Source: Mayamaea pseudoterrestris
Taxonomy: Eukaryota
Reading direction: 5' to 3'
Assembly: GCA_027923505.1 (NCBI GenBank)
Contig: BROI01000005.1
Coordinates: 186,001-250,000 of the forward strand
Length of the DNA: 64,000 bases
The number at the start of each line of letters is the position of its first letter. The stretch's first letter is position 1. The translations under genes and the position numbers were made by a program. Below the pieces are notes generated by a model that was given only the letters and a program-made list of their open reading frames with translations, was not told the origin of the DNA and made no database searches. Below are positions 1 through 64,000 of this stretch, one piece after another.

Positions 1-2848
1 CCAGTTCTTGACGCACACCAGAATCTTGCGCCAAGTTTTGAATCGCAAAACACGCGTAAAGGCGAGACTCGTCGCTTTCGGAATTGGCTGCCTTGATGAG
101 TGCTGGAATAGCTTCCCGCTCCTGGAACACTAACAACTTGGTATTTTGGCGGTGCCGCGTGAGATTCGCAAGAAACTTGACAGCGAGAACGTGACAAGGG
201 CTGTCGTGAAACGTTGCAATTTGTACCATCGTCTGCACAAGAGAGGTCTCGCGAGCAAAGTGATAAGCGTTGTCTTTCTCCTTGCTCAAGTGGCCCAATA
301 ACGCAAAGACATTTTGGCGGCTGCCTCGCAACGTAGGGTCGGCGGTTTCGTCATAACCAAACAGCTCAATCGGAGACTGTGAAGCAGAAACTTTTAGCGT
401 TTTCTGAGAATCTTCAGACGCAATAGAGTGAGTCTTTTGACTTTCACTATTAGAGTCATCCGAGGATCTTGTCTCGCTATTTGCCGAATAACACGTAGTC
501 TTTGCCGATCTCGACTCGACCCTTGGTGGTTTTGGGACAAGGACAGGGACTAGTGCGTCCACAAATCCAGGAATCTGTGCCATAAGCAGGCGATTCTCAA
601 TAGATTTGGCAAGATATGCGAGAATGGCAGTACATCCTCGACTTGCGCTGTCGCTGCCACCCTTGATTAAAAAGATAATGGCCTGCATGAGTCTTGGAGT
701 GTGAAACACAGCAATGCGATTCTCCTTAGGCATGGACAGGTTCAACAGAGTAGTAATAGCACGATTGCGAGCTGCTTCGTATTCAAATCGAATCCGTTTG
801 TCGAGTTTGACCATGAATCCTTCATCCAGACTGTCTGTCAAAACGGAAGTCAGTGCTTGAAGGACACCGACAGTCCAGCATAGTTTAATGCGCTTCTTCG
901 AATCATTCGTCATGACTTTAATCGCTCCGCACGCATTTTTACGTCTAACCATGTATCCCAAATCGATTTTTGAGGAGTCTTCGGGAGTGGCAATTGCGAC
1001 GAGCAAGTCCTCCGTTGTCTTGGTTGGATCGGTCATGCGATGTTCCAGCGACTCCAACTTTTGCTCCGTTTTGAAGCTGATTAGTTCGCTGATGCTGCGA
1101 CGACCAAGTAAAGTATCCTCCGATGGTGGATGAAAAGCGCTTGCAAGGTTTTTGCCTGAATGGCTGGTCAGTAGCTGGGTGTCGCTGTCCGATCTGCAAT
1201 CACTCTTACCAACACGATTGGCCGGCACAGCTTCAGATCGGTCTCTGGTTTCTGCAATGACAAAGTCAGAGACGCTTGATCGCGGCGTCAACATGGCCGC
1301 AACTGCAGCTGATGCCGTTTTATGGAAATTTTCATGTCGATTTAGAAAGGATGGTGTATGCACCGAGATTGAGTCTTGCTGTGAAAGTGTCTTCTCCACC
1401 GTGAGTTTTGACTGTGGATTGTAGCGGCGGTTCATTTCGGACCCTGTCTCATATTCTTCCTTGGCCTTTTCCAATGCAAGGCCTATTTCTCGAACAGAAT
1501 CTTCTTCTGTCTTTGGTGGCGTCCAGTTAACAGTTGGGACCGTCGATACTTCTTCGCTCTCCATGATATCAACACTCTCTCCGACTGAATGCTCATTCTT
1601 GTTCTTTTGGATTTGAGTAGAAGCCGACTGGAGTGTACTCGACGTTGGATTAGGTCCGACCAATTTTCCACTAACTTGATGACTTTCCGAACGCGTCGAG
1701 CAAGCCGTTGGGCTTTCGAGGTTACCATCAGTTTCGACGACATCCTCATCACACGAATTTGGCTTGGAACCATGGACCGGATCTACTGGCTCTCCAGAGA
1801 ACGTATCGTCTCCAGTGGTGAACATTGTCAACTCATCATCCGCTTCATCGCCACTAGAACTATCAGAGTGCTGCTCGGACATAAAGTCATCAAAATCGTC
1901 GTAATCTTCTTCACCATAATCATCTCCAACGGTAGTCTCATCTGCTTCCTCATCATCCGCGTCCTGACTCGTATGCGCACTGGCGGAAGCCAGCTTTGGC
2001 GGAACCAAGTGATCCAGTTCCTGTCCCTCCTTCAAAGAACTACACTTGGCGGACCTCTTGGCGTCGTTAGTGGAATTGGGGCTGACGCAATCTGATGAAT
2101 TAACGGTCAACTTCAAGTCTGATTCGCCTCCGTCGTTGGTACTTAGCAAAAGCGTGCTCCTCAATTTTGTTTTACTTGGACTCCCAGCGGCTGACTTGTC
2201 ATCGGTCCCGTCTGTAACATCAACGAGCAAAGGTGAACTAATCGACTTTGCACCTTGCTTGTTTGCTTCTTGAGACTCCTTCGATGAAACGAAAGAAAGC
2301 ATTGATGATTCTGGAGACACCATGGACGACTCTGGCGAAACAATGGAAGACGACTGCATGGACGACTCTGGCGATCGCATGGACGAACGCGAGCTGGAAG
2401 GCTCGGAGTGCGACTCCACCGACTCTGCCTCACTGGAACTTTCCTCCGAATGACTGGAACTGTCACTGTGAGAGTTTGACGCTGAGCCTTGAGAGTCGTA
2501 GCTTGACTGACTTTCGCTCTCGTCGCCGTCTTCGTCATCAGAATGCTCCTCGGAGTGGGAAGGAGCAGACTCCTCCGAGTGCTCGCTCTGCGAAACTTCT
2601 GGACTGACAGTTTTTGTCTGAGTTCCTCCCGTCCAATTGCTCAAAAAGCCTCCTCCATTCGATGGAGGCGGACACTTCTTTTCTTCCAAAGAGTCTGCAG
2701 TGCTGCTCAAGCTCTTGTCAGGAGTTTCCGGCGGCGACGGCGTTGCTTGAGCGCGACGACGATTGCGTCGGCGAGAGTTTTGCTTTTTGCGACGCCTTGT
2801 TGGCGGCTTGTCAGTAGTCGCCGTTTGCGGACTACCGAGTCCAAACAT
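1..2848 (-). CDS. Armadillo-repeat-like protein with long Ser/Asp/Glu-rich low-complexity N-terminus (3' end truncated by window edge)
   Basis: ATG at 2848 (MFGLGSPQTATTDKPP...) is in the same frame as the codons at the window start (...AIQNLAQDSGVRQEL). It is absent from the ORF track because there is no stop in the window. The C-terminal part has ARM-like helices (RAITTLLNLSMPKENRIAVF, ILAYLAKSIENRLLMAQIPGFVDALV). Not every intervening codon was checked. Confidence 0.7.
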   Translation of the reverse strand, partial: MFGLGSPQTATTDKPPTRRRKKQNSRRRNRRRAQATPSPPETPDKSLSSTADSLEEKKCPPPSNGGGFLSNWTGGTQTKTVSPEVSQSEHSEESAPSHSEEHSDDEDGDESESQSSYDSQGSASNSHSDSSSHSEESSSEAESVESHSEPSSSRSSMRSPESSMQSSSIVSPESSMVSPESSMLSFVSSKESQEANKQGAKSISSPLLVDVTDGTDDKSAAGSPSKTKLRSTLLLSTNDGGESDLKLTVNSSDCVSPNSTNDAKRSAKCSSLKEGQELDHLVPPKLASASAHTSQDADDEEADETTVGDDYGEEDYDDFDDFMSEQHSDSSSGDEADDELTMFTTGDDTFSGEPVDPVHGSKPNSCDEDVVETDGNLESPTACSTRSESHQVSGKLVGPNPTSSTLQSASTQIQKNKNEHSVGESVDIMESEEVSTVPTVNWTPPKTEEDSVREIGLALEKAKEEYETGSEMNRRYNPQSKLTVEKTLSQQDSISVHTPSFLNRHENFHKTASAAVAAMLTPRSSVSDFVIAETRDRSEAVPANRVGKSDCRSDSDTQLLTSHSGKNLASAFHPPSEDTLLGRRSISELISFKTEQKLESLEHRMTDPTKTTEDLLVAIATPEDSSKIDLGYMVRRKNACGAIKVMTNDSKKRIKLCWTVGVLQALTSVLTDSLDEGFMVKLDKRIRFEYEAARNRAITTLLNLSMPKENRIAVFHTPRLMQAIIFLIKGGSDSASRGCTAILAYLAKSIENRLLMAQIPGFVDALVPVLVPKPPRVESRSAKTTCYSANSETRSSDDSNSESQKTHSIASEDSQKTLKVSASQSPIELFGYDETADPTLRGSRQNVFALLGHLSKEKDNAYHFARETSLVQTMVQIATFHDSPCHVLAVKFLANLTRHRQNTKLLVFQEREAIPALIKAANSESDESRLYACFAIQNLAQDSGVRQEL

Positions 2849-3291
2849 GGTAGTAGCAAATTTTACTCTAGCTTAGTGTTGCGCGTCTGTTCTTTTGAAT
2901 GCAACAATGACTCGAAACTATTAGATTAGAATCGTGGAACGTGTGCAACTGGCGAATGGCGCATGCCAAGTCGCTCTTGGCGGCAGGCGGCGATAATGTG
3001 AGCTACAATTACCGAATTCGTACCGACCGGCGTGAAAGCCGGCGCGGCAACATTCATCGAGTACCGCTACGAATGCCGGACAACAGCTCGCCCTCTGCAT
3101 TCACAGTCACCATGAAGATTTGCTTGCTAGGCGCATCAGCATAGCTTCTTGCTTATCTAACATTGAGAGCTTAGAACTTGATTGAGCTTGATTTTAGTCA
3201 CAAACGAAGAAGAGAGCATATTTTTCAAACATTACGATTCGATCAGTTTGACCGAAACAGAAAACAGACGCACCAAAACAACCGCATCACC

Positions 3292-5277
3292 ATGGCGGAG
3301 GAAATAATTCTGCCACCTCCTTCCGCCTTGCATCCGATACCTTCATTGACAGCCGCCCTGAGACTAGATAATCAGGATCAGCTAACCGAACTCCTTCGAA
3401 CGACGGAACATCCAATGCTAGTGTTTGGAAGCGAATCATTGCGCACGCTGATGTTACGACAAGTCTTGGCGGATCCAAACAATCGACAACCAAAGAAGAA
3501 GCTGGACGCATGGAATCAATTTACAAGTCTACCAAAGGGTTTAGTGTTCAACTCGACTGATGTCCTGAGCGAAGCACCGCTCGAGACTGGCCCTGCATCA
3601 ACCATATTCTACTTTATTCAAGCCTCCAATCCGGGGCAAACTCAATTGACAGTGCAAAAAATAAAGGAGCATGGCAAGCTTGACCACAAGATTGTATACA
3701 TTCCTCAAGCGACTGCAATGATAACGAAACTCTTGTCTGATTGGAACATTAGCTCCATGCCAAACGTTTCCATCCATCGCCTGCAGTGCAACTACTTGTT
3801 TCCCATTGAAACAGACATTTACAGCAGCGAATACAAGGATGCGCTGTGGGAGTCAGCAGTGCAGGGAACACCATCCTTTCTCATTACACACGTTGCCAAG
3901 AGCTTGATGCAGCTCCAGCAAGTGGTTGGTCCGATTCCTCGCATTCAAAGCTACGGACCAATGGCGGAGGAAGTCTTGCGCAAGCTGTTGAATTTGACCG
4001 TCGATGACTACTTTACGCAGTCGGCTGGTAGTGAGCAGGATGCACCCACCAGTGTTTTGGGCGGTCAAGTGAGTGCGCTCATCATTTTGGATCGCAAGGT
4101 GGATCAGGTGACGCCCATGCTGACGCCATTGACCTACGAAGGGTTGCTTGATCATGTATTGAAATTGGATTGCGGATATGTTCGAGTTGCAGCTGATTTG
4201 ATTCAAGATAAGGACGATGACAAGAATGCTAAAACGAACAAGCTTGACGACGAAACGAAAGCGTTGTCGACTGGAGCCCCTGCGTTGGTGGCGGTTGGCT
4301 TAAACTCGGCCGACACGCTCTACGCCGAAGTCCGCAACCAACATGTGGAACAGTTTGGATCCTTTCTGCAGAATCAAGCCAAGGCCTTGCAGGAGTCACA
4401 CGCCAAGTTCACCAGTACGGGCAAGAAGAAGGATTTGCAGGAGATTCACCAATTTGTCAAGAATATTCCAATGTTTACGCAGAATCTCAAGTCGCTAACG
4501 ACGCACATTCACTTGGCGGAGATTGTGAAAAAGACGACGGAAGACATGGAGTTTCGGGAACAATGGAACTTGGAGCGTTCCATATTAGAAGGAGAGTCGG
4601 CCTATGATCAGCTGGAAGACTTGGTGGCCATGCAGTATCCGCCGTGGAGATTTCTGAGATTACTTTGTCTACAGAGTCTGTGCGGAGGAGGCATCAAGTC
4701 GAGCAGGTATGATACGATGCGAAGAGATGTCGTCCAAACGTATGGCTACGAATTTATGTTTGTGTTGCAGAATCTGGAAAAAGCAGGCCTTTTGCACCGC
4801 CGAGAAGGCTTGTGGATGGACACGGCGAGCCCCTTTTCGTCCTTGCGCAGTAAGCTGCATTTGATTCATGCCGAAGTTGACACTGTGGAGCCAGATGACA
4901 TAAGCTACGTATCCAGTGGATACGCGCCATTATCAATCCGAATTATTCAAATGGCCGTCAAGGGATGGCAAGGGAAGGACGACATTTTGAAGGAGCTTCC
5001 AGGACGGTTGGTGGATATTTTACAGCAAACTCCTCCGGAGGATTTGTCGGCCGCACTTACTCGCCCGCGCCCGACGCAGTCTCTTGGAACCATGGTCGAG
5101 TCCGAGCCATCCAGCAAGAAGCCAGTCTTGGCGGTATACTTTGTCGGAGGCGTCACTTACATGGAACTGGCAGCCATGCGGTTCTTGTCAAAGCGACCCA
5201 CCTTTCCGTTTCACATTATATGTTGCACGACGAAGATCATCAATGGCGATACTTTGCTGGAATCTCTGGCTCAGTGA
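3292..5277 (+). CDS. VPS33: Vacuolar protein sorting 33 (Sec1/Munc18 family)
   Basis: Motifs LIILDRKVDQVTPMLTPLTYEGLLD, DISYVSSGYAPLSIR and VYFVGGVTYMELAAMRFL; start taken at accATGg 3292. Confidence 0.92.
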   Translation: MAEEIILPPPSALHPIPSLTAALRLDNQDQLTELLRTTEHPMLVFGSESLRTLMLRQVLADPNNRQPKKKLDAWNQFTSLPKGLVFNSTDVLSEAPLETGPASTIFYFIQASNPGQTQLTVQKIKEHGKLDHKIVYIPQATAMITKLLSDWNISSMPNVSIHRLQCNYLFPIETDIYSSEYKDALWESAVQGTPSFLITHVAKSLMQLQQVVGPIPRIQSYGPMAEEVLRKLLNLTVDDYFTQSAGSEQDAPTSVLGGQVSALIILDRKVDQVTPMLTPLTYEGLLDHVLKLDCGYVRVAADLIQDKDDDKNAKTNKLDDETKALSTGAPALVAVGLNSADTLYAEVRNQHVEQFGSFLQNQAKALQESHAKFTSTGKKKDLQEIHQFVKNIPMFTQNLKSLTTHIHLAEIVKKTTEDMEFREQWNLERSILEGESAYDQLEDLVAMQYPPWRFLRLLCLQSLCGGGIKSSRYDTMRRDVVQTYGYEFMFVLQNLEKAGLLHRREGLWMDTASPFSSLRSKLHLIHAEVDTVEPDDISYVSSGYAPLSIRIIQMAVKGWQGKDDILKELPGRLVDILQQTPPEDLSAALTRPRPTQSLGTMVESEPSSKKPVLAVYFVGGVTYMELAAMRFLSKRPTFPFHIICCTTKIINGDTLLESLAQ

Positions 5278-5554
5278 CGAGCATGTGTCAGGTATACAAT
5301 ATTGACAGGTAGCAGATATGTATAAATCAATTTTTTTTGCGATTATTTTACAATGTGAACAACAATTATGCTAAAACACACCACCCGGTGTAGTTTTCGC
5401 TGAAGATTATGGTTGTCTTTCAAATATTGCCGTACACGATCAAGATGCATCGTTCTGATGCTGCAAGACGTCATAGTTTGCATAAAACACATGTCGTTTC
5501 CGCAAAATGGCGATATCATCAAGCATACTAAAACGTCACCAACAAGACAGCTGC

Positions 5555-6670
5555 TCAATAGAATTCAACAATCAAATTCCCTCGAGACTTTCCATCCTTA
5601 CTCAACACTCCCTGCTCTGGAATGACGAGTCGCTTGGACGACAGCGTCGACTTGCGAATCTTGCGGTGCATGGTCGTTCCATCGAGCAGTGGCATGTTTA
5701 TGGAGATCAGTCCGCCCGTTGCCTTGCCTTTCAGATCCGCGGCACTGATTGGATACTCGTATCTCACATCATTCGTGCCCTGCTGTCTTGAATAGAATGG
5801 ATCTTGCTCCTGCACGACAAAGACAATCTTGGGGAAATTTTTGGTTGCCGCGAAGGTAATGCGCGTGCCAGACTTGTAGCTTGGCTTGAGTTCAATGCTA
5901 TAAATGCGCGACTGCGATCCATGCTTCACCTTTAGTTTCTTGGTGACGCCTTGATGCAAGTCGCGCAACGTGACGGCAACGGTCCGCGTGTAGGATTGTG
6001 CAGGTGCAGATGCCTGCTGCTGTTGGCGTGGCGGCGTGCTCCCACCGGATGGTTGCTGCTGCTGCGAAAAGGCTTGCGAAAAGGCTGACGCGTCAAGACC
6101 CTGCCCCATCATCATTTGACGCAACATTTCCTGCAAGTCAAAGTCCATTCCTGGTGGCGCCTGCTGTTGCTGCCGTCCTTGCTGCGCGCCTCCTTGCTGG
6201 AACGAAAAGGCGTTTCCAAACGACTGAAAGAAATTGGCAGACGCTCCATTGGTAGTGCCGGATTGATATTGATGACCACCATTGCTACTACTGAATCCTT
6301 GAAATGGATTACCATTATAGTTATTTCCAGTCGTTCCGTAGGCGTCATACATTTTGCGCTGCTCCGGATCCCCCAGCACTTGGTAGGCTTCCGAAACTTG
6401 CTTGAAGGTTTCCTCATCGCCGCCCTTGTCGGGATGATGCTTCAAACACAATTTTCGATAGGCCTTTGTAATTTCCTGGTCGGATGCATTCTTGGAAACG
6501 CCAAGGGTGGTGTAGGGTGACGCGGCTGGTTTGTTGGAAGCGAGTGTTGTGTGGCTGCATAGAGTGACAAGTAGTAGCAGCAGCAGCAGCGTCCGTGTTA
6601 TTTTATGATAAAGTAGCTTTGATTGACTCCGACAACGACGAAAGCGAGTAGCATTATGAAACAGTTGCAT
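5555..6670 (-). CDS. DnaJ/Hsp40 class B co-chaperone with N-terminal hydrophobic signal/anchor
   Basis: J-domain PYTTLGV...[14 protein letters not shown], a G/F/Q-rich linker and a DnaJ C-terminal domain ending GNLIVEF; hydrophobic stretch [11 protein letters not shown] upstream. Start codon uncertain. Confidence 0.88.
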
Positions 6671-6878
6671 TGATGAGTAACTATACAAGGCAGACAAAAG
6701 AATATACAGCAGCAGCAACACGGATCTGGAATGCCTCGGCGGCAGGGCTCCGAAAGAATGTGTGGCAAAATCGCGCGCGCCAGTCGCTGAAAATCGTGAC
6801 GTCAATCGCCAGAGAATGAACGCGTGACATTACGGCTACGACACAGTCAGCGTCCACGCAATGTTTCTCGTTTCGACC

Positions 6879-9071
6879 ATGGCGGAGGCATCTCAAACCG
6901 TCTCTACTTACTTGTCCTTGCAAACAAGCAAAATGAACGGATCCAAGCATGAGACATCGTCTGAACCTCCCTTTATACCTTCATCAATCTATAGTGGCTC
7001 GATTGAAGGTTACTACTTCAAGGCTGGCCCTCACGGCACTGGCTACTACATGGATCGAAATGCACCAGTAACAACAGAGCATGAGCAATCAGCAGCAAAC
7101 TCATCAGCCGACCAATCATTGCAGCAAAAACCACCAAAAAAGGCTCGCTTCGACACGAGTCAGAACCAAACCACCATTATTCCCAGTCGCCTCTTGGAGC
7201 AAGCCGAGCAGGATGCAAGCAAGTCGTACGTGGTGGAACTCTCACTCAAAGGACTGCAGCACGCCACAAGTCTGCTCCAGAAAAGCATGACGCGCAACGA
7301 ACTGGAGCGGGCGCAGCAACAAGATACTGCTGACGATTCCTTACTGTTTGTGCCGCAAAACGACCCAACAAAGTACATGGCGAGTGAAATCACGCTCTAT
7401 GAGCAAATCGTTTCGCTCAAGAGTGTGGCCGCGTCTCCGAAGGAACTGTATGGAACGATTGCCAGTGGAACAAACGGCACTGACGACAACTCGCAGCCGG
7501 ACTTGCTCGCTCTGCTGTGCCAGCTGCTGCTGCATCCCAATCCAGACATTGGCGCGAGCGTCGTGTCGGTATTTTTGGAGTGGATGGATCCTAGCTTGCT
7601 GGACGAAACTGACGAAACTGCTGCACCAATGTCGAAACTGGCGCAGCGTATACTACTGGAGGCGACGGATGCACTCTATGACAATTTAGATCGACTTGAT
7701 CCAACGGCAACTAATAATGATGGAGATAGTGTCAACGGATTGAATGTTGCGGAAGCAGCAGCAGCAAACGACGACAATGACGACGACGACGACGAAGTAG
7801 GCAAGGGAACAGAAGATATATTGAGTCTATGGGAAAATTTGATGGAGATTGAATCAGAGGTCATGACAGTGTCTGATGACGACGACTCGACGGCAACGTT
7901 GCGCGTATCACCCACTGGCGAAACGGTCGCCTCCTACCTTTGTCGTCAGACAAGACTAGTTGCGTGGCTGCTGCAACGAATCGACCAGGTGAACCATGGT
8001 GACAATGCACAACCATCATCGCTACAGATTCGAGCCATGGAGCTACTTGCCAATTTAGCGCCGCGCGAGGGAGTATATGCTGTGATTCCGGACTGGAGTC
8101 GGGTTGCATCACAGGACATCCCAATTCACGCCAACTTGATTCCAGACGACTCTACTGATCTCACTACGGAGCAGAACAGAAACAATGATGAAGATGACGA
8201 CGACGACAAGATTAAAGATTATCTGGATGGCATTGAAATATTGCTGCAAATTGTTGCCGGATACAAAAAGAGACAACCAGCGGACGACGTTCAGCTCGAG
8301 TTTCTGGAGAATGCATGCATCGTCATGGCGTCCACCTTGACCTACAGTGCCTTGAACGTCAAGGCGTTTGTCGATTGCCAAGGCATCGAGTTGGTGGTTC
8401 GTTGCCTCAAGGAAAAGGTTCATGCCGGAGGTGCGGCATTAGCTTGGAACGACTTTGCATCCGGAAACGAAACCATCCATCGACAAGCCTGTGAGCGATT
8501 GGTGGACGCCGGCGCGCTAAAGTATCTCTTTCCAATCTTTATGGGTCGGTCATTGCCAAAGCAAGCTTTACAAAGTAATGCAAAGGAACAAAAGGAGGGG
8601 ATACTGTCAATGGAAACAACAGTCATTCGAATATTCTACGGATTGACGCGGCACTTGAGCGACGAGTCGCCGCATGACGTCAAGGCAAGGTTTCTGGCCA
8701 AGTTTGTGGACGACGAAAAGTGCGATAGACTGGTCGAGCTATGTATAGCATACGAGCAAAAGGCACGCATGGCCGAATTTCGATTCTACAAGAGCGAAGT
8801 TGAAGACGAGATGCAAGACGAAGAGGCCGTCCAGTTAGCTGCTCTTGATGCAAAATTGGAGGGTGGCGGTGATTTGTATCATCGACTAGCTGCAATTGTT
8901 GCTTTTTGCTGCGTTGGAAGTCGACAGTGTCACGAACGCATTTTAGGGCAACTGCATTTACACCAAAGTGGCATTAGCTTGATCCAAGACGGCTTGGAAG
9001 AGTTCGCGTCCGTGCTTGACGAAGGCGAGCAAAAGGATCAACTCAAGCAATACTTGAAAGAGCTTTTATAA
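6879..9071 (+). CDS. CTNNBL1: Beta-catenin-like protein 1 (Prp19/CDC5L complex, spliceosome)
   Basis: Motifs KYMASEITL, LLLHPNPDIGASVVSVFLEWMD, EFLENAC, CERLVDAGALKYLFPIFMG and EKCDRLVEL. Start could be 6861, 6879 or later. Confidence 0.85.
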   Translation: MAEASQTVSTYLSLQTSKMNGSKHETSSEPPFIPSSIYSGSIEGYYFKAGPHGTGYYMDRNAPVTTEHEQSAANSSADQSLQQKPPKKARFDTSQNQTTIIPSRLLEQAEQDASKSYVVELSLKGLQHATSLLQKSMTRNELERAQQQDTADDSLLFVPQNDPTKYMASEITLYEQIVSLKSVAASPKELYGTIASGTNGTDDNSQPDLLALLCQLLLHPNPDIGASVVSVFLEWMDPSLLDETDETAAPMSKLAQRILLEATDALYDNLDRLDPTATNNDGDSVNGLNVAEAAAANDDNDDDDDEVGKGTEDILSLWENLMEIESEVMTVSDDDDSTATLRVSPTGETVASYLCRQTRLVAWLLQRIDQVNHGDNAQPSSLQIRAMELLANLAPREGVYAVIPDWSRVASQDIPIHANLIPDDSTDLTTEQNRNNDEDDDDDKIKDYLDGIEILLQIVAGYKKRQPADDVQLEFLENACIVMASTLTYSALNVKAFVDCQGIELVVRCLKEKVHAGGAALAWNDFASGNETIHRQACERLVDAGALKYLFPIFMGRSLPKQALQSNAKEQKEGILSMETTVIRIFYGLTRHLSDESPHDVKARFLAKFVDDEKCDRLVELCIAYEQKARMAEFRFYKSEVEDEMQDEEAVQLAALDAKLEGGGDLYHRLAAIVAFCCVGSRQCHERILGQLHLHQSGISLIQDGLEEFASVLDEGEQKDQLKQYLKELL

Positions 9072-9298
9072 TGCGTTGCTCAAGCGCAACCACGAGTCTC
9101 TCGCCAATTCTGAAGTTACACTACGTGTAATAACAGGTATTGATTCTTTTGATTTATTATATTGCTTTATTCATTCGTTTATGTGTTTCTGTATTCCATC
9201 ACGCTGCTATGTCCGTGTCGTACCCTGTTTCCGAACGTTGTTTTATCACAACTCTTCAAGCGAGATTGCCAAAAGAGGCTATACAAACGTTCATTCCA

Positions 9299-9808
9299 TC
9301 AAATCTCGCCATGCGGCCTTCGTGGCGGTCGTCCTCGGAGAATGCTTGCCTCTCGCCGGCGCAATCGCGACTCCAAATCAAGTTGCTGCTCTTCCACTCT
9401 TGGATAACTGGTATCGCCAGCCATGTAGCTGTGTCGCCGCGATGGAACATGGCGGGAAACATTCAAACGCATGTCAGCATGTTTATTGTCGTTTGACTCT
9501 AGTTTCTGCGGCACGAGCGAACACGATCGCGGCGACTCCTTGTGCGAAAAGCGTCCACGAGATTGCTGCCGCGACTCGGATCGCTCCATCTGTCGTGATG
9601 CGCGGCCCTTGTCGGGAGATAGTGGAGGTTTCGGAAGAGAGTTTCGTCGCTGCTGCTGATTGTGATGGCGCTCGTCACTTTTCTTTGGCGGAGACCAAAG
9701 GTCAAAGGTCGGAATGGTGTTGAGTGTTGAATAGGACGGCACTTTAAACTGCGAGTAGTGAGATTGCTCCGGGTAAGGAGGCAATACCAAGTCACGAACT
9801 CTCGTCAT
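9299..9808 (-). CDS. Hypothetical low-complexity protein
   Basis: ORF MTRVRDLVLPPYPEQ... is Ser/Arg/Pro-rich with no recognisable domain. Confidence 0.4.
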   Translation of the reverse strand: MTRVRDLVLPPYPEQSHYSQFKVPSYSTLNTIPTFDLWSPPKKSDERHHNQQQRRNSLPKPPLSPDKGRASRQMERSESRQQSRGRFSHKESPRSCSLVPQKLESNDNKHADMRLNVSRHVPSRRHSYMAGDTSYPRVEEQQLDLESRLRRREASILRGRPPRRPHGEI

Positions 9809-10443
9809 CGCTTGGCTACTTGTATTCTTTGGTGCTGGTGGAGCCGTGGTGGAAGGAAAGTGTCCAAAGAGGCGCGAGCAAAAAGGGTCCTGCGACTGCG
9901 GGTGGCGATGTACCATGCGTATGAACGAGCGTAGCTTGAATGAGATGGACAAAATTCTTGTCTCTTCTTGATTATGCGATGAGCAACATGGTAAAAGTCA
10001 CAGGGAGCACATGCAAATCCTGCTCCCGGATGGTTCAAGCTTCTGGACAAGATACCTGCGGAAGAAGCTTCGTGGAGTCGTGAGCCCAAGCTATTCATCG
10101 ACTCTTCGTCGACGCTGCGAGCGAGCCTGTCGCATTTCATTCATGCTTGACCAGCGAATAAAAGTCACATCGGTTCATGGTGCGGCATTTTCATTGCTTG
10201 TTTGCTTACCTAATTTACATAGTCGCTTCTTCGATTTACGATTTGTAGTAACGCTGTAAAAAGAATTGCATAAAATTAAAGAGACGGGGAGCCATCGACC
10301 AGTTGCATTGTAAAGCGTCCATACTGTTAAAGTGTTCTACGCGAATGCTACCACGTCATTACACGTACCAGACACGACGATGGAGCCAGAACCTAGGACG
10401 TGCATGCAACTCTGCTTACATATATATATTTTCTATCTTATTG

Positions 10444-10547
10444 ACGTTCCGATCCTGCAAAACCAATCTTCATTGAACTTGTCAGTTCCGTAAAACGTTC
10501 CGATCCTGCAAAACCACTCTTCATTGAACTTGTCAGTTCCGTAAAAC
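10444..10547. repeat. Tandem direct duplication, 2 x 51 bp, one mismatch
   Basis: acgttccgatcctgcaaaacca(a/c)tcttcattgaacttgtcagttccgtaaa at 10444-10494 and 10495-10545. Confidence 0.95.
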
Positions 10548-12001
10548 TTGTCGTTTCTTGCGCGCCGCGGCTTCATCCTTCGCTTCGACAATGCCGCACA
10601 GCGATGGATTCTCTTGGCTCAAATGATAAAATGCGCAATCCAAATCGCTACTCACGGCACCAAGCATGCGCATACCAGCACGTCTGTTCATGCTATCCAC
10701 CAACATGTAGCTGCGACCAGCGGCATTGAGCTTGGGGATAGTGGTAACGCTCTTTTCATACTGCCAACTCCACGGCTCGCGCTTAGGTTGTCGCGTTCTA
10801 CTAATCCGGGCAACAGCGTTAAGACGTATGCGCTGAATCGTATAATTCTTTTGAGGGCTTGAACAAGCGCCGGAGATGCGGTCGCTTGATGGGATTGCAA
10901 TGTCGCGAGCGCTTGGCAATTTAAATGAATCTGCACAAGCTGTCGATTCACTGGAGCAAATGCTTCGTCCAGCTCAGGAAGAAGATTATGTAGCGAGAGG
11001 CTCAGGCGCTTCAGCGTGTGGCATTGGGCAACAGACTGGGCAACCTGAACGACAGCTCGATCATTGGCAAGTTGCGTGGCCTCCACTTCGGTATTGTTTT
11101 CAGTTAACGAATGCGTATTGAAAAAATCGCAGCACAAATCTTCAAGCTGGGTCATGCCATTGATATCCCAAGATAAATTTCCCAAAAAGTCAGCGCATCG
11201 ACCAGTAACAAATTTCAGGTATGATAACTTCATTTCCTTCAGCTTCGAACGGCCTATAGCGCTCGATAGCGTTTCTGCATCAGCAAATTTACAACCAACC
11301 AAACTCAAGCTCTGAATTCTAGTAACTTCAATCGCACGACAAAAAACATCTTGCGACTGTTCGGATGTAAAGTGACAACCTTGAAGCCTAATCGTAAGCA
11401 GCGAACTGTTTCGACCCAAGAGACCCGCAATAATTAGCGACGATTCTGCCATGATAAGTTCATTGTCCAGCCTCGCAAATGCGTGTAAATGGATGTCTCT
11501 CAGCACCGAGCACATGGCTGGCAATATAATGCTGTAAAATGAACGTGGGACTTGAACAAAAGCGGTTGTAAGAGCTGGAAGTTCGCGGACCGCCGCAGCC
11601 AAAGCGCGCATGCTGCGCTCATCCGACTTGTTGATAATTAAAGACAAATGCCGAATCCAATGCATGTTTTTTAGAATAGCAACATGACTCAAGTTCAATA
11701 ACTTGGAAATAGAAAGATAGTCAGTCGCCTGCAACCCTGAAGCAAGCGTTTGGCAGAGAAATTGAAACCGTCGCAGATGATCTGCATCTATGGGGAGGTC
11801 AGGAAGCGAATCAAGTCGCAATGTATTCGCATGCACGTTCTGCAGAGCAATCTTAAAGTCGTTCAAGTCAGTTTCATGAAGATTAAGATAGTTCGCGACA
11901 AAGGGACCGTCGATAACTAGCTTGTAATGTCGATCTCGAGCGGTAGATTTTCGAATAAACTCCGCGAGGCTTTCACCCACTAGCCACTCAAGACTACTCA
12001 T
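10533..12001 (-). pseudogene. RNI/LRR-like protein of a diatom-type expanded family, frameshifted near 10850
   Basis: Leu-rich repeats (LTIRLQGCHF, IQSLSLVGCKF, LKRLSLSL) are in the 12001 frame. The family-typical tail (KNYTIQRI...KLNAAGRSYML...DLDCAFYHLSQENPSLC) is in a different frame ending at 10533. Confidence 0.65.
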
Positions 12002-12622
12002 GCTCGCTATTGATATTGTAGTTAGAAAGAAAGTGCTCGGACTGAAATTGTTTAAGGTAAAACTGTGTGACTCTCTTGTCTCACTTCTTATCACTGTCGT
12101 GAGGGTACAAGAAGTATAGTGCTACCGTACGTATGTACTGCACGAACGTGGACGCGCAGCGCGCAGCTTGACCTAGTGTCGCACCGTTATACATTTTCCA
12201 TCGGAATAGCTACCGTAGATGTATGCAGCGACCATCACACCCTACGTCGCTTGTTGAGATACTTTGTTGCTAGCAGTTGCGCCGGTAATAGTTCGCTACA
12301 AAGTTATGTTCAAAAGTCGCTGCTGGCTGCAGCAAAGTAAATGGGCAACGGTACAAATGAAGCCTTGCGCGCTCCTGCATTTTTCCAAGGTAAATCTTTT
12401 ATGGACCGGTATGTATACTGGCAGCTTCCATAACTTGTTCAGTAAAAGGAATACTTTCTTGGTTCAGTAAATAAGTCAACTGTAGCTGCGAGAGTGCTCG
12501 CTAAGCTATTCGCTCCGACTCAGCACCTTGAACAACAAGCAAATGCGCTTTTTGGGATGTCGCCCGAGAATTTTTTCTGCCATAGTCAAGATTACGTTTA
12601 ATGCTCGTTTGCACGGACAAAG

Positions 12623-14297
12623 TCATCTGCCTCTAGTGACGTACGAAGCCAAAAGTGTCCTCATTGAATACTGGAGCTGAGAATCAGGAACTTGAGCAAC
12701 AATCCTGCCCATCTCCGATGGCGACAGAGACAGCATCAGATTGACCCATTTTCCATCCTGCAAACATGTTTGGACTAGGCCATGGGGATCGTCAGTGCAT
12801 GCCATTTGATGCAGCAAGCTCGGCAGTGAAACTTCGTTCGGCGGCGGCAATGGCACAAGATCATCGAGGCAAATGCCTTCGGCAAGCACTGCGTCATCAT
12901 CAAAATCACCCGTCTTTACTCTTTGGAGATTCTCATCAAAATTGTCACAAGGAACGGCATTGGCAACTGGAATGTTACTGCCGCTAATATAATAATGTCG
13001 TTGTTGTCCATGACACGGTTCGACTTCGTCAGCGTCTGGTATCAGCAAGTCTGACAGCGACGGTGGAAAGGCATATGCCACGCCGTCACTCGATTGAGGA
13101 CTCGATGAATCCGACGTTGATTCGTAGGAGTCGTTCAGCGCACTGCTTCCCTGCGATGACACTGGCGACAGGTTCGGTACGCAATCATGGAAGGTAGTTG
13201 GCGGAGAGCATCCCGGCCGACTTGCAATCTTTACCCACAATGAGACGTATACATTGTTTGTCATGGAAGGAGTGAGCAGCTTGATTCTGACGGTATGCCA
13301 AACACGGAGCAGCGTCCCTTGATGCGAGTCACGCGCAGATGCAGGTACAGTCAGGGTCAACCTGCTTGACGCTGGCGACAAGGAGTTGTTTAATCCTCTC
13401 AGCTCATCGGCGCTATGCACCGCACTCGATGTTTGTCTACCGCCTCGCCGTCGCTTTTTCGCCAGCTGCGCTGGCAGTCCTTCCATACGAGCAGTGTCCA
13501 AAACAATGGTTGTCGTTTCCTCTCGTATGCGACCGTTATCCTCCAGCTTCCAGTACACGTGCTCCAACAGTTTCACGCTGACTTCCAAAATGGGAACGGT
13601 CGAATCATTAACCAGCGCAATGCTTATCGGCAGCGCTTGTCCGCGACCAATCAATGTGTTGTCAATACTAGCAGTGACTGTCACTTGGCCCCGCTGCACG
13701 CAGAGGGTTCGAATACAAAATGACTTGGCCGGAAACAAGCAAGGTACGGGCCTAGTCGTCGGCACCAAAGTAGATTGGCATTGAAAGTTGATTGTTTCGC
13801 AAAGCGTCCCCATTTCCGCAACTAACGTGTACTCGATGCGCATGCCCTTTCGAAAGCCTGCGCGGCTAGAGGGATAGACAGTGGACGACGGAAGTGACTC
13901 TGGGAGCTGTATTTGAAAGGGCAGTACGCACTTGTTCGACTTGGAGCGATTTCCATGGGAACATCGTACTGTTTGCGTCGTTTGAAAGAAGCATTCCTCG
14001 GCGCGGCGAAGCTGATGATTCTCCGAGTACAGCATGACAATCTCCTTGCCGTAAATGGTGATTTGGACGTTGCATCCTTGACAAGACTTGTCACCTTGTT
14101 CGACGAGCAAATTGCCTTTCAAACAGTCTCCTGCCATGACAGGTGCTGCAAATGAAGAAAGTTGTGTCGAGATTAGAACGGAATTACATCGAACCTCAAG
14201 TCCTATCCAGGGCTGATCCAGGCACAAATTGGATGCAATACAAATTGGCCTTACCATTCGAGTCAAGAATGACGGCCAAGCTTGCCTTGTTCCCCAT
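12623..14297 (-). CDS. Arrestin-domain protein (2 exons; intron 14146-14254)
   Basis: Exon 1 MGNKASLAVILDSN splices GT-AG in frame to APVMAGDCLKG. Arrestin-like motifs ITIYGKE, LPFQIQLPESLPSS, RIEYTLVA, ISIALVNDSTVPI and LRVWHTVRIKL. Confidence 0.75.
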
Positions 14298-14651
14298 CAC
14301 TGCTGCTGTTAGAGGTCCAGTGAAAGTTATATAATCGACTTGCTCCTGCAAAAAGGTTCGAATGCAGCAGCACATTCGATGCGGAAGGTTTGCTCGGAAG
14401 GCGAAGCGTGACGGAGGGAGGACGATGCGCCGGCGCGCGCGCGAAAGTCTGACCCGCCTAAATTGTCAACACTGTAGCTATCATACCGGTTTCTAGTCAC
14501 GCTGCTACCTTCCATAGTTTTTATTCTTGTCATTGTCATGCACTTTGGGAAATGCGCAATACTGGGTCCCTGACAAGCTCATTGTATATATTTCTTGTAG
14601 TGTACTATTAAGCATTTACTAGCAATATGATTTTGTACAACAGCTACGTTA

Positions 14652-16926
14652 TCAAAATTTCTGTCCTTTGACAACCTTTTCCGCGTGATGCTTCCATTGC
14701 TGCGCCACCGACGGATTCACTTGGAGCGACAGCGCCAAACCGCGAAGGAGCAAGGACGTTCGATACACCATGGAAAGTTCATTTGGAAAGTACGTCACCT
14801 TGTCAAGTTCATGCAGCTTTCGATGCCAGCCATGATCCATGTGTTCCGGCTGCAAATGACTAAACATGAGTCGAGCAAACGTCGCCAAGAATAACGTTGA
14901 ATCGTTCTTGGTCTGTATCTTGAGCGCCCGCAGTGCGTCAGCAATGGACTCATCCGATTCATGGTTGGCGACGCTGAGTATAAGGTGCGCAATACGAACC
15001 TGCTCGTCCGATGAAAGGCGCTTGCATTGCCCAAAGTCAATCAAACCAAGCTGCTGCTGTTGCTGCTGTCGTCGAAATGGCTTTTGTCGAGTATTTGACG
15101 TTCCTTCATCGACGTAGTCCTTGTCCAACACCAATATATTCTGCAAAAAAGGGCGTAGGCATTGAGTTGACCGAGTATGGCAGCCAGACAAGACCGCAAG
15201 CAAAACACTCTATCAAGCACTTACACCCGGGTGCGGATCACCATTAAACAACCCGACGGCAAAAATTTGATGCCCGTGCACGTCAAACAGTCCATCAATC
15301 CACGTGGCCGTCAACGATAAGCGCTCCGCCTGCAGCGCGGCCGTTTGATGTTCCGTTGCCCATTGCAGGAGCGTGCCTGGAAGCACTGGAGCAGCCGACT
15401 GAATGGCAGATACAGCAACGGCAGTCGACCAAAGCACGACGCGACGGGCCAGTCGAATCGAATACAAAACGGCGTCAATACCAATGGTTCGTCCAATCAG
15501 TTGCGATACTGCAGCCATGACGGACGACCGACGCGACGACGTGACCAAGCTTGCATCCTCCTTTACAACATTCAACTCTACGTCTCGCTTGGAATCATAT
15601 GCTTCAGCGGTAGCATCCCTTGCCGAATCTCTAACCACGGCACTCATGCTTTGCTTGCTTGTATCAATACCAAGCATGGCCAATTGTCGGCGCGCCTCAT
15701 CCTCAAGCTTGCTTCCAGGTAGATATGTCATGGTAATGACCCTTGGCGTACAGTAATCCTTCAACACGCGCGGCACAACAATGTTTCGTTTCAGGTATGG
15801 CGCACTTTTATCCAATGATGACTCATAGATAGTTTGTAGGTTGTTTCGTTCCGACTCGTAATCCAACTCGTTGATGAATTGCCGCGAAAATTCTTGAAAG
15901 CTCATTTGTGCGGCGTCTTGATCCAAAACTCCGGCCCATACGCAAAGCTTCATAAAGTTGCCGACACTTTCAATGTCGGCAGGAACCTGCCAGGCAGCAT
16001 CTGGATATTGAATCTGTGCGCCATGTCATTGAAATGGAAGAAAAACGAGCCTCAATGTGAAATGATCAAATCAATGAATGCGGATTTTTATTTACACAAC
16101 CGGAGCCAACCATGACAAACGACCTTCCCAGCCACGAGCAATCGCATCATTCCTTGCATCCACAGATCACACACTATTCATCCCTAGCATCCACAGCTCA
16201 TACTGCGACTATAGACACACATACCTTGACAATGACTTGCTCGCCCGTTTTTTTCAAAATGGCGCGATGCGCCTGCCCAATGGATGCGGCTCCCGCCGGC
16301 GTTTCCTCCACGCTCTCAAAGATTTCGTGCAACGTTTCCTTGCCAAATTCCTGCTCCAGTATGGCCATGATTGTGGCATAGTCTTCATGTCCCGGAACTT
16401 GATCCTGCAGTGTTTTAAAGGCGAGTCGATATGGTTCTGGCAGTGGCAGGGCTGAGACGGAAAGCACTTGTCCAAGCTTGACGAAAAGTCCCTTGAGATC
16501 GAGCATGACTTGTAATATTTCCGGAGCATGCTGCTCGTGGCAAGCTTGGAGTTGTTTCTGGCGGCGGAGAGAATCTTGTTGCTGTGACATGATCGTTGTT
16601 TCATTGGCATCAACAGTCGCTGTTTCGTTGCTGCTGCTGTTTCCTGCATTACTTGCTATATTGTTGTTTGCTCCACCTGCACTCCATCTTTGGTACTTGA
16701 CCAGCGGACTACGGGAGGAAAACTTCCAAAAGTAGTCCAAAACGACTGGAACCACGCGATACCAAAAGGTGGCCTGTCGCTGCAAGCCGACGAGTGATGG
16801 AACATCTTCGGAATGTGCCGCGTAAACGTAGGCGGCGCCGCCAGTCAAACCAATGGCACCAGTCGAACAAGCTAATATAAGATTGCGACGCCTATTTGCA
16901 AGTCGTTGTGCTGATATGCGAAGCAT
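14652..16926 (-). CDS. ABC1/UbiB (ADCK) atypical protein kinase (3 exons; introns 16014-16224 and 15141-15224)
   Basis: [47 protein letters not shown] and LIDFGQCK; splicing restores the catalytic motifs. Confidence 0.9.
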
Positions 16927-17220
16927 GGTTCGTCGTTGTCTTGGAGGAGGAGGTGGGGCGATGAAGGATGAATGAGTCGATCGCCGTATAATAGTGGACG
17001 GAAGACGACGGAAGGAAATGCAGGGAAGTGTCGGAGTGGTAATGACCGAGAAGGTTACTTAGACGATTTGAGGCTCGTCCGGCGCGCAAACACGGTTTTT
17101 GGAGCCGTCGCCAAAATTCAAAATCGATTGGCGTCGAACAAGACGGCTCCGAGAACTACCTCTGCTTGTTTCTTCAAGTTCACTCATATCATTCCTTTCG
17201 ATTGCCAATCATATGCTACC

Positions 17221-17829
17221 ATGATGCGTCGCTGCTTTCTAGTATTGCTACTGATTTCTCCTGTCATTGCATCGAATTCTCTTGCTGATGCAGCCACCGC
17301 CGCCAACAGTCACGTCCAAGCCGCCAACCTTGCGACAAGCTCCCACCATGCGACGAATCACCTTGCGTTGAGGGTCGCTATTGATGAGGCCATTGAAACC
17401 AATTCATTAGGTACACATGCGCTGACACCTTCTCCGCAGCGGCACATTCGTCAACGACGAAGGACCAAGGAAAACAACAAACATTATTATCCACAACAAT
17501 TTTTCAAACACAATGACGCTTATATGCAGAACCATCGCCAGCTACAAGACGCACTGGACGATGAAACAATCATTGCCATACTTGCCGGTGTGGTCATGCT
17601 GTTGCTATTTTGCATGATATGGTCCTGCCTTTGCTCGTGCTGCTGTCGGCGGCGGCAATACTACAATGATTCCTACTATGGCTACAATAACTATGGTGGA
17701 CGCGGACGAGGTGGTGGCGGCTGCGGCTGCTTGTGCGATTTACTGGCGCTCTTGTGCCTCTGGGAGATTTGCTGCCCGCAGAATGACTGCGGACCGGCGT
17801 GCGCAATTTTGCCAGAGCCAATTTGCTGA
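17221..17829 (+). CDS. Single-pass membrane protein with signal peptide and Cys-rich C-terminus
   Basis: Signal MMRRCFLVLLLISPVIAS; TM IIAILAGVVMLLLFCMIW followed by CLCSCCCRRR; tail CGCLCDLLALLCLWEICC. Confidence 0.7.
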   Translation: MMRRCFLVLLLISPVIASNSLADAATAANSHVQAANLATSSHHATNHLALRVAIDEAIETNSLGTHALTPSPQRHIRQRRRTKENNKHYYPQQFFKHNDAYMQNHRQLQDALDDETIIAILAGVVMLLLFCMIWSCLCSCCCRRRQYYNDSYYGYNNYGGRGRGGGGCGCLCDLLALLCLWEICCPQNDCGPACAILPEPIC

Positions 17830-18128
17830 ACTTGTGTAATCCAGTGAGTGAGCGAGCGACGAGCAAGCGATTGCCGTTGATTCTGCAGCGTCAAGATGGA
17901 AGAATGCAAGGTTGTATTGGCCTCTGGTGGTCTTACAATTGCAGCTCAACGCTGACAAGATCTTCGTCGCAATGCGAGTTTTTTAATCAGTCCTTTACAC
18001 TCTCTTAAACTTTTATTTCGCATAATGGTTAACTACAAGTCTTGTTGTGGCCACAATCGTTTGGAGCGGCACTTGTACGTCATCTTTTATTTGCTGATGC
18101 CTCCTCGCCAGTCAAGGCCGCCAAAAAG

Positions 18129-19829
18129 TCAACGCGCCAGCAAAACGTGCGCCCGGACGGTATATTCGTCGTCTATTCTATACTCGTGTGTTTCCGCATG
18201 CGCCGAAGCGTGGCGCAGCTTCCAGTTGGTTGCTGCTGCTCGGTCGGTAGTTTGAATGTGATTTGAAACAATTGTCTTCCATTGCGCCAATGCTCGCTTT
18301 AGCTGGCGGTGCTTTTGACTCGTAGATTGGACACCAAGCCTACGGTTAGCCGTGGTAGCTTCTATTGTAGATGCAATGGTTGGTGCGGCTGTAGCAAAGG
18401 CGCTCGGTGAAACCGTCGGCGCAGTCGTCGACGAGTCATCAAACGATCCGTAGAGTGCATACAAATAATCGTAGTTGTCACCATTGGGGTGCATGTTAGC
18501 TCTTGGGTTCTGCAAAAAGCGATCGCAAGAAGTGAGTCATGACTGATGTGTGGGCAAATTTTTTTCTCATAATTGTTAAAATCTCGCGCTTCACTTACAA
18601 TACTGTAATCCATGCACGTCCCTTGGTCGCGGTTGTAAAAGTTCTCATCACTGTGCGGTAGACCAAAGCCTGAAGATCAATAATCATCAAGCGATTCAAA
18701 GTGAGCATAGTATAAGATGTCGCCATTGCGACGGAAACTCACAATTGAGATTAAAATTTTACTCACCATGACCAATCTCGTGACAAGCAACATATTGCTT
18801 CTGTGCATCCCCAAAGACCGACCATTTTAAGTAGTACTCATTCATGTTTGCCACACTGGAGACAATATATCCATCCGAGTCCGTCATGGCATAGTTAATG
18901 CCATTCCATCCGGTATCGCCCCAATCCTTGTTGCAAAACTTAATGACACCATCAACGGGCGTGCAGTCTGGATCAACCGTCACATTCTCCATGGTCAGTG
19001 ACAGCGACGAGCTATTGTTCCAGTCGGCAACGGCATTGACAAAATACTTGTACCACTTTGCATCCGCTGCAAACTGCATGGTCATTTCCAATCCGCTGTT
19101 ACTGTTGGGCCACTTGTTGGCTTGATCCGGATCCGTCATGTTGAACTGCGACTCCTCCAAAAACTTTTCGTAGGATGGCCGATAGTCGGCAATTGCCGAC
19201 ATGGCTTGCTCCAAATAGGGTCCAACGCTTCCTAACCCGTGCTTGCCATAGTAGTAGCCAGCAGTGGCGGATATAAATAAGAGCCAAAGAATGCTCCAAA
19301 GGCCTCGATTGCCGCTGGCGGCTTGGGCACTGGTTGCTTGGAGTTGGCGGCGTTCCTGCAATTGCTTTTCCTTTTGCAGTTTTATAGACTCGGCAGTTGA
19401 CTTGGTCGGGACTACGAGAAACTCTTTTTTCATTAGCGGCTGAGACAGCATTGGTGCGGCAGAAGCAGCAGCAGTCTCTCGACGCGAACGACCATACTTG
19501 CCGACGCGAACATTTTCATCCTTATAGATTCGCTCGGCTCGTCGCTGTCGTCTTTCATTGGGACTAGATTGTCGCTTTTGTCTCGGCCGATCATCAAGTC
19601 CGGCTCGACCCAGCATGGTCGTAATGGAGGGATGTGGATCAGCAGCTTGTCGACGCAAAGGCGACGGTTGTCTCTGCTGCCTTGGGCTTTTGCTGCGGCT
19701 GCTATTCATGGAACGAATTCTGCGGTAGCGCTCAATGTCGTCGGATGTTTCCTGGCTCGCTCCCGGTCTAGGGGAGCATGGATATGGTTCATGATCATCG
19801 TTAAAGGGATTATATGATGTATGAGACAT
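18129..19829 (-). CDS. Membrane-anchored metzincin-type zinc metalloprotease (exons 19829-18767, 18669-18599, 18509-18129)
   Basis: Splicing yields HEIGHGFGLPH (HExxHxxGxxH) and a Met-turn-like TCMDY; TM segment LWSILWLLFISATAGYYY. Confidence 0.85.
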
Positions 19830-20584
19830 AGCTACTTCTTTGTTTTACAGTGAAATTGAGTGACTGCAAGCCAAGATTCATTATGCGCGGAGGACGGCGT
19901 GAATGAACGATATAAGCGTTTTCACAGCCCCAGCTGCATGGCTGCGTCGCATCCCAAGAAGCCCAAGGCCTTTCGCCGGATTCAACAGGCGTCCGTTGAC
20001 TCGAATATGAACTGGCTACAGGTGCGCGATGGACGCTCGAACGGCCGCGACTCTGCGCCGTTTCGTCATGGTTGCCGTCGCGGCGGGCGCGCCAAAAACG
20101 AGTAAAGCTATGACATAAAAGAAACATTCGCAGCGGTTTTGTCACGATACGATAGCAAAACCGGCGGCGGCAGCCCAATGTAGACCAGCCCAGAGCCAGT
20201 ATGTTCAGCAAAAGATTGAAAAATTATAAACCAGTACCCTTTGTTCACAACTCCCAAGGTTACCAACTCCAGCTACCTGACATGGGGCATTGAGATTTAG
20301 CTGCAGTCAAAGTCAGATAACTTAGGTGCTGGTTGAGAGTCGCCAATCGAGCAGGCGACATTGTTGTTGACACTGCTTGGGATATAGGCAGAGGGACACA
20401 CATAGATCAAATGCGCTAGCTGAATTTGACGTGTCGTTACTAGCGCGCATTTGTCTCGCGATCACGGTAGACAGGCTGTATTAATAGCTGGTCCCCGTTA
20501 TCATACTTGCGGCATGTTTCATAATAAGAACTCTACACGTTACATATTTTATGCGTCTTTCAAAGAAAGTGCCAATAATGTAAA

Positions 20585-21718
20585 TCAGTCTTCTAGCTGA
20601 ATTGCAGAAAAGTGACAGCTTCCAGTGGTGAGATTCACGTAGGGTATCATCTCATGATCACCTGGTACCGAAAACCCCAGAATTTGATATGCATGAATCA
20701 TAGTTGCGATCGTGCCGAGGTCAAGAGCTTTGGTGGTTCCAACAACAAGGACGCCATCGACATAAAACTCAAAATCGCCTGTTCGATGGTGTTTAGCGCA
20801 CCGCACCTTACTGCCATCCTTCCATTCCAGTTCCGGTAAATCAACAGACGTCCATTCATTCTGCTGGTTAGCAAAACATATTTTCTTCATTTTTGGTGTA
20901 AAAAGTAAACGTCTGGTGCGATGTCGAAAAGTCATGACGTCATTACAAGCAACTGGTGCTCGACCAATCCATCCAATTTGACCACAAAAAGACTGACCGG
21001 CAGTAACTTCAAAGGACTGGACTTGGCGATCATGGCATGATTGTTCAATTGTCTGCATCGGTCGATCCAGCGAAAAATGTTGCACTTCTCCGTTTGGCAT
21101 TGCCGCCATGGAGTAGTCCAAGACTGAAACGCCCTGGGATGCAAGAGACACATTGTTCCACAAAGAAATATTGTTTGGATGCGAGTAAATTTCGTAGTTG
21201 AAGAGGACGTTGGTCAAACCGTAGCTGTCTACCATGCGATAAAACGCGTTCTTGTCCAGTGGTTTGCTGAAACATGGTGTGATTGGTGGAGCTCGGTCGC
21301 TCCTTAAATCGCTGGTTACCACACAATTCAAACTGCGGAGAAACTTGAGCAAGGGCAAGAAAATCTCGGGCTCATGATCAATGTAAAAGTTCCCATCCTT
21401 GTCTTTGGGGAGAGAGTCGTCCCAGCGTCCGCTAAACGTTTCCGCTAGCTCGGATCCAGTTACGTTCGTCAGTGTACTTCGGCGCGCCATGACAAGATCT
21501 TTTCCTCCAATGTTCAGCGTTAAAACATCCGATCCTTTGGCTTTCGCGCTCGATACAATGCGGTTATTCTCCGTCTTTTGACGCTTGGTGGACTCGTTTC
21601 GCTGCAAGTCACCCTCGTCTTCGCGAAGAGTGCGTGTGGCTGAAGCGATGATGCTTTCGCGAGTAGACGCAGAAGCAAGGCCTTTACTGGATGCAGCCAA
21701 TCCTTCCATTTTCTTCAT
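20585..21718 (-). CDS. BTB/POZ (KCTD/T1-type) domain protein
   Basis: VLTLNIGG...RSTLTNVTGSELAETFSGRWDDSLPKDKDGNFYIDHEPEIFLPLLKFLR. Confidence 0.85.
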   Translation of the reverse strand: MKKMEGLAASSKGLASASTRESIIASATRTLREDEGDLQRNESTKRQKTENNRIVSSAKAKGSDVLTLNIGGKDLVMARRSTLTNVTGSELAETFSGRWDDSLPKDKDGNFYIDHEPEIFLPLLKFLRSLNCVVTSDLRSDRAPPITPCFSKPLDKNAFYRMVDSYGLTNVLFNYEIYSHPNNISLWNNVSLASQGVSVLDYSMAAMPNGEVQHFSLDRPMQTIEQSCHDRQVQSFEVTAGQSFCGQIGWIGRAPVACNDVMTFRHRTRRLLFTPKMKKICFANQQNEWTSVDLPELEWKDGSKVRCAKHHRTGDFEFYVDGVLVVGTTKALDLGTIATMIHAYQILGFSVPGDHEMIPYVNLTTGSCHFSAIQLED

Positions 21719-22033
21719 TCAATTGCTTGGATGCTTTAGATTTTCAGAAAGTAAATCAGGAACGGTACGCTACCGCTAGCGGCACGTTCAGCGTGATTGT
21801 TTAGAAGGTGGCGGTGATAATAACGCTTTCGCATCTCCCGATGGTGCGCCCATGATGCGGCGGCGTCAACAATGTTCTTTTCATTCCCGCTAAGATTTTC
21901 TAGTCGTACCGGTTTCGCTTGAGTGCCGACGAGAGCCATCGGTTTTGCGAAACGATCACTCGCTCCCCCTTTTTGTTCTTTCACAAGTTCACCAAGTAGT
22001 GTAAGGGGCCTTAACTTTACAACGTGCATCACC

Positions 22034-23824
22034 ATGACGGACCGGAAGGACGTAGAATACGACCCCGATGGTACCTTACTTGTAGCCCGCGGTAATGTCT
22101 CCATCAACGACAAGGAGGAGGATGAACAAGCCACCGAACAGCTCGCCAAGCTGCAGCAACAAGTCGAAAACGACCCAGCACTTCAATCCTTTCTATACAG
22201 CACGACGCAGCCCCAAGCTGCACAGGACCGCTTGAAAATGATGCAAATGGATGATCAGCGTCCAAATCTCTCCAATCTCTCCGATAAGCAGCGACGCGCC
22301 TTTTTGAAGCGATCCTTGTCCAAGAATACTGTCGTGGCCGCCAAACTGAAGCGACACGACACGAAACGTTTACAGGCTGCCATTGCAGCACGAGATGCAA
22401 GTCTAGTCTTTGCAGATTCCGTAGGTTACCTTCAAGCAGAGAATGACATGGAACGAACTACTGCCATGAAGCAGTCGCAGCTGAAGAAACACTTGGATCC
22501 CGAAACGGCGCAGCATATATACGATCTCAAGCTAGCCTGTCCACATGGACTTCAGTATGATCGCTCCGGTCGGTATTCACTGTTATACAGCACGGCGAGT
22601 ACGTCACGCGGCCATGTTGCCGTAATGGACAATTCCTTTCGCACGCTGCAAACCGAGTTTGTCGTGCAGGAGCGCATTCGCGATGCCTGCTTTTTGAACA
22701 ACTCCAAGCTCTTTGCTCTCGCGCAGCAGCAGCATGTATACATTTACGATGATACTGGAGCGGAGATTCACCGGCTGGCCTCTCACATTGATCCGCTGCA
22801 ACTGGAATACTTGCCGCATCATTGGTTACTGGCGAGTTTGGGGCGCGCCGGGCATTTGAAGTATACCGACACATCGACGGGTCAGCTTGTTTCGTCGCAC
22901 AGCGTTGGGGCGCATACGAATGTACTGCGACAGAATCCAAGTAATGCAGTCTTGGTCGCAGGACATGGCAATGGCAGCGTAAGTCTCTGGAGTCCATCGT
23001 CGAGCACGTATTTGGCCAAGGTCATGTGCCACAAGGGTTCGCCCGTCCTGTCATGCGCCATTGACGCAGCGGGACATTCGCTCGTGACGGGCGGCGCCGA
23101 TAAGCAAGTATCGGTGTGGGACTTGCGCATGATGAAGCTCCGACATTCCTACTACACGGCAGCTGGTGTTCCATGTAGTTTGGACATCTCGCAACGAAAC
23201 ATGCTAGCTATTGGTCACGCAGGTCATGTGACAATCTGGGGCGCCGACGCGTTGGAATCAAAGGTTCGGGATCCGTATCTGCACCACTTGGTACCCGGTG
23301 GTAGTCCAATCGAGACGGTCCGGTTCCGTCCCTTTGAAGATGTTTGCGGTGTAGGCCATGCCAATGGAATAACCTCCATGGTTGTCCCTGGTGCAGGTGA
23401 ACCAACATTTGACACGAACGAATATCATTTGAACCCGATGCAGAGCGTAAAGCAGCGACAGGAGCAAGAGGTCCGATCGTTAATGGATAAGCTAAGGCCC
23501 GATATGATTGGACTCGATCCGGATCAAGTCGGTGCCATGGAGGAGAGTGACCCGCATCGACGATTGGAACGGATTCAGCAGCTACAAGAGGAGGCAAATG
23601 CCAAGCCTCAAGCGAAGAAAAAGCAAAAGTCGAAGAAGAGAGGGCGCAGCAAGATTCAGACACAGCTGAGACGAAAGCAGGCCAATATAGTCGACCAGAA
23701 TGTCATGCAACTTCGACAGGCGCGAGAGAAGGAGAAGAGCGATGCAGAGGCGACAAGAAATGGTATCGAGCCCGAGCCGAGTCGAAAGGAAAGTGCTCCA
23801 GCGGCACTGAGACGCTTTTTCTGA
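22034..23824 (+). CDS. UTP7: U3 snoRNA-associated WD40 protein UTP7/WDR46 (BING4CT domain)
   Basis: LEYLPHHWLLAS, RQNPSNAVLVAGHGNGSVSLWSP, RFRPFEDVCGVGH, VVPGAGEPTFD, QEVRSLMDKLRPDMI and C-terminal ALRRF. Confidence 0.92.
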   Translation: MTDRKDVEYDPDGTLLVARGNVSINDKEEDEQATEQLAKLQQQVENDPALQSFLYSTTQPQAAQDRLKMMQMDDQRPNLSNLSDKQRRAFLKRSLSKNTVVAAKLKRHDTKRLQAAIAARDASLVFADSVGYLQAENDMERTTAMKQSQLKKHLDPETAQHIYDLKLACPHGLQYDRSGRYSLLYSTASTSRGHVAVMDNSFRTLQTEFVVQERIRDACFLNNSKLFALAQQQHVYIYDDTGAEIHRLASHIDPLQLEYLPHHWLLASLGRAGHLKYTDTSTGQLVSSHSVGAHTNVLRQNPSNAVLVAGHGNGSVSLWSPSSSTYLAKVMCHKGSPVLSCAIDAAGHSLVTGGADKQVSVWDLRMMKLRHSYYTAAGVPCSLDISQRNMLAIGHAGHVTIWGADALESKVRDPYLHHLVPGGSPIETVRFRPFEDVCGVGHANGITSMVVPGAGEPTFDTNEYHLNPMQSVKQRQEQEVRSLMDKLRPDMIGLDPDQVGAMEESDPHRRLERIQQLQEEANAKPQAKKKQKSKKRGRSKIQTQLRRKQANIVDQNVMQLRQAREKEKSDAEATRNGIEPEPSRKESAPAALRRFF

Positions 23825-24105
23825 TGAATTTACATGTATGAGTACCCTGCTAGCGCTACGCTTTACAGCTAATTATACATCTTGAGAACTAATGATGTAC
23901 AATAATATCGGTGTAGGTGCATCACCCTCTCCCATCAATGCGTACGGACATGGGCAGGCCAGGCTTGTCTCTTCGTCGACTGCTTGTTCATCGCGCGAAA
24001 CTTATTCAAGCGATCCTCTAACTGGCATCGCTTTAAAATAGTAAATCTTCTTGGACTCGACGCATATCGACTTTATGGTCGTCCACGATGACTATTTGCT
24101 TCTCG

Positions 24106-25818
24106 CTACTTGTACGGCCTTTCCTCATCGTGATTATCTAAAGGAGCCGCCGGCACAAGGGTCCAACAAGGCCCGCACTTGAGCCCCGCCTTGTTGTCGT
24201 TGATGCGTGTCGTAATCATGGCAGCTATGACGCTGCTTACCGTTCCCGCAATAAAGCATGCTGCAAGTCCCGAGACGGCATTGTTGCCCGAATAATCATT
24301 GTAATCGTCTCCAATGTACGTGTAAAGAAAGCCACTCCCAAGAGTTCCAAGCAGTCTACCGAGTGCATTGCTCATGTAGTATAACCCAACAGAAACTGCA
24401 ATCTTTTCCTTGCTGGCGTAATTGACGACGAGGAAGGAGTGAATGGACGAATTGACGGCAAAGATGACAGCGAAAGTAACGATGATCACGGTCATCCAAG
24501 CAATCATTTCAATTTCGTTTCCATTCACAAAACTTGGAGACCATAGCAACACTATGAATCCGACAAGGGTGGGAATGCAGTTGATGATTCCCCAAAACAC
24601 TTCCGTCATTTTGTTGGGCGGCGATTGACGCAACGGTCCCGTGGCAAACTGCGGCGTCCAAGACTGGACCTGACCGTACAATATGATATAGCCGCCAAGG
24701 AATGCGCCTACAACGACGCGCGACAAACCAAGACCACCGCAGCCGCCTCCAACGTTAATGTTTTGGCAGATCTCGTCAAAGCAAACGGCACCAGTCGATC
24801 CGCAGTCTCCATCCACTTGACATGCCAATTCACCCAGCCCCTCGCAAGGCGGACTGCGCAGAAAGAATGGCAGCGGCACTTCGAACCAAAAGTCGCGCGA
24901 CGCGAACAGAAAGAGTCGAGCAACACTCAGCAGCGTCAAGTTGGTGTTTTCAAACGTAAACACTTCCTTCCACGACGCATTCTTCGTCTTTGCAGTTCCA
25001 AGTCCCTTGTGGAGTCCCAGAATCGCCCACGGCATGGCGAGCAGTATCAGTCCCATCATACTCGCCAAGGCAGCTTCGTAGGAGACTTGAAGCAGCGCGC
25101 TACCCAAAAAGTAACCAACGCCCTTGAGACTATTCTTCCATCCCGTCAGCAGCGAAACTAGCTTGAAGAGTTTCGTCTCCTTTTCATCCGGCGTCACCAG
25201 CTTTGTCACCGTCTTGCCTCCCAGTTTCGTCAAGTCCTTGGCAATACCGGCAAACAATTGAGACATTGTCACGTAGATAATGGCCGTCCGTTGACTCCAA
25301 CTTTCGTTCCATCCGAACAAGAGTCCATAGCTAAAGAGCTGCAGCACCAATCCGCTTATCAACGTATACTTGATGCCCCAGCGCGCTCCGAGTATGCCAG
25401 CGGCAAGGTTCGTCACGACTCCGGCAAGTTCGTAGAGTGTAAACATGAATGCCACCTGCAGCGCCGAAAACGACTTGTTGTAGGCATGCAGCAAGACAAT
25501 CATGCGAATGGCGCCATCCGTAATCGTAAACAAGAGGTAGCTGGAGGATATAATGACAAATGGACGAAGAGCTTGTGACCTGGCAGCTTGGAAGAATGAC
25601 TCTTTTGGTGCCGAAGAAACTGCCGCGGTCGAGTCGGACGCGTCGGCGTGGAACGTTTCGAGCTTGCCGTTAACGTCAGCAGGAGCAGCTTCCATGCCAA
25701 GCCGTTCGTCGCGACGCAAGGAATCCATATATTCCTCCTTGACTTCTTCACACTCCTCTCCATGAGTTTCAATGGTCGTCATGACTTGTTGCAACTCGTT
25801 GTTGTTGATGTTGCTCAT
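24106..25818 (-). CDS. arsJ: ArsJ-like organoarsenical efflux MFS transporter
   Basis: YLLFTITDGAIRMIVLLH, FTLYELAGVVTNLAAGILGARWG, GIAKDLTKLGGKT, LTGWKNSLKGVGYFLG, ARLFLFASRDFWFEVPLPFFL, FAVNSSIHSFL and VGLYYMSNALGRLLGT match the bacterial ArsJ signature blocks as I recall them. Confidence 0.88.
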   Translation of the reverse strand: MSNINNNELQQVMTTIETHGEECEEVKEEYMDSLRRDERLGMEAAPADVNGKLETFHADASDSTAAVSSAPKESFFQAARSQALRPFVIISSSYLLFTITDGAIRMIVLLHAYNKSFSALQVAFMFTLYELAGVVTNLAAGILGARWGIKYTLISGLVLQLFSYGLLFGWNESWSQRTAIIYVTMSQLFAGIAKDLTKLGGKTVTKLVTPDEKETKLFKLVSLLTGWKNSLKGVGYFLGSALLQVSYEAALASMMGLILLAMPWAILGLHKGLGTAKTKNASWKEVFTFENTNLTLLSVARLFLFASRDFWFEVPLPFFLRSPPCEGLGELACQVDGDCGSTGAVCFDEICQNINVGGGCGGLGLSRVVVGAFLGGYIILYGQVQSWTPQFATGPLRQSPPNKMTEVFWGIINCIPTLVGFIVLLWSPSFVNGNEIEMIAWMTVIIVTFAVIFAVNSSIHSFLVVNYASKEKIAVSVGLYYMSNALGRLLGTLGSGFLYTYIGDDYNDYSGNNAVSGLAACFIAGTVSSVIAAMITTRINDNKAGLKCGPCWTLVPAAPLDNHDEERPYK

Positions 25819-26425
25819 GTCGCTGCAATTGTGTGTATCGTGCTATTGCTCTAAGTACAAGATTCGTCCGGAACGTTTGCGTCGCGCTGACGCGAGCAAG
25901 AGAATCCGCAGGTATGGAATCGAATGATGGTAATGACGCGCACGGCATTTTGAGGGAGGTTTCAGTGAAGTTACGTCGTCTGCCATGGTGGTGGAGGCGC
26001 AAACCTTTGTCTCGAGGTGGACCGGCGCATGAATCTGGAACGTCATGGCACGAATCTCAAATGCAAGTGCAATGTCGCACCGAGAACCGTTTGAATTGTA
26101 CTCTTCGATACACAGTGCTTGCCCGGCTTTTATGCGCGCCGGTCCTGCAATGCTCTGCTTCACAATTTCTTCCCTCAAACTTCCACCATGGGACGACAGC
26201 CACGCACGCTGCCAGAGGCAGCATCAACAATGTGATTCTTTTAGTATCTCAGGAGCCTTCTCAAGCCACACATTATTTTTGCAGACGAGGGGCTCAGGTA
26301 CGTGTGCGAAAGAGAGTGGCTCTGAAATTTGGTCATTCGCTCACACTGCACCTCACATCTTACATCTTTTTCCTTCACAAAGCTCAAACATCTTATCTCT
26401 AGTAAACCAGAAGTCATTTACCATC
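25819..26425. promoter_or_regulatory. Shared divergent promoter region of arsJ and the ArsJ-associated GAPDH, with YGAATCT elements
   Basis: 607 bp between the two ATGs; AAGATTCG 25859-25866 (reverse complement CGAATCTT), TGAATCTG 26030-26037 and CGAATCTC 26051-26058. Confidence 0.55.
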
Positions 26426-27565
26426 ATGCCAGTTAAATGTGCCGTCAATGGGTTCGGCCGCATTGGCCGCTTGACGTTTCGATACGTTTGGGACGATCCG
26501 GAGCTTGAGATTGTCCACGTCAACGATTTATGCAGCTGCGAAAGTGCCGCCTACCTGTTAAAGTACGACTCGGTGCATGGAACGTGGGACAAGGAAGTGG
26601 AGCAAGCCGAAAATAATGAAGATGCCTTTACTGTGGACGGCAAGTTGGTTACCTTTAGTCAATGCAAGGACTTTACCCAAGTCGACTACAAGGCCATGGG
26701 AGTTGAGCTTGTCATGGAATGCACTGGCAAGTTTCTCAAGGTTCAAGAACTCAACCAGTACTTTGACTGCGGCGTCAAGCAAGTCGTTGTGAGTGCTCCC
26801 GTCAAGGAAGACGGCGCGCTCAACATTGTGCTTGGTTGTAACGACCACAAGTTCACGACGGAGCACAAGCTCATCACCAACGCTTCCTGCACCACCAATT
26901 GCTTGGCTCCAGTCGTCAAGGTGATACACGAAACGTTTGGAATTGTCAAGGGATGCATCACGACCATTCATGATGTGACTGGAACGCAGTGCTTGGTGGA
27001 CATGCCCAATACCAAAAAGAGTGATTTGCGGCGGGCCCGCAGCGGCATGGTCAATCTTTGCCCGACTAGTACGGGAAGTGCCACTGCCATTGTCGAAATT
27101 TATCCCGAGCTCCGCGGCAAACTGAATGGACTAGCCGTTCGCGTTCCGTTGTTGAACGCAAGCTTGACCGACTGCGTGTTTGTGGTGAACCAAGACGTTA
27201 CCGTCGAGCAGGTGAATGAGGCACTCCAAAGGGCCAGCGAGTCGGGACCTCTCAAAGGCATTCTAGGTTACGAAGTCAAGCCGCTCGTATCGACGGACTA
27301 CACCAATGATACTCGCAGCGGCATTGTGGATGCCTTGTCGACGCAGGTGATTGACGGAAACATGGTCAAAATCTATGTGTACGTGGTGGTTGATTACTGG
27401 ATGGTGTGTTATGTAATACTTTGGTAGTAAACCCACTCATTTTTGTCTTTCATTGGTTGCAGCTGGTATGACAATGAAGCTGGGTATTCCAAACGCATGG
27501 CAGAGCTTTGCAACATTGCTGCTGCCAAGAACATTTCCGAGAAGGAACCATCGTTCAATGAGTAA
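26426..27565 (+). CDS. ArsJ-associated (Gap3-type) glyceraldehyde-3-phosphate dehydrogenase (intron 27379-27462)
   Basis: NGFGRIGR and catalytic ASCTTNCLAP. Subfamily-diagnostic TTIHDVTGTQ...DLRRARS...PTSTGSATAI and LNASLTDCVF replace the glycolytic TTVHA..TQ/STGAAKAV. Splicing restores KIYVWYDNE. Confidence 0.9.
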
Positions 27566-27667
27566 GAGATATCAAAAACATAAGCTGGCATGTAACGCTG
27601 CATCTATAGGCAATAACTAATATACATATGCAGTTTCTGTCTATAGTCTTGCTCCAAACCCTATTAG

Positions 27668-29863
27668 CTAATCGGAAAGATCTTCATGGATTCGTCCCTC
27701 GCTGACAATGTCCCGCAAACGCTGCGCAGCCGCTTCCTCGCTCATGTTGCCGATCTTTTTGAAAACCTCCAACAATTCTCGTTGCACAGCAGCGCCAAAG
27801 CTTCTTGCGCCCCCACAAACAAAAAGGTGGCCACCTTCTACAGTCAGCGAGTGATAAACTAGCTCCTGTCCATACTTCCGCATCGAGTCTGTAACTTGCT
27901 CGCACTTGCCACTCGAGCATCCCGTTGTGTACGTTATAAATGACTTGTTCACCGCTCCTAGTGCCTTGGCTTGATCCACCAAGTCTTGATAGACAGCATC
28001 GGCTGGGTTGCGAAAGCCAAGAAAGAGCAAGTGGTGCTTGTGCGTTCCAAACATGTTTGCCGCTTTGTTTCCACTCAATGTTGCGAACGCAATCCGCTCC
28101 TCCAAAAAGCCGCGAATCGGAGCCACGCCGCAGCCACCGGCAATCAAAATGACAGGAGTCGCTGGATCGTCTGGGAGGCGAAAGGTGGGGTTGGACTTGA
28201 TAGCGCCAACGAGATGGCTGGTGCCGCCAGTAAGGTTGGACATGTAGGACGTGCAGGTTCCGCGTCGGAGGGATCCTTGATTCGTTACATACTTGACTGG
28301 TCGGTACGTCAAGTAGAGCTCGTCCGGATGCAGCAAGGGTGTCGTGGCAATCGAGTAATATCGTCCCTGCATGGGTGGAAGGTTGTACAGCCAATCTTCC
28401 AAGGCAAGGTTCAATCCCTTTGTCGATGACATGGATAGCACCAGCTCCAACGCAGTCTTTCGAGGAATGGCAACCTCATTCTTGTAGTCAATGTCGGTTC
28501 TATCCAAAATTCGTTTGCAAAAGGACGGCGACGGAACAGCGCCAAGGTCGACGCAGTGACTCAGAGTTTCATACACTGAAATCTTGGTCGGATGCGGATA
28601 TCGCTTGTCGTTCGCATACACAATGACAGCGTGCGGATCAACATCAAGCACTTGGCAGAGAGCGTCCACCAAGAAGTCGGGATTGCGAGGAAAGATTTCA
28701 AAGTGATCGCCAGTCCCATAGGTCATGTTTGCTCCCAGCTCGATGCGAAGCTCGTGGAGCCCGTTGGATGCAGGATCCGAGTTGAGGGAATCATTGGCTT
28801 GCACCCGCAGCTCCTTGCAACCTTTTGGATAAAGTTCTGGTGCAACCTTCATAAGGTTCGTGCGTACGTAGGAAGTCAAGGGAGCTTGCAGCTGCAGTGG
28901 ATGTTTGGCCGACACTCGACGACGGCCATTTGACGACTTGGCTCCTGGGCAAAGGACTGTTTTCATTGCAGTCTCTTGTTGAGTAGCATTTGCCTCACTT
29001 TCACGTACACCCGCTGAAGCAACGATGCTAGGAGCTTGATCATGCGTATCGAGTGGCTCCTTGTCGATTGCAGTGGCACTGTTGTTACCATGCTTTAGCA
29101 AATTCAAAATTTGAGCCTGCCACTGATCAAAGTCGTCTTCGATGCAGTCGGCATCATTTCCCAAAGCCAGTGGCAAGACTCCAGATTCTCCCAATGCATG
29201 ATCCACAGTCTTGGCCACGGCATTGTAGTGGTTCGGATGGGCCGCCTGGTTGCCGAGTCCAAAGATGCAGTAGTGAAAGTTGCTGCTGCTGCTGTTGGTT
29301 TTCGTTGCATCGTCACTAGTTAGGTAACGAAACAAATCTCTTCCGTTATCGGGCGGCTCACCGACACCAGTCGTGGAACAAATCAAAATTGTCAGCGTCT
29401 CTGGGTCGCTGCCTTGCAGCAGCAAGTCTTGCGGCGCCACGGACGCCCATGGCGCCACATCTACCTGGAAATCGCCAAACGCATCCTGAATCGCGTCGCA
29501 TAGCTGCATGGAAAACATTTGGGCGGTTCCTCCCTGACTCGCAAAGCGAATGCGAATCTTGGTGAATGATGTACTACAAGATGGTATGGCGGCACTGACT
29601 GTTGACATGAAGCGAAAGTTGGAGAATGGTGCACATATGCGGAACGATGACTGAGCGAATGACTTGCACGTTGACAGAGTCCCTTCAATCGCACCAGTAG
29701 CCTTTGACAAGGAACGAAGCAAGACTTGAGGTCCTGCAGAAAGGCATGGGCGCATCATGGAGCAAGACGACAGGATTGACATTGCTCGTTGAGTCGAGGA
29801 AGCGACTCGACGTGTAGCTCCTCGAGTGACGCCGAGCGATGATGCAGGTCGAAGAATCATCAT
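27668..29863 (-). CDS. Diflavin (FMN/FAD) NAD(P)H oxidoreductase, CPR/NOS-reductase-like, with putative mitochondrial presequence
   Basis: FMN loop FASQGGTAQ, STTGVGEPPDNG and IFGLGN; FAD motif RYYSIAT and GTCTSYM; NAD(P) motif IAGGCGVAPIRGF and LFVCG. The N-terminus is Arg/Ser-rich and acid-poor. Confidence 0.85.
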   Translation of the reverse strand: MMILRPASSLGVTRGATRRVASSTQRAMSILSSCSMMRPCLSAGPQVLLRSLSKATGAIEGTLSTCKSFAQSSFRICAPFSNFRFMSTVSAAIPSCSTSFTKIRIRFASQGGTAQMFSMQLCDAIQDAFGDFQVDVAPWASVAPQDLLLQGSDPETLTILICSTTGVGEPPDNGRDLFRYLTSDDATKTNSSSSNFHYCIFGLGNQAAHPNHYNAVAKTVDHALGESGVLPLALGNDADCIEDDFDQWQAQILNLLKHGNNSATAIDKEPLDTHDQAPSIVASAGVRESEANATQQETAMKTVLCPGAKSSNGRRRVSAKHPLQLQAPLTSYVRTNLMKVAPELYPKGCKELRVQANDSLNSDPASNGLHELRIELGANMTYGTGDHFEIFPRNPDFLVDALCQVLDVDPHAVIVYANDKRYPHPTKISVYETLSHCVDLGAVPSPSFCKRILDRTDIDYKNEVAIPRKTALELVLSMSSTKGLNLALEDWLYNLPPMQGRYYSIATTPLLHPDELYLTYRPVKYVTNQGSLRRGTCTSYMSNLTGGTSHLVGAIKSNPTFRLPDDPATPVILIAGGCGVAPIRGFLEERIAFATLSGNKAANMFGTHKHHLLFLGFRNPADAVYQDLVDQAKALGAVNKSFITYTTGCSSGKCEQVTDSMRKYGQELVYHSLTVEGGHLFVCGGARSFGAAVQRELLEVFKKIGNMSEEAAAQRLRDIVSEGRIHEDLSD

Positions 29864-30217
29864 GATTAACTTTTTTAAAGCAAATTGCTGCTTGATATCA
29901 GAGTAGAGTCTTTTATGACTACTCCATGTCTTTGACAGTAAAAAGGTGCCGGTAGTTGTGTTATGAACGAGAAGAGCTTCGCGTTCAAAATGGATCGCGA
30001 TCTTCATCGTCCTGCTAAATCTGTGAACGAAAGCGAAGTGTCGTTACGGTACTCCGATGTCCGTGCGGTACACATTATTTAAATATCTAGGTCACAACGG
30101 TAATCAACGGAGCCGGCTGTCACACGACGACGATGGAAGACGCACCAACACCATTTGCGATGATGATGGCAATACCATGGCAGGCTACAAAACCAATAGT
30201 GATTCTGCAATAACAGC

Positions 30218-32365
30218 ATGCTTCGCGTTTTGCATCTATTAGTCTCCCTAGTGACCGTGACAAGCTTTCAGGTCCCGCATACTGGAGGATCCCGACGATC
30301 ATCGCAACTGCTGCCCCTGCTCGTCGCCAAGGACATTGGAACCAACAACAAAATCAACCTTGAGCAACAAGCACTTCCATTGGCTTCTCCAAATGATGAT
30401 TCAAGTGCATTCCAGCTACTCTCTGATTTAGCCGAAGCATGCATGCTCAAGAGCGACATTCAACGAGACGCCGTCGTGGTCGATCCAAAGAATGTTGGTA
30501 AATTTCAGCAGGCATCGTCCGCGTCGAACTGGATCCACGAGCCATCGGCGTTTGCACTGCAACAAGCCTTGAGTCAAGTACAGTTGCAATACTATTCGAA
30601 AAATACTGCAAGCAAAAGCAGTAAAGAAGACAACGACAGCAAGGCAACTCAGCAGGATGCCATTGCTCGTCGAGAGGAAGCTGGCTCGTGGATTCGATGG
30701 ATGAAAAGCGTACCAAGTCCAGCCATTGTTGACCTTACCAGCGATCTCCACAACTTGCTTGACACCAACTCTACAGTCCTCAAACTGCTGGACCAAAAAC
30801 CCGACGAGTTCAAGTCTCGACTATTCTGTCGCTTGCTCCTCTTTCCAAGTGGACTCGCACTCGACGGCCCCCTCGTGGAACCTCCCAACTCGATCGTCTA
30901 CGGCAAGCTCCTCTACGGCGGCGTCACCCGCTACCGCTCGCTCGAGTCATCGACTGGCACGAGCGCGCATGTCAACAGCAAGCGCGACGGCGCCCGCCGC
31001 GCCGGCGAACGCACCGCCATGCAAGCCCACGCGCCGTGCTGGCTCATGTTTGGCGGCGCCAAGCGCATGTATCAAGCGGTCGACGTGGGACCGGCGGCCG
31101 TCTTGGAGCTGGGACTCTTGCCGCGCAAGCGGGAGCTCATTGTGCCAGTGTCGTCCGACGAAACGTATGTGGCGACGCCACCGGGCATGGTCATGATTCG
31201 CAACGTGCCGTGGTCGCCGCATGAAATGTTTGGGTTTGTGAATGAACATGAGGATCAAGATAATGATAAAGACACAAGTGAATTGGACGATATTGCTAGT
31301 GCCGCGTCCATGTCCGGAATGAAACGTAACCAAGCGTTTCAGTCTGATTTCGAGTCCAGTGTGGGTGGGTTGTCGCTGCAAATCAACGCCATTGTTCGTC
31401 GCGTCTTGGATGGTCGAGTCATGCGCCCAGCGGATGAAGGCTCTATTCAAACAAAAGGAGAGGAATGGGATTCAACGACGCAACAACTTGCCACGGCGTC
31501 CTTGGAAGCTGCCGAACTAAAGCTGCTTGGTCTGGAACCAGTGAGAGGTTTGCTGCTATATGGACCGCCTGGCTGCGGCAAGACGGCACTGGCGCGTGAG
31601 ATATCTCGAGCTTTAAAGGCAAGGACGCCCAAGATTGTCGCTGCGCCCGAGCTTCTCGATCGATGGGTCGGTGGATCCGAAAAGGCAGTACGTGCCTTGT
31701 TTGCTGAAGCGGAGCAAGAATTGGCAGTCTGTGGAGGAGATGCCACGCGATCCGCGCTACACGTGATTGTCATTGACGAGATTGATGCAGTCTTTCGGAA
31801 GCGATCGTCTGCAGAAGATACAGGTGAATCAACGCGCTCGAGCGTGGTGAACCAAATCTTGTCCAAGCTGGATGGCATTAATGCTATACCGAATGTGTTG
31901 CTTATTGGAATGACGAATCGACGGGAATTGCTGGATGAAGCATTGCTTCGACCTGGACGGTTGGAAGTACAGATTGAGATTCCACTTCCCGACAAGGAAG
32001 GCAGGAGAGAAATTTTCCAAATTCATTTCGGGCCACTGCGGAGAAATGGGAGACTGAGCCAGCCACTTTGCCGCGCAATCGATGGCAAGCTGCCGCTTTC
32101 AGACATGCCGAGCATGTACATGCGAAAACGCGACTATGTAAAGAGAAAGCTTCGAGATGTGGTGGAGTTGATTCCGTCAATCTCTGGAGGAACGTACGAT
32201 TTGGCTGCTGATTCCGTGACTGGTGGTTTCTCCGGAGCCGACATTGCTGGCCTAGTACGTTGCGCTGGGTCCATTGCTTTAGCACGAGCCAGAATAGATG
32301 GAAGTGGCATTACGGGTATGCTAATAACGCTAGAAGATGTCAAGCAAGCGCTGGCAGAAGTATGA
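30218..32365 (+). CDS. NSF/Sec18-like single-domain AAA+ ATPase, putatively plastid-targeted
   Basis: Walker A GPPGCGKT, LHVIVIDEIDA, VVNQILSKLDG and GMTNRRELLDEALLRPGRLEV; N-terminal signal MLRVLHLLVSLVTVTS-F. Confidence 0.82.
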   Translation: MLRVLHLLVSLVTVTSFQVPHTGGSRRSSQLLPLLVAKDIGTNNKINLEQQALPLASPNDDSSAFQLLSDLAEACMLKSDIQRDAVVVDPKNVGKFQQASSASNWIHEPSAFALQQALSQVQLQYYSKNTASKSSKEDNDSKATQQDAIARREEAGSWIRWMKSVPSPAIVDLTSDLHNLLDTNSTVLKLLDQKPDEFKSRLFCRLLLFPSGLALDGPLVEPPNSIVYGKLLYGGVTRYRSLESSTGTSAHVNSKRDGARRAGERTAMQAHAPCWLMFGGAKRMYQAVDVGPAAVLELGLLPRKRELIVPVSSDETYVATPPGMVMIRNVPWSPHEMFGFVNEHEDQDNDKDTSELDDIASAASMSGMKRNQAFQSDFESSVGGLSLQINAIVRRVLDGRVMRPADEGSIQTKGEEWDSTTQQLATASLEAAELKLLGLEPVRGLLLYGPPGCGKTALAREISRALKARTPKIVAAPELLDRWVGGSEKAVRALFAEAEQELAVCGGDATRSALHVIVIDEIDAVFRKRSSAEDTGESTRSSVVNQILSKLDGINAIPNVLLIGMTNRRELLDEALLRPGRLEVQIEIPLPDKEGRREIFQIHFGPLRRNGRLSQPLCRAIDGKLPLSDMPSMYMRKRDYVKRKLRDVVELIPSISGGTYDLAADSVTGGFSGADIAGLVRCAGSIALARARIDGSGITGMLITLEDVKQALAEV

Positions 32366-32672
32366 GGAAGGTGCTGCCACCTGAAGCCCCCTCGCATATC
32401 GATCAATATGGTCGGTAATAATTTTGACGCGATCAACATAACATATTAATAAAGCTAAACAAAGTTCGGAAAATTCCAAAAGCCCGGTGCGAACAGTGCA
32501 TCTCTGAATTTGAAGAAAATCGCTCCTCGCTTATTTAGACAAACGTATGAGCTTTTTAGTCGTCACATAATTTAACTGTAATCTTACGTAGCATGTCCGG
32601 ATTAGTCTTGCATGAAAAAATTCTTCTATCTATTGAACACTCTGTAACGTTTTTAGTGGGGTATTTAGGCAA

Positions 32673-34726
32673 TCAAGTATCAAAGAAACTGCCCATTGAC
32701 CCCGAATCCTCATCGTCATCTTCCTCATCCGACTGATCGGCTTGCGATCGCTTGTTTCGTTCCAAAGGTACTGGGATACTGGTTCCTCTGGGAATAGGGG
32801 GGATGGGACTACATTTGTAAAAATCTGGATCAGATTGTGGATCTCCAGGCTGCCGTGTGCCTTTACCATTGACTCGAGTGCGCCGCATTGTGAACGCAAG
32901 CTCGGGCCGTCCTCGCAAAAAGTTGGGATTGTGGTAAGCTCCTTTATCCGCCAAATTTTTAGTAATTCTCGAGAAACCATACATGTGCAATTGACGCTGG
33001 AAAGAAGCATATCTTGATTGATTGAAATGGACTGGACTCAGCTCATTCACAAATCGGTTGACGTCGCGGACAATGAATGCTCGGCCATGTGGGAGCCATG
33101 ACATGACATCAGTCTCACCATCTGCTTCCAACTTGTCCAAAATGCGCTGCAGCCTAAGTGGAAAAGCTGCATGGATGCTATTAAGGTCTTTTGACAAAGA
33201 ATCCGCTTTAGGTTGACTCGCCTTGAGAGCTTCCATGGTGAGTGGCTGCCCTGCAGTGCCTGCAAGTGCTAACACTTTGGCAACAGGTACTGGTGGGGTG
33301 ACTGCCTTCTTTTGAGCTGCTGTTCTGGTGGCACGCATTGAGGCATCCACCTTTTTATGTGCAACCATTGGCAGTGGTGGGAAGTCACCTAGATTTGGCT
33401 CCTCTGTGGGGTTGCCAGCTGTACGAATACCATTCCCATTCACCTTCTCTCGTTGCATGCGCTTGGCAAGAAACTTCTTGCCTCGCAGAAACAGGGGATG
33501 GTAGTATGACTGTTGGTCTGGTCCTGGTCTGCAAAGCCTATAAAAAATGTTGAGACAAGGTGAGCACAGTTTCTCCATGACTGAAACTGTCAAAGTTGTT
33601 ACATCCAAAAAATGGCTCACCTCTTGAAATGATACAGGTTCAATTGACGAAGAAAGGAGCTCTTTTTAGTCATTACGAAATATCTTGGTAACACTACATC
33701 CACGAATTCCTTTTGTTTGAAGATTTTGAAGGAGCGACCGTGAGGAAGCCAGCCGAAAATGTCGCCGTTTCCTTCCGACTCAATTTGGTGCAAAGTCTCA
33801 TGCAGCTTCAACGGAAAGGCCCAGCTCGTAGACGAGAGTGCAGGCGTCCCTTCAATGGTATTAGTTGCGACAATGTGTTCCAGTTCTCCGTGCTGTGGCG
33901 TTTCCTTGGAGTAGTCGCGATAGTCGTGACGAACGAGCAGCCGCTTCGTCTGCCTCTCACTCGTCACGGCAATAGGCGGCAGCTTCCTGTAAGTCGAAGA
34001 GTCGTCTATAGTCTTTCTTTTGATAGGCTGCGCCGTCTCGTGTATCTGCGAACTTATGCGGGCGAGCATATCAATGGAAGTGCTGCGGTGCACCATAGTG
34101 TCTGGGCGAGCGCCAACGCTCGAGCTGCTCACCACCATGGCTGGTTGCGGCATCATGTCCGAGACTTGCTGCTGCTGTTGTTCGACTTGATCCCACGTCG
34201 AAGGAGGCACAATGACTCCAGTGCGAGCTTGTAGCTCGTTCGGACTGGTCGTGTAAATGCCCAAGAGCGCAATGGAAGCGCAAAAGTTCTCCTCCGCAAC
34301 GACGAGTCCTCCGATCGAAACGTTAAACGGAAGAACTTGAATGTTTGGAGGAACTAGTAATCTCAATCGTTCAACATCGACAGACATGAGTTCCAAAGGT
34401 TCGTCGCCTGACGTGGGTTTTGCCGGCACTCCCAGCTTCACTTGAATCTGCAAGTCGTTCTGCTGCAGAAGCATCCGCATCGTGACGGCGGCACGATCCA
34501 GGGCATCGAGAACGGCCTTTGCTGCCGTGACTGTTGCATCATTCGCGGCAGACTGAAAGTTCGCGTCAATGCCAAAACCGACGAAGCTTGCGAGGGTAGT
34601 CGAAGGCATAGCTTCGATGGATGCTACTGCATCATCAGAGGCTGCCGGTGGCGTGCGCGAGAGTTGCTGAAACGCTGCAATAGTTGCAGCAGTCTCGTCC
34701 TCCCCGCCACTTTGATCGTCATTCAT
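32673..34726 (-). CDS. Heat-shock-factor-type transcription factor with two HSF DNA-binding domains and an N-terminal Lin0512-like domain (intron 33538-33620)
   Basis: DBD1 FPLKLHETL...WLPHGRSFKI...SFLRQLNLYHFKR|LCRPGPDQQSYYHPLFLRG; DBD2 FPLRLQRIL...WLPHGRAFIV...SFQRQLHMYGFSRI...AYHNPNFLRG. Confidence 0.88.
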
Positions 34727-35469
34727 AGTCCTATTACGTAGCTAGACTGTAAGATGCGATAAGCAATATAATAGTGTAGAAGGAGCACAAAGGATCCGAG
34801 TGTCGGACACTTTCTTCGGATGGCTCCAGCGCGATGCGAAACGAACCGTCCGTAAGGTGAGAACCAAGCGCCGCGCGCAATAAGTTGAAGAAAGGAACCA
34901 ATCAAATCCAAGGATGACAGAATGGATGGACGCTGTGCACCGACGTTCGTGCGATGACAGACGTCCTGTTAGCTAACAGATCCATCCAGGCGAACTTGCA
35001 AGCTAAAGAAGCACGGTGCAGTCAGCAACGAAGTACCTAACGTAGCCAAAATGGATGCGAGTACAGTAGTAAGTAGTTATATAAGTAGATATACAAGACT
35101 ACTACCGTATGTATCTACAAAATTTCTACTTAAAAAAGCCGTACCAGACAAGTCGAAAATTGCGCTGAAACCTTGTCGTGGGCAAAGCTGACAAACCAAG
35201 AGCGGTCGAGACCTGAAAAAGAAGTGAACTCAACAATTTCTTCAAACAAACGTTTGAACAAAATGGATACTTGGTCAAGCGACATCTTCCAAGGCACTGT
35301 GCCAGTCGACTACACTCTTTCAAGCACCTTGTAAACCAGCATCAGCTATAAAAAACATTACAACAGCAATACAAACGGTAGAACAGTCTCGATCGCAGCT
35401 GGCAGCTGGTCTTGCAGTGCATGAGCAGCTTCTTCTTTTGCTTCACATCATCCGGGGGCGCCGCTGATT

Positions 35470-36357
35470 TCAATTGGCAGCGCTAACACCAACAGCGTCG
35501 GCATCATCCACTGCACTGACCGCCTCTGAACGCGCTTCCTCAGCATTTTCAACAATTCCATTCTCCACGTCATACGGATCAACAATAAAGTCTCGGCGAC
35601 AGCAAGGACAGAGTGGTCCGTCGCGTTGCCGCAGCAGCCACTGCTCAGCGCATTCCACATGAAACACGTGCTCGCAGAGCTTGTTGGACGACCAAACGAC
35701 ACTGGAACCGATTTCGTAAGGCGTCAAGCAAATGGTACATGTTCCTGCCACTACTCGTTTGGAGCAGCATGGCTCGTCCATGTAGAGACCTGCCGCTGGG
35801 ACACGGATTGCCTTGAAGGATTCCTCATCGTCACTCTCCTGGTCCGTGTACGGATCATTTTTAGTCTGCATTTCGTCGGTCATTCTCTCCACAAAGTCTT
35901 CTTCCTTTAAAGTCTAGTGTCAACGTGAAAAATACGATTGTAAGAGAATACTGAGTTCAAATTGCGGTCCATAATTCCAAGGCTCGGACAGTATCTTGCT
36001 GCGCGCCATCCAGGTTCGTACCAATTTGACGGGCACCATGAGCTGCATAATCCTCGCCTTACGCTCCTCCAAGTACTTTCGTTTCGCCGCCAATGACTCG
36101 GCTCGATTCACTTGCGTCGACTGCTCCAACACGGTCCTCATTCGTTCGGACTCCAGCCGCGCCAGTCGCTGCTCGCGTCGCGACTCAAAGTAGCAGCGAA
36201 TGTAGTAGAGTAATGGAATGACAAAGCAAAAGGCGAGGATTGACAAGTACAAGACGGTAAAGATGAAGCGGCCTCGATCTGCAGTTGATTCATTTTTTCT
36301 GTCTTGAAGGAACCTTGCTGCGAGTTGGTGCGCGCTAATGCTGTCGTGATGCTCCAT
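35470..36357 (-). CDS. Membrane-anchored RING-H2 E3 ubiquitin ligase (intron 35914-36021)
   Basis: TM FIFTVLYLSILAFCFVIPLLYYI; RING CTICL...CEHVFHVEC...WL...CPCCR; in-frame splice VKL|TLKEEDF. Confidence 0.87.
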
Positions 36358-36794
36358 GATATTATTGACTCTTTCGACAGGCACTTGAGCTTGTACCGGT
36401 AGTATAGTCAGCTGAGCACAAAATGGTAACTAGAGAAAACAGGAAGCAAGGAAGGTTTCGACAAAACTGGAGACCAGGGTTTGCAACAGAACCCACGCGA
36501 GATGAAAGCAACCAAGCAGCTGCGCGTTTCAGTCTTTTCACGATCTTTTCAGTCACGAGTGAAGACGCTCGCCAATTTCTCGCGCCAAAGTTGAGCCAAA
36601 AGATACGCTTCGAACTGCGTGCGTCAGCTCGCACCTTGGGGCATATCAAGAGCCACTGGCAGCAGGCGTCAACTTCGACGAAGCTCCACAGCCGAGCTCG
36701 CTTGCATCGGATCCGATCTCAACTGCTGCCGCTTGCTTGCGATACTTATCTTTCTTGGTCTTCTACAACTTGACAGTAAATACATAGAACTACC

Positions 36795-37659
36795 ATGAAG
36801 CTCTCCAGTATTCTCTTTGTCTCATCCTGCGTGGTTGTCTCTGCCTTTGGCGTCAACCCATCGCCTGGTCTCTCCGCCACCAAGGCGTTTAGCCCCGCCT
36901 TTCGAACCACCACGAGTTTGGATAGTCCGCTCTTTCGCGACGTGAACCGCGTCCGTGGAGGTGCCGTCCCGGGATGGGCCGCCTACAATGACGCGCTCGA
37001 CCGAAAGCCGCTGGTGACCAAGGCCATGACTAGTTTGGTGGGATGGGGTCTTGGAGACATTTTGGCCCAGGTAAGGAGAATGGGTTCGCAGGGCAGCAGT
37101 ATTTTGCAGTTGCTGGTCTTCCGAGTGCTGCCAAAGGCTTGATTAGTTTGTAGCAAAGAGGAAGCTAGAATTTGAGTCTCCATATTGAAGCTTTATGTCG
37201 TTCAGTATCTCACGACTTCTTCCTCTTCGCCTTTCCTCTCAACAGATCTTTATCAGCGGAGGTCCCTTCGACTGGAAGCGATTCATTACGCTCTCAGCCT
37301 TTGGTCTCCTCTACCACGGACCATCGGGCCACTACTTTTACAACTGGCTCGACAAGCAAATCCCAGGAAAATCCGCCAAGGATGTTGCCAGCAAGGTTGC
37401 CATTGACCAAATCTTTTGGTGCCCCATCTTCATGACTGTCTTTTTCACCTACCTTGGCCTCGTCAATGGCGACTCCCTCGCCACCATTGCCAACAAGATC
37501 AAGGTTGATCTTCTTTCCGCATGTCAAGCAAGCTGGAAGGTCTGGCCCATTGTCCATGCCTTCAACTTTAGATTCATCAAGACCCAGCACCGATTGGTCT
37601 ACCTCAACTCGATCCAGGTTGCCTTCAACATGTTCCTCAGTATCTTGGGATCAAAGTAA
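36795..37659 (+). CDS. Mpv17/PMP22 family membrane protein, putatively plastid-targeted (intron 37071-37245)
   Basis: PLVTKAMTSLVGWGLGDILAQ|IF, GPSGHYFYNWLD, KVAIDQ and SWKVWPIVHAFNFRF; N-terminal VVVSA-F signal. Confidence 0.9.
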
Positions 37660-38100
37660 TTTAATGAAGTGTAATGGTGTTTGGCGAGTTGGCTTTGCTG
37701 TCAACTTAATGTTATAATAAGCGCTATAAGTTACAAATAGCAATGTTTCTCTGTATGCGCCTGCATGAAGCTACCGTAGCTAAGACGTTGAAAGTCGCTT
37801 GGATATACTTTCTTTCTGCTTCTCGTTGCTTGACAAGAAATTGGCAGCAAAGCTAATAGTGACCTGCAAGTATTCTCTGCCGAGGGACTGGTGTCTTGAA
37901 TAATGGACGATGTACGGTATATACTGCTCGGCAGCTACAACACCACGCAGGTGGACAGGCAGAAAAGGACGCAGGTAGATTCACTAGAGAGAGCCGAAAA
38001 TGTAAGCCAGTTCTTATAACACGCATCAAGCGTTTCACTTCATCCTCCTAAAACTTTCGCTGGACGTTTTTATAATCCTATTAAATACTAGTGAGGTATG

Positions 38101-40144
38101 TTAGCTTTCCACCGTCACAAACCCTCCGCCGCCACTGCTACCACCCCCACTTCCTTCTCGATGAAGTTGAAAGGCCCAGTCAAGTTGACGCATTATAGGT
38201 AAAAGCATCTTTCGCATTGTTTCTCCGGTATCTGTCTGTGGAAGCTGATTCCGCATTTGTTCCATTTCGCGGTAGAAGCTTTCCATGCCGCGAACAATGC
38301 GCCCAATTTTCTCAGTGGTAGTAATATGCTGGTCACTGATCTTTCGCAAGCCGTAAAAGTGACGAAGAAGTTCCGACGATCGTCCAAAGTACAGTTGCAG
38401 ATTGTTTCGGAACTCCTCGGGTAGCTTCTTGACAGCTTCCAACGAGGCTTCCTCGGTTTTTGAATCGTTGACCATTTTCTTAGTCAAGGCAGCCAAAAGT
38501 CCTCGACCCAATGAAGCTGGAGGGAAGCAGGATGCAGGCAAAACATCTTCCAAGTCAGTTGATTTTGCCACCGTTCCTATTTGCGCCGCCACAGAGTTGG
38601 CAAATGCGATATGTAGCCGAACAGCTTCTTGTTCCGCTTCCGGCGACTGATCAGCCGTTTCCTTTCCTCTTAGCCCAGAATAGTAAGCTTCTACATTGCT
38701 GAGCGTTAATTGTTCATATTCCTGGTGCACGCCAAGTCCAGCCGCATGATCTGCATCTCCTTCGCTCGCCGACGCAAAGGCGACGAGATTTCGCATCTCC
38801 TTATCCAAGCCGCCACCAGCGTTTGCGTCTTGGTCACCATGCAGTACTTCGTTGACGCTCTTCCTTGCCACCTGCTGCAGGTCCGAGCCCGCCACTGCGT
38901 CGTCTGGATGTAAAACCATGGCCCAATGACGATTGTATTTTTGAATGACGCGAGCGCCCTTGCCGTCGTCGGCCTGATTGGGTGGAAAATTGTCCTTTGG
39001 TTCAAGCAAATGCCCTCGTTCCGTTTCAAACGTGCTCGCCAAGTCAAACTGTCCACAAGCCAGCCGCCGACCCCACGCGCGGCGATTCGTATCTCCAGCA
39101 GCATTTGCATCCGCCGCTTGCTGCTTTTTAATCTTTTGGTCGTAGCGTGAAAACAAGTCATCCGTACCGACTGCTGCCGCCCGCGCTTCCTGCTCCTCCA
39201 CGGAAGGTCCTGCCGTCTTTTTCGGTCGCTTACTTTGATTACTTGCCGGATCCGCATGATTCCTAGCCGCCTCGCCCATTCGTCCGCGATCGCGATGAAA
39301 GTATTCGCTTTCCAAATACTTGCGCCAAAACTGCTCATCCGACAACTCGAGCGGTACCTTTTCTTCATATGCCTGCAGTAGAGATGTAAGTGAAAGTGCA
39401 TAAGTAACCACAAAGAAAGTATCTACCCAAATATTTCAGTCGCTAGCCAGTACATACCTTATGCACTGCTGGATAGAGTATAAAAATTTGTCGCATTTCC
39501 TCCACGCCCAACACAATGCGGCCCGAGCTTGGCAAGTGCGACGCAAAGAAGGACGACGTTCCAGACTTGCGCACGCCCGAAATCTTGGCATACTCCTCCT
39601 CGAGCAATGACTGATGCGTTTCCCAAAAGTCGTTTTCGGCCAGTGTTTGCGTTTCGCAAACTAAATGGGAGTGTTGCTTGCGCAGGGCGGGATTGGCGGC
39701 CAAGAGCGCCGAGCGTGTCACGGCTAATACCGTAGGATCAAGATCATCAAACGCTGTAGCATTACTAATCTTGTCGTTTCTGTAAACGTCTGTCAAAGTT
39801 CGCTTCTTAGTGGCGGAGCCATTTATGTTGTCGCTGCTTCGTGAGCGCAGGAGTCGGTCGGTTATTTCGTTTCGAACGCCCTCCAAATCATTTCGATTCG
39901 CCAATTGAAAGGTCAGATTAGTCGAATTCTGCAGTATTATTTTCAATAGCGGTTTCGGATAGGTAGCTGGACTGACTTGATGCTTTGACACGGTGCTCCA
40001 TGGAATGACAGCAAGAGACGACGAAGACGCTCGAGTCTGAAAGGTCAGCTGCTCGGAGGTGAGCGTCAAGGCGCCTTGCTGCTTTTTGTGCAATACATTT
40101 TCGTACGTCAATTTATTCTGATCGACATTTATAGATTCGGCCAT
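38101..40144 (-). CDS. GTF2H1: TFIIH subunit p62/TFB1 (PH-like and BSD domains; intron 39373-39457)
   Basis: N-terminal PH-like domain (HQVSPATYPKPLLKI); LLAANPALRKQHSHLV..ENDFW; QIFILYPAVHK|AYEEKVP..LSDEQFWRKY; ELLRHF. Confidence 0.8.
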
Positions 40145-40675
40145 GGTTTTGCAAACACTTTTGTAACACTAAGCCAATCGAAGAAGAAGAAAAGTGATGG
40201 CAGATCGTTTTTGTTTGGTCGTCGCGTTCCGTCGAATCCCGACACATTTAAGTGGTGGTACGATCTTTTCAGTACCGGTACGATTGCAGTTATGCTTGAC
40301 CAAACGGGATCACCATGAGTCTATATGATCTCTATACAACTCTTCTCGTCAACATCAGTTGTGTATATGTAGATGCTGCATGTCCATTTTTCTTTTACAG
40401 GTTAATGTAGTTTAGGAAATTCTTGCATAGGGCGATTTCGCAATTTGCCTGTCTCCTTGTGAAGTGGACTAACAGTAAGTCGACTATGATACCAACGTCT
40501 TTTGTGCTGGCCAAAAGTGTTTACGGCTCACAAGTGAGACCTTGGATTTCCACAAAAGACTGGTGACCTGCCTTGCACGTCCTTGTCTGTCATGGCCCAT
40601 TCTCCGCCTTTGTCAGTCGGTGCCCAGTTGGCGATCTGCATTGGCTCAACATTCGGCGACGATCAATTGTGTACC

Positions 40676-41864
40676 CTAGTAGAAAGATTCGTCTTCATAC
40701 AAGACATTCGTCACATTGCCCTTGTTGACACCGGTAGCACTAATGGTGTTTGTCAAGGCGCCTTTGGAGTGCGCGTAACCAAGCGCCATGACGAGCATAA
40801 TGCCAACCACAGCCACTTTCGAAAAGAGATTCGAAAAGATTCGTTTTGGTAATGGTTCTTCCACGTCCGCTCCATTGACAGGGAAAGCGTTAGCATCGTG
40901 TTCGGATTCCTCCTTGCCTGTGAAGAGCAAAAATTGTGTGATCAAGGCATACATTGTCAACAGCGCTGCTATAAGAAATGGGCTCAATGTATGTTTGTTT
41001 ACCTGCATGCTCCTTGTCGTCATTGTCATGTTGGTGCTTGTCAAGCGCTGCTTTGCCATCCGATTCAGTGTCGTCAAAAGCATGGTTTGCATTGCTTAAA
41101 GTGTTTGGTGATGACTGCCGCACATTGCCAAACGCAGGCGCTTTTCGCAGCGGTCGCGGCGCATCAATGTGACCCTTTGTTGCATTGATCAACGATTTGG
41201 CGCTGCCAAAAGACGTGTGCGGAGCAGCTAGCAGGTCTAAGGGCAGCCCGTGCGTGACAGCTTGCTTGTCGTTTGTTGCTTCGCTTGTCGTGAGGGCTAG
41301 CGGTGGACGCGCAATGCCAGCAGCAGCTGGCTCGTGAGCATGATGAACGGTTGATGCAGCTGCATTGCTCGAGCTCGTTGCAGGCATTTGTATAGAGGTT
41401 GTCCTGAATAAGGTGATTCCATCCTCCACTTGCACCTTGCGCTTTTTGGCTTCTCCGCTGTCGCCATTACTGACAACTTTGGTCATGTATCCATCGTCTT
41501 TCATAGTTTCTCTATTTCTGTCGTCCAAATCACCGTTTGACGTGCTGCAAGAGCTACCGGTAGCGTCATCGTCATTCCTTTTGTTTGGAGATGTTGCTTC
41601 GTCATGGGTTCGCTTTCGTGAATCATCATCACGCATATTCACGTCAAGGCCATCTGCGACGATGCATCGTTGGTCAATGCCATTGTCCTTTAACGTCGGA
41701 ACAGTTTCCGTAGTCGGGCCAAGCTTGCTTTGGCAAGTGATTGCTTCGTCTGCAAACGCTTCCGAGCGATTGCTGCAATGATCATGGTGCTGCGTGAGCT
41801 TGCCTTGCTGCTCGCCTTTCGCATTGCAGTCAGCTCTTTCGCAGCACCATGATTCGGAGGACAT
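40676..41864 (-). CDS. Hypothetical disordered protein with C-terminal TM segment (probable intron near 40918-41001)
   Basis: Long low-complexity ORF; GT..AG near KEHA|GKEESE joins it to KVAVVGIMLVMALGYA. Confidence 0.5.
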
Positions 41865-42076
41865 GCTAGTTGATGATTGTACCGATAGAATGAGATTGGT
41901 AGCGTGTTCCTTGTCAACAACTACAAGATGAGAGACAAGGTGCATGGACGTTTTGCCTCGTTTGCTTTCCTCGAAGCGATCCGAAGAGCTAATGAAAATG
42001 TCGCAAAGGTTCTAAATGAGTCGTAGCGGTACTTTCAATTTGTTTTTCGAGATCCGTTCAAAACTCCGTCGCCACC

Positions 42077-43245
42077 ATGACCAGCAGAACTTCCATCACT
42101 GTTCCCTTTCTACTTGGAGCACTAACCTCTCTCTTTGTCACGACACTGATCGAAAGACGAAGGAAAGTGAATGAGAGACGGAATGGTATGTCCTGAATAC
42201 AGTATACGAGTACGCAGGAAATCAATGTGCTGTGGGCTGTGGATGGCGACGCAGTTCATGCTTGTTTAGCCTTTCTGCGCGAGCCTACGAAGCTTACACC
42301 AGGCTTCCATTAGCATTTACTGATCGGATTACCTTTTCTTGTAATGAAAACATCTGATCTCGTTGTCTTCTCTTTTTCGTTGGCGCTTTCACACAGCTGG
42401 TGCCACTCCCGAAGCCAACGACCTGTCACTCTTTTACGGAAACCAAGCGGCACTCACCACTGTCACGGAAAGACAGCGCTTTCTGGATGCCAACGTTTAC
42501 GGCGCATTGGTGCGCGACGCCGTGGTGTGCTGCGTCGACATTGTGCTGGTGCGAAACAACGACGAAACCAAGCGCAGGGAGTGTCTTTTGGTGGAGCGAT
42601 CGTCCGAGCCGGTCAAGGGAGCTTGGTGGTGGCCGGGCGGAAGACTACTGAAAGGTAAACGTGTATGATTATGATGTTATATGAGATGGTATGAAAGCTC
42701 AATTTTACATGCAACTGACCTCACCTTTTTGTTCGTGTAGGCGAAACCTTCTTTGACGCGGCAAAGCGAAAGGCTCGGCAAGAGGCAGGAATCACAAATG
42801 TTAATTGCATTCAAATGTAAGAGTTTTGATGCGATGTGATGAACTTGTATTGTTGCTGACTGTGAATGTTGTTTACTGACATGCGCCTCTAACTTCTACA
42901 TTCCTCGTGCAGCCTTGGTGTTTGGAACACCTTTTTTCCGTAAGTCGATACATCATGCGTCCCTTTCATTGCTTACTAAGATCCTTTCCTGATACTAACG
43001 CTCGCCCGTCTACCCGCAGTACATCCGCATGGGACAATGACTTTTCCAAGGGCACGCAGACTGTCAATGCCATTGTCTTGGTCGAGATTGTTGATCCATC
43101 CGAAAATCACGTCAAGCTCGACGATACGTCGGAGAATTATCGATGGATCAGTTTGGATGCTGACAGCGCTAGAGCAAACAATGAGGACGAGTATGTTGTG
43201 CAAGCCTTGCTGCGACTCAAGGCATGGAACCCAAACTATGTTTAA
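42077..43245 (+). CDS. Nudix hydrolase, GDP-mannose mannosyl hydrolase-like (exons 42077-42185, 42397-42654, 42741-42816, 42913-42939, 43020-43245)
   Basis: The spliced product contains CCVDIVLV, LLVERSSEPVKGAWWWPGGRLLKGETFFDAAKRKARQEAGI and LGVWNTFFPTSAW; all four introns are GT-AG and frame-preserving. Confidence 0.85.
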
Positions 43246-43573
43246 CGATTGAAAATATAGTCGCCGAGCAGTAAGCTGGGACGGACTGGACTATCGCGCA
43301 AGTACCTTACTACGAAACGCTTCGCATGCAACCTAGTCTAATAAGACCGTGCGAGTTTCTCAGTTGTCATGAACGCAGAGTGTAGAAATAGGAGAGAGAT
43401 TGAAAAGCTACACATGGCGAATGGCTGAAGCAAACACAGAGTACCGCTCCGAATCGTTTTGTCGCAGAGGTTCTCGTGAGATTCATCAACATCGCACGCT
43501 GTGGCGGTGTCGAGACCATGGGAAGCATCCGCTCAACAGCATTCATACGCTTTCTTTTCTACATCATAATCCC

Positions 43574-44470
43574 ATGTCAAAGAAAAAAAAATTGTCGAGA
43601 ATAGAAGTTTCGAAGGCAGCTTTCAATGAAGCCGTGCAGTCCTTCAGCGAGTCCATGCCTTTGCTGATGCATGGCTGCGGCGACGTGACTCCGAATCATG
43701 TCAACCAGGATACAGCTAAACTCGTCGCGTCCCTCACAGCCGACTATATTTCATCCTTGACGGATGCTGCCATTCGCGTTCAGCGTTTGCAGTCGCCGGA
43801 ATCGTTGCTGACGGCTCCGCCGCCTCGATTTCCCAAGTCGCTCCAACCATTGGCTCCGCCGCCGCAAAATGACTCGATGACGACGACGAACCATCAGCGA
43901 AAGCGACCAAGACGCAGCACGGACGAGTACTGGGACGAGCCGCTCCCGGCACCAAAGATCAAGAATCAAGCAGCGTCCAGTAACAGATCATCATTAGCAT
44001 GGGTCGGTCTTGCCGGTTGCGATTTCAGTAGTCGCACGCGCTCGGTTTTCGTTTCCGAGTGCCACGCCCTGTCGACGCGCACCTTTTTGTTTCCCATTTG
44101 CCACGACGCCTACGCCTATGGACGCGTCACGCAACTGCAGGCCTCCAAGCGAGCGTTGGTGCCGCTGCTGACGGATGCAGCCACCATGGAACTGATGAAA
44201 ACGGAAGGAGTGTTGGTGCGAACGAAAAAAGCAACAAAGGATAGAAGAAAGAAAAAGGCAATTGCTGCTGACGATGATGATGAGGACGACGATGAGCAAG
44301 ATGTAAACGAGGATGATGATGAGGATAACGAGTCGGCGAATAGTGACGAGGAAGATGGTGGACCAACCTGGACAGGCTTGGACGATTTGCTGCCAAGCTA
44401 TCGAACGCGGACGGAACATGATGTGGAATTGGAGCCAAACGTGGAAAGTTCCTTGTTTTGTAACATTTGA
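43574..44470 (+). CDS. TAF13/SPT3-like histone-fold protein with large insertion and acidic tail
   Basis: FSESMPLLMHGCGD...TAKLVASLTADYISSLTDAA and TFLFPICHDAYAYGRVTQL resemble the two halves of the TFIID-18kDa fold. Confidence 0.55.
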   Translation: MSKKKKLSRIEVSKAAFNEAVQSFSESMPLLMHGCGDVTPNHVNQDTAKLVASLTADYISSLTDAAIRVQRLQSPESLLTAPPPRFPKSLQPLAPPPQNDSMTTTNHQRKRPRRSTDEYWDEPLPAPKIKNQAASSNRSSLAWVGLAGCDFSSRTRSVFVSECHALSTRTFLFPICHDAYAYGRVTQLQASKRALVPLLTDAATMELMKTEGVLVRTKKATKDRRKKKAIAADDDDEDDDEQDVNEDDDEDNESANSDEEDGGPTWTGLDDLLPSYRTRTEHDVELEPNVESSLFCNI

Positions 44471-44612
44471 TTTGCTGTAGTAGCTTATAAAAGCTTTGTT
44501 AAAGCATTTTGGTGGTTGTGAAATACATAAGACTCAGCTCGACAACTCCGATAATACACCATGTACAGTACTAGAGTACCTACATACATGGCGTACTCTC
44601 CGCTCAGTGAAA

Positions 44613-45487
44613 TTACATCATACTGTCTCCCGCGTAGGCTGTCGCATTGAAAAGGATACACAAAGTGAGTTCCGTCTTCTTGTAGACAAATCGTCATGCA
44701 TAACACAACGTTTCAACTCACGCGCTGCCCGACCACTCTTCCAGTACGCTTGCAGGTTGGGGCGCTTTTTAAAGTGTTCGTAAAACTCCTTTAATGCAGG
44801 AACGTTGGCAGCATCCCAAGCATGCTCGTAAAAGTCGGTGTTGAACTGATGCACCGATGCATCCAACACATGAAACAAGCAAAAGTCGGCATACGTGACT
44901 CCACTTCCACCGGCAACAGGATTACTTAGACCAGCCTTTTTGACAATCTTGTCAAAGTGCGCCAAGTACTTGAGCATGCGATCCTTGGAAAATTCCTTGG
45001 ACGCTTCGTCGGCCTCTTCCTTTTGATCCTTGTAGCTGGCGTGATTCTGGACTGGATGAAAGGTGCTTCGGCCTTCGCCAATGTAGTCTAGCGCATTCAA
45101 TGTAATGGATGTAGCTTGGGCGCGCTCCTTGGCCGACTTGGGAGCGTAACCAAGGGCTTCGCCCAAGTACTCCATGCAGGCGCCAACTTGATTCACAAAG
45201 ACTTGTTCGTCATCGCCATTGCTTGGTCGATGCCAAATGGCTGGCGGATACAAGACGGGAAATGGCTGACTACTAATATCGTCGCTCACGCTAATCAACG
45301 CGGGCGATCCGCGAAACATATCCATGGATCCTTGTGGCCCGTACAAGCCATCGCCGGAGTCTAGATAGGCAACGCCAGCATCCTCCAGCATGAGGCGGAG
45401 GAATTCGCCGCGGCCTTTGAGGGTTCCGGGTGAATGATAGAGGACAGTCCACTCGGGAACTGCGTTTGATGAGGTGGAAGATGTCAT
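44613..45487 (-). CDS. Glutathione S-transferase (intron 44639-44721)
   Basis: KGRGEFLRLMLEDAGVAY, PPAI, NQVGACMEYLG and VTYADFCLFHVLD; spliced tail RPNLQAYWKSGRAAP|YAGDSMM*. Confidence 0.88.
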
Positions 45488-46172
45488 GATGGTATGTATG
45501 AATGAAAGATTGGAAGCAAAGACAGAATAGCGACGTTTGCCATGTGAATGTGACGGAAAGATCTTGGTCGGGTGCATGGATCGCGATGTTCGTCGACGTT
45601 CCAAATTCTGTGTCGCACTGGTGACTTAACGTAAGCACTCGTACCGGTAGTCGTCGCTTCGTCAAAAGCTAGCGCATCGTGCAATGTAATGTGCTGTAGT
45701 CTTCTAATGCTTGACTAGCCTTGCCGTCTACCAGTAGTGACGCTTTTCCTCATTCATATCTTGTAGTTACTGACGAAGCAAAACCTACTCTAAGGACTTT
45801 GTTGAAGCATAGCTAGCGAAAAGAGCTATATCTAGCAGTCGCCGGAATGTATGGGCGGATGAAAAAGTCTACGGGTAGCTCAGGCTGTGTGAGCCATGAT
45901 TTGGTATTTGTCGGACAGATACGAGTAAGTCGAATGTTGACTGTACATATACTGGAACAGGTTAGTATGAAGATCTTTCGTGGCATTGAAGCGAGTGTGT
46001 AAAGGCGCACATGATAGTTAAGGTACGGCTAATCGCAATTGAATCTTCTGGTAGGCGCGACTACATAGGTACTTGTTGTTTCATGCTCTGCCGACGGCAC
46101 GCAATCTAGATACAAACAATTGCATTTGCGTATACTGATAGTAGTAAATGAAAGATTCAACGCTACAGCAAT

Positions 46173-47132
46173 TTAAACATCATAAAAGTCCCGCTTTGGC
46201 TCGCCAATTGGATCAGGCTTGTCAATGGACTTTTCTGGGCGCTTTTCGCGACGCTCGCGCTCGCCCCGAAAGATATTGTCCTCGGCATCCTTGTCGCCGC
46301 CGACATATTCCGTGGTCTTTTCAATCACTTCCTGTGCGCCACCACGTAACTTGTTCATGCCAGTTTGGGTAGAGTAATCGGTGTCGGCAGCGGCTCCTGC
46401 TGCCTTGTCTCCTGCCTTGGTTAAATCTTCCTTGGCGCTGTCTTTTGTGTTCTCGTAGCTTGCAGTTGCACTTTCCTTGGCGTTTCCTGCCATGTTTTTG
46501 GCGCTGTCATATGCGGATGATGCCTTGTCTTTGGCAGTCTCATATCCATCCTGCATCTTGTTCCCCGCCTCGCCAAGCATGTCCTTTGCATTGCCGGCCT
46601 TGTTCTTCATGTCTTCGACGGTATCGTCACTTGGTGTCACAAAGTCTTTTGTCGTTTCGTAAGCTGAAGACGCCATGTCCTTTGATTTCTCATAACCAGC
46701 TTTTACATTGTCCTTGGCTTGATCAACTGTTTCGTCACTTGGAGTGACAAAGTCTTTCGTCTTTTCAAAAGCTGACGCAGCCATATCCTTCGTCTTTTCG
46801 AACCCAGCCTTCACCTTGTCCTTCGTTTCTTCAACAGTCTCTTCCGTGGGAGTGACAAACTCCTTCGTCTTGACGAATGCCGCGGCGGCGGCTTCCTTTG
46901 TCTTTTCGAGACCAACCTTTGCCATGTCTTTGGATACTTCAAAGCCTTCTTGAAGCTTATCGCCGGCCTTGGAAAAGATGCCAAGATCTTCATTTCCACC
47001 ATCCCTCGTCGTGACTTTGGATCGCTGCTGAAGGGAAGCAAAGGCAAACGGCGCCGTCCTTGGCGCGAGGCGGAATCCCGCAAGGCCTTGTGCCGCGCGG
47101 GCACTGGGGACTGCTAGGCGCATCATGTACAT
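46173..47132 (-). CDS. LEA-like hydrophilic repeat protein with putative mitochondrial presequence
   Basis: A/K/E/D/T-rich amphipathic repeats (AYETTKD, GYEKSKDMASSAY); Arg/Ala-rich N-terminus. Confidence 0.75.
   Translation of the reverse strand: MYMMRLAVPSARAAQGLAGFRLAPRTAPFAFASLQQRSKVTTRDGGNEDLGIFSKAGDKLQEGFEVSKDMAKVGLEKTKEAAAAAFVKTKEFVTPTEETVEETKDKVKAGFEKTKDMAASAFEKTKDFVTPSDETVDQAKDNVKAGYEKSKDMASSAYETTKDFVTPSDDTVEDMKNKAGNAKDMLGEAGNKMQDGYETAKDKASSAYDSAKNMAGNAKESATASYENTKDSAKEDLTKAGDKAAGAAADTDYSTQTGMNKLRGGAQEVIEKTTEYVGGDKDAEDNIFRGERERREKRPEKSIDKPDPIGEPKRDFYDV
46600..46930 (-). repeat. About three degenerate 108-bp (36-aa) coding tandem repeats
   Basis: K(E/D)FVTP(T/S)(E/D)(E/D)TV recurs every 36 aa; gt(g/c)acaaa occurs near 46852, 46744 and 46636. 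Confidence 0.85.
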
Positions 47133-47414
47133 AATGATTGCTTTGTTTCAAAATTGCAGCAACGGAGATTTGGTTTGCAGGTATAGTGAGCAACTGTGTC
47201 ACTTCTTCGATGTAACTTGATCTTCCAAAAGGTTCGCAGCAAGATTTCCATCGTCGTCGAGCAAAAAAGCGTCGCATCGTCCTCGACGCTTCATGTCGCA
47301 CCAATACTCAGTGCGACACGCAAAAAGCGTCGACAAAAAATTCGCCATTCCAAAATCACAGGTTTGCTGCCAATATTCAGGCGCAGAGTTGATGTAATAT
47401 CTTTATAATCGAGG

Positions 47415-48254
47415 ATGAAATGTCGTCCATACGAGTCAGTCCTTTGGGGATTGCTGCTTCTGCTGCCAACATGTTGCTCGACGTTCACACCTTCCATTAT
47501 GTCGTCGTCGACGCATCGGATGAACAGGAAGAATTTAAACCATCGGCACTATCAGCCAGTTGCATTACAACGCAAGCATATCAAGCTTTTTAGTTCCGCA
47601 GACTTTGACTTTTCGTCGTCCTGGGCCTGGGAGCAGTACTATGCCAGGAATGAAAGCGTCGTGACGGATTGGCACGGCTCGGTGCCGCTTCAAGACATTG
47701 CCTTATTGGTGAGTGAACAACTTGATGCACAGCAGATGCAGCAGCAAGAAGAAGGCAAAGAAGAAGATGCAGAGAAAGACACAGAGACTTTTAATCCGAC
47801 ATGCCTCATTATCGGATGCGGCACCTCCGACCTACCGACCGTTCTACGTGCATTCTTGCCAAAACTGCGCATGATTCTGCTCGACTCGTCGGCAACCTGC
47901 ATGATCATGTTACGCGAACGATATCAACATGATTCTCTCGTCACATGCATTTGCGAGGATGCCACGCGACTCGACTCCATCGCAGACGACTCGATTGACT
48001 TGATCATTGACAAGGGTTTCTTGGACGCCTTGCTTTGTAGCGAAGGATGGAACGGGTTGGTAGAACGAACAATGGCGGCGGCGACGCGAGTCTTGAAGCG
48101 CGGCAGCGGGAAATATGTTTGGATTGGATACAAGCTTCCGCAGTCGACGCTTGATTTCATGGCGGAAACGACAGCTTTGGATATGCATTGGGAGAATGAT
48201 TGCGATGGCTCAAACGACAATGTGGCAATTCGAATTGGTGTTAGAAAACGTTGA
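47415..48254 (+). CDS. Class I SAM-dependent methyltransferase (EEF1AKMT4/METTL13-like) with N-terminal signal
   Basis: WEQYY..DWH, LIIGCGTS, LLDSS, CEDAT, DLIIDKGFLDALLC and RVLK. Confidence 0.82.
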   Translation: MKCRPYESVLWGLLLLLPTCCSTFTPSIMSSSTHRMNRKNLNHRHYQPVALQRKHIKLFSSADFDFSSSWAWEQYYARNESVVTDWHGSVPLQDIALLVSEQLDAQQMQQQEEGKEEDAEKDTETFNPTCLIIGCGTSDLPTVLRAFLPKLRMILLDSSATCMIMLRERYQHDSLVTCICEDATRLDSIADDSIDLIIDKGFLDALLCSEGWNGLVERTMAAATRVLKRGSGKYVWIGYKLPQSTLDFMAETTALDMHWENDCDGSNDNVAIRIGVRKR

Positions 48255-48963
48255 AAGTGAAGCGCTGAATTGAGTCCTGCATCATCTTCCTTGCCTTTGC
48301 TTTTCGCTATTGACTCATATGGTGGTGGGGCCTTGCCTGAATGCATGCTTTTTGACGCCTTCTCGCAGCGCGAAAAGCAAGTCGCCAACCCAAAGCTGAT
48401 TGCGATCAGTCACACAATCACATGGACAATAGAGCTCTATTGGATTGCTATTATAAACAGCCTTCCTCGTAAGAGTCACTGATGGGTGAGACGAAGGAGC
48501 GCACATGTAAAGTGTGCTCCTGCTCCTTTGAAAGATAACAATGCAACTACCAGCTCTTAATCCATTCAACCAATTTCATATTTAAACACATTCGCGGGGC
48601 GGGGAGGTGGTAGGATCAATGGTTTCACAAAGCCTGCAAAGACTTTTGCGCGCTCCGCGCGCACAAACACTGCCAAACAGACAGTAGATACAGTGGCCTT
48701 CAAAGCAACCATTTGATGGGTTGGTGCCAACAACACTTGTCCATATGGAACCAAAGGAGAGACGAAAGATTGCAGTAATTGAGTGGTAATCAATGGTTTA
48801 AGAGCATACTCCTAAAGTAAAGCAATGTGTTTTGGGATAGCTAATACGGTCATTGTGTGGGTCATTGCATGCGCCCAAAGCCTGACGTCATATCTGTCGC
48901 AGTGGCAGCCTTCCAATTAATGTCGTGAAGCATGTTCGGATAGATCCTACCACAACTAATGAA

Positions 48964-51900
48964 TTATTCTAGAAAGTCGTCCAAATCAGCTTCGTCCGAT
49001 CCTTCCTCCATGTTGGCGAATGTCAAAAAGTGTTGTGGACGGTGACACTCGGCGTAGAATGGCTCTGGCACGTCCATCTTTAAGCTGTAATCCATTGTCG
49101 CGTTGTGTTTCACGCCCTGGAAATTGTAGTTCCAGCCCAAGCCACTCTCCGGAACCATAAAGAACCCTTTAAAGCGATCCGACAACAGCATCTGCACCTT
49201 TTCAAAACAGTAGGTCGAATAGTCATCCGCGTTGGCGACGCCTCCAGGCACATTGCGGCTCTTCTTGCCCCAATCCAAACCGGCGTCCGTAACGCGATAC
49301 GCCGTCAACGAACACGATCCCTGCGTGAACGCTGTTGTAATGATAATTTCGTCCTTGCCATTCCAAGCCTTGGGATTATCCTGCATTATGGAAGCGTGGG
49401 CAACCACGTCGGGCGCCGGAAGGATCTGGACGCCGTTTTGAATAATCTCATTCGGCTGCGTGTGAATCCAGCCCAGTGGCTGCAAATCCTTCAGCATGTC
49501 CGATTCGGGAAATCGTTTCGGTACTGTAACACTTTGATGATTGCCGACTTGCGGTACCAAAACAATACATCTCACTTCGCGGACTTGATCATTGTCCGGC
49601 GGCGTCACACCGAACAAATATCCTGCAATCTGAGTTCGCAAATCTGCGCACATGATGAATTTCGAGAGAATGTTCTTCGGCAGTACATACGTCAAACCAT
49701 CCTCCGAAATGTCTTCCGACGAGACGTAAATGTGCTTGGTGCGCAGATACAGATTCGTTGCGCTTATTGCACGAACTCGCCAGTCAGTCTTGCTTTGAAA
49801 GGTTGCTGACTCGTACTGCGTTGTCGTAGTCACCACAATTTGTTCGCCGTGCACATTGGTCGTTTTGGTAGTTGTAGCCGTCATTTGCGATTGATCACGA
49901 GCCTGAGCTTCAATTTCAGCCACTTGCTGGCGTTGCACTGATGGAGGCGCAATCTCCATTCCAAGAATAATATCGCGAATCTCACTCTGCGTCAGCGACG
50001 ACACGTTCACGTTGTTCTTCTTTCCGTAGTCACCAAGAATCAAGTCCTTGAGCGCTACCTCCACCTTGATCCACTGTGCGTCCGTGAGAGTCGGCCAAAC
50101 ATGATGGGGCTCTGTGATAACGCTCTTATCCGGTCGCAAAATCTGTTTCACTTTGTCAGCGTTGACGTGCAAGCCGCGCAGAATGAGAATCAGACGTGAA
50201 AATGCAGTGTAAGACGATATGCTCTTCAGCCAATCGTCGTATATGTTAAACAAGACCATCTGTGGCTCCGTCGCCCGAAGGATAAGATCGCCAAGCTTCT
50301 CTACTTTCAAAGCCGCCTGGAAAGGAAGCTGTAGCTCGGAGCCCTTCAACACAATATTCGGAAAGTCAAGACAGTGCACTTCCAACGGATCAAGCAATCC
50401 CTTGCGCGTCACAATAATCTGCTTCGGTTGTTCCTCAATCGGCAATGAGCGAATCAGCGCAGCGACTTCTTCGGCTGTCTTCCACTTTGCAAGCTGCGAC
50501 AAACGCTTCTGGCCGGCCCAGACACTCGTGTGGATAATCTTGAGGAAGAGCTGACCTGTCCTTGGGTTGAAAATGAAAATGGCACCGTTGATCGGTTTCG
50601 TAACCAAATTTCCTTCAAAAGTCTTGTGAATTGTAACGCGGTAGACATTCGTATCGTCGACAAACCAGATAACCTGATTACTGAATAATTCTCCATAATT
50701 CTGCGAGCTCAAGTAAGGCTCCGTTGGCTCACTGCTGTAGAGCTGCAGCGCTTTTCGGATCCGCTCGCGTAGAACGTACAAGGCAGGGTTCGCCTTCATG
50801 ATCTTTGCCATTGCTTGCTGCAGGAGAGGCTTGCCGCCAGGGATGTAGTTACCGAACCCGCTATACAGTGAATACGCCAGGTCGACTGCGAGAAGAATAC
50901 CAGTAGGCGAAGGATAGATACTCATGTTGTCCGTCGTGTAGTCAAGAAACTTGGCGCGACCATAGCGTTCGATGTCGTGACTGTCGAAGTCTCCCCATCG
51001 TAATTGGACATCAATCCAGTATTTATTCGTCGTGGTTCCATCAAAATCATCTTTCGTATCGTGCAAAAGTGATGGCTTGGTGACCTGCCACTTGTATGCG
51101 GCGAATAGTACCAAGTCCGCGCAGCTACTGTTCATTTTGTATGACTTTCGCGGATGAATTGTTTCCTTCTGCACAGATTCAATCTCAAGCGCGTCAAGCT
51201 CCTGGTCAAAAACTTGAACAATGTCCATGACAAGTGATTCGTGTATCTTCTGCCACAGATGGGCGCGGAAAATTTGAATCAAAGATATTTTAAGAGTGGG
51301 AATCTTTCCGTGCATGAATATTCCGGTCAAATCTAATTGGACTTGGAATCCAACGTATACGTTGGCTCGGTTAATGGTTGGCGACCACCACAGCGTGAAT
51401 CGACGGTTCGGGATCTGCGTCAATCCAGAACGTTGGGCGTTGGTCAGCTTTTTGAACTTCATGCTCTCTTCAAATCCACTGTACGACGAAAAACAATCAG
51501 TGTGAGCGAAACAAACAAAACAAGTTTATAATGGCGGTCCACTGCTGCAAAAGACTTACGATGCCTTTTCCCAAAAGAGACCCTCCCAAGTAGGAAAATA
51601 GGTGCCTTTAAACAAACTATGTTCGAGAATGCCTTCAACACCACCCAGAGCTTGAATCATATCCGTTCGATAAGCGTTCAAATTCCACAGCTTTCCATCA
51701 TGTCGCTGATGAGTCCACCAAAAAGGATTCACGCGAAGAATGTGGAACTTCTTCATCTCCTCGCGGCATCGCCAGCCGCGGTCATACGCCAGCGTATGAC
51801 GGTCCTTCGAAAATAAAGTGTTTATCCGAGGAATACCACGATCCCAAGAGTCTTCCAAATCTTCTAAAGTCAAGCGACGGTTTTGTGCGTTTGCCTCTTG

Positions 51901-54900
51901 GCGCTTCAGTGCATACTCAGCCCAGACTCGCTGAGAATCAACAAATTCACTCTCCCACGGCTGAATGTATCGAAACAGGTTGGGAATCAGCTGGTCGGCA
52001 TCGTGCGAAAGACCCGCCCGGAAATGCGTAACACCTAGATCCGTCTGCTTGCTGTATCGCAAATCACTTTGAGGAATAAGCACATGACCCATCGAAAGCA
52101 TACCCAATCCTCCAAGTTCCTTTGGACAGTAGAAGACGACTGGAGGGAATCGTGAAGGCATTTTCGAGTTCAGTCCGATCTTAATGCGTGTTTGAATCTT
52201 GTTTTCGTTTTTAACCAACAAATCAAGGAGTTCCTGGCTATTCAAAACAGCCTCGCGATAGTATGTCATCAATCCGATAAGTGCAGTGTTCCATTTATTG
52301 GCAATTTTCGTGAACGTCGTTGCTCCACTACTCATTAATACCTGACGGATTCTATTGTCGAACGACCTGATAGCTTCCTCTTCGACACGAAGATGCGCCT
52401 GCGCCGTCATTTCCTTTGTCGTGTCATTCTGAAGATTCCAAACACCGTCCTTATAAACAATACCTTTTGCGCCCGGTTGATTATCCTTGCGAGCCGCCTT
52501 AATAGGCTGGATACGTACTTCAAAGCCACTCATATCAAACAATAGGTTAGGATTGTCGCAGCTGTAAACGCTGACAAACGACAAATCCCAGTCAAGACTT
52601 GTGACACTTCGAGGAAGCCGATTTTTCACTTCATTAAAGACACCGCGTCCAAGATTTACATCGCGCTTCAAAAGCCTCATCCTTGAGTCACGCGGCCAGC
52701 ACTTCTTGTTCTTGTAACCGACTGCGTTTGTGTTGTTCGGATCGGGATGCTCCATCAAAAAACGCTGTATGAGATCTTTGCTCTCGCCCGCGCTGAATTT
52801 AAACACAATGTAGATCTTGTCGAAATAGCGCATATACAACCGAATTGGATGCCCTATCTCAGTCTCAACATCAGGATACGTGAGAAACTCATTCGGCCGC
52901 TGCGGCTCACCAGCAATCTCGCTTGCTCTAGCCAGTCCAAGGACCAACAGATCCAGCACTAAACCGTAGTACTGAACGACAAAGGAAGCGAACTGAAGTC
53001 CTCGAATAAGTCCGTAAGAGTTCGTATGGAGCATGTCCTTGAACGCAATGCTGACGTTGTTCTTGGCTGTGATGTAGTCACTCAAGTTATGATCCATGAT
53101 CAGACGCAAAAGTCGATTCAAAAGCGTCAAATCAATTTTCTCGTAAAATTTGTCGAACTGCGATTGCAGCAGAACAACTGATTCCCCTGGATCCTCGACG
53201 TCCCAGACTTGTTCCAAATTATTGATGCCTTGGCACCACTTGTAAACAAGCAAAGGCGGCGGCTCCGAGTCTGACGGCTTCACCCAGTTGGGGAACAAAT
53301 GTCGTTTGTCCGCTTCGTACCACAAGTACTGATCCAGATAGGCATCTGTGATCTTTTCCAGTGGCTCGATGGTATACACAGGCGAAAGGTACTCGTACAT
53401 ATCCATAAACTCTATCTCCACCTCTTTAAATGTACGTTGCGTCAATAGATGACGCTTGATTCGAGATAGAGCTTCGTGTGGATTGTCGTACGCTTGTTCA
53501 ATGAGAGCAAGCTCCTCTCGAGCAGCGCTATTCAACCGAGTAGCAAGCCCGTAATTTTCCTTTAGTCGCTCTAGCGCGAGGATCAGCAGCTTTGTATCGT
53601 GCTTGTATGACAGCGGCGGAAACGGAATGGGCGTGAACTTACGGCTTTCAAGCCAGTGAACAGTCGTTGTGTAAATTGCAACCGCTTCCTCGGCGGAAAC
53701 GTACGGACCGTCCTTCAAATAGTTGTGCTGGCGCTCCTGCTCAGCCTTCAGCCAAAGCCTAGTCAAGCGGCCAAGATTCTTCTTCACTACCGTCTTGTCC
53801 ACAGTTCCTCCACGCTTTATGCGTTCGCGATTATAATGAGCAATGTTCGTCCACCAATCCGCCTTTGCCTTGACGTAACGAAGAATCATCTGCTCAATGG
53901 GCCCAGGCATTCCCGGAACCTTCCATGGAATGTTTGCTTTCCAGCAACGAAATGCTTCAGATAGATGACTCAATATGACACGACTCTTGTTCTGTTTGAT
54001 ACCAGCAGGCATCATATCCAGGCTTTGATAAGTCAAGCGAAGCGCAATGTTAGTAAGGCATGCGATAACTGATTTTAAAGAAACAACATGCGAGAACACT
54101 TACATATCATGCATGACACTCGCCCGAAGTTCCAAGTCAAAATGAGACTCGACTCGTTGCTTCGTCACATTCTTGGCAAGCGCCTTGGAGTGGCGGCCCT
54201 CAAATTGCCGAGCCAATAAATTTCCCAGCCATCGCTCCAAAAGCGGAGTAATGCCGCGCAGAAAGAACATCCAAACGCGCCAACTCGGCGCCCAGACACC
54301 GACGCCCGGTCCCTTGCCGACCGGTCCAGTGTTGAATTTGTAGTAAATCAAATGCTTTAAATCCTTGCACGTCCGGATTTGTCGCATGACACGGTACTTG
54401 TAACGATACATTCCAGTAAGCTGCCCAACATGGTTGAATATATACTGCAAACCATCCGCTAACTGGTATGCATCAATATTTCCTAGCCGAAATTGAACGT
54501 GGGCGTCAACGACAAGTTTCGTCAGACGAAGAATCTCACGGACCAAGTGAAACGCGTTTCCAAAGCGAGACTTCTTTCGCTCCTTCGTCGTCAATGTCTT
54601 CGTCGGCTTCAAATTGAAATTGTAGTCAAGATGCAAGTACTTAAGTCGTTTGCGCTGAATCAAAAGATTGAGCACATTGTGACCCTGCCGACAAAGCTGC
54701 AAGCCGGCCTCGACCCAATCCAGTTCGGTGCACTGGAAGAACTTTGTACTCTTGAGACTCTTCAGCAAGTCGCGCTTGTTCTTTGGCTTCATGGGCTTGA
54801 AGTGAAGTTGACTCAACACCCAAGCCTTTAACAGCTTTTGATAGGAAACGCGAACCTTGGTCGGATACTTCATGTCGGGCGAAACACGGTCGCGGTACCA

Positions 54901-56559
54901 ATGAGCGATCAACGGTATATCAATCACGCGACGCGTGCGTCCCGACCGCTGATCATATGGCGCCGGCGCAAAGTAAAGGTGAATGCCAGCATTTGTATTT
55001 TCCGTCGACAACGGGGCATCCTCCAAGATTGGACGCAGAGACTGCGACGCGACAACTTCCTCGTCCGGTTCCCAGTCGTCAAAGTCGTGCTGGACTGCCC
55101 AGACATTGTCCATGTCATCTTCCGTTTCACCAACCAGCGGCAAAAAGTGTTCATCGTTGAATTCGTCCGGTTCAAATGAATAGGTCTTGGTCTCAACGCG
55201 AACAATTGGGTTCAGCTGCAATGGATACGTCGAGTATGCCACATTGCCATCATCCACCATTTCATCTTCCTCTCCATTTCCCACGTAGCTTGATGGCACG
55301 TAGTGATAGGCCGCCAATCGCACCTTGCGCGGCCGCGAGTTGAACACGTGCGGAAAGGCAATTTTGTATTCGGTGCGAATAGGCTGACGAATCACGACGC
55401 GATGAATGTCGTTGAATTCGTCCCAATCTTGGTCATGCTCCTGGTCGTCACGAAACAGTGGTTCAAACTTTGGTCCGCCAGGAATGGCAGCGTTCAAAGC
55501 CTTGGCTGTGAGAAAGTGTTCCTTTTCAAACAAGTACTTGTGGTTGTTATCGGGCATCAGTGTCAACATTGGTTCCGCAAGATTGTATAGCTGGGACATA
55601 ATGGGCGTACTAAGTCGCCACTCCTTGTAGGTTGGCCCATTCACGTAAACGTGACGACAAAGTGGCTCCTCCCGCGACACGCGAATGTCACTGAGCGGCT
55701 CATTCTCAAACAGCCATCCATCCAGCAATGGATATTCGTTCGGATCCAATTCCATTTTCACAGCTTCACCCGGCTCGACCGTCAACAAATGATCCGAGTA
55801 GTCCAGCGGCGGCTCCTCATCATCAAAGGCTGGAAATCGCATTCGTTTAAAGTGCAGTCGATCACGCTTCTCTCTTCGCATGAGCGTCCAAGCCATGCCC
55901 CACTGCGCCCGATAGATGGGTTCAATCACCTTTGGCGTATGATCGACAAAACTAATGGCACCAGTGATATGAAACAAGACTGGCACCTCCTTGTATGATT
56001 CCCATGGCATTGGAATATTCTCCAGCAGCTTGTAGAGTGCGTGCGGAATATATTTCAAGGCTCCCAAGTAGAGGCGCTTTTCCGACTGGTAGCGCTTGCT
56101 CGACATGTCGCCGTGGTCCTGCAAGATTTTGCGCAAAAAGTCGGCCGGGAGCTGCTCCTTTTGGGGAGCGGAAAAAGTGGTCATGCGTTTGGACGAGTAC
56201 TTTTTGGATTGCAGCTTGGCCCAGCGCTTGGTCTTTTCCTCGAGCGACAATGGTGGCGGTCCGGATGATGGCGGAGGAGGAGGTACTTGGGAGGGCGGCG
56301 GTCGAGGCAAATGATGCATTCCTGGCGGCGGCGGAAGACTGGCATCTCCGTGCTGGTGCATACTATTTCCGGGAATATAGGGATGCAATCCCGCAGGAGG
56401 CGCCATTCCGGGAGGTGGAGGTGGAAACATTCCTGGCGGAGGTGGCGGCGGCGGCAAACCATATCCGCCTTGCTGCTGCTGCATACCAGGCGGCGGAAGC
56501 ATGCCGGGAGGCGGTCCCATTCCCGGCGGTAACGGTACTCCATTGTTATTGTTTGACAT
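48964..56559 (-). CDS. PRPF8: Pre-mRNA-processing splicing factor 8 (introns 54023-54103 and 51479-51559)
   Basis: Unmistakable PRP8 sequence throughout ([75 protein letters not shown]); Pro-rich N-terminus. Confidence 0.98.
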
Positions 56560-56830
56560 TTGCAAGTCAGTTAATGCGTTGATCAGTTACATACGTTCTT
56601 GATCCCATGGTGATGTGAAAGGAAGAGTTGTCGCGAGGTGTGGTGCGACGGAAACGGACGAAGGAAAGACGAAAGATCTTGTGACGTCATCTGATGGTGA
56701 GTTTAGCTACCAAAAACTTGACTGACAAACCAGAGAAACGATGAAAAGTTAATTGAAAGGTCTATCTACCTGCATCATACAAGCAATTCATTAGCTGTAC
56801 GCATACGTTTCTGAGAGATGTTACTAGATT

Positions 56831-58177
56831 TTACGCTATCGCTGCATATGGCGTGCACTGCCAATGCCGACACTTTTGACAAGGCTCATTCATCCAAAGC
56901 GACCGATGAAAGCCAATTCGATTTCGTTGACACTGCCGATTGTTGACAATGTCGGCGCATGGATATCGAAAGTACTGCGGAAAGGTACTTTTGTAAAGCC
57001 GTTGCTGGTCCAGTCCAGCATTTTGGCGCTTGCGACTCTCGTCATCGTAGGCATTGGTATCAATGTGTACCACAGGAGTCGCTTGAACAATCATGCAGCC
57101 AATCGGTCGCTTCTTGTCTGGCTCAACTTGCTCCACTTGGCAATTGTCCAAACCAGTGTAAGGAACGGGCAATCCTTCGGCCTGGAGCGCTTCGAAGGTA
57201 ACATTATGCAATTCGTTTTGCACAATCCCGCACCAAACATTGTCAATGCCCCAGGTAGTTTGGCTGTGGTTCCACATGCCAATACCAGCATCCAATACAC
57301 TTCGAACGGCAAGCCATGCATCCTTGCGAAACATTGGTGCCTGCTGCTCGATGAAGGACGTTTCAATGCCAACGAGCTTTTGAAACTTGGCGTCATTGAC
57401 GCAGGCAGATGGATGACTCACAGCCTTCCAAAAGTTGTGCGCTTCGCGTTGCGGATTGTCAATGAGGGAAGGTTGATTGATAGCGGGATTGTGTTTGCGC
57501 AGAATGTTCCAGTAGCAGTCCCAGGCCATGTGTCGAATGACAATGTCGCCGTCGAGAAGCCAAACGTAGTCGACGGAGGATGGAAGCGAGTCTTCCGTCA
57601 AGTGATTGTACCAAAAGTAGGTTTTGAGAACCTTTTCCTTGAGAATGATTTCCACGTTTAGTTCATCCAAGCGTCCGTCAAGCTTGAAGTGGAGCGAATC
57701 GAAAGCTTTGCGGGACCAGCAAAAGAGGCGCCAACGAACGACCGTGGAACGCTTGCTTTGCATGGCGAGTATATCGAGAAGTGTTTCATCTACGTCGAGT
57801 GGCCCAAGTGTCTTGGCAATCAAGACTTCGATTGGTTTGTTGCTGTTGGTGGTGCCTTTTCCTCTGACGGAACGGAGCATTTGGATCGTGGACGACTCGT
57901 GGCTTGCCGATTTTGAATCTGCTGAATCAGTCGCCGAATCAGTCGTTGAAGGGGGCGCGACCCTTGTAGATTGTTTCTTACTCCTCCATTCCTGGCGGGC
58001 AAGCTGTCGATGCTGCTGTCGCTTCGTTCCCCTGTCCAAGTCTTGAAGTAGATGTTGACCGGAGCGTTGCATGGCCGCGACGCCTTCTTCCATCGGCTGA
58101 CCGACCAAGCACATCATGTTCAGTACCTGCATTAGAAAGCACAAGCCGAAGAAAAAGTAGAAGCAAGCGCTTCTCAT
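56831..58177 (-). CDS. Type II membrane GT-A-like protein (DUF707-like putative glycosyltransferase)
   Basis: N-terminal anchor; DYVWLLDGDI (DxD), QPSL, FIEQQAPMFRKDAW, WGIDNVW and PVVH. Confidence 0.7.
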   Translation of the reverse strand: MRSACFYFFFGLCFLMQVLNMMCLVGQPMEEGVAAMQRSGQHLLQDLDRGTKRQQHRQLARQEWRSKKQSTRVAPPSTTDSATDSADSKSASHESSTIQMLRSVRGKGTTNSNKPIEVLIAKTLGPLDVDETLLDILAMQSKRSTVVRWRLFCWSRKAFDSLHFKLDGRLDELNVEIILKEKVLKTYFWYNHLTEDSLPSSVDYVWLLDGDIVIRHMAWDCYWNILRKHNPAINQPSLIDNPQREAHNFWKAVSHPSACVNDAKFQKLVGIETSFIEQQAPMFRKDAWLAVRSVLDAGIGMWNHSQTTWGIDNVWCGIVQNELHNVTFEALQAEGLPVPYTGLDNCQVEQVEPDKKRPIGCMIVQATPVVHIDTNAYDDESRKRQNAGLDQQRLYKSTFPQYFRYPCADIVNNRQCQRNRIGFHRSLWMNEPCQKCRHWQCTPYAAIA

Positions 58178-58330
58178 GGTAGGATTTGAGTTTCTAGGTT
58201 ATCGACGCGAGCAAGCGCTTTAATGTTTAGGTGATCTATTGCGCGCATTTCCAAGGGGTAGGCTACATACGTATCAAGTCACTTCGTAGAGCCATATAAG
58301 CATAAGTGGGGGCACAGACGGTTTAAGTAA

Positions 58331-58515
58331 GAGTCACATTGACTGGAAAGGCCAACCTGGCGTATGGGTGATCGTATCAATGGTGAAAGTTAAGCTCGGA
58401 GGCGAAAGCCTCTGCACTGAAGGGAGGGCTTATATCGAACACTCATGCATTGCGATGTGTCAGTCATTAAGGTAGCACGTGAACCGACGTGAAAGTCGAT
58501 ACGATTGGCGGACTC
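58331..58515 (+). ncRNA. Candidate structured non-coding RNA (family unassigned)
   Basis: Several complementary segments and a GAAA-capped hairpin in an intergenic region with no convincing ORF; see findings. Confidence 0.3.
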
Positions 58516-58932
58516 AAGTGCCGCGCAAAATTGTCACTCAATCTTTTCTGTTCGCATCCTGGGTGCTATGTTAACGATAACAGAAGTGCCTTGGGAGAAG
58601 TAAGCCCGTCCATCGACGCCATACGCATGCATTTCTACCATCATCCGCTTCTGTTACTCGAGTGTGAAAGGAAATCAACCATTCGCGAATGAAAACGTTG
58701 ATTTACTGCAAGCTTATGCGCATCTTTAGCAAAGAGACGTGACACGGCCTTCAAAAGTTGAACAGCAAGTGGGTTTTCACCAATTTATTGCAGTCGAAGC
58801 AACCATACAGGCATGGCCATGCTACGCTTAATTCATTAACAATCACAGCAAAAGATGATATATGTCAAAATAAAGTTTAGTATGCATTTGAAAGACGCTG
58901 GTATAGCTGTGTGGCTTGCGAAAAGTCACCAT

Positions 58933-59469
58933 TTAGCTTAAACCAGGGACAATCTTGTTTTGAAGGTTTTCCTCTCGTGTACGCTTGCCGGCCCAGTCAA
59001 ATCCTGGTCCTGATCCCAATAGACTGGCACTCTGTTGCTTCTTGTACCCGCCGCGGGCATAGTCCTTGTCTTCCCGCAGCCACTTGAGTCGTTTGGCACC
59101 AAAGACATCACTATTATCCCAGCTTCCCCCTCGCACCATGTAGGGAATGTCTTTTTTGGCAATGAGACCTTTACGAAGCTTTTCCTGAAAGTTAAAGGGG
59201 GCAAATGCATGGTCTGCCTCGCCGCGCTCATAAGCCTTTTGCCAGGCTTCCATGGAGCGAGACTTGAATCCACGGGGACCCAGACGACCCAAGTCAACTC
59301 CTTTGTATTTGATAGCTTCTTGCTTCTTGATCTTGTTGTATTCTTGCGCGGTCAAACCGTCCGGAACATAGGCAAAGAGAGCGGTTGGTTGATGCGTAGG
59401 TGTTGGCGTGCTTGTAAATGCATATGCTGTTCCAGTAAGGAGGCTCAGGATGAGTGCAGTAGTCTTCAT
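58933..59469 (-). CDS. Small basic putatively plastid-targeted hypothetical protein
   Basis: MKTTALILSLLTGTAYA-F signal plus S/T/P-rich transit peptide; mature part YVPDGLTAQEY...DIPYMVRGGSWDNSD. Confidence 0.75.
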   Translation of the reverse strand: MKTTALILSLLTGTAYAFTSTPTPTHQPTALFAYVPDGLTAQEYNKIKKQEAIKYKGVDLGRLGPRGFKSRSMEAWQKAYERGEADHAFAPFNFQEKLRKGLIAKKDIPYMVRGGSWDNSDVFGAKRLKWLREDKDYARGGYKKQQSASLLGSGPGFDWAGKRTREENLQNKIVPGLS

Positions 59470-59666
59470 TGTGTCTGCTTTTGTAGTAATGGGGTTGTAG
59501 GCTGTCGGTGTTTTAATTGTGAGCCGATTTCACTGCAGTGGCTAGGATCATCGACGGGATGACTAATCGCAATGATTCAGGATGGTTAGCTGACACAGTA
59601 CAGTATATACCATAGTCCATCCAGCCGCTTTGCTGATTCATTGAAAGCGTCACGGTTCACGTCAGT

Positions 59667-59690
59667 CTGAGTCATTTCACGATGACTCAG
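59667..59690. promoter_or_regulatory. Inverted pair of AP-1/bZIP-like sites
   Basis: CTGAGTCAT-ttcacg-ATGACTCAG, about 200 bp upstream of the ATG at 59469. Confidence 0.45.
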
Positions 59691-59956
59691 TGTCTCTCTC
59701 GATGAAACAGCTCACTTAAGCACGATTTGAAACGAACAAGGTTGACAGTGAGTTGAAGTGGTGCGACAGTGGATGGCGCTGATGCCGACTGCCAGAGAAG
59801 ATAATATAAAATGCCAAGTCAAACAGTCGAACATCTTCCTGTCTATAGCAAAGCATTCACGCTGTACAACAACACTGATTTCCGGCAACTATGCATACAT
59901 CGTAGAAGAATCACATACAGAAAGCTTACTTTACACTCGCGAAGTACATGTTTTGC

Positions 59957-60790
59957 TCATTCAAAGTCGTCCTCGCAATCATATTCCGTTTCTGACTCTT
60001 CAATTGCTCCAAGCTTGTCACATTTGGTAGTAAATGGACCCCGAGAAAGCGACTGGCCCACCCAACAAGTTACATCTGGCTCGTTACGAAGAAATTGCTT
60101 CCAAGCCATGCTGCAGCTAGGATCAACGACTCGCACCACTTGGTCCAGCCAGTCCTGCAAATGTGGTATTTGCGAACGAAGCAATTCCTGCAGCATGACC
60201 AACCCTCGACCGACAATGCCAGTCGTAGCCTGCCTTTCTTGCTTTCCCATGACTGGAAACAAGCAGTTCTCTTGGTCCTGCAGTCGCGGCAGAGAAGGAA
60301 TTCTTGGAGCAGCTATTGACGAAGAGCTCCTCGAATCGGCGTGACTTGTACTCCGTTCACCAGCGCAACCTACTTTTTCTTCTTCCTCGTCAAGAAGGTT
60401 TTGATATAGCTGAACAATTTGCGAAAGACTTCGTTTGCAAGTGGCGCTGCTGCTGCTGCTGCAAGTGCTCGCAAACTCTGGTAATCCAGTAATCGTTAGT
60501 TCGTATTCCACGGCATCGTCTTCAGGACAGTTTGTTGCAATGGCTGTCTTGTTCAGTGATCGAGGGCGCCGCTTATGCTTCGAGTTACTTCTTTGCTGAT
60601 TGCAGTCCAGTAGCAATGCATGAATGAGAGTTGCCGTGTCGATGCGAGCGTCTTGCACGGTGACTTCGATGCGACAAGTCTCGTCATGCAGTATCGTTTG
60701 CTCCATTTGCTGCTGCTCATGCGTCAAAGAGTAGTTATGGAAAGATTTCTCCAGAGGGGGAAACACACCTGGAGCTGCATATGCTGACAT
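59957..60790 (-). CDS. Hypothetical protein, possibly divergent PX-domain-like
   Basis: VEYELTI...CKRSLSQIVQLYQNL...IPSLP...LQDWLDQVV...WKQFL follows the PX-like pattern. Confidence 0.55.
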   Translation of the reverse strand: MSAYAAPGVFPPLEKSFHNYSLTHEQQQMEQTILHDETCRIEVTVQDARIDTATLIHALLLDCNQQRSNSKHKRRPRSLNKTAIATNCPEDDAVEYELTITGLPEFASTCSSSSSATCKRSLSQIVQLYQNLLDEEEEKVGCAGERSTSHADSRSSSSIAAPRIPSLPRLQDQENCLFPVMGKQERQATTGIVGRGLVMLQELLRSQIPHLQDWLDQVVRVVDPSCSMAWKQFLRNEPDVTCWVGQSLSRGPFTTKCDKLGAIEESETEYDCEDDFE

Positions 60791-61451
60791 GCTGAAATTG
60801 TGTGAGGATTGCTGGCAATATGGAGATGCGCGTGAAAACGCGTTTCACTTGCAAACCCTGCAATTTAAGAAGGAAAAGCACTATGAGATATTGCCTTGGG
60901 TTGTATTGGCCGTGCGCACAGCTTGTATTCAAAAAGGAATAATTTTCGGAGCGAGCTTCATTTTGCCATTTCGAGCGACAGCATTGGTTCGCAGTTCGCA
61001 TGAACCTCACTGGTTCAGCAGCTCATACAGCAAGAAAGATGCATGATTTGAACCATGAGGAGATTGTACCACTGCTGATCCGGTATGCTGTCAATGCATC
61101 ACTCACCTCTTTCGTTCTATGGACACTTGCTTCGTTTGTTTCGGAAGTCCATTGCTCGCAGGTCCAAGGCCATTGAATTCCATCGTCGTCGAGGGTTGAC
61201 GATGCGAGTTTTTGGCGGCCGACGTGGCATTTGTACAGCTTTAGTGACAGTGCAGTTTAGCTGATGACAAAATGAAACGTCCGGGTTTCGTCATCAGTTG
61301 CTCACGATGCGACATTTTTCGAACGATCGATCGCGCTCACTTCTTTGCTTCTTTGACGATCAACCTTTTGCCAGAGCCAATGAAAGATGATGGTCACTGC
61401 AATTCCTGCCTGCCAAACTCTGCACGTATAGTAATCTTGTCCGATATCATT

Positions 61452-62186
61452 ATGACAAACGATGCAGACAGCAGCCGACAAATCAGCTCAGAATTAGTTT
61501 TGCCGAAGCAAAACTGTGACTACAACTCGCTCCACTACTGGGAGGACCGATTCTCCAAGGAACCAAACTACGAGTGGCTCCTTTCCTACCAGCAGCTACA
61601 AGCAACCTTGTCCAAGTATTTGTGTAAACCATCATGTCGAATACTGATTGTTGGCTGTGGTAATGCTCCATTCTCTAAAGACTTGTACGACGCCGGCTAT
61701 GAAAATATTGTCAACATTGACTACTCGAGTGTCGTCGTTCATGCCATGCGACAACAACATGCAATGTTGCGACCAAAGATGGAGTGGTTAGTCATGGACA
61801 TGACCAATTTGACGTTTGAGGATGCGTCGTTTGATGTGGTGATTGACAAGGCTGCCTTTGACGCCATGCTTGCCGACGAGGGCGACGTTTGGAAGCCAAA
61901 CCATTCTTCCATTGACGCTGGCTATGACGCTTGTCGGTCCATTTCCAGAGTGCTCACGCCAAACGGCGGAGTCTTCTTGCAAATATCCTTGGTGCAGCCG
62001 CATTTTCGAAAGAAGTACTTGCTTGGATGGCACCAGAGCCAAGACTCGAACGTTTTGGAAGAGTCTTATGCAAAGGAGTTTGCATGGTCGCTGCAAATAC
62101 AAAGCGCGACGGAGGAAGCCGAGAACTCCTTTGGCCATTTTCTATACGTCATGACCAAGCAGGACAAAGCGAACGAGCCAATTTAA
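61452..62186 (+). CDS. EEF1A lysine methyltransferase 4-like class I methyltransferase
   Basis: YWEDRF..YEWL, ILIVGCGNAPFS, NIDYS, MDMTNL.FEDASFDVVIDKAAFDAM and QPHFRKKYL. Confidence 0.88.
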   Translation: MTNDADSSRQISSELVLPKQNCDYNSLHYWEDRFSKEPNYEWLLSYQQLQATLSKYLCKPSCRILIVGCGNAPFSKDLYDAGYENIVNIDYSSVVVHAMRQQHAMLRPKMEWLVMDMTNLTFEDASFDVVIDKAAFDAMLADEGDVWKPNHSSIDAGYDACRSISRVLTPNGGVFLQISLVQPHFRKKYLLGWHQSQDSNVLEESYAKEFAWSLQIQSATEEAENSFGHFLYVMTKQDKANEPI

Positions 62187-62307
62187 TCTGGACAGTGACG
62201 TGACGAAAGAACTGTGTGGGTGGCTATTCTTTTATATATGTAAACCGGTACATGCTAAAGTATTACTTGAAACTATTCAAACATAAGAATGTCTTAGTAG
62301 CCTAGAA

Positions 62308-63869
62308 TCAGCCTTTGGTAGCAGTTCGAAGAGTGCGGCATACTTCGCATGGCGCGTTTCTCCATGTATGTTTCTCGTTGTAAAAGGTGCAAGCATTGCA
62401 ACTCCACGGCCCAATAAGACTATACGTGGAAGGACGACCGCGTAATTTCGCTGTGCTACTGCTTTTAACATACGTGGACTTAGAATGCTGGATCGGTTCT
62501 TGCGGCGGCGTGATAATGTTGTTGTCATCGCCGCGATCGGAGAGACCTTTGTCGTCATTTTCCTTGGAGACTTCATACACGCTAATGTCGTCTTCGGATG
62601 CTGAAGAGGAAGCAATGGAATAGGCGTCATGATCCGGCGCACAGGGGGCGTCATCCTCAGCAGTGACTGCCGAGTGCACTTGAAGATTGGTAGGATCGGA
62701 ATCATGAATCAGGCCATTATCAACATCATGGTGGACTTTATCGTCCCCTGTCGCTGCTGCATCCTCCATGACATCATCCTGACGAGCAGCAGATTCGGCG
62801 TAATCCTTATTAAATTCTTCATCAATTTCATGAGCAGCAGGTTTGACATTATCGTTGCCACCGTCGCTATCCGCACTGGACGTGGGCTCCTCGCTTTTGA
62901 CCTGCGCACGCCTTTCTCGTTCCTCCTGTATCAGCTTGTCAAACCCATGCTTCAGCTTTTTGTTCATTTGCGGATTGCTCGCGTTCAACGCGGACTTTGC
63001 GCTCCGCTTGCCCCACGACGATTGCCTGCGCGCACGTTCCTGGACGGCCAGCTGTGACACAATTTCCGCATGCGATTTAGGATGCAGCGAATCACATTCG
63101 GCGTTCCACGCCGTGACGAATGTTTTGTGACGCTCAATGAGCTCCTGGTCATTGCCGTCGATTGCAAGGCCTTCCGCGCGGCAAACCTTTCGCAGCGCCT
63201 CCTTCTTCAGATTGCCGTAGATGCGACGACTCTTTTTTGCGTGCGCCGAAGGAAAGACTTGAACGTTTATTGTATCTATTCCAATGTCGGCAGCAGCAAT
63301 CGCACTCGCAGCATGAACGTTGCGTGCCGAGCATCGTTCTGCTCGTTCATCCTGCGCAGGCAGCTCAGAATTAGCAGTAGCTAGATCATTTGATTTGGCA
63401 GATACAACAGTCTTGAGTCCTTCTCTCATACGTTCAAAGCTCGAAACAATCTTTTGCAACTGATGATTCGGATAAAACGCCTTGCAAAAGTCCCGTCCCG
63501 ACGTTTCCACCTCGGCGTTGCAGGACGGACAGTGCGGCTTGACCAAAAACTCGCTCTTGCTCATGCCGTTGGACAGCAAGTGCGTGCGAATGCAAACGGA
63601 GCAAAAGGTGTGCTTGCAGGCAACCAAAGAGACTGGAACATTGAAGAATTCGCGACATATTTCGCAGCGCAAATGCTCCTCGAAATCGCAGAGTGGAGGA
63701 AATGATGGCTTCCATATTTCTGAAAGTAGAAAGCAAAAAGGAAATGTGACAATGAGAAACGATGAGAGTCGTGGAGCAATCGCAAGCAATCACATTCAAG
63801 CCCATCATTTTGCTTACGTTCGTCATCCAATTCATCAACCATGAGGTCAAGCTTGTTGTCTTTCTCCAT
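62308..63869 (-). CDS. RAD18: RAD18-like RING E3 ligase (RING, SAP and C-terminal RanBP2-type zinc finger; intron 63720-63817)
   Basis: LRCEICREFF..CKHTFCSVCIR..CPSC; YGNLKKEALRKVC..GLAIDGNDQELIERH..WNAECDS; WSCNACTFYN..CEVC. Exon 1 splices in frame (LDDEQ|IWKP). Confidence 0.82.
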
Positions 63870-64000
63870 GATGTACGTATTTTTTGACCAGACGTTATAT
63901 CAGCGAGAAAGTGAAGCGGCAGCAGAAGCAATCCCATGGCGCAAGGCGCGCGTCGTCCAATGCTCGCCGACAGTGACGTCATGAGTACCGGTGCGAGTCG

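Follow-up and report, generated by a model that had tools for sequence, protein, structure and literature searches.

A divergent ArsJ-like permease and GAPDH gene pair in the nuclear genome of the diatom Mayamaea pseudoterrestris, a probable arsenate-detoxification module

The gapdh-arsJ pair of bacterial ars operons has been reported from Pseudomonas aeruginosa (Chen et al. 2016, as described in the accessible part of PMC7826186), and green algae have an ArsJ-GAPDH3-PGK3/PGK4 neighbourhood (Foflonker and Blaby-Haas 2020; PMC7826186). In the text of that paper accessible to us, the green-algal ArsJ and GAPDH are proposed to have been acquired as a unit, and arsJ and pgk3 mutants of Chlamydomonas reinhardtii are arsenate-sensitive. 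The preliminary description of the diatom locus studied here had mentioned proposals of related green-algal clusters, correctly, given that the ArsJ-GAPDH module is already published there. The arsJ of Cyanidiales red algae is reported to be monophyletic with that of Viridiplantae and other eukaryotic lineages (PMC9812998, accessible part). The GAPC1-OCT4 pathway of Pteris vittata combines arsenylation by a GAPDH with removal of the product by a transporter (PMC7826186, accessible part).

Our locus lies in what we call the window, the whole 64-kb stretch of DNA of the freshwater diatom M. pseudoterrestris that was analysed. It shares with the bacterial system both protein families and their physical linkage, but the bacterial genes lie in tandem on one strand and are sometimes fused, whereas the diatom pair is divergent, contains introns and shares a region of 607 bp. 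Identity between the diatom permease and bacterial ArsJ is only 31–39%, and an N-terminal tail of 80 residues and the Cys-rich loop are additions in the diatom protein. The green-algal cluster is likewise nuclear, likewise joins an ArsJ-like permease to a bacterial-type GAPDH, and falls in the same eukaryotic clades as the diatom proteins in trees. However, it has a PGK partner where the diatom pair has none, and the Cys-rich loop and a cluster of GAATCT sites are diatom features outside its description in the accessible part of PMC7826186. Cyanidiales arsJ is reported as solitary, without GAPDH or PGK (PMC9812998, accessible part), unlike the paired diatom gene. The Pteris pathway follows the same logic as the diatom pair, yet uses convergent, unrelated proteins (a plant GapC and an OCT4-family carrier) rather than true ArsJ-type proteins.

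Three features are new: a pair without the PGK partner of the green-algal cluster, an outer Cys-rich permease loop confined to the diatom/ochrophyte clade, and a GAATCT cluster in the shared intergenic region. As to the first, none of the 34 window ORFs scanned (4, plus 30 of those of at least 180 aa) contains a PGK domain, E. coli Pgk used in tblastn gave no match in the window or at any diatom-type metagenome locus, and PGK-like genes stand beside ArsJ only at loci L071, L072 and L076, the group of 47–48% identity. The literature searched, with subscription journals outside its coverage, yielded no description of an ArsJ-GAPDH pair in diatoms, and for ArsJ in algae it gave green- and red-algal papers only. 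The terms 'diatom', 'Phaeodactylum' and 'stramenopil' have zero occurrences in the accessible text of PMC7826186, and the three locus tags that we searched for are absent from two text supplements to the paper on the Mayamaea genome (PMC9724779).

Gene structures and family placement

The two genes had been described as divergent and 607 bp apart, and our coordinates agree to the base. The ArsJ-like MFS permease is encoded by an intronless ORF of 570 aa on the reverse strand (24106..25818), separated from the forward-strand GAPDH gene by 607 bp, start codon to start codon (25819..26425), which hold the shared divergent promoter region and the GAPDH leader. GAPDH starts at the ATG at 26426. Its first exon (26426..27378; Pfam Gp_dh_N and Gp_dh_C) encodes residues 1–317 and two bases of codon 318, and its second (27463..27565) runs from WYDNEAGYS through the TAA stop. 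The phase 2 GT-AG intron of 84 nt between them (27379..27462; GTACGT...TTGCAG) restores the frame as claimed, the spliced translation of 351 aa being identical, residue for residue, to the deposited protein P0122. A second GT-AG intron on the same strand, of 85 nt (26298..26382; GTACGT...AAAG), lies in the 5' leader, where a single contig of run X3 passes directly from 26295 to 26381 (GT..AG, cut +2; depth 2.3), while a contig of run X2 terminates precisely at 27378, the border of exon 1. Three public runs, stored as contigs, cover the region, and it is just the one spliced contig (X3) and the one exon-border contig (X2) that bear on transcription. With the leader spliced, in-frame stops persist upstream and there is no ATG between them and Met-1. 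The GAPDH has no presequence, its Rossmann motif NGFGRIGR beginning at residue 8. A Phaeodactylum 'GapC4' has been described as mitochondrial (PMC6477932), with no mapping onto the window-type GAPDH.

Given that the best family matches of both proteins are models made for prokaryote annotation, one explanation would be bacterial contamination or an assembly chimera. Against this stand the two GT-AG introns, one of them removed in a public contig, the contigs from three public runs that span the region, the orthologues of both proteins across diatoms, and the setting of the pair. Its immediate neighbours are BING4/Utp7 (21923–23824) and a flavodoxin-FAD-NAD diflavin reductase (27668–30007), and the window further contains Prp8, Sec1, TFIIH p62, CTNNBL and HSF, so that ordinary eukaryotic genes (Prp8, TFIIH, Utp7, HSF) flank the pair on both sides, as the preliminary description had argued. 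GC content is uniform over the window (0.47–0.53), and both proteins are recorded on a single contig of 1,239,468 bp. We regard contamination as already refuted by the introns and flanking genes, and the chance that it accounts for the pair as negligible.

Profile search and phylogeny both place the GAPDH in the ArsJ-associated family to which it had been assigned. P0122 scores 476.8 bits on NF033735 (ArsJ-associated GAPDH), above the curated cut-off of 450, with NF006512 (436.8 bits, cut-off 563) and TIGR01534 (383) as runners-up; omitting exon 2 lowers the NF033735 score to 441.3 bits, and the P. tricornutum orthologue scores 486.7. In five of five bacterial genomes the arsJ-linked paralogue is its best GAPDH match, at 53–60% identity versus 36–44% for the other paralogues. 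A tree of 87 rows, made by a quick search with SH-aLRT support alone and including every second bacterial linked GAPDH (36 of 72), unites the window GAPDH with bacterial arsJ-linked GAPDHs in a clade of 66 rows with support of 99. This clade holds the window protein, 12 other diatom orthologues, Chlorella sorokiniana, 10 linked metagenome proteins, the 36 bacterial linked proteins and six GAPDH-MFS fusions. All 21 housekeeping references, among them plant GapC, plastid GapA/B, E. coli GapA, three stramenopile TPI-GAPDH fusions and 11 bacterial paralogues, lie outside it; the stramenopile TPI-GAPDH, plant and bacterial references stand in for the GAPDH paralogues of M. pseudoterrestris itself. 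A 71-row tree concurs (98). The GAPDH is thus not grouped with GapC or GapA.

The residues agree with this placement. The four motifs listed earlier as typical of the subfamily (IHDVT, DLRRARS, TGSATAI and LNASLTD) are all present in the translation and are indeed subfamily-typical. When 23 linked GAPDHs from eukaryotes and 36 arsJ-linked ones from bacteria are aligned with 12 housekeeping enzymes, the linked ones read HD.T.TQ, DLRRAR, TGSAtAI and LLNASLTD where paralogs read HayTadQ, DwRrgR, TGAAkAV and TpnVSvvD. Fourteen positions are diagnostic, and at all 14 the window GAPDH matches the bacterial linked enzymes. Both the catalytic SCTTNC motif and the TTIHD histidine are preserved.

The identification of the MFS protein as ArsJ-like stands, with one qualification. 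NF033734 (ArsJ) is its sole NCBIfam match, covering profile positions 2–389 of 392 (E 3.9e-101), and it belongs to a eukaryotic ArsJ-like clade; at 339 bits, however, it scores below the curated equivalog cut-off of 400, which was set for prokaryote annotation. Two other diatoms score 344 and 349.7, Corallochytrium 342.8, Edaphochlamys 363.7, Ptychodera 407 and Pedinophyceae 410.1, whereas bacterial ArsJ loci score 565–616 bits. The permease and the other eukaryotic homologues thus score well under bacterial ArsJ, and substrate specificity could therefore have drifted. In the permease tree the eukaryotic clade (support 100, 49 rows), which takes in proteins of the chlorophycean Edaphochlamys and of a pedinophyte, lies opposite bacterial ArsJ (100, 36 rows).

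The permease also matches Pfam MFS_1. Its N-terminal tail (residues 1–80) is acidic and poorly conserved and is followed by 12 transmembrane helices; the AlphaFold model (pLDDT 73, pTM 0.74) has 12 long helices. All 50 PDB fold matches listed are MFS transporters (NorA, SPNS2, FLVCR1, G6PT and GlpT among them) at 9–15% identity, with no ArsJ structure among those 50. The loop between TM7 and TM8 carries a Cys-rich insert (residues 322–366, codons at 24721..24855, reverse strand) with six Cys, of which five are invariant and one nearly so across 24 diatom sequences. Among the sequences compared the insert is confined to a diatom/ochrophyte-type clade and was not found in the green-algal, Ptychodera, Corallochytrium or bacterial ones. 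The model gives it a small beta hairpin (pLDDT 78–88), and standard MFS topology predicts that it lies on the non-cytosolic side.

Linkage, age and origin of the pair

A metagenome scan with alignment A1 yielded 80 loci; the scan with a single ArsJ protein as query found no relative. The head-to-head pair recurs at nine further distinct eukaryotic metagenome loci (L026, L028, L029, L030, L035, L039, L045, L079 and L065, the last with L066 and L069; of these 11 linked loci, three have one common ArsJ sequence and are counted once), seven of the nine being diatom, and L029 and L065 show the head-to-head form beyond diatoms. In eight of the further head-to-head loci, 153–925 bp separate the two protein matches. 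The adjacency is not due to chance.

None of the genes flanking the pair in the window was found at the linked loci. By tblastn, the window's Utp7, diflavin reductase and BTB neighbours matched no locus at all, and its AAA ATPase matched just L073 and L075, both without GAPDH. The preliminary description had expected the adjacency to be conserved, and it is so in several diatom lineages and beyond, but not throughout: GAPDH is missing at 11 of the 17 distinct informative diatom/ochrophyte-type loci (informative meaning that the sequence extends 2 kb or more beyond the ArsJ match on its upstream side). The records of the two Epithemia proteins name contigs that differ in length. Since the pair occurs at nine further loci with other flanks and is absent at 11, our conclusion is that it is an old eukaryotic module, neither a recent transfer nor contamination. 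The arrangement has been kept in several diatom lineages, broken at no fewer than 11 sampled diatom-type loci and fused in some bacteria (one-frame GAPDH+MFS fusions are seen at L089 and in six of the 120 longer proteins listed), and its patchy retention is a natural experiment on why coupled genes remain adjacent in eukaryotes.

Bacterial gene order points to functional coupling: at 72 of 80 loci the GAPDH gene immediately precedes arsJ in the same orientation (four of the other eight have no upstream flank). This tandem order, together with the fact that the nearest non-eukaryotic kin of both diatom proteins are bacterial ArsJ-system relatives, is what would be expected had a bacterial gapdh-arsJ operon been transferred recently and specifically to diatoms and afterwards inverted into a divergent pair. 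We consider this very improbable. Both proteins belong to eukaryote-wide clades with Chlorella, Edaphochlamys, Pedinophyceae, a hemichordate and Corallochytrium, and they are nested in no sampled bacterial group. Diatom orthologues 62–89% identical to them span raphid, araphid and centric diatoms, the head-to-head form occurs outside diatoms too, and the GAPDH intron differs in position by lineage (codon 318 in the window, around codon 189 in L026, L039 and L045). We conclude that the acquisition predates diatoms. That the two genes were acquired together from a bacterial operon, as had been suggested, agrees with the congruence of the two trees and with the order of the genes in bacteria, though in both trees the eukaryotes form a sister group of the bacteria sampled and are not nested among them, and the trees thus fix neither donor nor direction.

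The shared region and the proposed function

Three GAATCT sites lie in the shared region: one on the reverse strand (CGAATCTT, 25860..25865), 42–47 bp upstream of the ArsJ start codon, and two on the forward strand (TGAATCTG, 26031..26036, and CGAATCTC, 26052..26057) 21 bp apart. If the X3 contig marks the transcript, two of the three would lie inside the GAPDH leader. In an unbiased k-mer enrichment over nine intergenic regions, AGATTC-containing words rank first, with AAGATTC in seven of nine (0.85 expected) and AGATTCAT in five of nine (0.25 expected); L026, L030, L035 and L039 are close relatives, so that the nine regions are not independent. Together the nine regions contain 22 GAATCT sites in 4666 bp, compared with an expectation of 2.9 based on the remainder of these loci and of 2.4 based on their non-ORF parts; 5000 random-region draws and 2000 dinucleotide shuffles all stayed below 22. 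The window by itself gives a weak signal: its 64 kb hold 19 YGAATCTY sites against 13 expected, and three other stretches likewise carry at least three GAATCT per 607 bp.

Our data show the structure of both genes, the families to which they belong, the conservation of their linkage and the enrichment of the motif, and we think it probable that this diatom nuclear locus is an arsenate-detoxification pair of the eukaryotic ArsJ-GAPDH type, passed on by vertical inheritance. Its chemistry, transport, localisation and regulation we infer, the mechanism being modelled on the systems of bacteria and green algae. Arsenate, admitted by phosphate transporters, would replace phosphate in the reaction of the cytosolic ArsJ-type GAPDH with glyceraldehyde 3-phosphate, forming 1-arseno-3-phosphoglycerate. 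The 12-TM ArsJ-like permease would clear this unstable compound from the cytosol, moving it into a compartment or through the plasma membrane, and there it would decay to arsenate and 3-phosphoglycerate, and the two proteins together would confer As(V) resistance. When phosphate is scarce and arsenate uptake is up, the divergent genes would be co-induced from their shared region, a supposition that we make because this short region holds clustered YGAATCTY sites, whose GAATCT core is the element reported for the phosphate-starvation regulator PtPSR (see below).

Diatoms account for a large portion of aquatic primary production, and in their often phosphate-poor habitats arsenate competes for uptake. 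If the pair works as it does in bacteria and Chlamydomonas, diatoms would have a second arsenate route besides reduction and methylation, and one that needs no reductant. Phaeodactylum has the GAPDH orthologue, which makes the pair genetically tractable there.

A different function is conceivable, in which the pair serves carbon or phosphate metabolism, for example as a glycolytic step under phosphate starvation, coupled to a permease that exports or exchanges a phosphorylated three-carbon acid, and arsenate is incidental. The sub-cut-off ArsJ score of the permease and its lineage-specific Cys-rich loop would suit such a role, the GAATCT sites on the reading given below indicate phosphate and not arsenic, and the organophosphate:phosphate exchangers GlpT and G6PT are among the closest folds, albeit as generic MFS matches at 12–15% identity. 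However, the GAPDH retains the 14 positions that separate arsJ-linked from housekeeping enzymes, the arsenate-sensitive C. reinhardtii mutants affect an ArsJ-like protein of the same eukaryotic family (PMC7826186, accessible part), and for glycolysis diatoms already own a stramenopile-type TPI-GAPDH (GapC-type) outside the linked clade. We therefore consider a metabolic role unlikely and favour arsenate detoxification.

PtPSR, which regulates the phosphate-starvation response of diatoms, is reported to bind GAATCT (accessible part of PMC13729311, a secondary citation of Kumar Sharma 2020); a longer form of the motif had no match in the literature search. We tentatively propose, as a possibility, that the detoxification pair is a unit of the PSR regulon, whose promoter YGAATCTY sites may have held the genes head to head since before the diatom/ochrophyte split, that low phosphate pre-emptively induces arsenate removal, and that the disulfide-rich loop seen only in ochrophytes is an added module (e.g. 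for gating, partner binding or sorting). The conserved cluster provides a concrete regulatory hypothesis tying arsenic detoxification to the PSR circuit; were it true, arsenate detoxification would be part of the diatom low-phosphate response and the pair a factor in the arsenic cycling of phosphate-poor waters. In the accessible part of PMC4109616, no metal-detoxification transcripts are up at low phosphate in T. pseudonana, which counts against this regulatory reading, while arsenic-detoxification transcripts are up at low phosphate in the ochrophyte Aureococcus. A further link to phosphate is seen at a Prochlorococcus locus (L139), where pstS adjoins gapdh-arsJ.

Gene structures and genomic setting

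The ArsJ-like MFS permease gene is an ORF of 570 aa on the minus strand (24106–25818), lying head to head with an ArsJ-type GAPDH gene on the plus strand (start 26426, end 27565), such that 607 bp separate the two start codons. The GAPDH gene carries an 84-nt GT-AG intron (27379–27462, +), and its spliced translation is the deposited 351-aa protein, 100% identical to MPSEU_000337800 of Mayamaea pseudoterrestris. Both proteins are recorded as carried by a 1,239,468-bp contig. ORFs, spliced translation and alignment agree in every respect with the coordinates, intron length and motifs reported in the preliminary description, and the gene structures show the pair it described to be real. The window is eukaryotic nuclear DNA. 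Its GC content is even (0.47–0.53), and the ORFs scanned for domains (30 of the 44 of at least 180 aa, plus four around the pair) include Prp8, Sec1, CTNNBL, TFIIH p62, two HSF genes and a BING4/Utp7 protein. The Prp8 gene (48964–56565, –) comprises three consecutive ORFs (48964–51462, 51556–54099 and 54100–56565), implying at least one short intron, plus one frame change or intron at 54099/54100. Two ORFs with SAM-methyltransferase domains (Methyltransf_11/25) were also seen (47415–48254 and 61272–62186, both +).

Hints of transcript structure come from contigs of X1, X2 and X3, three public runs of unknown kind that are not on record as RNA; the gene models themselves were derived from RNA-seq reads, according to the available part of the Mayamaea genome paper (PMC9724779). 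One X3 contig skips an 85-nt segment with GT..AG ends in the GAPDH leader (26298–26382, +), one X2 contig ends exactly at the final base of GAPDH exon 1, and X1 contigs read unbroken through both GAPDH introns. In-frame stops are still present upstream of Met-1 once the leader intron is removed, which places this intron in the 5' UTR and leaves no hidden targeting exon. The Rossmann motif stands right at the start of the protein, and alignment with the bacterial enzymes begins at residue 1; this indicates the lack of a presequence and, most likely, a cytosolic location. As far as the X3 contig extends (25968–26425), the leader is ∼373 nt when spliced and contains nine upstream ATGs. Contigs of all three runs end near 25968–25980, and these ends have the look of breaks in the assembly, not of a transcription start. 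For parts of the ArsJ gene (24409–25189), X1 has two contig versions differing at several bases, which look like two alleles of a diploid.

Family placement of the two proteins

The full window GAPDH scores 476.8 bits on NF033735, the NCBIfam model for ArsJ-associated GAPDH (cut-off 450), and lower on every general GAPDH model. Among five arsJ-carrying bacterial genomes, its best match is in all five cases the arsJ-linked paralogue (53–60% identity), the other 11 GAPDH paralogues of these genomes being 36–44% identical. In Phaeodactylum tricornutum the orthologous GAPDH is P0128. We built an 87-row tree (IQ-TREE quick search, LG+C20, with SH-aLRT as the only support) that took in every second bacterial arsJ-linked GAPDH (36 of 72). 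A single clade of 66 rows (support 99) unites the window GAPDH with 12 other diatom orthologues (11 named, one unnamed), Chlorella sorokiniana, 10 metagenome GAPDHs adjoining ArsJ, the 36 bacterial arsJ-linked enzymes and six GAPDH-MFS fusion proteins. Outside it fall plant cytosolic GapC, plastid-type GAPDH, three stramenopile TPI-GAPDH fusions, dinoflagellate enolase-GAPDH, E. coli GapA and the bacterial paralogues. The corresponding clade of an earlier 71-row tree had support 98. Within the 66-row clade, eukaryotes form one group (support 95, 24 rows) beside the bacteria (support 87, 41 rows). The four GAPDH motifs originally taken as signs of the subfamily proved, on alignment of the linked groups against the paralogues, to be real markers, and 14 alignment positions set the linked enzymes apart, being common to 85% or more of each linked group and to no more than one of 12 paralogues.

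The sole NCBIfam match of the permease is the ArsJ model, NF033734, over profile positions 2–389 of 392, with a score of 339 bits that is under the curated 400. Low scores are shared by eukaryotic homologues generally: two further diatoms score 344 and 350, Edaphochlamys 364, Corallochytrium 343, one pedinophyte 410 and the hemichordate Ptychodera 407, with five bacterial ArsJ proteins at 565–616. In an 85-row ArsJ tree, eukaryotes form one clade (support 100, 49 rows) against the bacteria (support 100, 36 rows), and the diatom proteins fall in a 27-row group (support 85) within a group of 31 rows (support 98). Named bacteria stay together on one side of a 146-row FastTree with 46 added representatives. 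These ArsJ trees are unrooted, so that neither donor nor direction can be read from them. Among the records are ArsJ-like proteins of Ptychodera flava (P0249, which exceeds the cut-off) and of the unicellular holozoan Corallochytrium limacisporum (P0275).

The AlphaFold model of the permease has 12 long helices (pLDDT 73, pTM 0.74), and the PDB entries that match it are generic MFS transporters (9–15% identity). Diatom/ochrophyte-type permeases carry, between TM7 and TM8, an insert of 37–65 residues with six to eight cysteines, whereas this insert is absent from the green-algal, Ptychodera, Corallochytrium and bacterial sequences compared. It is modelled at a confidence of 78–88, and MFS topology would place it on the non-cytosolic side.

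Linkage across eukaryotes and bacteria

Using a diatom ArsJ alignment, we retrieved 80 eukaryote-like metagenome loci, 13 of which contain an ArsJ-type GAPDH. In 11 of these the pair has the window's head-to-head orientation (L026, L028, L029, L030, L035, L039, L045, L079, L065, L066 and L069); the last three share one ArsJ sequence, leaving nine distinct loci. The other two are L053, a convergent pair with GAPDH ∼3 kb downstream of ArsJ, and L077, a tandem GAPDH-then-ArsJ arrangement on one strand with a 560-bp gap. Six of the loci (L026, L030, L035, L039, L045 and L079) fall among diatoms in both trees, with L029 just outside them. The GAPDH tree groups L053, L065 and L077 with green-algal Chlorella, and in the ArsJ tree these three keep together among the eukaryotes other than diatoms. 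For 17 distinct diatom/ochrophyte-type loci the sequence reaches at least 2 kb upstream from the ArsJ match, and GAPDH is present in 6 of them and absent from 11; it is also seen in L028 and L039, although their flanks are shorter than 2 kb. A close relative of the window's diatom probably has the pair as well, its proteins P0004 and P0123 both being recorded on a 6,973-bp contig; in Epithemia the contigs recorded for the ArsJ-like protein and for GAPDH differ in length.

None of the linked loci contains the window's flanking genes, and thus conservation concerns the pair and does not extend to a larger block. GAPDH intron positions vary among lineages, pointing to long residence in eukaryotic genomes. 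We therefore reject a recent or lineage-specific transfer; the diatom pair is a member of an old eukaryotic ArsJ-GAPDH module, the bacterial counterpart of which is an operon. GAPDH lies directly upstream of arsJ, on the same strand, in 72 of 80 bacterial loci, and four of the remaining eight have no upstream flank. In L089, from a Filomicrobium MAG, GAPDH and MFS occupy a single 805-aa frame (2825–5239, +), and among the 120 proteins of more than 615 aa that were listed, six combine GAPDH and MFS_1 domains (P0409, P0413, P0415, P0439, P0441 and P0463). There are two possible explanations for these single frames, which the GAPDH tree puts at three or more places among bacteria: they could be true fusions, or stop codons could have been lost in the MAGs. 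Fusion would be expected if an unstable product needs quick hand-over. Upstream of the pair in a Photobacterium locus, a single open frame (L102:1303–2100) has matches to ArsC as well as ArsR models.

Family placement and linkage bear out, in outline, the initial interpretation of the pair as an arsenate-detoxification module, a putative function that draws on family membership, conserved linkage, natural fusions and Chlamydomonas mutants. The available text of PMC7826186 describes an ArsJ-GAPDH3-PGK neighbourhood in green algae, reports that arsJ and pgk3 mutants of C. reinhardtii are arsenate-sensitive, proposes that ArsJ and GAPDH were acquired as a unit, and makes no mention of diatoms; nor did we find a description of the pair in diatoms in the searchable literature. 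Whereas the green-algal cluster includes PGK, neither the window nor any diatom-type locus yielded a PGK-like gene. Among the loci examined, PGK-like genes stand head to head with ArsJ only in L071 (3628–4935), L072 (222–1481) and L076 (8425–9732), which have no GAPDH, a layout that fits the Mamiellophyceae-type arrangement in the available text of PMC7826186. Three details of the diatom pair are new: the lack of a PGK partner, the Cys-rich loop and a cluster of PSR-type motifs.

GAATCT sites between the paired genes

Every 6-, 7- and 8-mer was tallied across the intergenic regions of the nine head-to-head pairs, with its frequency in all loci as background. The 7- and 8-mer lists are headed by words that include AGATTC, the reverse strand of GAATCT, and AGATTC itself is second among 6-mers: it occurs in eight of nine regions (2.3 expected), AAGATTC in seven (0.85 expected) and AGATTCAT in five (0.25 expected). 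Four of the nine regions are from close relatives, and the regions take in some ArsJ N-terminal coding sequence. Together they hold 22 GAATCT sites in 4,666 bp. The expectation is 2.9 with the remainder of these loci as background, or 2.4 with the non-ORF segments of that remainder. No more than 17 sites turned up in any of 5,000 draws of random regions, and no more than 10 in any of 2,000 dinucleotide shuffles. C or T precedes 20 of the 22 sites and follows 20 of the 22, and many are paired, 9–35 bp apart. Of ten unlinked diatom-type loci, nine also carry GAATCT in the 800 bp that precede the ArsJ match, with 14 sites altogether.

GAATCT is an element bound by PtPSR, the Phaeodactylum phosphate-starvation regulator, according to the available part of PMC13729311, citing Kumar Sharma et al. 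2020. A phosphate link for the pair makes sense biologically. Arsenate is taken up via phosphate transporters, and in the available text of PMC4109616, arsenic-detoxification transcripts of the ochrophyte Aureococcus are up under low phosphate. In Prochlorococcus locus L139, a pstS phosphate-binding protein gene (5599–6612, –) lies just beyond gapdh-arsJ. Counting against the idea, PMC4109616 also notes that T. pseudonana showed no metal-detoxification response.

For the window alone the signal is modest, with three GAATCT sites in the 607 bp, and YGAATCTY occurs 19 times in the 64 kb against 13 expected. Three YGAATCTY sites fall within 160 bp (40684–40843), between the TFIIH p62 N-terminal ORF (39443–40144, –) and an ORF at 40890–41945 (–), and two more (46040–46159) lie upstream of an ORF for a GST_C_3 protein (44618–45604, –).
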